From: Octopus sinensis | Lineage: Eukaryota | Length of the DNA stretch: 64,000 bases | Direction of reading: 5' to 3' | Assembly: GCF_006345805.1 (NCBI RefSeq) | Contig: NW_021836133.1 | Span: forward strand, 188,148 to 252,147 | Part shown: one piece after another, positions 1-64,000 of the stretch | How positions within the stretch are numbered: the first letter of the stretch is position 1 | How the letters are laid out: each line of letters begins with the position of its first letter | Translations under genes and position numbers: made by a program | Notes under the pieces: generated by a model | Database searches by the model: none | Told to the model about the DNA's origin: nothing | What the model saw: the letters and a program-made list of their open reading frames with translations, nothing else

Positions 1-924
1 CCTTAGTAGGATTTCAACATTCATGTTTGGCATGTGAGTTTTCCTATTGTTTGAGACGATTTTTGTAGAATATGTTTCCAGATAAGACTTTATGTATCCA
101 ATAAGGGAATTGCTAGACTTCTCGAGGTCCTCAGATGAAGAATTTTCGTCAAGTTTAGGAGCGAAATTGCTCAGATAAAGTGTAAAACATTTTCGGTAGT
201 GTTCCCAGTTTATAGTCGAGAGGTTATATCATATAAAAGTTGGTTTACCCTTTAAAGGTCCAAGGTTGAGTTTGTATAAAATTGGTAGATGGTCACTTCC
301 AATATCATTTAAGGTGTACGGTTGTTCCATAAATTGAAGAGTAGACATAGAGACCAATGCTACGCCCAAATAGTCCCACCCTCCTGGTGAGTAATGATTT
401 GGGGTTTTTGATGTGATGACCGAGAAACTGAGAGATTCTGAAAGCTTCTTAAGAATGATGCCATCCCTGTTGGTTCTCAGACAGCCAAAAGATGTGCATT
501 TGGCATTTAGATCCCCGAGGAGTATTGACAAATGATTGTGTTTATCGGCAAAAAAGTCCTTGATAAGCGATGAATAATTGGAAAGGGATTTTGAGTACAT
601 CCCTCCGATTGTTACCCACCCTTTTTCCAGAAGGACGTCGATTGTGAGGAATTCACACAATTCCTCGGACACAATTTTTAGATTTTTCACCCTTAGAGTT
701 GAATTGTAGTAGATAGAAGTGCCTGTTCCAGCGATCGAGCCCGGCTTCCACTTAATATCAAGGGAACGATAGCCATCCAAGTAGTAATCATCATGTTTTT
801 TGATTTTTGTTTCGTTTACGATCAAAAGGTCCACGGGGTTATGGGATAACATATCCTCAATCTCTGAACGCCTTCTCTTTAGAGAACGTGCGTTCACAGC
901 GATAATAGACAGAAAGGGGCTCAC
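1..924 (-). mobile_element. Non-LTR retrotransposon (I/Jockey-like) ORF2, apurinic endonuclease domain; decayed, runs off the window start
   Basis: ORF 229-924 has the APE motifs vNARSL, NETK, GDLNAK and SDHLP. The frame continues past an in-frame TGA as YNLSTINWEHY, the linker before RT. A probable ORF1 tail lies at about 930-1130. Confidence 0.9.
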
Positions 925-1671
925 GCCTGATCAATCCTTTCCCTTCCAAGAGAAAGGGACAACAGATTGTTGATATCGAGGCCTTTTTCATCGCATATAG
1001 CGATTATTTTGCGAATCATAGAGGTAAGCTCAACGTCGATAGTTGGTGCTTTCCTCTTAAAGCGGGTTGGAGGCTCAGAGCCATCAATCAATTTTAACTA
1101 ATCGAGAAATATGAATACAATCTGTAACTGTTTCGTCCTCCTTTTCGATAATCAATAATATACTTATTAGCTTTAAATTGATTTTTCTTATGTATTCAAA
1201 TTATATTAGAGATTTTTTAATTTTGAAAAAAAGCGGTCTTTCCTAAAGTGGTTATAATTATGTTCAGTCTAACTTTTATTTATTAAGTTGCACTCAATGC
1301 ACTTAACCTTTTTAATCCAAGTTCATCTTCACAGAAAAAAAACTCAATTTTAGCCCATTCTTTGAAAATTTGTTTTTTCATTTTTAAAATAGAAATTCAT
1401 TCCAAATTTTACGAGCCTGTATCTTTTATTATTATTCAACCAAGACCACTGTCTAAAGGAGAGTCTTCATTTTCCACTGACGTTTTTCTTTTGTTCCCGC
1501 GAATTTTTCGCAGGGGCGCGGCGGGTGTGTCATTCGTTATGTCGTCACCCCGTTTCTTAGACAGTTTCTTGATTGAATTTTCGAAAATTTTCCCCAATTG
1601 ATGTAGCTGATCATTTTTCCCTACGCTGCGTAGGCGTAACTAATTATGTGTTTCATGTATTGCTAATAGTT

Positions 1672-2447
1672 ACTTCGATTGACTTTACGACAAAGTATTA
1701 TTAACGAAATTTATAAATCATTCAGAAAACGACTGTTTCATTTTATTCCAGTTTATTCAAACGAGGAGATAACGTTTCTCTCTCCGTACCTGATAAACCG
1801 ATTCATCACATGTCATTAACAGTTATTCATGTCAGTATTTTGAAGAAAATCTGTGGATTAATATGCAATTGACAGAAATAATAATCAGACCACAAGAGCC
1901 TGTTATGTCATAATAGGAGTAATTAAAATGAACTTAAAAATTTACAAAATTTAATTAGATGTACTTTTTATTGACCGATTAGAAAAATCTAAATAAAAGA
2001 TACAGATAATTATTTCAATAATTTTATAAACTATTTTTCATTAATTATTGTTTAATTTTCTTAATTTTTAATGACAAACCTAATAGATTATTAGATACGT
2101 TTTATTTAGTTTGTTGTACTGCTCTATTTATTAGCTTTGCTTTATTTTTTGTATTAAATTGGATTTAGAAGGAATATTTCGTGATGAAGTCTCTTTTAGT
2201 GATTTAATTATCTGAAATTTCGTCATTTTTGTGATATTTTCCGATTTTATTCCTCTAATCTGTTTCTAATCTTTTTCTCAAAATTATATATACTTCCTCC
2301 CATTTCAAAGTTTTTGACCAGAAGGACTGTTTTCGGTCGTTTTACTTGTCTTCACGGCTTCTTAATTTCAGTTTATTAGTCAATGAAATTAAAAATTATT
2401 TTAAAATTTCGACTTTAAAAACGGAAAAAACAAAATTAATCATAATA
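1672..2447. repeat. Dispersed repeat, copy A (copy B at 22414-23253)
   Basis: Colinear high-identity match from acttcgattgactttacgac to aaaacggaaaaaacaaaattaatcataata. Confidence 0.9.
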
Positions 2448-2449
2448 TC

Positions 2450-3950
2450 TCACCAACAATTTCATTGCTGATTGGATCAATCGGGTAGTCCACGGGTCGT
2501 ACTAAAAAACGTGTATTACTGTCTGATGTGTATAAAGGCCAGTGACAATCTATTGGGGGTAGTCGTCTATGCCGGTTTGTGAATCAATCTGCCCGGATCT
2601 AAACATTCCTATTGCATCATGACACTCTTTTGGGTCTATGTCCAAGTACACTTCCCAAGTCTTCTTAATAACATTCTCCCACACAGCGAAGGGTCTTTTA
2701 CAAGAGCTCCAAAGCTGCACTTTTATTAACAGTGTATCAATTTTGGGGTCCTTCGTTTCTTTGATTTTTCCTTATATAGTTTCAGTAAACTAATGTTTTC
2801 TATACAAATAAATAGTCAATAATTTATTCAGTTAGACTAATTTTGTAAATTTCGATTTTTTGATCATTTGTGATAAGAAGAGATTATTTGGCATGCATTT
2901 TATTAGAACTGACACAAAGTATATTAGGGGAGTAAAGTATGGCAGAACGTATTTGACTGGAAGTGTGAATTTATTCCAAGCTGACTAGTCTGTGTATAGT
3001 GAAGGCAAGAGTGTAACGTCAATGTCAGATAGTTTTACACCCACTTTGAGGAATAGGACAATATATACTTAATCTTCCAGTTATGTAAAGCGGAAAGTGT
3101 TTTTTGTTGTTAAAGTTCCGCCCAGAAAGTAGTGGATTGTGATAAACATTTTTATTTATCATTGTCTGAATTTGAAATTGCCTTTGTACTCACCCTTGTA
3201 AATCCTATCGACAAAAAATGTTGAATTACAAGAATTCGGTGTAACAAGCTTATTCGTGTATGACAAAATAAAAAAAATATTATCATCAAAGTGAAAGTCA
3301 CTTCCCAAGACCACCTGAAGCAATCCAAAGTTCAAAAAATGCAATAAATGAGACGGGGTTGTTTCCAAGTTTTCAAGAACTACATTGAAAAGTTGAAGAC
3401 GGAACTTGGAATTACATACAGTATCTGATTTTTGTTATTTAAAGAGGATTTTTATGAAATAAGTTTTTGTCGACAGTCCTCATGTAGTTGGTGGTGCACT
3501 TGATCGAGCAATGGACGACCAATTTGATGAAGAGAATGTAAACGATACCCAAAAGAAACATTTGGATAAATTGAACAAATTCTAAATGTGCTACAGCTCC
3601 AGAAGGAGTATACGTGGATATATGTATCTAGCGAGTTGCATATTTATCAAATTTTTGTTCGATAACGTCATCGTAGTAACAAAATTGATTAATGATCGGT
3701 CCCTCATCCTCAGGGGCAATTCGCTGATTACGCCAATTTCAACTTTTGACGGGTTTTGAGAGATATCAATATTAGACGGAATAACAAATAATGCTGCCTC
3801 ATTCGAAATACGAGACCTTGTGCCTCCTTCCTACAATTACGGCATCTGGCTCGACTGCCAGTCTTTCCAGGAATAATATGTTTTAAAATTAATATTAAGG
3901 ATGTCTGAAAACGCACTAAGAGCTCAAACCATGGACAATTAAGTATTTTT
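2450..3950. pseudogene. Degraded gene-like sequence, unassigned
   Basis: Several 50-70 codon open stretches with scattered stops and a candidate 24-nt GT-AG intron near 3420. No family recognised. Confidence 0.25.
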
Positions 3951-4416
3951 TAACAACAATGTCAATTTTTTAAGATAATACAGCTGACTATCAAATTCTA
4001 CCTCTTAGCTAAAAATAAAGTTGATACGTAAAAATCTCGCTATTGTTTTGGCAAGAAAAAAAATAAAAAACCATTTTTAGCTCAAAATATGCACACTTTT
4101 AGCTAGTTAACCTATTAAAAATTTTTAATCTACCGAAAAATATTGATTTATAATGCGTATAGGGAATTTGTTAAAGTATTTTAAAGATTATATTAACACA
4201 AAAACTAATTTAATGACTCTTTTTTTGGGAAGCTTGGGCCATAAGTCCCCTAGTTTCATTATAATAGCCACTAACACAATTTATGCACATAAAATATAAA
4301 TAATCCAGAAAATATCAAATATTAATTTTTTATGAACACTTGGAAAATAGAAATGTTTAAAACCAAATTCCACAATAAATATGACTTATATAATAATATT
4401 AGTAATCAAAATAAGT

Positions 4417-5898
4417 TTAATCCGACCAGCCAGCCTCATTTTCATCCTCCTCCATTGATTCACTCTTTATGACTTTAGACATGCTCTTGATTAGTGGTGA
4501 CTCCTCATACTTCTTCGACTTTGGAGGCTCTACATAGTCCTCTCCCTTCCCTTTTAGAGACTCTCCTCTTCTTTTTAACACTTTTTTGAGTTGTGACAAT
4601 ATATCAATTTTTTCCTCTTCCTTTTTTGGTTCAATCTCACTTTTTGTTTCATTTTCTTTTCTTTTTCGGAATTTGAACTGATTTATCCCTCCCGCGTCTA
4701 GAATTGAGTCAAGCAGAGCCTTCAGTTTTGGTTCTCCCGAATGCTTCGGAGTGACCTCGACAGGTTTTTGTCATCTTCGAATACAAAATTTTCCTCGATT
4801 TCATTTTCTGATGACAAAGTCGTGTTTTTTTCTGCAATTTCAGTTTTTGGAAAAATGTTGGATTCGGGATGCGAAGCCTCGACCTTTGGTGGTGTGGACA
4901 CTACGGGATCCTCGGTGAATTCGGAATCAAGATCCGGTAAATCCACGGTGATTTCGGTCAAAATAATCGACGGAGCAATCCCCGTTTCTTTTTTAGGGAG
5001 ATAATTCAAATCACTTACAATCCCTGAAATAACAAATTGAGTTTAACCAGAAAGCACGGGAAGACTTTCGGGGACCTTGATTTGAGGTACATCACCCAAA
5101 ATAGGATTGTAGTCAAAATTTAAACGCTGGAAAGGATCGAATTGATGGCCCAAAGTCACAGTCTCCGGTGCCTTGGCTGGCTCGTGTCTTTTTTCATGTG
5201 GTTTTGTAATTTTGAAACAACGTTAAGAGGATCAACAAAACAATAGTTTTTAAATCTATTATTAAAATAAAAAATTAATAATAAATATAAAATTTTACGC
5301 ATTTATATTTGTATTATAAATAAGAAAATTTCCAGTGCTTTTCAAATTGTTCGGAGGCCTGCCAATTCCCTCATGAAATGGTGTCTTATCCTTGTCTTTT
5401 AGTAAATCAAAAGAGGCTGGGACCATCGTAGTATTTTTAGATTGAGAAATTAAATCTAAATTCTAATTAATTAAATTAAATAATTTTATTTTTAATTAAA
5501 TTTATAATAAATATTTAAATAAAAAACTTTTGATAGTTTGTAGTGGAGTTTGGTTTCATTTTTAACATTTGGCATCACTTGGAGGTCATTTCTTGGAAAT
5601 TTTATTGTCTGAGGCAAATTGAATGGAGAATAAATCCTTATTGCTTTGCCCGATTTGTCCAGTTTTTTAATTTTTTGCACAACAATTGAAATTCTAGACT
5701 TTATGGAGGACAATCTGTCCTTACTAACATCTATCTATAGCTTTAATCGTTACATATTTATACATTTTGGTTTATTTTTTGAATAAAATGTCTAAAATCT
5801 TGTTGGAACTTTTCTAATATTAGCAATGATTGGATAATCTTTTCCTCGTCTGGAATACAAGGAGAAATTATCGGTATAACTGACTGCTCAATGCTCAT
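4417..5898 (-). CDS. WASH1: WASH complex subunit 1 (WAHD domain plus WH2/VCA), multi-exon
   Basis: Spliced translation gives IPIISPCIPDEEKIIQSL, KIKKLDKSGKAIRIYSP, EGIGRPPNNLKSTGNFLIYNT/FKNYCFVDPL, YNPILGDVPQIKVPESLPVLSGIVSDL, WH2 ALLDSILDAGGI and an acidic tail ending AGWSD*. Introns include 5735-5763 (29 nt) and 5024-5047 (24 nt). Two 1-bp frameshifts fall in A-runs (about 4765 and 5190). Confidence 0.9.
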
Positions 5899-6186
5899 GT
5901 TTATATTACTCACTAGAGTAAGGGGACCACAATAAATTATGTCTTCTTTTATTATAAATTCAAATATACTAATTAATTATTTAAAAATATTTATTAAATT
6001 AACTATATTAATAAAATAAAGTTTCTAAAATCATTCCTAATCCTTAGCTATTCTATATAAGAAAAGATAAAATGACTAAAGTTTAGATAATTTGTTACAT
6101 TATAATTATATATATTTTTAATTAATTTTAAAATATCTAATATAATAAAAATATATATAATTTATGCACTTGTGGTTATTTAATTA

Positions 6187-6809
6187 ATGGAGTCATTACT
6201 ATCTAAAACAGCACATGCTAATTGGATAGAAGACTTGAAAGTAGGGGAACTAGTAAAAATAAAAGTATAAAAAATATATATTTCAATTTCGGGCAACTTC
6301 TTCAAAACAATGGGATATTCAAAAAATAGTAGACATTACTTATTCCCCGAGGAAATACTATATCTAACCAACAAGGGCTCACTAACATGTCTAAAAGACG
6401 GCCAATTACTACAGGCCGATGACCTATCCCTTATAGTTGATGGACTATTGGGGAGTAATGTCATGACTGTATACTCCAATTTAACACAACTGGGCTATGT
6501 ATTACGTCGTAATACTACTCCTTTTCAATATTCCATTTTTGATGTTTATTTACCGTCTTGTGTTAAGACTTTTAAAAAATCTAATCCCACATCACCACAA
6601 TATCATCTATTTGTAACAAGGTATTTTATTATATATTTTAATTAATTTAAATATTATTTATATATATAATTTTAAACAGTATTTTTAGTGAGGAAAATAA
6701 TTTGATGCAACTTAGAGATTCATATACCCGTATTTTTGGTTCCCGCGCTCTAATAATAGCTGCAACGGCGGGAAATAATATCTGTTATATAAAAATTGAA
6801 GATTTTTAA
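6187..6809 (+). CDS. TSEN54: tRNA-splicing endonuclease subunit Sen54
   Basis: HANWIEDLKVGELVKIK/SGNFFKTMGYS..YLFPEEILYL, VYSNLTQLGYVLRR, IFDVY..VKTFKKSNP and C-terminal LIIAATAGNNICYIKIEDF* match the recalled Sen54 motif order. The first acceptor lacks its G. The start codon is uncertain. Confidence 0.85.
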
Positions 6810-6840
6810 TAAAATGTTAGTAAAAATTAAATTAAAAAAC

Positions 6841-7391
6841 TTATATATTATTTTTTAATTGAGAAATAAGCATTCTATATCCAGCAATCCACCTACTTAC
6901 CTGAATTTATTACGTAATAAAATGAACCTCTTTAATGTGGTCAACCGCCATAATCTTGCATATATTTTCGGCGCCAAAATAGTCAGGTTTGAGCAAGCAC
7001 GTGATCAATTGAACCAAATAGTCCTTTATTTCTTCTGATAGCATATTTCCTTCCCATGCCTCGTTGAGAATGTCAATTCTCTTACCAATCACAGCCTCCT
7101 TTGGAATAATTATTTTTTAAACAACTTTAACAAGGCCTGATGTTATTTTTTGAGAATTGTTGATTACGTAAGACTGTTTCCCCAAATCTTCATTTTTATC
7201 GAATTTTGGCCTTGAGGATGTTGAATTTGAACCTGTGCTGGATGAGTCTGATCCAGAGGTTGTGTACATGTATGACATCTTAGGAGGGTCATTCCAACCA
7301 CGTTTGTTTGTGGTTATTACTAATTAATTATATTTTATTATAAATTACTATTTTCTGTGGTAATTGGGTCAGAAATATGTTGACCTGACAT
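6841..7391 (-). CDS. SRA1: Steroid receptor RNA activator 1 protein (SRAP)
   Basis: N-terminal KRGWNDPP and C-terminal IGKRIDILNEAWEGNMLSEEIK...IMAVDHIKE/VSRWIAGYRMLI. Three introns of about 27-31 nt and one 1-bp frameshift in an A-run at about 7115. Confidence 0.85.
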
Positions 7392-7676
7392 GCACAACAA
7401 GGTGCTGCGTATTAGTCAATAAATTCTTTATTTATTATTTATAAAAATATAATATATATTTATAAATAATTATAAATATTTAGATTTATATTAATGGTTT
7501 AATTGAGAAAAAAGCGTTTTGCATATTAATACTCGTTTTTATTATACATTTTTGATACATAAAATAGAAACTATATTAATTTTAAATCTATTATGTTAAT
7601 AAAATATTATAATTGAATATAATTTATATTATATTTGTTAATCAAATAAATAAAATATTACCAAGTTACTAATCTT

Positions 7677-8898
7677 ATGATGATATCTAAAGCATATCAA
7701 CAATGTAATGAAAATAAAGTTAATTTATCTAATTCCAAACTAAACGAAATTCCAAAAGAACTCCTAAATATAAAAAACATAAAAGTAATTATATTAAAAT
7801 AATTAAGTTCTTAAATCTATCAAAAAACAATCTAAAAATATTACCAAATTCATTTTTCGATTCCCTCCAAAAAGCTCTTTGGATTGATCTTCGCGCCAAT
7901 CAAATATCTCAACTACCTTTGGTCCAATCGCCAAAAGAGTGTGACCTCAACACACTTCTTCTCGACCGAAACGTCCTGACTTCAATTCCCAACTCATACG
8001 GTTTTTTTACATCAAAAAACAGACAGGATTTTTACCAAATTTAAAAAATTTGAGTCTTAGATCAAACCCACTGGACTCTAATTTTAAAAAAATATATTCT
8101 TCAGGTTTAGACAGTTTTTTGAAACATTTAAAAAACGAAATCCACCAAAATACCCAAATTCCGATAAAAATTGGTAAAAAATTAGTTTTCTATGAATTTT
8201 AAGATAAAAAATCAAAAATTATGAATAAAAATAAACCAAAAATTGTTTCCGACGATCTAAAAATTGTGACTCAGAAAAAATTGGATCGTTTAAAGTTGTT
8301 TTTTATTTATAATCTTCAGTGTATGTCGAGCTTTGGTTGATTGGAGAGAAAAGACCAAAATAATTAACCAACAAAAAATATTTGATATTCAAATTGGAAA
8401 AATAAGTTTATTTTATTATTTATTAATATATTTAATTTAAATATATTAATTTTAAGAAATTAATAATAATATTAAAAATGCACCTTTTGGAGTTGATGTG
8501 ACTCGTATGCCTACTTCTATGGAAAATGAGATTGTAGACATAAAAATTGACTTTTAGGCCAAGAACAGTCCCATAGACCAGATAGTGGCTAAGAAAAATT
8601 TTTCGACTTTTGATTTGATGGAAAAAGAAAGAAAAAGGCGGGAAATTTTTATCACTTTTTAGGGCTGAAGACGTGGTACAGATTACAGAGGAACTTCGTG
8701 AATTTAATAATAAAATAATAAATAAAAGGCATTCTAACGTGTATGAATCATTGAATGAGGCAAAGAAAGATTTAAATATTGTATTAAACATTTAATTCAT
8801 TATAGATAATGGAAATGAAGAATAAATTGAAAAAGAATTATTCAGAGTTGGAGGATATTAGAATGCTACAACAAGAAAATAAATTTGATTTATTTTAA
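7677..8898 (+). CDS. Leucine-rich repeat protein with C-terminal coiled coil, LRRC27-like
   Basis: LRRs LNLSKNNLKILP, WIDLRANQISQLP, LLLDRNVLTSIP and LSLRSNPL joined across 23-25 nt introns, followed by charged helical exons. The start is uncertain. Confidence 0.8.
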
Positions 8899-9122
8899 AA
8901 TAATTTATTATAAATTTTATTATTTATTAATTAAAATAACGAAATTAAAATTTCTTTATTATTAAAAATAAATTTAAATGAAATTTTATAGTGAAAACTA
9001 TTATAATTAAATCAATAGACACAAAAATCTTATTATTTCGAACAAATAATTGACTCACAAAATTTAATTAAAAAATATTTATAAAAAATATTTTAATTAT
9101 TTAAATTTAATTTTATTATCAT

Positions 9123-9787
9123 ATGGGGGAGTGTGGATATGAATGTTAGTAAATTAAATAATAATTTTTTTAAGATTTGGACCATCCTGCTGATATTCAG
9201 TATTAAATATTAAATTAATAAATATAGAATCCATTCCTGTATAAATTTAAACATGAAATTTTTAGGGTCTCCAAATATCGAGGAAGCCTTTGAATTGGCA
9301 TTTTTATTTTTTAAATCTTAGGCTGCTCTCGGAATGTACGGATATATGACAAATATAAATAAAGTTGAATTTAAAAATTATTTTGATTTTACCGTTGAAG
9401 GTTTTTTGTGATTATTTTTAACGTAGGACACGATTTATATTCTTTACTTTACAATTTCCTGGATGAAATAATTTTTATATTTTCCTGCGGTCAATATTTT
9501 GTCGCAAATGTATTTTTTGGTTATTTTTTTAATATTTAGGATATAAATATTACTCAATTTGGTCAAAATTGTGATGGAGGATGGTCTTTGGAATGTAGAT
9601 TGTAAGATTTGTGGTTTTTTGATTCATTTATAGAAAAGGAGAGGAGTTTGATTTGAATAAACACGAACAAGTTTTAAATAATATTTTTTATTTTTTGGGG
9701 ACGGAGATCAAGGCTGTTACTTATCATTGTATGAATATTGTTACAACTAGTAATCGTACTGACATTTTTTTTATTGTCGATATTTAA
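9123..9787 (+). CDS. ZBTB8OS: Archease (cofactor of the RTCB tRNA ligase)
   Basis: Spliced translation MGECGYEYLDHPADIQIHSWSPNIEEAFELAALGMYGYMT...GHDLYSLLYNFLDE...GEEFDLNKHEQGTEIKAVTYH..FFIVDI* is colinear with recalled animal archease. Seven introns of 24-32 nt and an 11-nt exon; the last acceptor lacks its A. Confidence 0.92.
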
Positions 9788-10074
9788 ATAAATCAGTTTT
9801 TTAATATATTTTTTAATAATTTCGATTATTATTTACTAATAATAAGGGCTGGGTGTGTCTTGACTTGTTATTTTAATTCCAAAACATGAGTTGTGGTGCA
9901 GGCAGTTTTTAATTAATTAGCCGTTTTTGGTTGTGAATATTTTTCTTATTTTTAATAATTTCTGGATTTATGTGTGGAATATAAATGATAGATTTACCTA
10001 TTTATAAGATTATACTATTGCAAGGACAATAGGCTATTTATGATTAATTATCGTAACTGATAATTTGAAAATCT

Positions 10075-10215
10075 GTATTCACCAGTGTGCGCACCGCCGT
10101 TTACCTCGTAAGATTGCTATCGATACCCTCTAGTACAGCCAGCTGGTTTCCAGGGAGTGTTTTGTCTCCTTTTCAATGAGCTTCCCGATCGAGAAAAGAA
10201 TACTCATCCCCTAGG
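10075..10215 (-). mobile_element. CRE-like non-LTR retrotransposon, 3' fragment
   Basis: SIGKLIEKETKHSLETSWLY*RVSIAILRG matches the C-terminus of the longer CRE copies in this window. Confidence 0.7.
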
Positions 10216-10779
10216 GCCTATTTATATTGTTTATAATTAATGTTGAGCAAATTTAAATCCCACATATTTGAAAATTAAATCCCACATTTTGGAAATTCAG
10301 TAAAGTTTTTAAAAATTTAAAGACGTTTTGAAAAAATGGAAATTTCAAAAAACAGTAATTTTTTACTTACAGAGAACCACCCGATTTACAATCCATGCAG
10401 CCAGGATAATTTAGATTTTGTACCGTTACATATGTTTTTCATAAACCATCTTAATTAAAATTAAGTATTTTTAATATATGTGATATGTTTTGGATTCTTA
10501 AAATATTGGTCTATAAACAAAAATCAACAAATAAAGATTAACTAAAAAATTTTTAGATCAATTATTTTTAAGAGTGTTGGTGATTTAATCAATTTTGTCG
10601 TCATTTGCCAGTCTGTGAAAAATGCGTGTTTTTAATTGTTAAATTTCTTATATTTAGTACCTGTAACACTTCAAAACAACAATTCAAATAGTAGGCCAGA
10701 CATAAACTAGAGCAGCAACTCCTGTAATAAATTTTTTCTATCTAATTTGATAATAGCAAAAAAAAGTACATAATTTGAT

Positions 10780-11270
10780 AATTATAACATGCAATAACAG
10801 TGTTTATTTCGCTTATCCTTTAATATCTTTTGAAAAGACTTTGGTTATGAAAATGAGTATATAGCCTTGTTATAACAGTACACTGGAATTTCCAAAATTT
10901 CCAGCGACTTTTTTATTTGTGTCTATCATTTTGAAGAGTTTTCTTGTGATGGTTCTACAATTCATTGTGTACGCGGATTGTTTAGTCTTTCATGTATCTG
11001 AACTACGTTGAACTCTTTACAAAGATTTCTTAGAGACACATTTTCAAATTCTGAGCCATTATCCAAGTGCAAAATTTTTAAAGGTTCGTATAGGTAGAAA
11101 AGCGATTTTAAGTTGTTGCATACTTCTTTTGTAGATTTATGAAAAAGTGAACAAATTCAAATCTGAATAAATTGTACTAAAACCTATAAATCTACTATAA
11201 ACATTAATTAATGTTAAAATCTATTTATGTAAACTTTTATAGATCTACAAGATCTAGTTGACACTTTTTA
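10780..11270 (-). mobile_element. Ginger/Gin-like DDE integrase remnant
   Basis: KCQLDLVD.. and KILHLDNGSEFENVSLRNLCKEFNVVQIH..NNPRTQ (rve core) with stops. Confidence 0.65.
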
Positions 11271-11751
11271 TTCAGATAAAATGGAAAAATATGATGCTTC
11301 ATATCACCAGCTTACATTAAAAATTAAAAAAATTAGGTATTTGTAACAGGTATATATGTCACAATTTCTAATGACTTTTCTGATTATGTCATTTTAATAA
11401 TAAAGTATGTTTAAGACATCCGGTTTTGCAGTGATAACACTGATGACGGTGTCACTCGTCAATCCGGGTGGATATTCGATGCATGGAACCTTCAGCCAAA
11501 GTGATAGCAGTGGGGTCGCAAATCAACATTTAGAATTTATTTAAAAATTTTAATGACTGCTCTGTGCCTGATGAGAATTTGTTAGTTTCTTTATGTCAGC
11601 CTCACTATTTGACAGATTAAGTCTCCAATCTTCTCCATTCACAATTTCAAATAATTTATTTTTTTGGTCAAAATATTGCACTAAATCCTTTGTCAACTAG
11701 ATATGTTGAAGGAAATGCCATTAAAAGCGTTTCATCTTAATTCCACAATTG

Positions 11752-12370
11752 AGGATATTTTTTTCAATATGTAATTCAGAATTGTTGATATCCATGTTTG
11801 TTAAAAATAACTTTCGCTTCAAAATCATATTATCTGTTGAGAATCACAATCAACCATTAAATTCAGCACTGGTAATATTAAAGCCTTTCGAATAGTATGG
11901 AGTTTTCCTGATTTCGCTATCAATTGTGATATTTTATATGATGGCCTTTTTCAAGCATTTTCGAATTTTTTGTAAATATTGGATTAATCATAAGACAATT
12001 TTCATAATTAATTTCAAATTCGTTGTCCTTCTTTATTTGGGCTAATTTCCAATTATACGGCCAACCATCTTCCCTTATCTTTGATTCCGACATTATCCCG
12101 TCTGCTTCTGGAGTTCAACAGGGAGACCATCTGTTGCTACTCCTTTTCTGTTTTGGAATCCCTGAGGTGACCAAGCTTATATTTTCCCCACTAAACTTTG
12201 GTATCTCGACGACGCCACTCTCGGTGGCCCGGACATCGTGTTATTATAATTGTTTCAATTTCATTCCATAACTGAGGATATATTTACATGTAACTCAGAA
12301 TTGTTGATATCCAAGTTTGTTAAAAATGACTTTAGCTTCAAAATCATATTATCTGTTCATAATCACAACT
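11752..12370. repeat. About 100-bp imperfect direct repeat pair (11752-11850 and 12275-12370)
   Basis: Shared tcagaattgttgatatcca..gtttgttaaaaat..cttcaaaatcatattatctgtt. Confidence 0.7.
12020..12240 (+). mobile_element. CRE-like reverse transcriptase fragment
   Basis: SASGVQQGDHL..LLFCFGI..SPLN..YLDDATLGG, broken by frameshifts. Confidence 0.75.
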
Positions 12371-13759
12371 ATAGTGCTTCATTAAAGAATCACTGTTGTA
12401 GTTCATTGCATCAAATATGGATGTTTGTAATCTTGAGAATTAAAGTTTACATGGATCAAATATTGCTAAGTTTGTTTAATAAGACATCATTTGTTTAAGA
12501 TCCATATCTGTTATAGGATTCGGTTATTGATATTCGATAAAAACTTAAAACGGAATTTGCTTCCCAGTGGCATGGATGGTATCAAATGTGACATCTTTGA
12601 CTATTTCTGTATATTATACAGAAATTTTCCGATCATACATTTAGCTCTATCTTTACAGACATTCACAAATTTATTCTAATTTAACAGTTTAGTTACTCAG
12701 AAGATAAAATTTTAATTGATACTGTATCTGGTAGGATCGGTCCTTTTCTATGAGAAAGCGAACCTTATGTTTATTCTAAATATTGTATAGGTACATTCTA
12801 AGCGATTTCAATTTCAAAAGTGAAGGATAATCTAGACTAGTATACATAACTTTTTTTACTCGTCACACCTTTTGAACTTTCTTCGCCCAACCAATGAAGC
12901 ACTGAGCCAGGGTAGACCACCCATTTCATTCTCTTCCCAACACTTTGGAAAGAACGCATCAACATATTAGCTTCGTTTTGATGTATGAATGTAAAAAAAT
13001 TTATAAAATTTCGTTTAATAGTTTATTTTTTTCCAGAAAAAATGAAAGAGGCAAAAAATTAAGACAATTAATTTTATTTATATGCCCCTTGGAACTGAAG
13101 ATTCTTTGATAGAGCTTCAGAGTCTGCTTTTATATTCGTCAGACTGAGTCGAATATTTCCATAATGGATATTTAGAGTGTTTTTTCCAATAGTTAGAATA
13201 TGTTTTAGAAGACTAAATCTTTTCTCGACTAAATAAGTTGGTAAACATTATAACATTATGGTTAATTCTTTTGATTATAATGGAATATTTGCTGAAATAT
13301 AATATGCTTCAGTTAAATTTGATGAAAAATCATTTGTATTAACAGGAGTGGGAATACTCGTTTAAATCTTTATTTTGGAATCCTTTATATGTAAAATATG
13401 TTTTGCGTAAATCTGTATCTTTCCAAAAACCATTTATTCGGCATGTTAAATAAATATCGCAAAAATTACAATATAAAGCCCTAGCTGGATGTGATTAGAA
13501 ACTCCTTTTTATATTATTATTTTAGATTCAAAATATCCCATAGATAATTAAAATTGTTAATTTGATGATTTTGATTGTCCCCGTCGTCGAAAAAGAAGTT
13601 GGTATGTTGTTACACCAGAAGTCTTCATTAATGATAACCGGTTAAATTCACATTGTTTGATATTTAAACAGACTGACGATATTAAATGTTATTTATTTTA
13701 TTTTCTAAATATTTTTAATTTAGTGAATTAAATATGATAAATTATTCACGTGTTAAGAG

Positions 13760-14390
13760 CAGTCGAACCCCGCCCCAATCAAAACCCCGGTTTGGGGCAA
13801 CCTCGCTTTTTTTGACAATTTCTTCCGAAAAACACAACATCTTTGATTCAACCTCTAGACATGGCTATAATAAAATGTTTTAAAGTACAAAATGTAGTGT
13901 TCGTTTTTTATTTTGGTTTACTGTATATTACACAAACATCCTAATATATTTTATGTTCAATTTGAAAGAAGATACAACAATTAATCCTAAATCTTTGAAA
14001 AATATAGATAAGCGAAAGATTATGGTACTTATTAAAAAAGCGTGGATGGAAGTTAAAGAAACAACAATAATTAATTGTTGAAAGAAAATGGAGGAAAATA
14101 GAGAATAATTAGTTGAAGATAAAATTTCCGGGAAGAAGTCCTGTAAGAAATAATAGCTGAAGTAATATCTGAAGAAAATGAAGATCTAGTCAAAAGTCGC
14201 GAATTTTATAATGAATTGGGACAGAGGACAAAACAACGATATTAGAAATGATCGATAAGTTGGAAAATGTGGTGAAAAATACAACTTTTGAGACACTCCA
14301 AAAATATTATGAGTTTAGATTTAACTTGGAAAAGATTTAAGAAATAAGAAAAATTTGAAATTGACTGATTATTTCAAAAAAAATGTTTTA
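13760..14390 (+). mobile_element. pogo/Tigger remnant: TIR joined to transposase C-terminus
   Basis: cagtcgaaccccgccccaat resembles the TIR ending at 50705. Translates to TSLIQPLDMAIIKCFK, IKKAWMEVKETTIINC and LTDYFKK. Confidence 0.65.
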
Positions 14391-15299
14391 AAAAAAATGA
14401 TTTATTAATTAATCAAAATCAAATGAAAAAAAAGAATAGAAATCTATCAAACTATAGAGCAAAAAAGCACAACTTATTGTATTATCGCCATACAAACACT
14501 TTAGAAGATGTGAAAGAGTTCTTTGTATGCAAAGTAAACCAAAATTTAAATTAAATGAACTATAAATCAATAGTTTGAACCAGACCCTTGTTTAGAAAGG
14601 CACCTTTGTTTTTTTGAAGATTAATTAAATTGACTACTGGTAAACCAATCAAATGGATGTTCGGACCTGGTTTATCTTAATGAAGGATTCGTTCCATAAT
14701 CCTTTTGAATTCGAACCTTTTAAGTAATTTTAAATTTAATTCATATTTTGACACATACACTCTCAACGTTCTGTTCATTCTGTATATTACGGAGAACCCA
14801 AGTTAACTTTTGGGAAGGTGAATTCGAATTTATCTCTGTTGAATTATCATATTGTTCTAGTGGAACTGAGAATTTTCAGATATTGCATTCTTTAACAACC
14901 TAACAAATAATCTATCTTTTCAATATAAAAAAATTCTCGTTTACATAAGGGTTTGAAAGTATTATGTTTTTTAAAAAAATTTCTTAATAAAAAATATTTT
15001 AAGATTTTAATTGATATTTTTTACAAATAAGAAAAAATCAAAATGCTTCACAAATCATTAAGACGCAGAAATTTACTTAAGACAGACATTTATTTTTATA
15101 TCAGAAATGTATTTTATTTGCAAATTCTGTCTTTTTGAATGTTCTATCTGTACATTTTGGAAGGAAATTTAAGTTTATTGTTTTAAGCATCAAATAATCA
15201 TGGTATCGTCGATTTATAAATTCGTCTCTGTTTATTCGGATTTTTTATTAGCAAGCAATTAAGACAATTTATGTTATTTATTTTTTTTAATTATTTTCA

Positions 15300-16110
15300 T
15301 AAGTATTTTCTTCGTGGTTCCATCGTCCATTTGAACTTTTACCATATGATACAAGAGAATTTCAGCTATTGTACAAACTTGTCAGTATTGTCTTTCGAAT
15401 TTCTTGAGTGCAAATGAGAGATTGGTAACACAGTTCTTTTGAATCCTTATCTGCAATTTAGAATAATCTGAGTTACCTTACCTTAAATTTTGAATGAATA
15501 TTTTATTCGTTGTTTTACAGTAAAGTATCTTTTAGCCACATGTTCTCGTGATGTTATGTCCACAATGCGATTGTTTCAGGTAGATATTTTTCCATTGACC
15601 TTAACCCCTAAAAATTTTTTTAGGAAGAAAATATGAAAAAGTTAACACAAGTTTAATAACCCCTAAACAGACACCTAACCTAACCCAAAACTTATTTTTG
15701 AAAATCAAGTTGTCAGCTTTTCTAATTTTAAGAAAATTTTTTAAAATTAAGATTTTAGTTTTTTTAATCATGAGAAATGCAAATTTTCTATATTGCGACA
15801 ATCTCCTTGTATTGTGAAATTCTTGCCAGTCCATAAATAACAAAGTACTTAGTTACATTCAATTGTTCATATAAAGTGCATTTTCTATTTTGAACGTTTA
15901 TATCGGTCATGACGAAGCAAAAAACAATCGCCAATTTTGTTGGAGGTTTAGTAGCCATGCATCTTTTGACTTGACAAAAAACAAACTTCTTTATATATTC
16001 TTGAATTTCTTTTCTCTTTAGGTTGTACATTTTCTTTAAAAGACTGTATAGTCTGTATCTTCCAAAATGGTCATAATTGTGTTCAGCCTACTTTTTGATC
16101 AGGAACACCA
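15300..16110 (-). mobile_element. Ginger-like integrase remnant (zinc-binding region and C-terminus)
   Basis: DHFGR..NLKRKEIQEYIKKFVFCQVKR..TKPP resembles a degenerate H2C2 region. Confidence 0.45.
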
Positions 16111-16329
16111 GTTACCTCAATTGTTAAATTTTTTAATTCTGCCTAATCAAAAATAAAAAATCAGCCTGAATCCATTTTCAGGTAAAATTGTTTTTTATTC
16201 TCAAATTCAAAAGATTCGGATAATTTTGTGTTTCTCTCCATAGTTAGAATATTTTTTAATTGGCTAAATCTTTTCTCGACTAAATAAGGTGGAACCATTA
16301 TAACATCGAGGTTATCTCATTCCAAAAAC

Positions 16330-16900
16330 TAGGAAATTTTCTTTACTTTTTTGATCACACGACATGTATAACTGAAGCTAACAAGTGATTTCGAAATAAA
16401 AAGTTCGAAATACAATGCCGTTTCGTCACAATTAAACACGTTCGTAGGTTCATAAGTTCGAAATAATAATCATATTAGTCAAAAAAGAAAGGAAACAATG
16501 ACCTGTCAGACGATTCTGGCATCTCCATGAATAGTTTTGTTAATATTTCATACCTTTTTTCAAAACGGTCCAATCATTCATTCGATGCTTTAAACGAGTT
16601 CAAGTGGAGTTCTTGGGTAATTTTTAACACAATATTATTAAACAATGTTCCTGAAACTGGAATTTTATAATCCCTAAATCTTGGAAAGCTGAAAAGGCTA
16701 ACTTTTCTATCTCCGAGAAATTAGACAAGTTTAAATCAATTTTTATTGATTGATTTGACGAATACTTATCCTGACTTTGATTAGAAAACGAGTGAGACGA
16801 TTTTTAAGCCGATCCTTTTGGAAATAGTCGTGACTAAATTTAGCACAATCTAACAAACCACTCTGAAAACGATGACTGCATACTAGTTATTCAACTATTA
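16330..16900 (-). mobile_element. pogo/Tigger transposase remnant
   Basis: FKASNE*LDRFEKR and NVFNCDETALYF motifs. Confidence 0.7.
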
Positions 16901-17349
16901 TTGTTACTAATTTCAAACATTAAAGAATACGCGTGTGCGAAATCCAAAGTAATTTTGTTCTTTTGTCTCCACTTTTTTTGCACCTTAAATGAAATGCTAT
17001 CTGTGCTGGATTTGCAGTTTATGTTAAAGAAAATTTTGAAATTTTTAAGACTTTTATTGAGATGAAAAATATGAAGAAAAACTTCGTGAGAAAATTTTGT
17101 ATTATTAGAGATCAGTTCAATTTATTTCGATAGAAAGATGTGTTCATGCCTATCTTGTCAATTACAATGAAATTCAACATTGTTCGTCAACATGAACCAA
17201 GCTAGTATTAGATAAGGGTTCACAAATTTTGATTCTGATCTACGAATTTTGTTTATTTAGTTTTCTAACCTAGTAAAAGTTTGATGACTTGGTCGGTAAC
17301 ATTTGGCTTTTCAAATTTCTTATAATGGCTTTAGATATACGTGATTAAA

Positions 17350-17560
17350 GGATTGGGCGTTTTTTTCTTTTTATTGTAGAAATAATGAGTACATTTGAAA
17401 GCTTAGTAGATCATGAATAGAGAATAAGCTGTTCACAAACGGAGAATGCAGATAAGAAACGTTTATTCTAGGGTATGAAGAAATGTTGAACAAATATGTT
17501 GTAAAATATTGAAATATTTTAATAGAATAAGTTCCCGTTTTTATTACGGCGACATTCAAT
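17350..17560 (-). mobile_element. hAT C-terminal dimerisation remnant
   Basis: Frameshifted (C)EQLFS motif, similar to the copy at 31123-31494. Confidence 0.4.
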
Positions 17561-18112
17561 TTTCAGGATATAATAACGATTAATGTCAAGATATTTATCA
17601 CTTGTTCTGTCAATTTATTCCCGTTCTTAAACCCACAAAGAGCAACAACACATGAATTCTGGGAATATACACTCGGAGTGACCTTAAAGAATGAAATGAG
17701 AGTTTGGCTGTGCTTTTCAACAAAATGAATTTCCCGCTTTCATGGATAATAAAGACTTGAGGAGTGAGAATGAGGACTTTGACTGGCTCCCCGAACCACG
17801 TAGTGACCTCATAGGGGAGGTCGGGTGGGAGAAGGAGAGAGAGCAAGAAAAGGGTTGTATCCACAACATGTTTGTATATTATTCCAGCAGTTCTACCACT
17901 CCTAACTCATTCCTTTATAAGCCAGGGAATGCACGTGCCATTTCAATGTCTTTGATGTAGTACAGTCTGGTAGGCAATTAGGGGGGTCACCAAATATGCA
18001 AATCTTGGATTAAAACACAAACTAACTCCGTGTTAATGAACTGAACCTAGTTGTCTACAAAACTTGTATTTTGTTGATTAACCACTATTCCGAACATGCC
18101 TATTTGTTAGTC

Positions 18113-18869
18113 CAGCGGTTCTCAACCTTTTTTAGACTGGGGACCACTTTTGCACTATAAAATTTTGTGGGGACCACCTTAAATAAAATAAACATTTTTT
18201 GGTATTAGCGCACAATTTTTGGCCTCGTCAAGGCCAGTTTAGACATGTTCGAATATTTATTATAAAATAACATGAACATTATGAAAATAACAGAAAATTT
18301 AATAGTAATTTAGTGAGATTTCTGATCTTGTTTGCTCAGAATAATTTTACTTATATCAGGCTCTATGTTCGACAAAGCTACTCGCATATCATCTTGTACC
18401 CGTAGTCTATTTCTATATTTTGTTTTTAGAAAAGTCAGACACGACATCGCCATTTCACAGTGATAAGTAGTGGGGAATACAAGTATTGATTCCAATGCAG
18501 TTTTACTAAAAATGGGGAATTCTTTATATTGTTATTTTTCGAAAATTCCTGGGGACCACTAAAAATTTTCTGGGGACCACGATTGAGAACCGCTTGATTA
18601 ATTTCAATGTTTTTGATTTATACTTAATTGTAAAATTAGTTTTAACTTTAATATATTGTTATTTTTCGAAAATTCCTGGGGACCACTAAAAATTTTCTGG
18701 GGACCACGATTGAGAACCGCTTGATTAATTTCAATGTTTTTGATTTATACTTAATTGTAAAATTAGTTTTAACTTTAATATATTTTTATTTTTCGAAAAT
18801 TCCTGGGGACCACTAAAAATTTTCTGGGGACCACTAGTGGTCCCCGGGGACCACGGTTGAGAACCGCTG
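18113..18869 (-). mobile_element. Non-autonomous hAT (Buster-type), internally deleted
   Basis: TIRs cagcggttctcaacc / ggttgagaaccgctg and an exact 8-bp TSD tgttagtc (nnnTAnnn). Transposase tail FPTTYHCE..KTKYRNRL at 18310-18495. Confidence 0.95.
18527..18869. repeat. 127-bp tandem repeat (about 2.7 copies) of the hAT terminus
   Basis: Units start at 18527, 18654 and 18781. The first two contain the pseudo-end gattgagaaccgctt. Confidence 0.95.
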
Positions 18870-20590
18870 TGTTAGTCTATTTAAATAATAAGTAAATGGG
18901 AAAACAACAAAATATATAGTCATATTGGCCGGTCTAATCCACTAACAGTCCATTAGCCTGTAGGGAGTGGAGTATGCTCACTCGCCCTTTTACAACGACT
19001 AACTACCGTCGACCGTGCACTCACAATCTTCTAGGGATATTCAATATCTGCATGTACAACACGTCAAATCTGTTCCTCCGCGCACACCAACTGTCCCCAC
19101 AGATATGTCCACAATGGGTAGGACAACTGAATGGTCTTCCCTACCTGTCACCACACAACACAAACATAGAGAGAAACACTCTCTCGACTGGTATATCTTG
19201 CCCCCACTCGTCCTCACCCACGATGTCGGATACCCACATTTCATCTCCCCACTATTAGGCAACCCCTCATCCGCGAAGTACACATTAGATGCTGAGTGGG
19301 AGTAGATTGCCTGCGTGTGTCGACCACCACATATCCCTGCCGTGTGCCCATCACCAGTCTGGTTATAAACTACTCGTCCTAATTGAGTGACACACTCAAA
19401 AAGAGGGTGCACTTGGTATATTCTACAGTTGGGTTGAATTTCCTTGGGCTGAATTTCCTCCGAATATTTGACTGTCTTCCAACACCTCAGGTCCTCAAGG
19501 ATGGTCATTTCCGCATTTGCACAAACTTGTATTTGGTAGTTGAAATTGATAGTAATATTATAACTATCATATATGTTTATTTTAAAACCTTAAAACCTTA
19601 AAATTTTTAAATTTAATAAAATAAATAAGCTAGTGGTTGTGATGCTCACGTTTACGAACAATGGTGAGCTAGTGGGCCACTGGAGAGTGTCTTTGGAGTA
19701 TTGGGGGGCTGGGAAGGAGACATGGCAGTCATTTTGCAGACATATCGCGCCTGTAGTGATCGCCGGAACACTCTGAGTGCAGACTGTAAGGCTCACAAGC
19801 CGGAAATATTGCTTGTGACAAATATGTGTACAAATAATGGTGACCTCACAGAGAGTGCTACCCGTCATGCCAGGCATCCATTGTTAACATAATGCTACCC
19901 CCATCAAGCCACGGGAGTGTCCCCACATGTCCTCCCCAGTCTGATGGTATGATCTGCTAGCCGCCCCTTTTCTTTTATACACGTCTGCCTCCTATTCAGC
20001 GAGTTTTGTTGATTTGTCCTGATCATTTGACTGGTTATCCTGTTTGACTTATCTCTCTTACTTCTATTTGGATTGATTAGGTTTATTTTGTCGGTGATTT
20101 CCTACCCAGCATGAGTGACCCAGAATATCCAAATGACAAGGAGGGAGATCAGTTGGAGGGGCACTACTGGTGTTGTCGGTTTATTAGAGACGGGTACAAC
20201 ACAGCAGTGTAGTGTGGTGAATATAGCCAGGATAATGGTAGACTGCACTAAAAACACTAACAGCATTCGAGAATATCAAATAGCCACTTTAATCATTGAT
20301 TGTGTGTTTAATAACCAATTGGAGAAGGTGGAATTCACAGGCTGCCCACTACTACGATCGAGTAACATGACTAAGGAGGCGATTGTGTTGTTTTTTGTCC
20401 CTCAATGGTAGGGAAGGCTTATACTCTCCGAACTCAGGTTTTCAGTGGACGGATTAGCCTTGAGAGGTCATCGACATGTGAGGATTGTCAATGGTTGGCA
20501 AACTATTTGATGTTGAAGTTGACGTTTCATCCATGTTCGGAGAGTGAAAGTAATAGTCAAAGCTTAATCAGCTTATCTTTTATAGAAATA

Positions 20591-22244
20591 CAGTGACTCC
20601 TCTGAAATTGGCCATTTTTGGTTCCACGTGTTTTTGTGGTCAATTCGAGAAATGGCCAATTTGAGAAATAAAATCAATCTTTTGTGTAAATTAAATTTTG
20701 AATAAGAACAACTTTTATCCAGAAAATTTTAAGTAATTAAGCATTATTAATGTTCTTAAAGTAGAATTGGATGCCCATCTGCTTTTTTTGAGTTTAATAA
20801 TGACATTTTCCTTATAGCGCCTTATGGATGTAATCAATTGAACTTCATGTTCGTTCTCAATGTTTTTTAGGAGGTCGTTTTCAATTTTAGTTAACTTAAC
20901 CACAATGTCTTATTTGTCAATTGAATCATTGGATTCTACTTCATTGGATTCTACTTCAGCTTCTACTTCTTCTTCATTTTTTATATTTTCAATATCCTCA
21001 ACGTCTTGAAATGTATCATTTCAGAATATTCAAAATTAAGAAATTCTTCGACTTCTAAGGGATCAAAAATGTCAGTTTTTTCTACTGCAATATCTTGAAC
21101 TTCAACTACATGATTCTTTTTGAATGGGTTGCTTAATATTCCGAAACAATTTGCAATCGTTTTTTCAGACACATCTTCCCAAGCCATTTTTACGAAAATT
21201 ACAGTATCCTTTAGAGTTAACTTTTTGTAGGAACTGTATACTGAAATATTTTGCTGTTCCAACAAATCAGTCAAATACATTAACTTGTGTCGAGTAAAAT
21301 GTGTTTTAAATGTTTTTATTATACCCAAATCCACAGGTTGAATAAGACCAGTACTATTTGGAGGAAAAAACAATATTTTTATGTTATCCAAATTTGATGG
21401 AACACAATGTGAAGGACAATTGTCCATGAGAAATAAAATTTGCTTTTTTTCATTTTTGAGATGGTAATCAAAGTTAGTAAAAATTGTTCCTGTCATCCAA
21501 GCCAGTTAGTAAAAATTGTTCCTGTCATCCAAGCTCGTTTTGAGCTATAATAATCAATGAAACATTTATAGTCAAGATTTAAAGCATCTTGGCATTTTAG
21601 GTTTCGAGATCATCACAGGTTTCAATTTATGATTTCCACTCATATTTGAACATAGCATAATAGAAACAAGATCTTTGAAATTTTTATATCCTTGAAATCT
21701 GTTTCTACAAATACTCTTCGAAGGAATCAGCTTGTAATACAATCCCGTTTCGTCCAAGTTATAAATTTGATCGGCATTATAACTCTTTGATATTTCTATG
21801 AATTTTTCGATAAATAAGTCGACATCTACTGGATCATTAGTTCTCATTTCTCCATGTAACTTGGTCATTCGAAAACCATGCCTCTTTTTGAATTTATGAA
21901 GGTATCCATTTGAGTTTTTAAAATTATCCAGTTTTAATTCAGCTGCGAATCTATCAGCCAAATACTGACATGAAACATCTTTATTTTGATTTTTATGAGT
22001 TAAAATCTGTATTTTTTGATAAAAAGTGAGACGAGTATAATTACCACGAGAATTGTTCGAAGACATAAAATAACTGAAATTTTATTAATTTGCAAATTAT
22101 ATAAAATATGTTTTAAAATTTATGGTCAATTTGAGAATTGGCCACTTTCAATGGAAATTCGAATTTTTCTTAAGATAATTTTATAAGTGTGGTCAATTTC
22201 AGAGGTGGCAATTTCAGAGGTGGCCAATTTCAGAGGAGTCACTG
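20591..22244 (-). mobile_element. pogo/Tigger element with both TIRs, defective transposase
   Basis: 24-bp TIR cagtgactcctctgaaattggcca at both ends and TA TSD. Motifs IYNLDETGLYY, LMDNCPSH and IQPVDLGII. Internal deletion in the HTH region and a 30-bp tandem duplication at about 21475-21535. Confidence 0.95.
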
Positions 22245-22413
22245 TATGGCCATTCTGATGTCTTTGGGGTCAAGCAAAGTGACTGGTCGAACTAAGGTAT
22301 GTAAATTTGCTAGTAGAAATGTATATTCATCTTAATCTGCATCAAATGGATAGATTGAATATAATTGGAAGTTTTGGGATTTTCTTTTTATCAGAATAAG
22401 TCGTGTACTCGTC

Positions 22414-23253
22414 ACTTCGATTGACTTTACGACAGTTTCATTAACGAAATTTATAAATCATTCAGAAAACGACCGTTATTTTTTATTCCAGTTTATTCGA
22501 ACGAGAAAATCACGTTTCTCTCTCCGTACCTGATAAGCCGATTCATCACATGTCATTAACAACTATTCATGTCAGTATTTGGAATATGTGGATTAATATG
22601 CAGTTGACAGAAATAATAATCAGACTACGAAGGCTTGTTATGAGTAGTTATGCCATAATATGAGTAGTTAGCTCTACGAAAACATTCTAAAGGGAAGGTG
22701 GAGCTAGACTGGCCATAGGGAGTATGGTTTTATTTATGATTAGTAAAAAATGAACTTACAAAATTTAATTAGATGTACTTTTTATGGACCGATTAGAAAA
22801 ATCTAAATAAAAGATACAGATAATTATTTCAATAATAATTATAAACTATTTTTCATTAATTATTGTTTAATTATCTTGATTTTTAATGACAAACCTAATA
22901 GATTTTTAGACACGTTTTATTTAGTTTGTTGTACTCTCTATTAATTAGCTTTGCTTTATTTTTTGTATTAAATTGGATTCAGAAGGAATATTTTGTGATG
23001 AAGTTTCTTTCAGTGATTTAATTATCTGAAATTTCGTCATTTTTGTGATATTTTCCGATTTTATTCCTCTAATCTGTTTCTAATTTTTTTCAAATTATAT
23101 TCCTCTCATTTCAAAGTTTTTGACCAGAAGGACTGTTTTCGGTCGTTTTACTTGTCTTCACGGCTTCTTAATTTCAGTTTATTAGTTAATGAAATTAAAA
23201 ATTCTGCAAAAATTTCTACTTTAAAAACGGAAAAAACAAAATTAATCATAATA
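22414..23253. repeat. Dispersed repeat, copy B (copy A at 1672-2447)
   Basis: Matches copy A, with an extra segment at about 22640-22735. Confidence 0.9.
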
Positions 23254-23582
23254 GTTGTAAAGGATTGTTGTTTCTTCTTTTGTATTGAAAAGAATTGTTT
23301 TAAGGATTTCTCTCCAAATTTGAATTTGACTCAATTTGATTTTTTTATTTCCTACAAACTCTTTTATTATTGAAGATATTCGATTCTCCATTGAAATTAA
23401 TTTATTAAAAAATCTTATTTAAATTAAGCAATCCTTCAAAAACTGTCAAGTCACAATCGTTTTCGATCACTAAGTGAATAAAAAGTATGACAAGTGAAAT
23501 CATTATAATTAAAGCTAATATTGTGAATAATTCATCGGTTAGACATTTAATTGATATATTTTTCAAACTGTATTTGTTAATG

Positions 23583-24500
23583 TACACCCCTCGACATTAA
23601 AATCCGGACAGTTAATAAGTCGTCATTTTTATTATCAATTTTATAAAATTAAAAACTTGTTTGCAGAAAAATACTCCTTTGTTGCTTTCGAATATGACAT
23701 GGGGCATTGTCTTGTTGGAATATGAAGCTATTTAATCCCATTTTAATGGCTGATTTTACCAGATTGTTGGCAAGAATGTTTATATATTGTCCTGAGTTTA
23801 TTTTTTCATCGATGAAACATAACGAACCCATTCCAAAATATGAAAAGCATCCCCAGACCATAATTTTGCCGCCACCACACTTAACAGTTGGGTGATAATT
23901 TGAATTTTTGAATTCATTTCCCCTTTTTCGGTATATTATTTGTCTTTATGGTGCATAATAAACTTCAAAAGTACACTCGTATGAAAAAATTACTGATCTC
24001 CATCCTTCATCATATATATCAACGAATATTTTCGATATTTCATATTTTTGAGTATGTTTTTTTTACTTAATAACGGTTTTTTCTTTGCTACTCTTCCAAA
24101 TAAAACATTCTTATTTAAATTGCGAGTAATTGTTCGCGGGGAAATTACTTTTTGAGTGATGGTTTCCATTTCTAGAGCGAGGTCTTTAGCAGATTTTTCA
24201 CTATTGGCTTCAGAAAGTTCCACTAACATTTTGATTTTGTTTGTATTGAGTAATGTTGGTCGTCCAGACCCACTTTTTCTATAAATGGTTCCTGAGTTTA
24301 TGTATTTTCGAATAACATCGAAAACGGTCGATTTCGGAACTCCGAGGATATCAGAAATTCTCCTATAAGAAAAATTTTGCTGGTAATAAAAAATAATTTG
24401 TCCTTTACAAAAAGAATCCATTAATTTTTTCTAAAATATTTAAAAAAAATTAGCTCTTTTAACTATAATAGCAAAAGTATCCGGAATTTTACGCCACTAA
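23583..24500 (-). mobile_element. Tc1-like element, decayed and 3'-deleted
   Basis: HTH region and GRPTLL in ORF 23990-24421, then VWGCFS...FQQDNAPCH. Degenerate aaaatccgga terminal motifs. Confidence 0.85.
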
Positions 24501-24900
24501 AAACAGTTTAAAGTTTCTACTAGCAATTAATCAACTAAGAATTTCTACTAGCAATTAATCAACTAAGAATGTCCTTGTTTGGTCAATAAATGTGTAATGT
24601 TTTGTCATACGCATTTATGCACTGGATTCCGTCCTCTATGTCCTCTGAAGCCCAAATCTAGTTCTGAGAGAGTAGATAACTGACATGGACAATTCGTAGG
24701 ATTCTCGTCTATTTATTGACCACAAACAAATATCAGTCAACATTGCCAGTCGATGTAACAGAACAGACTGTGCTTGGTCGATTAGGTACCAACTTTAATG
24801 AGATGTACGAGTTGTAGGACCCCTGTCTTTTAATATAATTATAAGAATATGTTTATATATATTTGTTGGGTGGGTGGTAATAAATAAAATTGAGGTTTGA

Positions 24901-26797
24901 ATGGACGATGTGGATCTGGATGACTTGTCGAAACCTCTGTTGAACACGTCGAGTAGTGGGACCTTCTCGACTACGGAAAGGGACTGGTTGGTAAGCTCAG
25001 TGTACGACTACTACCGAAAGAAAGGAATATGGTGCATAATAGTGGACGAACTATTCAATATAATGTATTAAAGACTAAGTGAATATAGACGAATTGTGTT
25101 TTTGTGTGTGTTTGTAATGTACGTATATAAATGTGTGGACTTTGATTGGTGGAATATGAAAGAAGGGAACATATCAGACATATTCCTACCAGTGGAGTCA
25201 TGTCTAAGAGTGTGTAGTAGAGGGGAAATGTGTATAGTGGTGGGAGTGGGAATATTCAGTGTTGTCAAAATATGTATTCTATTATGGAGACTGCCCCATT
25301 TGTGGAATATGAGGAGATTATTGAAGGATATGTCTATAAATTCAGTAAATGAGTGGATGTGATGGTAGAATGAACTGTACGTGACTGCATGGGAGAGGAT
25401 TGAGAGAGGACTAATAGACAAGGACAGTGGCCTAGATGAATTACGTAAGAATGTAAGTATAATGTAAGTTTGCCACAGCATGATTGTCCGACATACCAAT
25501 TTTATGGTAGGACTAATAAGAGAATTCGAATCTATTCCTTGCTTTACAAAATTGATGGAATTGTACTTGTTTAAGCTCTTATTTCCGTCGTGTGTGCAGG
25601 GGACTGTATTCTCAACAAGGGTGAGTATAGCAGAGATATACCGAGTGGGGGGTCTGAGGGAATATGCGGAGAGAACGTACCCTTCTCTAATATGGTAGAA
25701 TTAGAACACGGTTGGTGGTGATGTGCTTGTTTGGCTTAGTTTTATCCCCATTCTTGTTTGTTGTCCAACTGTTGTATGTGTGCTTCGAATATGCTGAGGT
25801 ATGTCTGTCTGATTAGTTTAGATGATTCGTAGGGCTCCTTCCAGTATATTTCGACACCGCTGGACTCCTATTGCTTACTATTCCCTTCGTAACTACTCTG
25901 AATTGGATCATGAATTGGAGGAAAGACTTGCTTTGGCCTATCCTTTTGCCAATCAGTATATTCAATGTTTTTCTTCCCCATTGGTGGGTGTGTTGGCAAG
26001 ACATGCTACTTATTTTGCGGGGGCTGTCCTTCTCTTGTTTGCTGTACTTACACTCCTTCATGACACTATTCTTCAAGTCCCCAGAATTGTGACTGCTATT
26101 GCCATCACTAGTCTGTCTTTGTTTATTTACATTCCAGCTGCTGTTTATGCCTTTGCTAGTAGTCGACAGGTTGTTTTCTCTCTCCTTATCTTAGTCTACC
26201 ACTACTAATCCACACCACATTATCCCCCATCTGGTAGCACATTTATATCATTTCTCCCCCGACCAACATCAACCACTCCACACTTATCGACATTTTACAC
26301 TCCTCTTTCAATCACATTTAGTTGTACTTATTCAACACTTACAGATTTATTTGATACAACAAGTGGCTGCACCGTTTACTGCTCCCTTATTTCTTTTCTT
26401 CTTTTTTAGACATCAAATACCACGACTTGTACATTTTGTTTGTCAACATACTCTCCGTACACACGCAGGTGGAGATATGCTGGACTATGCTCTCCTTCAT
26501 GTCCCCCCTGACCACACCACTCTTCATGATAAACTCGAAATATCACTTCTTGCATTTTCGGTGCTTTTATTCTTACATTTCAGAGAAACAATCCAAGTTG
26601 GACTCCCCCTTCACAAACTCGAACATTTATCCTACAACACGCTCGTGACAGTTTGCCTTCTTTTTCTATTTTTAGTGCAAGCCTACTTACAGTCCACTGA
26701 GCCCTCTTCACTTCCCCTAAATACTGACTTGGATGGGGTTAACCACGAGTTTCTAACGAGTATTATATATTCCCGCATGAGGAGAGACGCCCAATAA
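24901..26797 (+). CDS. ATG9: Autophagy protein 9 (lipid scramblase), apparently intact, 9 introns of 22-31 nt
   Basis: VYDYYRKKGIWCIIVDELFN, RNYSELDHELEERL..AYPFANQYIQCFSSPL, FAGAVL, LFQ, APFTAPL and KLEISLLAFS/RNNPSW. One open frame is obtained after removing GT-AG introns at 25065-88, 25345-68, 25445-68, 25677-98, 25799-821, 26170-94, 26321-44, 26561-83 and 26645-75. Confidence 0.9.
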
Positions 26798-28859
26798 TAT
26801 ATTTTGTATTTTTTCATTCCCTGTTTGAATAGCAGTAGTACGTAGATAGGGTGACTACACTTCAAGCTTTCGTCAATATGGACATAATTTTTGGAGAGAA
26901 TCAGCACTGCGTTAAACAGTTAGGAACTGGCAGTCAGTTGCTTATATTGAACGGTATTCAGCATGTCGCATAATCTGTTTTAATCTTGAATACAGTCTAC
27001 AACAATCTTGAAAGTTCTTTACTGTATCAGATATTTTTGAGTAGTGCAGTCAAGTGTCATCAACAGGACTTTTACTCGTTCACACCTCAGTTTGAATCGA
27101 ATGTAGTTTTATTAGGATTTCAAACAGAGCTAGTTTTTCTTTTGTTGAGAGAACTATTTCGCAATTGTATAGGATTCTTACGAAAGATAGACATTCTAAA
27201 AACAAATTATTCCTAAAACCTATTATTTTTGAATTTTGGATGCAAAATGGAAAAATTCCAAAGTGAAAGTAAAATAGAGTTAAAAATTAAGTTTTCTTAA
27301 GTTTTTTACTACACGATAATTCAGTGTACAATTATTAATCAAATGTGAAATAAATATTACTAAAAACAGGTTAAAATGAAAAATTTTGTACTATTTTTCC
27401 GACTGAATTATCAACCTTACAGCGTCGGTTAATAAGAGTAAAAATTTTTTCTTTCAGCATTCACAAAACGAATTGTACCGTTTACAATCTAACATACAAC
27501 TCGGCAAAAAATTTAATGCTCTATAATCGCTAAGATAGATGCTATAAGTTATTTTCTCAATAAGAATATTTACAATTTTGTCTTAGCTAGCATCAGTTCC
27601 ATCAATAATTAGAAAAATCTTTTCATTAATTAACAATCCGATTATTTTATTTCACATTTTTCGGTCAAAATTCCGACATTATTTTGACATTTTGATTCTG
27701 AAGGTAACTTGAATTCAATAATTAAAAAAATTATTAAGGCAGAATTAATATAATGTAATATTTCTTAAACATATGCCAAATGAATGGAAAGTCTGCCAAA
27801 TGAAGTATAAATATAAAAAATGTTGGTTCCAAAATAGAGACCAATTCTCAATTCCTCCCAACACAAGGTTCATTGACAGAACTGTGCCAACCGTTGACTA
27901 TATAAGATCATTGTACATACTTGATCTTCTTCTAAAAAACAAAAAACCTGTAAATATTTAATCCAACTGACCAGGTGCTTTGCGTGGGTCCGACCGGGAT
28001 TTCCAAAACCGTGACAATCACGGGAAAATTGACCAAAAATGTTCCAAATGAATATATATCAGAATTCATAATTTTTTCGGCGACATTTAGAAACTCTAAT
28101 TTTACAGAAACAATATTAGGACATGATTAATTATTTTTGTTCAGCAAAATAGAATTTTCCAAAAATGTCACTTATCATTTTTGTCATCAATCTCCAAACC
28201 ACTACAACAATCCAACTCTTCTGAGGTGTTCTGAGCATTTCAATTACAAGCTCACTTCTACTTCCGCAGGCTCAATGTGTTTTAGACTTTGCTAATCTTA
28301 AAGAATTTATTATGTTGACTTTTTCATTCTAACAAATTTTATTTTCATTTCAAAAATGATTTTTCTACTTAGTTTGTCTTCTTGTTACCGATCGGAGGGT
28401 CGAACGCTTGTCGATATTATTGTGGCTCTCTGGTTGACGTAAATCACTAATGTCACTAACAAATCCTTAAATCCGTTACGTGGGAATTGTTTTGCAGTAC
28501 TGTTAACCTAGCTTTACTTAGTTATTTGTATTCGATTTTTAAGAACTTCGCCAAATCTTTTTCCTTTCTATGCTCAGAACAGTTTGAGCTTGTGAGTTTC
28601 CGTTTGCCTCCAAACCTTCGGAATAAACAATGGGCAGCACTCTAAACACCTGTTTCTTTTCTTTTTCCTCTTCTCTTGGCCAGACCTCTCAAAAAGTGCA
28701 ATGGAGCGACATCCTCTGAGTAATAAAAGACTCAATCAACGAGCATCAAGAGATAATATAGATTGCAGTCAGCATGGCATCTGACTTAAGAGACGAATCA
28801 TTTTTTTGATATTAAAAAAGTTTTTACTGGTTTTTAAAAACGAATAGTGTGCTCAGGAC

Positions 28860-29350
28860 GCCGAAATGAACATTTAATCCTAATGTTTCTCTTTGTAATA
28901 TATGTGGCGAGAGTAAAATCATGCTAAATTTCATAAATGTTGATCACTGTCAAATCAAAAATTAACGACTATTTATTATAAACATACTCCCCACTTTATT
29001 AAACGTTTACAAAATTGATAGAAAATTTTGAAACAATAGTTACATTTTACCAGTATGAATATTCAAACTTTTGTAAATAGAAAAAAGTAATCGTCACATA
29101 ATATCTCTAAATAAGAAGCTTCTTGCTAATTATAAAATAAATACAATAAACTCCGTGATGATCTGATTAAATCTTTCGACAATTCCCTGACTCTTTGGAT
29201 TGTTTAGTCTCATATGTATTTGAGTAATGCAGAACTTGTCACAGACTTTGTCATATAAGAGTTCTTTGATTCAGATAAAAATTTATCAAAATTGTTTTAA
29301 CTTTTACTCCAGCTTTTATTTTTCCTATTCTTCTAAAAGCATGATTAGAA
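28860..29350 (-). mobile_element. Ginger-like integrase remnant within the 2.3-kb insert in the dynein
   Basis: VCDKFCITQIHMRLNNPKSQGIVERFNQII. Confidence 0.6.
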
Positions 29351-30879
29351 TAAATGTCTATTACAAACATTAATCAAGAAAAATGACTTTTCACATTTAA
29401 ATCTACAAAATAAGCTAATTTTATGACTTTTGAAAAATCTTAACCTAATCTACCCAAATCAGGTCCTTTGGCCTTTCTAACATCCATTCGTTTATCATGA
29501 GCTGGTTTGAATAATGAGGGTTTATTGAGTCCATTTCAATGTCTTGTGAATCTGTATTCTGATCCATCATCCGATTAATGCGACATTTCATGTCAAAACG
29601 GCTAAGAGATATTCTCGGGTGACTAACTCTTTTCTATCTTTTAAAAAAGCATTTCTTCTTTTTTCTTGGTCTTCTATTAGCTTTCCGGTGTATTTGTATT
29701 TTGAAAAACGGGGATGTCAAATTCAGGAGATAGTTCAGTCCCGCCTGATTACATTTTAATTTGGGATAAATGTTTTTATTAGATATATTATATGTAAAAA
29801 AAAATAATGATTTTTTAAATATTCAAAAAGTGTGTTGGATTTTTCCGACAGATAGTCGACATTATACTTAATCTTAACATATAATCACATATAATACATT
29901 TCCATCATTCAAAATAATTTTTGCAAAATATTGTTTAACTCCGTGGTCATTCCTGCAACATTAAGTTCCCCCAAATAAGTCAATTTGACAAGCCACTGTT
30001 CCACCAAGAACCTAATCTATCCAAATCAGACATGTGTGGTTGCCTCGGAAGTTAATTGGTCTCGTCTGATTATTTCAAATAAAATTCCGTAGAATTCTCC
30101 CGTCATTATTTGTCTGTCGGAAATTTCTAAATTCATTCTTCTAAACTCAGAAATCATTGGTTCATTCTCCGTCAAATTTAATTCGATTTATGCTTATTTT
30201 AAATCAACAAAATACACAAAGTTTACCTTTTTAGTTCTGTCATTACCTCGCAGTGCAACTGTTCAAAACTTGAAACTCTATCCAAAAGTGAATTAAAACG
30301 ACATTTCAGATCATTTAGAAGTCTTTCACTGCATTCGGACTGTTCTTTAAGGTTTTCGACGAGGTTTTAAAATTTGTTGGACCCGGACAGACGGAAGTGA
30401 ATCTACGGCCCTTATCTGGGAAAAAACGAATATTTTTTATTGATGATTTGAATATACCAGCACCAGAGATCTGGAGAGCTCAAACTCCAATCGAATTAAT
30501 TCGGCAGTGTCTCGGAAACGGAGGTTGGTACAACAGGAAAATGATTGGTTCGGTCATTTATGTCTATTTTGTGTAGAAGACTTTTGCAAACTGATTGACA
30601 TTAATTTCTGTTGTACAATGGGTCCTCATGGTGGGGGTAGAAACGCGGTGATGCAGGAGTTTTTGAGATACTTCAGCATGGTCTCCTTTGTGGAAATGAG
30701 TGACACAAGCATCCGCCACATATTCGACACAATCATACGCACGTGGCCAGGTTAAGAAGTAAAGATGAATAATTCAGATGGGCATAAATCGATTTTGGGA
30801 CACGTAGATCAGATTGTTATGGCATATACCAAAATGTCCTCAAATTTTTCCTTCCGACTCCGAACAAGACTCTTTACAA

Positions 30880-32752
30880 CAGAGGTGTCAATTTCGCTTC
30901 GAGGGCCACATTTATAAAATTTCTCATTAAGGGAAGATTAATTCTGATATTTATTATCATGAATAACTAAAATAAAAGAAACTAAATTATTCAATCATCG
31001 CCCTTTAATTTTGGTGAAAGCTGCTTCCAGAGGATGACATCTTTTTTTTAGATAGAATTTTTGATATGTCAGGCTGAGCTATTCATTTAGTTCCGACTTT
31101 TATTAAAGAAGATAAATGTTCATCATTTAATCTTGTTCTTTGAGCAGTTTTTGTCAATTTCATAAAAGAAAAAAAGCTGTTCACACAAATATGTCGAACC
31201 AAACATAGCAATGATTTTTGTCGCAAACTTTTTAAAGTTTTTAAACTTTCCAGAAAGATATGAAAAGAAAGCAGGTATTCCAGCCTCCAAATATTTAGCT
31301 TTAAGTATAAAATCTGATTCCAAAAGTTCCATTTGTAAACTTTCATCTGCATTGGAAGCATTAAAAGAGAATGGTGATGCGATTAATGAAAATTGTTGTT
31401 CAAAAGACAAAAGATCATTAAATCTTTCTTGAAATTCCTTTAACAACGATTCTAGTTGTTTTTCATACTGAGAAAAATTTATTACTTGATCCAAGATTGA
31501 CTTTTCATTTCGTCTGTGTTTTGCCCTTTCATCTCCATAAATAAAATTATTTCCGATCTCAACGAAGAAAATCTTTTAACAACTTTTTGAAGTGATAACC
31601 AGCGGACTGGAGTATAAAACGAAATGTCGCTGAACTGATTATAAATATCTGTCAGCAGTTTACTAAACTGCCGGTGGTTGAGGGGATGACCTCTGATATA
31701 GTTTACTGTTTTTGTGACCAAACTAATGGTATTTTCCACTTTTAATATTTTTGAACACAAATATTGCTGATGAATAATACAATAAAAATGAGCAAATGAT
31801 GACCCGGGATTTACCTTTTCTATTTCAGCTCGCAATTTGGCGGCAACGCCAGAATGTCGTCCAACCATATTCGGAGCACCATCAGTGCATAAACATACAA
31901 GCTTTTTCAAATCAAACCCATATTCAAAGAGAATTTGTAGTAGTTTTATAAAGATATCTTTACTTGTAGTAGTATCGTGCATTGGTACCAGTTCGAGAAA
32001 TTCTTCATTAATATTAAAATCTGAATCACAGACTCTAACAAAGATTGCTAATTGTGCAAATCCAACGACGTCGACTGTTTCATCGATTGCAACTGAAAAA
32101 TATTCGAATTTTTACAAATCAGACTTTAATTGGTGTTTCAAATTCAATGCCATTTCATTAATGTGTTCGGCAACAGTATTTCTTGTTAATGAAATATCTT
32201 TAAACAAGTGGGCGTCGTCTGAACAAATAATATTCGCTGTTTTTTGAAGGCATTGCTTGATGAAATTACCATCACAATATGATTTTCCATTTACTGCAAG
32301 CATTCTGCTGATTTCATAGCTTGTAGTGACTAATGCAGTACTTCGATTATGACTTTTTGTGAAATGAGTCTGTAACGCAGATAAATTTTTTCGCAATTCA
32401 TTTGAAACATGCATTGGACCTTCTTGGTTAATAAGCAGCCTTCGAAATAATTGTATGATAGATGATTAGATTGATAATGCCTCTTTAGGTTGTGTTCTTT
32501 CGGTATAGCGATAAAATTGTTACATATCAAACAATGTCCATCAACCTTTGTGTAAAAATAGAAAAGTTCTCATTTATCTAGAAACACTCTCCGTTCATCT
32601 TTCAAGCATCGTTTCTTTATTATTGCAGAAAAAGCACGTGACATTAACAAACACGATTTAAAAATACAATTAAAAAGTTTAATTAAATGTAACAAAAATA
32701 AAAAAAATAATTTTTTGTAGATTTTTTGTAGACCGCATGTTTGACACCCCTG
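30880..32752 (-). mobile_element. hAT (GTF2IRD2/SPIN-Buster-like) element inserted in the dynein
   Basis: Ends cagaggtgtcaa / ttgacacccctg and a degenerate 8-bp TSD ctttacaa vs cactacac. CTDGAPNM, HCIIHQ-like, VRWLS and FGSTYLCEQLF motifs. Dynein PTPNKT/HYTFN is rejoined on removal. Confidence 0.92.
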
Positions 32753-35700
32753 CACTACACGTTCAACATGGAAGCTAATCTAAAGGAGACTCAGATTGTG
32801 TTTCTCTTCAATGACACACAGGTTGGGACTTGAAGAGACCTCAATGGCAGATCAAAGACGAAGGATTCCTAGAGAGCCTCAACAACATTTTAAATTCAAG
32901 AGATGTTCAAAATCTTTACGGAAATGAAGAATTGGACAAAATATATCAGCAAATGCAGCCAATTTGTAGTGAGATGGGGATGCAGCCTACCAAGACAAAT
33001 TTATACTTGATATACACCAAGAGAGTGAGAACTAATCTGCACACAGTGGTTACCAATCAGTGGCGGAAAGGTTCTTGACAGATTTCCCTGAATTGGAAGA
33101 CGACCAAGAAACAATCTCAGAAATAGTAAAGACTGAATAAAATAATCATCGATTAAATCCTGTCGACTTATCTACCAAAATGTGATCGAACTGTCCAACA
33201 AATTCCTGATTGAAATGAACTGTCATAACTACGTGACTTCTACTAGATATCTCGAATTGACTTCATCTTTTTCTTACCTGCTCAGAATCATGAGATCTCA
33301 AGTCGTATCTGTCAAAAACAGACTAAAAACGGGAACAAGTCTATAAAGTAGTAGAAGAAACAAGAGCTCATGTTAAGAAGGAAGAAACTGATGCATGTGC
33401 AAAGGCAGAAAAGTGCCAGAACATCGCTGACTATGCCCAACGAGACCTGAGTGAAGCCCTTCCCATACTGATTGGGCAATACGTCTTAGATTAGAGTGCC
33501 GCCTTATTGAGTCTCAAGTCCTTCAACAAGAATGACGTATTCGAAGTAAAGGCTATGTCCTGTCCTCCCGATGGGGTCAAACTTGTGATGGAGACTGTGT
33601 GCATTATGAAGGGGGTCAAGCCCAAAAAAGTCCCCACCGACATTCCCGAAGTCAAGGTCGACGATTTTTGAGACCCCGGAAAGACCCTTTCCAAAAACCT
33701 CAAAAATTTATCGACTCTCTTTTCACCTACGACAAGGACAACACCCCCGAAGACATCATAAGGAAGATACGTCCTTACATCGATGGGTACGGGAACTCGG
33801 CAGCAAGAAATCCCGGTGCAACAGACTGTCGAGACTTTGGAATACACGTTACAAAATTTTGTGGGGGATATTTTCATAGCTGCCGTGTCGATTGCCTATT
33901 TGGGACCATTCACGGTATAAAATTTAGATAATTTTATTAAAGTATAAATATCGGGCTATTCTATACGAGAAATGTCTAAAAGTCCTTGCTGAGTGGAAGG
34001 TCCCTATTACTGACCACCTGAAGATCGTGAGATCTGTGGGGACCCAATAATAATACAGAATTAGCAAATTACCGGACTGCCTAAAGACAACTTTTCGGTA
34101 GAAAATGCACTCATCGCCAATAACTCAAAACGGTAGCCACTATTTATTAACTCATGGATTGAAACGCTGGAGAAGAACTCGACCCAGTCCTTGACTCTCT
34201 GCTTCTGAGACAAGTAAAATAACCTGAACGATTGAAGACCTTCAAACAATCGGGGACCACTGTAATCAGATTGGGGGACACAGTCATCCCCTACCACGCC
34301 GACTTTCGGTTTTATATCACCACCAAAATGTCGAATCCACATTACATGCCAGAAATAAGTGTGAAAGTGGTTTTGATCAATTTTACTCTCAGTCCTCGGT
34401 ATAAAAGTCATTTTCAGTTTTAGAGGTCTCGAGGATCAGTTATTGGGGATTGTCGTGGCGGAGGAACGTTCTGATCTTGAAGAGGCCAAGAACCAGTTGA
34501 TTGTCAATAATGCTCGAATGAGGCATATAAATACAAATCAATATTCAAATAGGAACGAATTGAAGGAATTGGAGGACAAAATTCTTGTTCGACTCAGTGC
34601 ATCGGAAGGCAACCCCGTGGATGACATTGACCTAATAAAAATGCTGGCATGCGGGTAGCTATGAATACTCAAGTACTGTTTTTTTTCGTAGTGGATTTGG
34701 CTAAGATTGACCCAATGTATCAATACTCGTTGGAGTGGTTCGGAAAAATATTTCTCAACAGTATTGCCAACGCAAAAAACTCAGGTCATCTCAAAAAGCA
34801 GGAACTAAATTGTAGATGATCTGAAAGAGAGAATAACTTTCATAAACGAATATTTTACTTTCAATTTGTACTCCAATGTGTGTCGATCGCTCTTTGAACG
34901 TAACAAACTCTTGTTTGTATTCCTCTTTTGTGTGCGAATCAAACAGAACTTTGGAGAAATAAAGGCAGTTTTTAAAATTCAACGAGTGTTTAGAACGAGT
35001 GAAGATATCTCCTGTTGAGCTCATTCGAAAAGACCATTCAAAAACCGAACCCCGCTCCAGACTGGCTCTCAGACAGAAATTGGAAGGAATTGGAGGGACT
35101 GGCCTTACTGGACTCATTTAAAGGAATAGTCGCACACTTTATTGACAATTTTTGCAAATATAAACATATGTTTGATAGTTCAGATCCCCACAAGTACATC
35201 TTATAGTTTTATTAACAACCATCCACTGCCAGCTCTCTGAGAATGATTGTCCTCAAATGTCTTCGGTCTGATAAAATAACCCCGAATATGCAGCAATACG
35301 TCTCCAACAACCTTGGAAGCCATTTCATCGAGCCTCAGGTGAATTTGGGTGATGGAGACGGTTTAGACTACTCACCTTAGTCTAGTCTTCAAGGACTCAT
35401 CTCCCTTCGTTCTTTTCGTCTTCATTATTTCTGCTGGAACTTACCCTGCGGCGGATTTATACAAATTCGCGCAGGAAATGCGCTTTTTTAAAAAACTTTT
35501 GTCAATTTCTTTTGGACAAGGACAAGGCCCCAGGGCTGAAGAGATTATGAGAGAAGAAATTGAGCACTGGTTAGCTTGTTTTATGGAGTCATCTTGAAGA
35601 GGAGGAAATTTGGGTCCCTGGGATTTAATATTCCTTACGAATTCACAGACGGAGACTTGCGGATATGTATTAGTCAGTTGAAAATATTTTTAATGGAAAG

Positions 35701-38700
35701 TAAAAAAGTTTTAAGCCATATTTATATAAAAACACGTCTTAAAGTACACTGCTGGGAGATAAACTACGGCGGACGACTCACCGACGACTGGGACAGAAGG
35801 ACAGTCGCCTACATGCTGGAGGATTTTTACAGCGACCGTGTCCTTGAAGAGAAATACACTTTTTCCAAAACAGGAGTATTTTTCCAACTTCATCCTTCGA
35901 CGGACCACAGAGTTATGTTACTGATTTTAGTTGCCAGGGGTATTTGACCTATATAAGAGACCTGCCTATCAATGATAGCCCGGAGATATTCAGACTGCAC
36001 GAGAATCCAGATATAACTTTCGCTCAAAACCAAAGTGCCAGAATACCAGAAGACTCGTCTGAAATGTCTGTTTATTAGTTTATGATTGAGATTGTGGACA
36101 AACTTGTCAGAGATATCTTCCCCATTCTTTCCCTCGAATTCAGCATAGTGGAAATATCTTTAAAGTATCCCGTCCTTTACGAAGAGTCAATGAACACTTC
36201 CCTCATCCAAGAAGCCATAGTGGATAATATTATATGTCAGTTAGAATCGTCTTCTTGGTGTCATTAGAAGGTGTTTGGAAAACTTACTCAAGGCCGTCAA
36301 AGGACTGGTTGTCATTTCCCAGGAGTTGAAGGACATGGCACAAAGTTTGTACACCAATAGTGGGAAATTGTGTATTCTCTGTTTTTTTAGTTTTTAGGGA
36401 TATCCCTCACTCAAATCACTCTCTGCCTGGATGATGGACTTGGTGGACTGGACGAGATTCATTGGCGATTGGATAAATGGCGGAATTCCCAAGGTCTCAT
36501 AAAGGCAATATGCTTAAGTTAGTTAACTTTTTTTTTTAACAAGTCAAAATTGTTTTAATCAATTATTTTAGAATGACCCTAGGATAGCGTGTGAATTTCC
36601 GCGGACAATTGCACACGAAATCCTCTGGAAGAGCCACGACGTCTCCCGCGGATCATATGCTTAAGTGTTTTGGATTTCGGGTTTTTTTTCCGCAGGCTTT
36701 TTTGACGAGAACTCTCTAAAACTATGCTCGAAAGCACGTGATTTTAATTGATAAAATAAGTTTCTCTGTTAAAGTATGGCCGTAAGCACAGTGTAGGTGT
36801 TGGAAGGAGAGGATATATCCAGTCCTCCTTTGAGTGGGTGTTACATTACGGGTTTGTTTATGGAGGGGGGTCAATGAGACGGGGGAGGTCGGGTGGAGTC
36901 GAGAGCGAAGGAACTGTATATGGAAATGCCTCCAATCTGGCTGATTCCGACAGAAAATTAAAATTATGACGATTCCTTGTACGTATGTCCAGTTTATAAG
37001 ACACTGACGAGAGCTGGTGAGTCATGTGGTGGAGGAATGTGTAGGAACTCTGTCCACCACGGGACATTCCACAAACTTTGTTTTCTCGATAGATCTATGT
37101 AGTTGGGGAAAGCCAGATTACTTGATAAAACGGGGAGTGGCCATGATATGCGCTCTGAACTATTAACATTTGATTTATCACTAATTTTATTATTTGGATT
37201 TGCTCACACTTTCTATTGCATAGTTAAGACCACTTAGTGGTAGTAACTAGGTGTGTCCATTTGATGCCAAATACGCTTGGTTTGTCTAAATAGACAAAGT
37301 TTTTTGAAATAATAAAAAATGTAATAACTATTAGGCAACAACGATTATGTAATAGCATTTTTTGAGTTTATTCCTATAATCTGTTTATATATTTTTTTTA
37401 ATTTCTCAACACTGTAATTTTATTTTGCATCATTATTGTCATCCAGAGTGTCAGAACATTTAACAAGAGAATATAATCTAAATATTTATTTTATTTGATT
37501 TGACATTTCTCTTATTTGTTACTCACAATTTGAATGTCCACTGGTTGGTCTTCGATGTCTTTTTCCACAAATGATGACATTTCTGGGCTGACCAATGCAA
37601 AGAGACTGCTTAGAGAAGCGTTCAATTTTACTTCAAAGTCAATTTACAAATGTAACAAGATGACACAGAGCCATTTTACGTGTTTTGAAGTCCATTTCGA
37701 CTAATCTGCCAGCACCAAGCACACTTCAGGGTCTTTTTCGATAATTGGGATGTTTGGTTCTAACAGATTGGAGGAAATGGACTCCGGAAGGGAATAAAAT
37801 TCATTGGATATCCATTATATGAATCATACGCGTTTCTGTGTATGGAATTTGTTATATTCTCACCATTAAAATATGTTTATATCACTGATACAGTGTGATT
37901 GTAGTTATTCGACATTCTTTTAGTTTTTTTAATAATTGTGAATGTTTGGTCCTAACAGATTGGCATATAACAGCCACTTATTTTCAAACATTCGCCACCC
38001 AGTCAAGTAGCCCCGGGTGATTCCAAGGGGAGTCAGCTGCTGGTCCAAAAGTAATTGTCATGAATACATCACGACAATACTTTTTCAGTACTCATTTCAA
38101 TACTGTTGAATATTCAGTTTACTTCGATGACTCTTGTGGAGATTATCCCTTAGACTTTTGTTTGGGTCTGGTCAAAAATGAGGAAATATAAGTCTAAAAA
38201 TGTGATTTGATAAATATGATCCTACTTTTAACTACGGATATAAGATCATCAAGTGTTGCCCCGACTTTTATCATTATTCGGAAGAGCGAGATTTTTTTGA
38301 GCTTTATAAAACCGAATTCGTCGGAAAGAACTGCAAGATTGCCGTCAGCAATTATATTTGTGCTAATTTATAAATAAAGTTTAAAATAACATTCAAGCTG
38401 ATATTGTATAAGATAGGAAAGCGGAGCTTATATTCTTTAAGAAGCTTGTATGGGTCCATTCTTAGCGATTTCAACTGCAAAAGTAACGCTAATTTAGACT
38501 ATATATCCCGTTTTGAAAAACCTTGAAATTTGCACTATTTTTATAGGTTTTTTTTTATCTCTTTGTCGATTACAATTGAATTTAAAATTGTTTGTCAACA
38601 TGAGTCAACATAGTATTTGATGAGGTTTGTTGTCTGAGTTGGTAGTATTTACAGCTGTTTGGAGATCCTCACACCAGGTTGCAAGGAGTATGTACAATAA

Positions 38701-39260
38701 TAAGTTTTTTAAAATTAATATCTTTTTTTGAGGCAACTACACTATTGACCCGTCTTGGCTCGACATTTTATCGCGTCGTATTTTATTAAGGCACGCTACT
38801 TACGACTTAGACTAAACACAGAATTCACTCGCACTAAAAAAATGTAACCTAGCTTAGTCTTCTGAATACTTTTTGTCAAGTCCCTGACTTTTTCCGTCCT
38901 TTTTATACGGGGTTTCCCTCTCTAATATTTGCAGAATGTTTCTGTAGCGGATATTAGTCATGAAGGACATTTCGGGAATTTCCGACCCCATAAATAATAT
39001 ATTAAGTACTATGGACAATAAAAGTCAATTAATTATTTATCTTAGTTAATTGTTTATATAATGAATAATTTTATAAAATAAATAAAAAAACATTTAAATT
39101 CGTGAGTAAGTATGTAGTATGTTGTGGGTAATCATCTGTAGACGTACAGATACAAAGGAATCATTTGATTTATGCTGCTGACATATTTGTGGACATTGAG
39201 AGCCAAGAATGAAAAATTTTGAGGAGAGATTTTCTTGATTGTAAATAATAATGCGTAATA

Positions 39261-40386
39261 TGTGACATGGGCAACGCGTTACGCATGGGCAACCGGTTAC
39301 ATTTTTGACCTTGTAGATGTCAAAATTAAATCCTTTGATTATCACAAATAATATTTTTATGGGCCAATTATAAAGTTTATCAATGCCTTGTATGGATTTA
39401 AATTGGTTTTTGTTCATGTACTTAAATAATTTTAAAAAGTTATTTTTTTTAATGTTGGTAAACCTAAACTTATTGGAAAATTTTTAGCGTGCTAGATTTG
39501 TTTCTTGTAATGGCTTCATATAGAGGTTATGTCAAAGTTTCTTCAGAGTATCGAATTTTAAAAGATGCTTGGGAAAATAAATTCCCGGAAGATTTTTCTA
39601 CGCAAGCAAAATATAGACTTATAAAAAAGATCGAGAATTTTACAATAATCAATGAAAGGTACTTTAGATTTACGATTAATGCGCAGATTGTATCTCAAAT
39701 CTGATGATCCAAAGCTCGTCATTACTTTGGACAATGAAACTGAAATGGAGCATGTAGCTAAATCTCTACACGAATATTCACACGGAGGAGTAAACAAGAT
39801 CGAGTATGAGTGTCGACAAAGATACTTCATTGTTAAAAATGACATAATCAGAAAAGTCATTCGAAATTGTGAAGTATGTAAATTTGCCTGTCCATTGAAA
39901 GTTTTAATTCTTTTTAATTTTTAATGTAGGTTGGTGATATGAATCATCATATTTTTGCTTCTTCTCCGGTGATATGAATCATATAAGGCAATGAATAGAA
40001 AAATGAATGTACACAATAGTAAATACGAGTTTACTGTCGGAGATAAAGTTTAGATAAATAATTATAGATAGGTTCGAGTTAAAAAAGATTATGGAACAAA
40101 CCCTTCGTTACGGTTGGATAAATTCGAGTCTGCATTCTATCCGACGGCTGAAATAATTAACATTTTATCAAATAATCGAGTCGAGGTAAATCAATCATTT
40201 TTATTTAATAGATAAAATATGCTAAAGGAGAGATATGGACGGTACCAATGGCAAGACTAAAAAAATGATTAATTTTTTTTGTTAAAATGCATTATTCTTT
40301 GAAGTTATTCAATGATTAATAATTGACATCTACAAGGTCAAAAAATGTAACCGGTTGCCCATGCGTAACGCGTTGCCCATGTCACA
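39261..40386 (+). mobile_element. Ginger/TDD-like DNA transposon, internally deleted
   Basis: About 63-bp TIRs starting TGTGACATGGGCAAC and a 5-bp TSD taata. Zinc-binding HEYSHGG...CEVC is present but there is no catalytic core. Confidence 0.85.
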
Positions 40387-40473
40387 TAATATATATCATA
40401 ATCACGTACTCACATCAATGCAAATTTCAAATACATTTTATTGGCTTCCTCACTTGTCCTTTTGATTGATCTC

Positions 40474-41057
40474 AAATTTATAAACGAAATTGAATATTCG
40501 GAATCAAGTTATGATAGAAAATCCGAATAAAAAGATATTTAATTTATATTCATAATTGCATGAGATTAATCAAATATTTTTAATAGTTTAATCACCTAAT
40601 AATTGAATAGGAGATTAGCATTATAACAGAGATAAGTTACATTGACAGTCTGTCATATATAGAATCATCTTTTAGATATAATGAAATGAGATTTTTTATA
40701 AAATGCATATTCTCAGTACAAAGAATTGTTTTAATTGTCAAACATAAAAGATCTATCATAGATAATAACTGCTTGTAGCCTTCTATCGAAAATCTTTTCC
40801 GACTGCGTAAAAAACAGACTAAAATTTGGATTGGCTAATATTTAGATGATTGCACTATGTTTTGTCCTCCCGATATTTTGTTAAACAATTTTGAATCTCT
40901 AATCACAGCTTGTTATTCATTGATTTTGAAATTAATTCTCTCAAATCGGAAATTAAAAACATTTTTATTCATTTTAAGGTCTTTTGTTAATCTGAAATTT
41001 ATAAACGAAATTGAATATTCGGAATCAAGTTATGATAGAAAATCCGAATAAAAAGAT
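40474..41057. repeat. Identical 63-bp direct repeat pair (40474-40536 and 40995-41057)
   Basis: aaatttataaacgaaattgaatattcggaatcaagttatgatagaaaatccgaataaaaagat occurs twice. Confidence 0.9.
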
Positions 41058-41289
41058 TTTTCACGCTCTGGTGCGCTCTTCTGCTGAGAAGTAATCGGCA
41101 TTAAAGTTAATAAAAACAAATTTGTTAAATTGAAATTATAAATTTTCTAACTTTTTCCTGCCAAATTTGATTCAATGCTCCGAAAATTCAATTAATTTTG
41201 TTTATAATTTCGGATTAATTTTGTTTATTATTACAAAATAATTTTGTTGATTAATTTTTTTAATTAATTTTTCAAATTTAATTAACAGC

Positions 41290-42400
41290 ACGCTTTCTAT
41301 GGTTAGAAAAAGGACTGAAGTCAAAATTCATCTAAAAGAACAGATTTGTAAAAATTAAGGATTCGAGGAAAATGTCTCTGAATGAATTGTCTCAAATTAT
41401 CAGAAGAGAATTAAACCTGGACCTACGAAATTCTACTTTATCTGAAATTTTAAAATAAAGAACAATGAAAAAGTGAGAGCTCAAACACTTACTATAGACA
41501 AGCTTGTAAAAATTATTATCTGCTTGAGAATTCATTGATAAAATGGATATCTCGAATGGATGTTATTAACGGAATGGACTGGACACAGCAAGAAACCAAA
41601 CTGTTTCAAAGGATTCAATGTTGGAAAATACTGTCATTATTATCCAAATTCGAAAGCCAGTTATTTGTTTAATTGCGTGATGCTGCTACTTGATGATGAA
41701 CTGAAGCAATATAACAAAATTTATTTACTTCTTGATTACGCGCCACATTTTGAAGAACAATTTTCCAAACATTGAAGTTATAAAGCTTCCAAAGAGTCAA
41801 CTGCTAATCTTCAACCAATGGATGCATGAATAATAATAAATCTAAGGCATCATTTCAGAAACAAGTTAGTGGTTGATTATATGAATTTGCTTGATTAAAC
41901 TTTTTTGTTAATTTTAGACACCCAATATTGTTACTTCACGAAGAAAAAAAATAATTACTTTAACAAAAAAAGTGTAAAACAAGAAACTATCAGTAATTGT
42001 TTTAAAAAAGTTGGAATTATTCAAGTCTTATGCTGGAGAAGAGTTGTCTCCAGATCCAATTATTGAGGCACACAATAATGAGCTAGACCAAATTGTGATT
42101 GAAGAAGATATATTTCAAACAGAAAAAGTCATTGATGACGATGAAATCATTGGACTGTTTCAAGAAGAATACACTGTTGAAGATATCATACTTAATGCTG
42201 AAGATGGCCAGAGTTACGATATTAGCCCAACCACTTTATTTGATGCAATTCAATAAAGTATTTTACATTTTTTTATAAAATCGAAAATTCAAAACCAAAA
42301 AAAGTGAACAAGTTTAATTTACTTAAATATATCAAAGAAATGTTCAATTTTTTTAAAATAATTCAAATTCAATAATTCGTAATATCGCTACATGGCTAGT
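41290..42400 (+). mobile_element. pogo/Tigger remnant, heavily decayed
   Basis: IYLLLDYAPH, TANLQPMDA*II and VKQETISNCF motifs in shifting frames. Confidence 0.65.
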
Positions 42401-42809
42401 CATACTACTTTTGAAGAAAAAGCCATAATCATTTGGATGTATAAATCTGGAAAAAACATACAGAGAAATACAAAATATCACCAAAAGATTGCTCGGCACG
42501 ACATCGAAAATTATCAGAAGCTACTTAAATAACTGCTTGACGGACAGAAAAGCCGGGTCTGGTCGACCGTCGTTGCTTAATTGTTAATAAATATTTTAAA
42601 TAAATAAGGTTTGAAAAGAGATGCCCATTTAAACTTTGTTAAATAAGCCAAAACTTTTACAGAAAAAAACAGGAAAATCAGTAACAGCTTAAACAAGAAA
42701 AAATAAAATGAAAAAAATTGGTTTGAATGTTTATCTGGCCATGAAAATCCCACTTCTTACCCAAAAACATAAACTTCGACGATTGACGTATCTAAAAATC
42801 AATGTACAC

Positions 42810-43050
42810 AAATCACATCATTTTCCTTGTTCTGTAGTATGGTATTGAACGAGGCAAACTTGTTCCTCGAATACTCCCGAATACATCTCCGGATCCTTCG
42901 GCCCGCAAACAGCCAAGTTCTTGAAGGACGTCGGCCTCTTTATCGCTCGAAGAAACATGGAGGACGCGAATCCTCTTGGCTGAGACAAAGGATTTCGGTT
43001 ACAATCATGCGCGGCAACGCACAAGCTATCCGTTCGACCTGGACATAACC
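42810..43050 (+). mobile_element. CRE-like 3' fragment
   Basis: GRESSWLRQRISVTIMRGNAQAIR. Confidence 0.8.
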
Positions 43051-43179
43051 GTTATCTCACAGCGCTCGTAGGTCGAGCTCGTTTTTCCTCGCGGACTTTT
43101 TCATTTTCACTTTTAAACTGATTACATTTGGTTGTAATAGCAGAATTAACTGCCCAAAATGGTCATCTCAAATACACTT

Positions 43180-43400
43180 GCTGAAAATATTATGTATTTC
43201 TTCTTTTAAAATTTCGTTAAAAATGTGCAAAAATAATTCAGAGATAATAAAAAACACCCCTCTCAGTAATAATACATTTCGTAGAAAAATTGATGAAATG
43301 TCCATACAAATTGAAGACATATTGTCTGATAAATTGACAAGAATTAAATTTTTTGAAAATGATAAAATTTTCTCAAAACATTTATTTATGCTGAAATCAG
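43180..43400 (+). mobile_element. hAT (ZBED5/FAM200-like) remnant
   Basis: IKNTPLSNNTFRRKIDEMS motif. Confidence 0.55.
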
Positions 43401-43959
43401 AAATAAATTCCCATTTTCATAATATAATAAATATTCAAATTCCACAATGAATCTATACTATTCGAATCCATAATGTGACTGCTTGTGCTAAGTTTGCTAT
43501 GCAAGCTTAGGGGTTAATAAATAAATAAATAATGGGAATTACTAAGTGGTCATAAATTTAATTACAAAAACAGAAGGGGTACATTATTCAATTGAGAAAG
43601 CATTTACTGATCTGGAATTTAAAATCAAATATTTCGACATATATTTGTGTTCATAACTAATCGCGATAATGAACAACATCGAGAGTGATAAATCCAGAGT
43701 TATCCTTGATTTCGAATTCTTAAATTATAACTCGTGGAGCAGAGTAAAAGCTGCCCGTGATCTCTACTTAATTCATAGATTTCTACAATTAAAAACATTA
43801 AATTGATAACTCCTGATAAAAATTTTTCTGCCCATCGAACAGATGTCTCAAAAAATAATTTTCCAGTTTATTCATCAAAACTCCTCTTGTGAACGAACTG
43901 TTTTATTGGTCGAAGAAATCTCATATCAGACCAGAGAAAATAAGATAATACACTCAACC

Positions 43960-44740
43960 CTCGCAAATTGGCCCCTCTCAAATTGGCCACAAATTTTAAT
44001 TTTTTTGTACTATAATTTTTATTCTTCAAAATTTTTTTTAATAAATTTGAATTTTATTAATAAAATTTGTCCCAAATGTCTTCTCGCAATATTTATACTC
44101 GTCCGAATTTTAATCAGAAAATAGAAATTTTATCTTATAAAGAAAGAATCCTCATTTTTCGTGTCATCATTTGGCCGAAAGAATTTCTTTTTTGTTTAAT
44201 AAAAAAATTTCTCGAAAAACAAACAACAACATTCTTTTGAAAAAAGATTCTCTTCTCAAAGATAGCAAGATACACAATCTAGGTTCAAAAAAGTATCAAA
44301 TCTTAAGTTTCCTGAACTTGATGCAAAATTGGTTGAATGGATGGATTTGATTGAGTCTAGAGGTATCTTATTTAGGGTCTAATATTTAGGCGGTTTTCTT
44401 AATGATGCCTTAATTTCTAGTAAGGCTATGTTTTTTGCGCAACAACTTAAACTAGTAAATTTTAAAAACTCAAATGGTTTTTTGAAAAAATTTAAAAAAC
44501 GACATGGATTTCGAATGCGAAAATTCATGGAAAATTGAAAACAGATGATCCCGTTGATATCTAATCTTTCCTTTCTAAATTTCGTGAAGTTTTACAGAGA
44601 TACAATGATGATCAAATTTACAACTTAGATGAAACTAGATTGTTTTATAAAATCATTCCTTCAAAATCTATTTGTCGCAACCGATTTAAAGGTTACAAAA
44701 ATTTCAAGGATCGTGTTTCTATAATGCTTTGCACAAATTG
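43960..44740 (+). mobile_element. pogo/Tigger 5' part, related to 20591-22244, with a 27-nt intron; truncated by a CRE insertion
   Basis: KFPELDAKLVEWMDLIESRG/GFLNDA, FKNSNG and IYNLDETRLFYK..KDRVSIMLCTN. Confidence 0.85.
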
Positions 44741-44744
44741 ATTG

Positions 44745-47420
44745 AAATAAGTTAGTCAAGGATTAAAAGGCACTTGCGGTTGCACGCATGATGGAGTGTG
44801 CATTGCCGCGAACGACAGCTATTCCAATTTGTTGGAATAACCATGACACTTCTCGAGGCTCCCCACGTCGCCTAGCAACTTTTCCTCCGACTTCTCTGAT
44901 GAAAGAAGTCGTAAGAGGGCCGGTTACCCCAGAAGTCTCCACAGCGATAGGTACGAAGCGGTACCGTTGTCCAAGATTTGCGTATTTGGCAATTTTTCTT
45001 TGCTCTGCAGCATCTGCTGCAGAACCTGGAGAAACAGCAGAAGAGATCATATTAGTTTTGGAATGGGTGTCAACACACGTTGAATCCCAAACCAACGATT
45101 TTCCACAGGAGTAGGGAAAAGTGGTCATCCCATCGGGTCTTTTCCCATCTCCACGATATAAGCCCACTGGCTCTAGGATCGAGGGGAAGCCCGCCGACTC
45201 AAAAGCTCTTAAGATAACATTGTTAATAGCGGAGTGCCGAGGAGCTCGGCCAGCACTTCGTTTGCAAGAGAGTGGGTGTACACCTTTGACGTCAACCATT
45301 TTTCCACATCTACAACGATGTTGTTCGCAGATGTCAAGTCCGAGTCTCAGTGCAGTACCGATACGCATGCAGTCATCCTCTAATAATGTTCCGAGGCCAG
45401 CAATTGGCATAGCATTCAGCCATGACCCACTGAGTGGCACAGCTGCAGAGCGTAAGCAGGCGAGGCGGTGCTGGTCGAGCCTCATTGCCAGGTTGTCTGC
45501 GGTGAACGCCTCTCTCTACTCGACTCCCACACGGCCTTTTTCCTCCTCAAAAATTGCATCCACGTTCCCAAACTGTTATATTTATTGAGATGCTCGCCCT
45601 GCTTTATACAAGATGAAATATTGCATTCTATCGATGATACGTTAAGATTGTGAGCCGAGTGGATCCTAAATGTCCGTTTCGATAATGATGGGTGGACCCA
45701 GTGTAAACTACCTCTTAATTCTGGCAAAGCTGGCCTAAGATCCGCCCTGGACCTTGCCCTCCCAGCTTTCCTGTCCTCTCACTCATCCTGCCGAAGGCTA
45801 TCCTTGGAGATTCTACATAAATCCCCCGAATCTTCTTTGGACAGGCCTTTTGAAGATGGATGTACAGTGGGCGCAAAAAAAATCCGGTTTTCTTATTTTT
45901 CGAATTTTTCAATATAAATTTTATATTATTTTTTTTTAATTTAGTATCATTTGAAATGTAAATCGAGTATGTTTTTAATTTTAAGTATTTTTTTATTTTT
46001 CATAGAGATATCTTGAATTTAATTTTAAAATGCGCAAAAAAAACTCGGTTTTTTTAATTATTGAGTCTTTTATTCTCAAAAATTTGAAATTGTTGTCATT
46101 TTTGTTGTTGTTGGATGTCGTGTATTTCAGAAATTGTGAAAGGACAAATTATTCAACTTTATTTCCTTAATTGGACATATAAACAAATTTCAGAAGAAGT
46201 AGAAATTCCCAGATCAACAGTGGGAGATTACATACGTAAATACAAAAAATATGGAACAACACAGAGACTGTCCGGTTCTGGAAGACCTAGGACATTAAAT
46301 AATGATGATATAAATACTTTATTGACGCTTGTTTCTGACAATCCGAAAAAATCTTCCCGTTGCCTGTCAAAGGATCTTCATTCTTTGACAGGAAAAATCG
46401 TCTCAAAACGAACAATTGGGAATTATCTGAAACAAAAGGAAATATATTCACGTGTGTGTCAAAAAAAACCGTATCTGTCTAAAATTAATATCGAAAAACG
46501 ATATGCCTTGTCAAAAAAATTTATCGCACTGAATATGACGTCATGGAAATCAACTATTTTTAGTGATGAATGCTGTTTCGAAATTTTTAATCACAAAAAA
46601 AGGAATTTTGTTATAGGAAAAACAACACACGTCTAGAAAAATCGCACTTATCTCCAACTGTTAAATTTGGAGGGGGAAAAATAATGGTGTGTGGGATTTT
46701 CGGGTATTATGGAGTAGGCAATCTAGTATTTATAAATGGAACTATGAACTCAGCAACTTATGTGAACATATTATCAAATAATCTGTGGGAGTCCGCTGCG
46801 AAAATGTGCTTGAATGAATTCATATTCCAACAAGACATGGCTCCTCCACACACATCAAAGATCACGAAAGATTTCTTTGCCGAAAGAAGCGTCAAACTAT
46901 TGGATTGGGCACCGCAATCGCCAGATTTAAATCCAATAGAACATCTTTGGGCATATATTAAAAGTAAATTGTACGAAAATCCTCCAAAAAATATGCATGA
47001 GCTGAAAGATAAAATTATCGAAATTTGGGAAAATATGCCGAAAGATCTAATACAGAAACTCATAAACAGCATGCCGAGAAGGGTGTACGATGTTTTTATG
47101 GCTAAAGGACGGCATATTAAATATTAATTTGACATTTTTTTAAAAAACCGGGTTTTTTTTGCGCATTGTAAATTTAAATTGGAAATATCTCTTGAAAAAA
47201 AATAATGAAAATAATCAAAATAAAAAATAAGAGTTACTTTTCACTAAAATTTAAGATTAAAAAAAATATTATATCGCACAATATAAAAAAATAGAGAAAT
47301 TAGAAAACCGGATTTTTTTTGCGCCCACTGTATGCTGTGGAAGGAATCAGGATTAAAATTCCCGATCCAAACATCACTCCAACAGAGCTGGGACAAATTA
47401 AGCTACAAAATTGACTTGTA
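44745..47420. mobile_element. CRE-like non-LTR retrotransposon, 5'-truncated with an inverted 5' segment; hosts a Tc1
   Basis: Minus-strand ORF 44763-45485 carries the C-terminal zinc finger and RLE (RPDG..VWD..ETSG..RGNA). The preceding post-RT region is on the plus strand (45500-45864, resuming at 47331). Confidence 0.85.
45865..47330 (+). mobile_element. Full-length Tc1 (DD34E) element
   Basis: TIR cagtgggcgcaaaaaaaatccggttttct at both ends and TA TSD. Transposase 46115-47127 has one frameshift at about 46620. 34 residues lie between QQD and the E of SPDLNPIE. Confidence 0.97.
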
Positions 47421-47616
47421 AATGATATAGAACTCATTGATTCACAAAATTATATAGAACTGGCGGCTTTGTTCAAAAATGCGTCCATTTAAAATATTTT
47501 TTGTACGGCCCGCGAAGCTAATCTTAATTATCGATTTGGAAGGATTATCGATTTTTAAATCTAATTGGCCAACAAAATTGAAGTATCCAAAATGCCCAAT
47601 TTGAAACGGTTGAGTG

Positions 47617-48156
47617 TATTAAAAAAATCAGAATAGTAGAAAAGAATCAAAATAATAAAAAAATCAAAATAAACAATAAAATACTAGAAAAAAATAAATT
47701 TAAACAAGTCTGTATAAATGCATATTAATTAATTGATAAAATGAATACAAATTCACTTGCAAAATATACTTTATGCAAGATATTTTACCAGTAATCAATT
47801 TAATTAATAGTCAAACAAATAAAAAAACAAAAAATTATAAAATTAAAACATAAAAGCACGAAAAAATAAAATAAGAATTAACTGCATACATGCACAACAA
47901 AAGAAAATAATATAACGTGCGTAATAATTTATTGTAGTTAATTCGATAAATTAAAAACATTTAAAAAATAAAATAAATAACATTTAATATCACCAATCTG
48001 TATTATTTCAGCTCGTCAAATATAAGGGCAAAAAGAAATTGTTCTACAAGGATCCTTTTCTTCTAAACCTGCCATCAAATTTTGTCTTCAAAAAAAAAGT
48101 TTGTTGAGCCATGGGAAAAATGCCAGAATTTCCACATCCTTAGATGCAAAATTGAT
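47617..48156. repeat. Dispersed AT-rich repeat, copy A (copy B at 60295-60840)
   Basis: About 545-bp colinear match from aaaaatcagaatagta to cacatccttagat.caaaattgat. Confidence 0.9.
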
Positions 48157-48161
48157 TTCGT

Positions 48162-50088
48162 CAGTGTAAAACCTCTCGAATCCGCCACCTCTCGAATCCG
48201 CCGAATTTTTTCAAGAATACGAAATTTCCTATGAGATATTCCCGAATCCGCAAATTTCTCGAATCCGCCGCGTTTTTAGAAATATATATTTTTTATTTTC
48301 TTAATTATTATTTTTTTAAATTCCAAAACACTTTTACACGAGACATTATCATTTAATTGTGTGGTTGGTCCTGTTAATTGTAATGAAACGTAATTGTACC
48401 AGATTTAAAATTCCGAAAAACAAAAATTATTAAATTTATCGATCAAAATCCAGGAATTTCGCTTACAAGAGTGTCCGCTATCTTTTCCGAAAGATTCAGA
48501 CGCGTTATTTCAAGACGATCTTTAAACGACCTTAGGAGCAGAAGGAATGTATCTGCCTTGCTTTTTTCAGAATTATCTCGGAATCCATATTTAAAGTTCA
48601 ATGAAATTGATGAAGATACTATGTCATGGATTGAAATGATGGAAACCAGAGGAGCATTTCTTAATGATTCGATTATTCTTACAAAGGCTGAAGACTTTGC
48701 GAAGAAACGTCAAATAACTGAGTTTAAAGCCAGTCGTGGATGGCTTGAAAAATTTAAAAGAAGACATGGGTTAAAATTGAAGAAACTTTATGGAGAATCT
48801 TCTACAGAGAATTTCTCAAATTCTGAAGTTAATGATTTTCTCATTAATATAAGAGTAAAAATAAAATTATATGGTCGCGAAAATGTCTATAAAGCAGATG
48901 AGACAGGATTATTTTATAAAGCTCTTCCATGTAAAAGCATTTGCAAGATCAAGAGATATGGGCATAAATTATTGAAGGATCGAATATCGATAATGTTCTG
49001 TTCAAATATGACTGGTACCGATAAACTAACACCATTCATAATTGGAAAATTCAAAAATCCTAGATGCTCTAAAATTTTAGCTATCGAAGTTTTGTGACCT
49101 ATCATAATTCAAAAAAAGCATGGATGGATTCTATGTTTTTCCTTATTAAACTGGGGGATTTGGCAAGCAGAAGAAGAAATGATCATTGGGAACGGACATG
49201 GCTTTTCTAACGCATAACAATAGCCATCTTGCGTGGGAATTGCCATTCCATCTTATCCTCTGCAGCTAATTAAATACTAAATAACAGATTCAAATATGAT
49301 AATTTCGTTTTTAAAAAAAATATGTAAAAAAAAAATTTTAATAAGAAATTATAAATTTCTTTTAAGATGCCAATCTTTGGGAAAGACAGATTTTTGTTAC
49401 GACGATTTATCAAATTGAAAAGCAAAAAGATATTAATAATATGTTAATTAATTTCTTCAAAAAACAATTTTTTTGGGTTTTAGTGGTGCATGAGTAGGCT
49501 TGAATGCCCACTTAATAGTCCAAGAAAGTTTGCCCTCAAATGCGAAAAAAGTTTTTTGATATACGATTATTCCCCCGAGTACTGCCCCCTTATCAACGGA
49601 ACATGTATAGTCATCCCAATTAGTCGACAGTCGGTGACGAATTTGCCAATAAATATTCCCGTCTTGTACGTACATTCAAATACCAGGGAGGAACATTGGT
49701 AACACGTGACTATTTACAAAATTCTAAGAGAATGAAGAGATCCTGGACAATTTGGATGAAAATGATGATGAGGACATTGATTGTGGAGAAAAAAAGAATG
49801 GACAAGTCGTTTTAGACCACGATGCTTTGAATGCTCTCCATACATTGAGGAAGTACTTCAAACAAAAGGATGAAACTAATTTAAATGTCTTCAATCACCT
49901 TGATGATGTTAGTAGAAACATCAAAATAACTATTAAAACTAAAATAACTGACTATATTTAAAGAAATTAATGTCTTCATTTTTTAATTAGTCTATAAAAT
50001 ATTCAAATTTGTCTCTCGAATCCGCCAAACTCTCGAATCCGCCGTAATTTCCCAGGTCCAAATTTGGCGGATTCGAGAGGTTTTACTG
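48162..50088 (+). mobile_element. pogo/Tigger element with both TIRs; middle replaced by inserted DNA
   Basis: TIR cagt(gt)aaaacctctcgaatccgcc / ggcggattcgagaggttttactg followed by TA. FKASRGWLEKFKRRH, ADETGLFY and C-terminal KITDY. Confidence 0.9.
49140..49273 (+). mobile_element. CRE-like 3' fragment inside pogo
   Basis: LGDLASRRRNDHWERTWLF*RITIAILRGNCHSILSSA. Confidence 0.8.
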
Positions 50089-50099
50089 TACCAAAATTT

Positions 50100-50705
50100 T
50101 ACTCTTTGTGGTTTCATTAATAAAATGAAATTAACTGCCCATAGGTATCGCGTGGCCCATGTGACAAAATAATCGCATATGTGGGAGAAGCATGGAGTCG
50201 ATTAATAACAACAACAATTGTCAATTGTTGGATGAAAATAAACGAACAGAGAACATGTTTTCCTGAAATTAATTCAAAAAAAGAATCTGAATTAATTGAT
50301 AAGCATGTTTTAGCTTTAATGGATCTTGAAATAAACGGAATTGAGGATAATGATACTTTGTATAATGGAAATGATGAAATTGAAGAGTCCGACTTAAAAG
50401 AGTCAATGAGAATAATTAATGATCTTGAAACTTCCTTATTCAACACTTGCCCTGAAGGACTCAAAGAATACTATGAATTCAAGATAAAAATGTCGAAGAT
50501 TCTAAGAAATAAATATAATATTGGATTCAAAATAACTGATTATTTTTCATAGAATAAATTAATTCCTCTTTTTTAATACGAAAAAACATATTTTATTATT
50601 AAAAATACAGATATTTGCTTTTAAAAAGTAAAAATTATATATACCTCTACCTTAGGGGCACCCTCTATATTTGGGGCACTTTTCTATTGGGGCGGGGTCG
50701 TACTG
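50100..50705 (+). mobile_element. pogo 3' fragment with right TIR
   Basis: AWSRLITTTIVNCW...KITDYFS*; ends ggggcggggtcgtactg followed by TA. Confidence 0.75.
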
Positions 50706-50744
50706 TAATATGCTTAAACAAGCAATTATATGAGAATATTTTAT

Positions 50745-51690
50745 AAAATAAATATTTTTTAGATATAGAAAATGTATAAAAATAGGAGAAATCAATTAAA
50801 ATGTTTCAGTCATTATTAATAATGTTTATAGAATGATTAAATTGAAGTGGGTGTTACCTCGATAGATAATTTGAAATCGGTGGAAGTGGAAAAATGCATA
50901 ATACGACATTCTAGCCAGTGAATTACAATTAATTCACAAGGCTAAGGTAAAGATTGTACCGATTGTCCTCACGTGGGATGGATAGTCTCTACATTCTTCA
51001 GAAAATATATGGACCTTCTTAAAATCAAAGAAAGTGTGCAAGCATACATCCAGACTGTTGGTTGAAAAAAACAATGGAAAGCATGATAGTAGAACACAAT
51101 TTGGCTTCGAAAATGTCTACCTCAGTAACTCATTTGACGAAGGACGGAAATCGGTGAAGAGACGGCGAGATTCTTAGTTTCCGCCGATGAAGGAAACAAC
51201 TCCGAAGTGGGAACAGATAGCGGGAAGAGGATTCCGAGAGTAAACTTGGCGGAGCAAACTAATATGGAAAAGGAAAGTTAATTAGTTAATTAATTAAATT
51301 TCAAAATTGTGGACAATTTAAATAATATTATTTATAGAATGATTAAAAATACATGATTCTTCAAACCAATAATTAATTATAAAATTAAAGGATCAAGGAA
51401 CCAATAAACATAGAAATAATGAAAAAAACCATAAATAACAAGTAAAAACTATTCATCACAGAAAAATATAAAATAAATATTTTTAGATATAGAAAATGTA
51501 TAAAATGGGAGAAATCAATTAAAATGTTTCAGTCATTATTAATAATGTTTATAGAATGATTAAAAATACGTGATTCTTCAAACCAATAATTAATTATAAA
51601 ATTAAAGGATCAAGGAACCAATAAACATAGAAATAATGAAAAAAAACATAAATAACAAGTAAAAACTATTCATCACAGAAAAATATAAAT
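50745..51690. repeat. Tandem dimer of an about 220-bp AT-rich unit; first copy interrupted at 50842-51330
   Basis: 50745-50841 plus 51348-51470 matches 51470-51690. Confidence 0.85.
50842..51330 (+). mobile_element. 5'-truncated R2/R4-like (RLE) retroelement with 17-bp TSD
   Basis: EVGVTSIDNLKSVEVEK..TWDGIVS..AYIQ. TSD tttatagaatgattaaa at 50825-50841 and 51331-51347. Confidence 0.8.
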
Positions 51691-52224
51691 ACATCAACCA
51701 CAAAAAGTAATGACAAACTACACGTCATATAATACGTTATTTTAGGAATTAAATAAAATCTTAAAATTAAAAAAAAAATAAAATTATAATTTTAGTTATT
51801 TGCATTCAAATTACACTGTTTCAAATTATTTGTCATTGTCTCCTCATTATAATAAACTTTGGAAAATAATCAGATAGATAGTGTGCTTCTATACTGAAAC
51901 ATCAATTCTCATTCTGATTAACAAGGTTACTTGATTATCTTTTAGCAGTTGTACGAGGACAATGTTGCCAGATAAGCTATTTAAATTAAACGTGTTTATT
52001 TTATTTTTTAATTATTGATTTTTTTCAAATTGGCTCTAAAATTTTTATTTACCAAAAATGGCCAATTTGCAATGGTTCACTGTATCGATATTTTTCATCC
52101 CTATCAAAAAATTGATTTTTGTGTATAAAGAATCAACATTGATCCCAAACTTTATGAAGTTTATGTCTAATCCAGAATTTATATGTGAGGTACAGAAAAG
52201 TCTTCGAGCTAACTTGAGTTATCA

Positions 52225-52470
52225 AACATGCTCCAATTATTCTCATACGATATTTGACCGCACTATACAATGCAAACTGACGTACCGGACTCTTGGAAAA
52301 AGTATGACGTATGATTCCAAAGCCTGGAAAAATGAAGGACCATGCAGAGAACTATCGGTCAATAAGCCTAATATGCTCCGTCTCTAAAATTATGGAACGG
52401 ATTGTCTTCACAAGGCTTTCGAACTTCGTAGAGGAATCAGGTACACTTGCAGCGGAGCAGTGAGGATTCC
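52225..52470 (+). mobile_element. I/Jockey-like RT N-terminal fragment
   Basis: IPKPGK..AENYRSISLICSVSKIMERIVFTRL..Q*GFRR. Confidence 0.8.
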
Positions 52471-53430
52471 GACGAAAAGATCCTACGGGAATTGTTCTAT
52501 ATGGCTACATACAAGTCCTCATCTATATGGCTTGGAAATGGAAATAACTCATCGCGCAATGAAGGATTGGCATGTTTTCTTCAGGATCGGAATATTTTCT
52601 TTTCCAGCAAAGAACTGGTCTCAAGGTGCCCTCATTGTAAAGCGGCGAAGAAAACAGTGGATCATCTGGCCACTAGATGTGAACGTATGCTGTATCTTGA
52701 CTACACGATACGTCATAATGAAGTTTACGCTGTTTGCATTTCCATTTTTGTCGTCTTTATGGATTGAAGAATCAGAAAAGGTTGAAGACACATTCGGTGC
52801 AGGAGGTTATATCGAATGAAAGAGTTGAGGTACGGGTGGATACTCGAATCGAGACTGATTCTACCGTTCGTTATAACAAACCTGATTTATTGGTATATGA
52901 TAAAAAAGAGAACGTAATTTGGATTGTGGTGTGGGAATTACTTTTTAAGATAATTTACAGCGAGTAGAACTTGAAAAGTTAAGAAAATATGATTTGCTTG
53001 CTAATGAATTATCCCTGATCCACAAGGCCAAAGCGAATATAATTCCTGTTGTCCTTACATGGGATGGCATTGTGTCTAAATATTAAAAAAATATTTGGAG
53101 TCGATCAGAGTGAGGGAACATCTGATTGCTTATATGCAATCAATTGTGCTTAAGCGTACGATGGAGAGCACAGTGCTGGACTTTCGGAGAGGTCTTTCGC
53201 AAATAGATTATGAAGCCCGGGTTGAGGAGGTACTTTCAAAATACGAGAAAGCTAACGGGATCGGTGACCGAGAGATCGCGGTGCGTCGACTCTTCGAGGA
53301 TGCCTACCATGTTCCTTTTCTGGATGGTTCGAAACGAGTTAAAATTGACGGAAGTGTGGGCCCTGGGATGATAGATCTGGAAGATAGTGGAGCTCGTAAA
53401 GTGGACTCCGAAGGCTGAAGGGTCTTATAA
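52470..53430 (+). mobile_element. R2/R4-like (RLE) retroelement, 3' part
   Basis: CPHCKAAKKTVDHLATRC..RHNEV, NKPDLLVYDKK, EKLRKYDLLANEL and VLTWDG. Confidence 0.85.
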
Positions 53431-53499
53431 GTAATTATTTGTTAACATTTGTTTTGTTTCAAGCGTGTCTATACATCAATATTAACAATTAGTTAAATA

Positions 53500-54515
53500 T
53501 TTTAGAGAAATATTCTATTTTTTAATTTATAAAAAAAGCGTGGAACTATGCGTATTGTGAAGCTCAGCAAAGAAATTCTTGAAAAAAAAATCAGAGAAAA
53601 CCAAGAAGAAAACACATTAGACGACAGTCCCAGCAGAAAACAACGATTTAGGCTAAAGCAGCTTGCGAAAAACATATGCTTTGAAAATGGAAATGTATTC
53701 TTTATTAAGAATTCAACCAAATTGTGATTTTTCGCAGAGGATGACATTGAGTTGAAGCTTAAATGCATTGAGGTATTGGATTAATTAACATTAATTAGGC
53801 GGAACATAATTATAATCATTTTGGTAGTCGTAGGCCTAGAGATAGATATATAGCAGATCTCATTGATCTTCGCAGATATCCTGAAATTAACGATAAATTC
53901 TCTTGGGTATTTGAGATGAGATATTTAATATAAAGATTCTTGTAATCGTTGATTCCTTCTCGAAATATGTAGTTTTCGAATTATCAAAGTCGAAATCTGC
54001 GGTAGAAATAGCTAACCTATTCCAAAATATTTTTTATTACATCGGACCACCAATCATCCTCCAAACAGACAATGGAAAAGAATTCTGTAATTCGTTAATT
54101 GACGAAGTCTGTGAAAAATATTCGATCAAGCATGTGCGTGGTAAAGCACGAGCGCCCTGGATACAAGGGCAAGTAGAGAGGTTGCCTGATGGTTTTAATT
54201 TTTAAGATTCAACCAAAGCATAAAACGTTGGATATCTTCGACGGGAGAAGATGATACGAAATGATAGACGGGAGAAGATGGAAATATGATGAAGATTCCA
54301 TAAAAGTCAAAGCTACAGTATTACTAAGGTATTAATTTTTTAATATATTTCCAAGACAAGACAATGATGCCAATATTCGAAGGTTCCCATTATACGATGG
54401 ATTATCAAACAACAAATATGTTGTGGTAGATCAACAAAATGACATGTACTTGATCGAAGATGAGAATGGTGAAAAAACTAACGTACATATATCAAGAATT
54501 ACAAAAATTGACTAA
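53500..54515 (+). mobile_element. Ginger/Gin-like integrase, decayed, with micro-introns
   Basis: CIE/AEHNYNHFG, IADLIDLR and ILQTDNGKEFCN..GKARAPWIQGQVER/FNQSIKRW. 26-nt GT-AG introns at 53773-53798 and 54181-54206. Confidence 0.8.
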
Positions 54516-54559
54516 CGATTTTGTTTAAATGTGCAAAATATATTGCAAATGAATACATA

Positions 54560-55770
54560 GGATCATTTAGGAACAAATTCAAGTTTTCCATCAATGTTTA
54601 TTTTCTAGAGAACAATAACCGATGAAACTCAAATTCGAAACAAACGTTATGTCGCCGTTTTGATGGGATCAATAAAACTCCCTACAATTACTTATTTGGT
54701 CTCATTCAAGCCAATCGAATCCGCGCCAACAAAAAATATCATAGCACAGATCGTTGATGATTCCATTCGAAACCTTATGGTTGAACGGGATAATTTTATG
54801 CTTCTCATTTCCGATGCTGCACGGTATATGACATCCGGTATTGTTTTAATTAATTGATGATTTAGCCGGGAAAATTTTAAAAAATTTATATCCCAATCTT
54901 TTTCATGTTAATTGCGTCACCCATATTTTGCATAATTGTTCAATGGAGGTCAGAAAATCTTATCAGAAGTTGATGATGTGATAGCTAGCGTGCAAGCTTC
55001 TGTCAGGAAGAACCACAAGCGAAAATTGTTGTTTTACGAAATTGGAATTCCTCCGAAAGTTGTGTTGACGAGATGGGGCACCTGGTTAAAGGCTGCATCT
55101 TTTTATTCAAGAAATTTAATCTCAGTGATTAACATTTTTGATTTGATTGAGGACAAAGGAATACTAGTGACTGCCACCAAAAATGCATTGAAAATTGAAA
55201 AGCTAGTAAAACGCTTATGTGCAATTTCGCATAACTATTCACATATTCCAGGTTTTTCATATAGTAATTAATCTCATAGAGAAAATATTACAACTTGATA
55301 GTAACAAATGTACAATAGAATTTGCATATTCAACGTTAAGTACACTTGACTTCGGGTAGGATGAAGCAGGGATCAAAAAATATTTAGAGAAGAGAATTTT
55401 AGAGAGCGATATGACTAAAATTATTAATATGGATAATAAAAATATCTCTCCGGAAGATTATTCGTTACTTCAAAACTGTCAACCATCCTCGGCACCTATC
55501 GAACGATGCTTTTCGCAATTTAGGAGTTTTATGAGGTCAAACAGAAACTTTTCTACACAAAATTCGGAAAATTATGTTATGTCCATTTTCAATAAATAGT
55601 CTTTAAAGTATTTTATTGTTTCTTATTTATACTTTACAGGTTTTACCTGAGAATAAATAAAGTTAAATTTTTTTAATTTTAAGGTTAAAAATTTTGGTTT
55701 ATAGGTTAATAAAGTTAACTTTTAAGGTTAAATTTTTCAATTTTTAAGGTTACAAAAATGTTGGCCCTAG
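54560..55770 (+). mobile_element. hAT-like (CGGBP1/DUF659-type) transposase remnant with a micro-intron
   Basis: LLISDAARYMTS/AGKILKNLYPNLFHVNCVTHILHNC, TRWGTWLKAA and SAPIERCFS. 28-nt intron at 54838-54865; ends ggccctag. Confidence 0.75.
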
Positions 55771-55779
55771 TTATAACAT

Positions 55780-56478
55780 ATCTGTCCATTCAGTTTCTAA
55801 CGAAAGTCCTTTTAAAAGATATCGAGAAATAAAGGGAATAAATTCAATAATCCATGGTTATACATATATCTTATGTCTTTGATAATTTAAGTGATGAGTG
55901 TGTGACTTTGGAAGAAATGGATTCCTTCAAAAAGTGTTTGTCAGAAAAATCGCCCCGGGCAAAAAATGCTAAAAGACCGGTTTATTGTATTTCTTATATT
56001 TTAGATTTTCTTTGTTGCTGTGTGCAAATATGACGGGGACAGATAAAAAAAGTCCATTGATGATTGGAAAATTTAAGAAACCTGGATGCTTTAAGAATTT
56101 TAATGTGGAAAAATATATTGATTATAGACATTCTGAAAGGTCGTGGATGACTAGCAAAATTTCCAACGAATGGCTTCTTTCATGGGATCGTGATCTTCAA
56201 AAAAAATTCTGGTTGTTGTGGATCGATGCCCTTCACATGAAATTTACTCGAATTTAGTATCAATTGAACTGCTATACCTTCCTGCAAAAACGACCACAAT
56301 TTTACAACCCATGGATCAGGGAATCATCCGCTCATTTAAAGCGAACTTTAACAAAATTAAATTTGATGCGATGTTAGAGAAAATTGCCAATGAAACTGAT
56401 CCTGTCGATTCACACAAGAAGCTGAATTTAAAAGACGGTCTTTGTTTACGTATTTTGGATGGAAAAATGTTACTCTGA
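55780..56478 (+). mobile_element. pogo/Tigger DDE fragment with a 25-nt intron
   Basis: KMLKDR/FSLLLCANMTG, WMTSK, DRCPSH and LQPMDQGII. Intron at 55980-56004. Confidence 0.85.
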
Positions 56479-58310
56479 GATCATCCGTTCGGAGACCGGC
56501 GTGCAATAGGGTGATCCGCTAGGGCCACTCCTCTTCGCGATGACAATCGATGAGGCAGCTCGACTTGCTGTCTCTCCGCTCTTACTCTTTCCAGCATCGG
56601 GACGTGACTAGACGATGCCGTCTCGATCTGGATGTTTGCGCAAAACACCGCTGCAGATTCGGTGAGGACGTTTACAAAAAGGGACTGCACCCACTTTCCT
56701 GCAAGAGGAGCGCAGGCAGGGAACACAGACACAAGGCCTCAATGAAATCTTGAAAGCTAATCTCAAATCAGCGGGCCATTCGTGCCTCCTCGAACCGGTC
56801 GGACTCGATCGGGGAGATGGCAAAAGGCCTGACGGGATGACAATATTCCCTTACTCGTCGGGGACGCTGACGACATTATTATTGCCTCAAAACACGAAGA
56901 CTACAAAGCTGCCTCCTTCAACCTTCAGCAACAACTCCACTCCGTTGAGAATTGGCTCAGAGAAAACAGGCTCGAGGCCTCGTCCTCGGTCACCCTATTA
57001 TCTTCCGACAGAAGACAATCAAACATACATCCCAACCTATCTCTCTTTGGCTCTGTTCTCCCACTATCAAAACACCCCACTGTTCTCGGACTAACCTTCG
57101 ACCTAACGATGTCCTTCAATAAACATGTCTCGAAGATCTCTGACAAGGCTAACAGGCGTACAAATATTTTGAACGCAATAAGTGGTCGCATCACTGGTGC
57201 GCAGAAACCACTTCTCAAACGTGTGTATAAACAATACATTCGCCCTGTCCTAAGCTACGCGAGTCCGAGTTGGGCTCCCTGTCTTTCTATGAGCTCCTCT
57301 GTGGCTCTCCAATCAATTCAAAACAAAGCCATGCGCATCATATCCGGGTGCCTGAAATCAACACCCATCGACCATCTGCACTGTGAAACCAACCTCCTCC
57401 CGATAGAGGAACATCTAAACATGAGAGGAGCACAATTCCTATTCGCTTCGCGAAAACTCTACCACCCTTGCACTGCCCTAAACACGCTAAATGACAACGG
57501 CCGTGCATTGAAGAACACGCCTGCCAAACTATACTCCCGGGTACTTGCCAAAATCAATGGCCTAAACCAATGTTCACAGCCAAAGAAAAAAATCCACGAC
57601 TTCATTTCAACGTCGTCCATTCTAAGGCTGAAGCCTAACTCTGTCCTCAACAAACTTCCTCCGGAAGTTCACCCCTCCGAAATGCTTCTGGAGCGTTCCG
57701 CTCAGATCAACCTTGCTCGTTTCCGCTCGGGCCACCACCACTCACTAAACTCCTACGCTCACTCATTGAACGTCGTGATCTCCCCGGTATGCAACCTCTG
57801 CTGTGCCGAAGATCACTCAACTGATCACCTTTTCCGCTGCCCTGTTCTCCTCCCTGTCCGCAGGAAATTTGCTGTCCACTCCCCCGAGGTCCTTTGGGAG
57901 CAACCCGCGAAGGCGCTGTTGTTTCTGCTAGCCGCCGGTCTCATACCCTAATGTGAGACCGGGGTTATGCAACAACAACAACAACTCGTCGGGGAAGGCC
58001 CTCGTATGGGATGTTACCGTTGTGGTACCTTTTCAAAATCGAGGATCCATTCTTCCGCCGCAAACCCTTGTTCGGCTGCAAACCACGCCGAAAGGATCAA
58101 AATACAAAAATATTCTTCGCTCGCGGACCGCTACCGCGTTACGGCAATCACCCTGGAGACCGCTGGAGCTGCGGGAAAGGAGACTGACTCGTTCCTCAAC
58201 GAGGTCGGGCAGTCCATTGGGAGAAAAGTCAAGGACACGAGAGAGGGCCTCTGGTTCCGCCAGCGCATCGGTCTGGCCATTGTTCGGGGCCAATCGACCA
58301 ATTTTACTAT
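56479..58310 (+). mobile_element. CRE-like element, internally deleted, split by a LINE
   Basis: GVQ*GDPLGPLLF is joined directly to the C-terminal region. FPYSSG/KALVWD is restored on removing 56865-57995. Confidence 0.85.
56865..57983 (+). mobile_element. 5'-truncated I/Jockey-group LINE with a (CAA)n tail
   Basis: Begins at (Y)ADD and includes LGLTFD, ORF 57109-57951 and CCHC CNLC..HSTDHLFRC. Tail caacaacaacaacaa. 12-bp TSD actcgtcgggga at 56853-56864 and 57984-57995. Confidence 0.95.
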
Positions 58311-58520
58311 AAAAAACCATTCGATTATTTGAAAACATTGGATTTTAAAGAAGACGTGTGTGGAATAAAAAATTATATTATCAAAAGGATGAATTCCAAT
58401 GATATCACAAAAATTATGAATTTCGATGATCATTCCATTTCTCCTTTAGATTATTCTTTGTTGATTGAATGTCAGGCAACATCGTGCGCAGTAGAACGAT
58501 CATTTTCGATTCTGAGAAAG
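58310..58520 (+). mobile_element. hAT-like C-terminal fragment, same family as 54560-55770
   Basis: ISPLDYSLLIECQATSCAVERSFSILRK. Confidence 0.7.
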
Positions 58521-58529
58521 TAAAATCAA

Positions 58530-60070
58530 TCCCACGTGATTTACGAAAGCCAACAAGAAAACGCCTTATCAGTTACTAAAGAATGAAATTTTTAATGGGA
58601 TTAATTCAGCAATCTGGGAATTTTCCAAATCCAATTATCCAAAAAATTTAGATGACATTACAGATTTTGTATATGTGGGGCAATTAACTTATGAATACCT
58701 GACAATGTCGACTCGAAGAAAAAGCAACTGGAGTGAGCGCATTAATGAAAAACTGATTAATCTGAATACGAAGTTGGATCAAATTAATTCATTCGACTTA
58801 CAGAAAAATACCAAAAATTTGATGATGAGATTAGAGAAACTCTTGAGTACAGATACAAAAAGTCTAAGAAGGGAGAATTTGAAAGAATTTCGTCTTACAT
58901 TCAGGATGAAATAAAAATTTTGAAAAAAACTCAGAATCCACGAGTCAAGAAAGGAGTTCAGAAAACAAAATTGGTGTTTTGAACTTAACAGAAGATATTT
59001 TTACAGAAATTTGAGTGGGGATAAGAAAAATGTTAAATTCGAATTTGACGAGGATGATTGTTTATCTTTTTGGAAAGAAGTATGGAAAGAACGTGAAAGG
59101 AATGAAGAAACATTTACGTTAAATAACAGATCTACTGGTGCTGAAGCCACACATGCAGATTTCACTAAAGAATTCATTATCGATGTGATTAATGTATCAC
59201 CAAACTGGAGAGCAGCTGGGTGTGATGGAGTATATAATTTCTTTATAAAGAAATTTACTTTATAAAGAGATTTATATAGTCTGTTATGCAACGTGCTACT
59301 ATCTCGATGTGTGCTCTACCTGAACAAGAAGAAACTAACTTTTTAATGGTCAACGGAAACAGTGTAACCACTGTAAGAGTAAGGCAATGACCGTTGACCA
59401 TTTAGCCACGAAGTGCGGGAGTATGCTTTACCATGATTACACATGGAGGCATAACGAGGTGGTGAGGTCCCTCAATCTTCTGCTCTGCAATAAGTATGGC
59501 TTTAGGCGGTCCAGAAAGTTGCGAACCCATCGAGTTCAATCGGTGTGTGAGAACTCGCGGGTGTGCATTAAGGTGGATACCCCCACACGCACCTCGATTG
59601 TTGTCCAGCACAACAGACCCGACATTGTGGTCCACGATAAGGTCGCCGGGGAGATTGTTATCGTGGAGGTGGGCATCACGTGCCCAGACCGTTTGCAGAT
59701 AGTGGAAGTGGAGAAAAGGAGGAAGTATGACCTCCTTGCAAACGAACTAGGACTGATGCACCAGTGCAAAGTCCATGTCATCCCGTGTGTGATGACATGG
59801 GATGGACTGGTCACCAAATACCACAAGCGGTAATTAAGACAGTTGAATGTAGATAAGTCTCTACAGGCTTATATACAGTCAACTGTTCTTAAGAGGACTC
59901 TGGAAAGTGTCTCGTTTGATGCTCGCCGATCCAGCCCTTTCCAGACGTTTAGTCAGCGAGAAGCGCTGGACTGCACCTTCTCGAAGGTCTACAGTGCCAG
60001 AGAAGAGGAGGAAGAAGGGGAGGAGGTGCGGGGAGTGCCACCTTCTGCTCACTTCGAAGGCTCTGGACTT
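58530..60070 (+). mobile_element. R2/R4-like (RLE) retroelement lacking most of RT
   Basis: FELNRRYFYRNL, PNWRAAGCDGVYNFFIKK (RT start) then directly C..C..TVDHLATKC..RHNEVV, NRPDIVVHD, EVGIT, EKRRKYDLLANEL and MTWDG. Confidence 0.88.
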
Positions 60071-60294
60071 AGTTAGTAAAATTACTTAGTTAATTAGTTT
60101 CTTTTTTAATAAAGGTCTCTGGAGATAAAGAGATTTATCACCAAATAAGTGTGTGTCCTCAACATCGCCAATGGCTGTCAGTACCTCGAAAATAAAGAGG
60201 CGAGCTTGCCTACCTGCATCACTTTGCGAATAGAGAATATAGCGACCAGAAGGAGAAGTTTAAATAATTAAAAAATACTAGAAACAGATCAAAA

Positions 60295-60840
60295 TATTAG
60301 AAAAAATCAGAATAGTAAAAAAAATCAAAATAATAGAAAAATCAAAATAAACAATAAAATACTAGAAAGAAGTAAATTGAAAAAAGTTTGTATGAGTGCA
60401 TATTAATTAAATGATAAAATGAATACAAATTCACTTGCAAAATATACTTTATGCAAGATATTTTACCAGCAATCAATTTAATTAATAGTCAAACAAATAA
60501 AAAAACAAAAAATTATAAAATTAAAACATAAAAGCACGAAAAAATAAAATAAGAATTAACTGCATACATTCACAACAAAAGAAAATAATATAACGTGCGT
60601 AATAATTTATTGTAGTTAATTCGATAAATTAAAAACATTTAAAAAATAAAATAAATAACATTTAATGTCATCAATCTGTATTATTTCAGCTCGTCAATTG
60701 TAAGGGCAAAAAGAAATTGTTCAACAAGGATCCTTTTCTGTAAACCTGCCACTAAAAAGACGATTTTGTCTCCAAAAAACAAGTTTGTTGAGCCATAGGA
60801 AAAATGCTGGAATTTCCACATCCTTAGATACAAAATTGAT
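60295..60840. repeat. Dispersed AT-rich repeat, copy B (copy A at 47617-48156)
   Basis: Colinear match to copy A. Confidence 0.9.
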
Positions 60841-60859
60841 GTATATATATATTTTCGCG

Positions 60860-62121
60860 AATTTCGCGATTGTCTTGAAATGGCACATTTGAATCCTTTA
60901 AAAATGTTTTCAATTGCTACAGATGGATGTCCTTCTATGGTTGGATGGAAAACTGGGTTTCAAGGTCTCGTAGCTGGATGGCGAGTAGATGATGAGTTGA
61001 GTCCTGTGATTTGGCATCACTGCATCCTGCATCAAGAAAATTTATCCGCGAAATCTATGAAAATGGACCATGTTACAGAAACGGTCATTTCGATCGTAAA
61101 TTTTATTCGATCCCGTGCTTTAAATCATCGGAATTTCAAGATATTTCTCGAGGATGTTGACGCCAAGTATGGAGATTTGCTTATGCATACAACTGTACGA
61201 TGGTTGAGTCGGGCAGCATGTCTAAAAAGGTTATATAAATTTAAACTAAATCGCATTTAGATTTTATGACCTTCTCCCGGAGATTATGCATTTTATTGAC
61301 AATAAGATATTTTATCCTCAGCTTACTGATAAGGAGTGGATTGCAGATTTAGCATTTATGGTAGATATTTCTACGCACCTTTCAATTTTGAATACTTCTT
61401 TGCAGGGTAAGGGCAAACTATGTCATGAATTGTACGGAATGGTTTCTGCATTTATCGAAAAACTACACCTTTGGAATATACAAATTGAAAGTAGAGTTAC
61501 CATTCATTTCCCAATACTTTCAAATCACAGGGAAGATGGATCCTACAAAAATATATCTGCGTTATTAGTGACTTAATCGATGAATTCGAAACACGTTTTA
61601 ATGATTTTAAAGAAGCTTTACCTATTATGAAAATATTTTTGTCACCTATGGAAGCAGATGCTGCAACCGCTCCATACATATATCAACTGGAACTAATTGA
61701 AATGCAGGCAAATTTACAACTTACCGCGCTATTTAAGTCAAGTGAACTATTGGATTTTTGGGGGTCGAATTCCACAGTGGAAATATCCGAACTTGGTCGA
61801 TAATGCTCAAAAAAATGCATCAGTCTTCGGATCAACGTATACATGTGAAGCTCTTTTCACCAAACTTACGCAAATAAAAACAAAGTATCGAAATCGATTG
61901 ACTGATGGACACCTAAATCAACTTTTACGCACATCGTGTTCGACTTTTACTCTCTGTTTCGACAAAATAATAGACGCCAAACAGAATCAAGTCTCGCATT
62001 GATTTTTATTACTTAATAAAGCCTTCTTTTCATTAATAACATAAAATATTTTTTGTGCGGCCCGTAAAGATATTCTTAATTATCGATTTGGCCCATGAGC
62101 TAAAAAAGTTGAGAACCCCTG
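60860..62121 (+). mobile_element. hAT (GTF2IRD2/Buster-like) 3' half with right TIR
   Basis: ATDGCPSM, HCILHQ, VRWLSR, WIADLAFMVD and FGSTYTCEALF. Ends gttgagaacccctg. Confidence 0.9.
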
Positions 62122-62884
62122 GTCTTGACTCATCAAGCATTAGTGTTGATGCATGTAGGGAAAATTTTTAAGACATTGGTTAATAGCATCCGGACTAATA
62201 TTTATCCGAAATTTAGAAAAAACCATGTTTTTTAACTTTAATAGTGTCAATGATAGATTATCATTGGCCAAACCAAAAAATATTGCTTATGTTAATCATT
62301 CAATTTGTAAGAATAATTATTACCACGAGATTTGCTCTCAATATCTCTGGATTTTCTCAAGAAAAGTATTCGACTTATGAGGATTGAGGCATATTTAGAT
62401 AATTTCTTTATTAGATTTTCAATTAATTGAATGTTCAACGATCAGTTTTCTTTGTCGAAAGGGATTTTGTATTTTTTGTAATCCTTGCTTATTTGTGGAT
62501 TTAAAGCTAATTTTAGAGCTTCGAGATTATACTTGATGCGTCAACATTAATGTTTGCTTTTGACGTGAAAAGCACCAAAAAACTATATATTAGATACTAT
62601 ACTCCAATATACCAAGGATTGCAAAGAATTAATCATTTATTTAAATTAATCTATTATAACTTTTTTCCAGGTTCTAGAACGTTTTACACTTTTCGGAAAT
62701 ATTCTTATGTATAGTCCTTAAATATATCAAAATACAAATTTATTAGTGAAAACAGGTTTTAATAAGTTTTTTAGCATCAACAGCACAGTCAGATTCAAAA
62801 TTATTTAGCGTAAAGTTTCATTTTATATCTGTGTAATTAAGCGAAGTATTTCTGATTTTTATTTAGTTCATTAAAATTGGGATA

Positions 62885-63031
62885 CAGTCTAACCTCCGTT
62901 TGGAATGAGGTCTTTTTGGTAAGGATTTTATAAATTTTCTTATAAATTTTCGAAATGTTCCAAATCTCAAAAATGTATCAAAAACAGAGGTTTTCCACGC
63001 CTCAAGGTCCGTTCCAAAAAAGGTAAGACTG
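62885..63031. mobile_element. pogo-type MITE (147 bp)
   Basis: Imperfect TIRs cagtctaacctccgtttggaa / ttccaaaaaaggtaagactg with TA on both sides. Confidence 0.65.
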
Positions 63032-63239
63032 TATTTAATAACTCACTATCTCCTACCATCAAAACTTTTATTTAATTACACAAACAAACACTATGTTTGA
63101 TTGACACATCATTTTCTTAATTTGCCATTTCAAAATAAACTTAGCAGTCACGTGTCTTTAAACAGATAGGCCCAATTAAAATTTAGTTATTGTGTCCTGA
63201 ATTATTAAAGTATCGGGATTAAGAAGAATAGCATGCACA

Positions 63240-64000
63240 GACTGCACCAGCCATGAAATCAAAACTCATATCCACTATTATATATTACACCCTTATTCCA
63301 AAAAGGGAAGGACATAAAAGCAATATACCTTTCCTGATTCCTTTACCGACCTCTGCACCACTAACTGTATTGTTTTGAGCTGCAGAATTAATTTCTTTGG
63401 TCTCCAATGGTATTGTTTTGTATTTTCTTTCATTTTTCGGGATTAATTTCTTGGCTTCCACTCGTATTGTCAATATTTTCATCATCTTCGGAATTAGTTT
63501 CTTGGTTTCCAATTGTATTGTCATATTTTCTCATCTTTCAAATTAGTTTTTGGTGTTCACTTGTATTTTCTTCATTTAGTCTCAATGCCTCAACAATACT
63601 TTCTCTTTCAAATCTTAATTCTCTGAATCTTTGATTCAATTCAGCCTTGGATAACATTGGGATAACATTTCTATATTACAAATAAAAAGACTACAATTTA
63701 TTTTCCGGTTTTAAATACTGTCAGGGTCATCAATATCTTCAAAATTCATTATTTTGAGTAATTTGTATATGATAATTCCGGGTTTATATTGCTTATATTA
63801 AAACACTGAATATACTTGACATTTGGGATCGTTAAACATTCCATCGACTATAAATGTGTTATATTACCTTAACCATTCGTTGAACTATTAAGGAATACAT
63901 TCAATCTTCCAACTCTATTAATAACATGATATCCTTCATCACTAGCTGAACTACATTTGACTGACACGGAGTTCAACTCAACACTCACAGAAATATCTTA
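63240..64000 (-). CDS. Unassigned multi-exon gene or relic with about 16-aa Asn/Glu-rich repeats; runs off the window end
   Basis: MLSKAELNQRFRELRFERESIVEALRLNEEN, then DNTIGNQETNSEDDENIDNTSGSQEINPE (about 48-bp repeats) with frameshifts. A candidate 20-nt intron lies near 63860. Confidence 0.4.

Follow-up and report, generated by a model that had tools for sequence, protein, structure and literature searches.

The window, the whole stretch of 64,000 nucleotides (64 kb) analyzed here, contains an intact gene for ATG9 (autophagy-related protein 9), an autophagy membrane protein and lipid scramblase. As rebuilt, its coding sequence runs from position 24901 to 26797 on the + strand, with 10 exons and nine introns of 22 to 25 nt, and would encode a protein of 560 amino acids. 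The Pfam ATG9 profile (PF04109) matches residues 30 to 477 of the predicted protein over profile positions 12 to 477 of 478 (E = 1.2e-69). Residues 41 to 577 of the experimentally solved human ATG9A (6wqz) are collinear with residues 25 to 514 (E = 7e-45), covering both halves on one strand at similar identity (27% and 30%). An exhaustive HMMER search retrieved no homologue above 44% identity, and a word-indexed protein search returned a single distant match. Exact look-ups of three open reading frames from the window gave no match, and a relative was not found in a metagenome scan.

The preliminary description had quoted two introns, while the rebuilt model has nine, all on the + strand. Introns 1 (25065 to 25088), 2 (25345 to 25368), and 3 (25445 to 25468) are each 24 nt long; the first is purine-rich, the second contains 10 G and no C, and the third, placed with the help of homology, contains 6 G and no C. 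Intron 4 (25677 to 25698) measures 22 nt. Intron 5 (25799 to 25821; 23 nt), also refined by homology, restores the sequence VCFEYAE and lies immediately 5' of the compositional switch described below. Further downstream, introns 6 (26170 to 26194; 25 nt) and 8 (26561 to 26583; 23 nt) are T/C-rich and intron 9 (26651 to 26675; 25 nt) is T-rich. Intron 7 (26321 to 26344; 24 nt) is in frame, and splicing it out yields a gap-free alignment with human ATG9A; removal of intron 8 restores the conserved NNPSWTPP motif, and that of intron 9 restores the last reading frame. If introns 7 to 9 are left unspliced, the frame stays open and the C terminus is wrong.

Near its middle, the gene switches from G-rich to C-rich. 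The base counts first quoted for this switch proved exact, with 91 G and 28 C at 25141 to 25440 and 27 G and 88 C at 26161 to 26460 (GC skew, +0.53 and -0.53); over entire gene halves, there are 257 G and 122 C at 24901 to 25849 versus 138 G and 256 C at 25850 to 26797. The purine- and G-rich block (24770 to 25834; 287 G and 128 C; GC skew, +0.38; purine/pyrimidine [R/Y] skew, +0.12) spans exons 1 to 5 with introns 1 to 5 and extends about 130 nt into the 5' flank. Its exons have skews of +0.23 to +0.53, and its introns 1 to 3 total 21 G and 1 C. The pyrimidine- and C-rich block (25835 to 26728; 122 G and 248 C; GC skew, -0.34; AT skew, -0.23; R/Y skew, -0.28) spans exons 6 to 9 and the first part of exon 10, and reaches its extreme in exon 7 (26195 to 26320), which has 5 G and 47 C in 126 nt (skew, -0.81). 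Skew is maximal at 25.2 to 25.4 kb and at 26.2 to 26.3 kb and weakest at the center, where exon 6 (25822 to 26169; skew, -0.10) forms a transition zone and encodes the most conserved part of the protein. GC content and intron size are equal in both halves.

The flip statistic at ATG9 (z = 9.35) is the maximum of the 64-kb window, with a runner-up of 5.3, and shuffles of 100-nt blocks (n = 300) gave at most 6.5. A step model outperforms a linear gradient (log likelihood, -541.8 versus -554.4), with 25835 as the best single change point (gene midpoint, 25849). A strictly sharp step was rejected, as the single-change-point interval broadens to 100 to 300 nt when the edges are fitted jointly. The joint fit of three edges gave support intervals of 25833 to 26028 for the G/C switch and 25676 to 25741 for the purine/pyrimidine switch; thus, the switch is best described as a transition spread over about 300 nt and corresponding to exon 6. 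The outer boundaries were placed at about 24770 to 24868 and about 26720, so that the skewed domain extends from about 30 to 130 nt upstream of the ATG to about 70 nt before the stop codon. In the 1-kb flanks, which are partly made up of possibly young transposon DNA, skew is -0.09 and 0.00.

The flip is seen at codon positions 1, 2, and 3 and persists where the protein sequence imposes no choice. The 4-fold sites comprise 38 G, 11 C, 34 A, and 16 T in the 5' half versus 13 G, 34 C, 31 A, and 58 T in the 3' half, a change in skew from +0.55 to -0.45 (Fisher, 1.6e-6 for G/C and 8e-10 for R/Y). Third positions of Leu CTN codons change from 13 purines and 2 pyrimidines to 6 and 21, respectively. 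Introns had been said to share the trend of the exons, and their interiors do so, with 21 G and 8 C in the 5' half versus 4 G and 19 C in the 3' half (Fisher, 9e-5). Because silent sites and introns carry the strongest skew, protein constraint is excluded as the cause, in agreement with the original reading, and the pattern was very probably shaped by a strand-specific force on the DNA rather than by protein function. The asymmetry is of the purine/pyrimidine type, with G accompanied by A and C by T at neutral sites, and not of the G+T type; keto skew at 4-fold sites does not flip (+0.09 versus +0.04). The k-mer spectrum of the left half correlates with that of the right half once the latter is reverse complemented (r, 0.51 to 0.74), and shows no correlation with the right half as read (r about 0). 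Relative to the codon-position baseline of other genes, the two halves depart by about equal amounts in opposite directions.

The amino acid composition follows the DNA, as the preliminary description had proposed. From the first to the second half, V falls from 10.8 to 4.5%, G from 4.9 to 1.7%, W from 2.6 to 0.7%, and C from 4.5 to 0.7%, while H rises from 1.1 to 7.5%, P from 2.2 to 6.8%, Q from 0.7 to 5.5%, T from 4.1 to 7.5%, and A from 1.5 to 8.9%. One half has His, Gln, Pro, and Thr in place of acidic and lysine residues, and the other is enriched in Val, Gly, Trp, and Cys. An amino acid G-C index takes values of +0.24 and -0.30 in the two halves versus +0.01 and -0.03 at the same columns of human ATG9A. 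The difference between halves is 0.52 here versus 0.03 ± 0.06 in 64 other ATG9 proteins; judged from these sequences, the shift is not a family trait.

The remainder of the window is essentially unskewed, with the exception of short blocks. Directly upstream of ATG9 lies a Tc1/mariner-type transposase remnant recognized by translation (23649 to 24500, - strand; skew about 0), and downstream lies a dynein heavy-chain fragment extending from AAA3 to the C terminus (27773 to 37166, + strand; Pfam AAA_7, AAA_9, AAA_lid_11, and Dynein_C). The dynein fragment has no silent-site asymmetry (98 G and 114 C at 4-fold sites; R/Y skew, -0.04), and silent-site R/Y skew is likewise about 0 in the WASH, Sen54, and SRA1 genes and in the whole of an LRR gene. 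The other genes of the window therefore lack the flip, as had been surmised for some of them. The LRR gene did yield a candidate for a second intragenic flip (7677 to 8898, - then +), which was rejected: third positions are significant and 4-fold sites are not (p = 0.23). Because this flip tracks the change from LRR to a Glu/Lys-rich coiled coil, it is mainly an effect of protein composition. We also rejected a genome-wide rule by which silent sites track local composition, as Spearman coefficients were 0.03 to 0.08 in the other host genes and transposon open reading frames (0.03 to 0.05 in pooled host genes) versus 0.27 to 0.48 in ATG9. Nesting of ATG9 inside the dynein gene was discarded, since the 15 kb upstream contain no dynein-like open reading frame.

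Several simple origins of the pattern were likewise set aside. The longest inverted repeat measures 21 nt at 76% identity, which excludes an inverted duplication or palindrome; the mirror exists in composition only. No paralogue or inverted copy of ATG9 was found within the window. A coding gene on the - strand was rejected, as the three frames of 24500 to 27400 gave no Pfam match at E ≤ 0.1. No structured RNA or tRNA was detected in the whole window, and the - strand has no Rfam match. A simple-sequence or slippage origin was dismissed because local k-mer repetition in the C-rich half is no higher than in dinucleotide shuffles. Repetition in the G-rich half is mildly raised (z, 2.7 to 2.9 versus dinucleotide shuffles) and resembles that of a control region, and a single small tandem repeat was found.

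Taken together, the flip is very probably genuine, with a driver that acts on the DNA. What we observed directly, at a single locus, is a pattern that also occurs at neutral sites, is confined to the gene, and is unique; from this we infer a mutational origin. These data are best explained by a strand-asymmetric mutation pressure of long duration, which would be anchored to ATG9 and reversed in polarity between its halves, acting from about 100 nt 5' of the start codon to about 70 nt before the stop codon. Such a pressure would have been strong enough to produce neutral-site skews of about ±0.5 and to pull amino acid composition along. It would have left a block of about 1 kb that is purine-rich on the + strand, followed by about 0.9 kb that is pyrimidine-rich, the two being compositional reverse complements of each other.

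As the source of this pressure, we tentatively favor opposed transcription, with sense transcription from the ATG9 promoter and antisense transcription from the 3' end, although the antisense transcript is hypothetical and its proposal speculative. Under Szybalski's rule, the RNA-like strand is the purine-rich strand, and each direction of transcription would enrich its own RNA-like strand in purines. The 5' half of ATG9 obeys this rule, or purine loading in Forsdyke's terms, with a purine excess at all codon positions; the 3' half breaks it to an equal degree and, by this rule, looks as if it were transcribed from the - strand. The skewed domain coincides with the gene body, with flanks near 0. 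Transcription-associated asymmetry and promoter-proximal GC skew at R-loop regions, reportedly described by Green (2003), Touchon (2003), Polak and Arndt (2008), and Ginno (2012, 2013), resemble the ATG9 pattern, which is apparently anchored to a transcription unit and has G in excess of C on the RNA-like strand from the presumed start, and antisense or convergent units can produce "reverse" skew. However, known cases have one sign per gene, are far weaker, and are of the G+T type, whereas ATG9 has a mid-gene inversion in which G is accompanied by A. The sign does not stay constant along the gene but inverts at about 25.8 kb, and transcription-associated asymmetry would fit this only with a second, antisense unit. 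Furthermore, ATG9's neighbors have no such asymmetry, and the window's other genes have neither a sense-strand purine excess at 4-fold sites nor purine loading at silent sites. Because transcription as such leaves this genome unskewed, ATG9 would need special pleading, and because sense transcription also traverses the 3' half, the antisense effect would have to exceed the sense effect. The - strand of 24500 to 27400 contains no recognizable gene, and TATA-like strings occur at either end but are nonsignificant in AT-rich DNA.

Replication is a less likely source than convergent transcription and, on the whole, an unlikely one. In this case, initiation zones would be fixed at both gene ends and forks would meet mid-gene, as in a gene-scale replicon or gene-sized circle, with mutation bias between leading and lagging strands. 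By the bacterial rule, the + then - order is that of a terminus; it is present at neutral sites, skew steps upward at both gene edges, and mirror-image k-mer spectra are expected. Known replication switches (bacterial origin/terminus, mitochondrial, and human "N-domains") also have a sign change at neutral sites and border steps, and mitochondrial skews are of similar magnitude. In contrast to these switches, which extend over 10^5 to 10^6 bp and are of the G+T type, the ATG9 flip occupies 2 kb and one gene, is of the purine/pyrimidine type, and lies in an otherwise essentially unskewed window. The preliminary description had envisaged forks starting at both gene ends, yet the reciprocal skew expected beyond the gene is absent from the flanks, and the predicted keto excess on the leading strand is not seen. 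Cytosine deamination yields the G+T type in replication and transcription skews; because the asymmetry here is of another type, convergence cannot safely be read from the sign of GC skew by itself. We know of no nuclear replication skew of ±0.4 to 0.5, and the ATG9 value is far above those familiar to us. Hypotrich ciliates offer a parallel for gene-sized units: purine anomalies reportedly occur at both ends of their macronuclear molecules (Prescott and Dizick, 2000), a mirror-symmetric purine/pyrimidine bias as in ATG9. Those molecules are free and telomere-capped, with the bias in short noncoding ends, whereas in ATG9 the bias fills the coding region within a 64-kb animal contig. The gene-sized circles invoked earlier fare no better, as the circular contigs of Dicyema in the sole published survey were mostly 600 to 800 bp and carried mitochondrial genes only (PMC6543705), while ATG9 sits between transposons. 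A recurrent break or recombination hotspot near 25.7 to 26.0 kb, at which resection of about 1 kb exposes opposite strands to damage or error-prone refilling, is also improbable. It would account for polarity changing in the middle, and the two sides, 0.9 to 1.07 kb wide, match the meiotic resection length of 0.75 to 1 kb in mouse (PMC5698624). Resection nevertheless predicts the reverse of the observed shape, in which skew is weakest at the center, strongest 400 to 600 nt away, and drops off abruptly at the edges of the gene. GC content has not dropped, and a C-to-T signature is missing, since the G-rich strand is poor in T as well at 4-fold sites. Strand-coordinated mutation clusters with a strand switch at a break (reportedly found by Roberts et al., 2012) and the sequence skew said to surround meiotic hotspots (Pratto et al., 2014) share the mirror asymmetry of about 1 kb per side; they are strongest at the center, decay outward, and involve C-to-T or C-to-G changes, in contrast to the weak center and abrupt edges of ATG9.

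The pattern might instead be historical, if the halves had long evolved in opposite orientations relative to an asymmetric process and were joined later, a scenario that we consider about as improbable as a hotspot. Possible routes are gene conversion by a paralogue of opposite skew, an ancient inversion followed by repair, and a germ line arrangement unlike the sequenced, mostly somatic one. The superiority of the step model over the gradient favors such a history, as do block edges near introns (25835 versus the start of exon 6 at 25822; 26178 and 26321 versus introns 6 and 7) and chromatin diminution, which is reported for dicyemids (PMC6543705). Against it, genes or regions skewed by ±0.4 are required and the 64 kb have only short blocks, the window holds no second or inverted ATG9 copy, and the halves are identical in intron size and GC content. 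An assembly chimera joining two alleles, species, or strands at about 25.8 kb is very unlikely: dicyemid samples can contain several species, but frame, splice sites, and ATG9 homology are unbroken across the junction, which falls inside the most conserved stretch. Inverted duplication is absent, and an artifact would still need two source genes with opposite whole-gene skews. Selection might also act directly on the nucleic acid, for instance by favoring long-range pairing of the G-rich 5' half with the C-rich 3' half of the (pre-)mRNA; we assign this a low probability, between those of the historical and chimeric origins. In a fold test of 350 + 350 nt, 154/214 predicted pairs linked the halves versus 47 in global shuffles, and folding energy was slightly below that of half-wise shuffles (-174.8 versus -158.1 ± 5.7). 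The number of cross-half pairs, however, was within 1 standard deviation of half-wise shuffles and is thus explained by composition; moreover, no inverted repeat exceeds 21 nt, and the pattern also covers introns and about 100 nt 5' of the ATG. To our knowledge, a fold of this kind has no known function. The probability that the pattern is due to chance, or to protein-level selection acting on the two parts of this membrane protein, is close to negligible. The one point in favor is that the halves differ in amino acid composition; against it stand z = 9.4, a flip that extends to introns and 4-fold sites, and the lack of the shift in 64 other ATG9 proteins.

Strand-composition switches serve to locate replication origins, termini, and promoters. 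In nuclear genomes they are, as far as we know, normally weak and without inversion inside a gene. The ATG9 inversion is extreme: it extends to neutral sites, with skews of about ±0.5 that we otherwise know solely from the genomes of organelles, and it has visibly altered the residues of a conserved protein. Returning to opposed strand-specific pressure, ATG9 of this animal with ultrashort introns could possibly harbor a persistent, gene-anchored pair of opposed germ line mutation regimes, due to convergent transcription or to forks meeting mid-gene, that remodels the composition of a conserved membrane protein. In a rarer variant, the two halves may be oppositely oriented in the germ line genome and united by programmed rearrangement. 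An inversion that arose just once, by historical accident, would be a curiosity. One produced by a mutational regime that is still at work would reveal the extent to which local mutation bias can shape proteins in a small-population, fast-evolving parasite and would provide a sequence-only readout of germ line transcription or replication in an unculturable animal.

The mirror-image GC skew described for ATG9, positive in the first half of the gene and negative in the second, was borne out, and the base counts of the preliminary description were reproduced exactly (91 G and 28 C in 25141-25440; 27 G and 88 C in 26161-26460). In a 300-nt profile, skew [(G-C)/(G+C) on the + strand] rises from ~0 at 24.7 kb up to +0.56, crosses zero at ~25.8-25.9 kb, falls to -0.48, and is again ~0 at 26.8 kb. 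A flip statistic comparing adjacent 900-nt windows reached z = 9.35 at 25831 (runner-up in the window, 5.3) but never exceeded 6.5 in 300 shuffles of 100-nt blocks; chance is thus excluded as the cause. When the full 64 kb was divided by penalised segmentation, few skewed blocks resulted, and nearly all of the remainder lay at 0.00 to +0.10. The most prominent pair was 24825-25834 (+0.39) adjoining 25835-26728 (-0.34).

The ATG9 coding sequence (24901-26797, + strand) specifies 560 aa and contains nine GT..AG introns of 22-25 nt. An initial model from a minimum-intron search was refined against the family alignment. The spliced protein matches nearly the whole Pfam ATG9 profile (E = 1.2e-69) and is collinear with residues 41-577 of human ATG9A. 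A frame that runs on through introns 7, 8, and 9 (26321-26344, 26561-26583, and 26651-26675, + strand) meets no stop, one intron being in frame and the frameshifts of the other two compensating, yet the resulting C terminus is false; splicing these introns out restores conserved motifs (e.g., NNPSWTPP). ORF-based annotation would therefore yield a plausible but wrong C-terminal sequence. Taken together, the Pfam match, the collinearity with ATG9A, and the motif-restoring introns establish that ATG9 is a single intact gene on one strand. Introns of <30 nt have been reported in animals only for Dicyema japonicum and myxobolid myxozoans (PMC13644364), and those of ATG9 are in keeping with them. 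The window, repeat-rich and ~33% GC, is compatible with the D. japonicum genome (36.7% GC, 49% repeats; PMC6736024). No Rfam family or tRNA was found in the 64-kb window.

Within ATG9, the flip occurs at codon positions 1 (+0.41 in the first half, -0.21 in the second), 2 (+0.26, -0.45), and 3 (+0.31, -0.29), and it persists at 4-fold sites and in introns. The 4-fold sites change from G38 C11 A34 T16 to G13 C34 A31 T58 (Fisher, 1.6e-6 for G/C and 8e-10 for purine/pyrimidine) and intron interiors from G21 C8 A33 T35 to G4 C19 A11 T47 (9e-5 and 5e-7). Third positions of Leu CTN codons shift from 13 purines and 2 pyrimidines to 6 and 21. The strongest signal thus lies at neutral sites, which is what a mutational cause would predict. 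It is purines and pyrimidines that are unequally distributed, G going together with A and C with T, while keto (G+T) skew does not flip between halves. For this reason, and because the exposed strand might lose either pyrimidines or purines, converging and diverging processes cannot be separated by skew sign alone. In k-mer spectra (k = 1-4), the left half resembles the reverse complement of the right half (r = 0.51-0.74) and shows no correlation with the right half read directly (r about 0).

The accompanying shift in amino-acid usage was also confirmed, the first half being enriched in V, G, W, C, E, and K and the second in H, P, Q, T, and A. A G-minus-C index over codon positions 1-2 is +0.24 and -0.30 in the two halves, versus +0.01 and -0.03 in matching columns of human ATG9A, to which identity is similar across halves (27% and 30%). 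Among 64 homologues aligning over both halves, gathered in an exhaustive HMMER search for which the exon 6 peptide served as query, the half-to-half difference is 0.03 +/- 0.06 (maximum, 0.16); that of the window's ATG9 is 0.52 (z ~7.7). The shift is lineage-specific and no property of the ATG9 family. Its absence in the homologues and the flip at 4-fold sites and in introns exclude protein-level selection as the cause.

The other recognised host genes are WASH (4417-5898, - strand), Sen54 (+ strand), SRA1 (- strand), an LRR/coiled-coil gene (7677-8898, + strand), and a dynein heavy-chain fragment (27773-37166, + strand); the remainder of the window is largely transposon-derived. Codon-position skews in these genes are ordinary and silent-site purine/pyrimidine skew is near 0 (dynein 4-fold sites, G98:C114). 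In these genes and in transposon ORFs, the 4-fold base is scarcely correlated with local composition at positions 1-2 (Spearman, 0.03-0.08), compared with 0.27 in ATG9 (0.48 for G against C). Given this lack of silent-site coupling elsewhere, the ATG9 flip is not the tail of some general property visible in the window.

Several local features were noted separately. The LRR/coiled-coil gene flips in reverse order (-0.40 in 7736-8163, +0.28 from 8173); its third positions flip (p = 2e-5) but its 4-fold sites do not (p = 0.23), and this flip looks to be driven mainly by amino-acid composition. In the 3' part of WASH (4417-5302, - strand), 4-fold sites change between the halves of that part from 21 purines and 34 pyrimidines to 32 and 13 (Fisher, 0.001), a heterogeneity weaker than and opposite in order to that of ATG9. 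The dynein homology starts only at AAA3 and is split by a hAT-like element (31123-32414, - strand), and the gene model built for it requires many implausible introns; the 15 kb preceding ATG9 hold no N-terminal dynein ORFs, and the fragment may be a copy that is truncated or decaying. Retroelement-like segments (44500-45800 and 56300-59800) have ~50% GC in the 33% GC window and include a separate skew block (56865-57884, -0.32). A G- and T-rich stretch with short + strand ORFs (9121-10033; G156:C80) is probably a small gene whose exons are tiny.

Exons 1-5 of ATG9 have skews of +0.23 to +0.53, exon 6 has -0.10, exon 7 has -0.81 (5 G, 47 C), and exons 8, 9, and 10 have -0.34, -0.47, and -0.18. 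The profile is better described by a single step at 25835 than by a linear gradient (log-likelihood, -541.8 versus -554.4), and the purine/pyrimidine switch (~25726) lies upstream of this G/C switch. The skewed domain extends from ~24770-24868 (30-130 nt ahead of the ATG) to ~26720 (70 nt short of the stop); a joint fit of the three edges gave support widths of 100-300 nt each. Facing TATA-like strings lie at the gene ends near the block edges (24857-24866, + strand; ~26761-26768, - strand), without statistical meaning in AT-rich DNA. Directly upstream of ATG9 is a Tc1/mariner-type transposase remnant (23649-24570 region, - strand) with a perfect 28-nt tandem duplication (24514-24570), ~200 nt beyond which the G-rich block starts.

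An inverted duplication is unsupported, as no inverted repeat of >21 nt links the halves, and so is an antisense coding gene, the - strand of the region having no Pfam match. Slippage and a specifically selected RNA fold were tested and are likewise unsupported. Because chance and protein-level selection are excluded and these other candidates lack support, what remains is a gene-anchored, strand-asymmetric pressure on the DNA, of opposite polarity in each half. This inference is drawn from one locus, and our literature search found no report of nuclear GC skew in dicyemids.

Opposite strands are exposed on either side of a point by three kinds of process: opposed transcription, opposed replication forks, and resection from a break. 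The preliminary description had proposed, besides convergent transcription, forks from the gene ends meeting mid-gene (gene-scale replicons or gene-sized circles). Such a replicative origin is unlikely, being weakened by the unskewed 1-kb flanks (-0.09 and 0.00), the magnitude of the skew, and the lack of skew domains elsewhere in the 64 kb; gene-sized circles are also at odds with the published circles of Dicyema, which are 600-800 bp and carry mitochondrial genes only (PMC6543705). A break resected on both sides would leave mirror-image composition with its maximum at the centre, where the ATG9 skew is weakest, and we regard it as quite improbable. Equally doubtful is a late joining of two halves that had evolved in opposite orientations; this agrees with the step-like profile but is without independent support. 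Roughly a quarter of the probability is assigned to none of the explanations considered. We tentatively rank opposed transcription first, as a possibility: sense RNA and a hypothetical antisense RNA entering from the 3' end may have exerted mirror-image pressure that shaped the two halves. This reading depends on that hypothetical antisense RNA and must account for nothing being seen in other genes. Opposed transcription agrees with the confinement of the skew to the gene and with the rule that the RNA-like strand is purine-rich.
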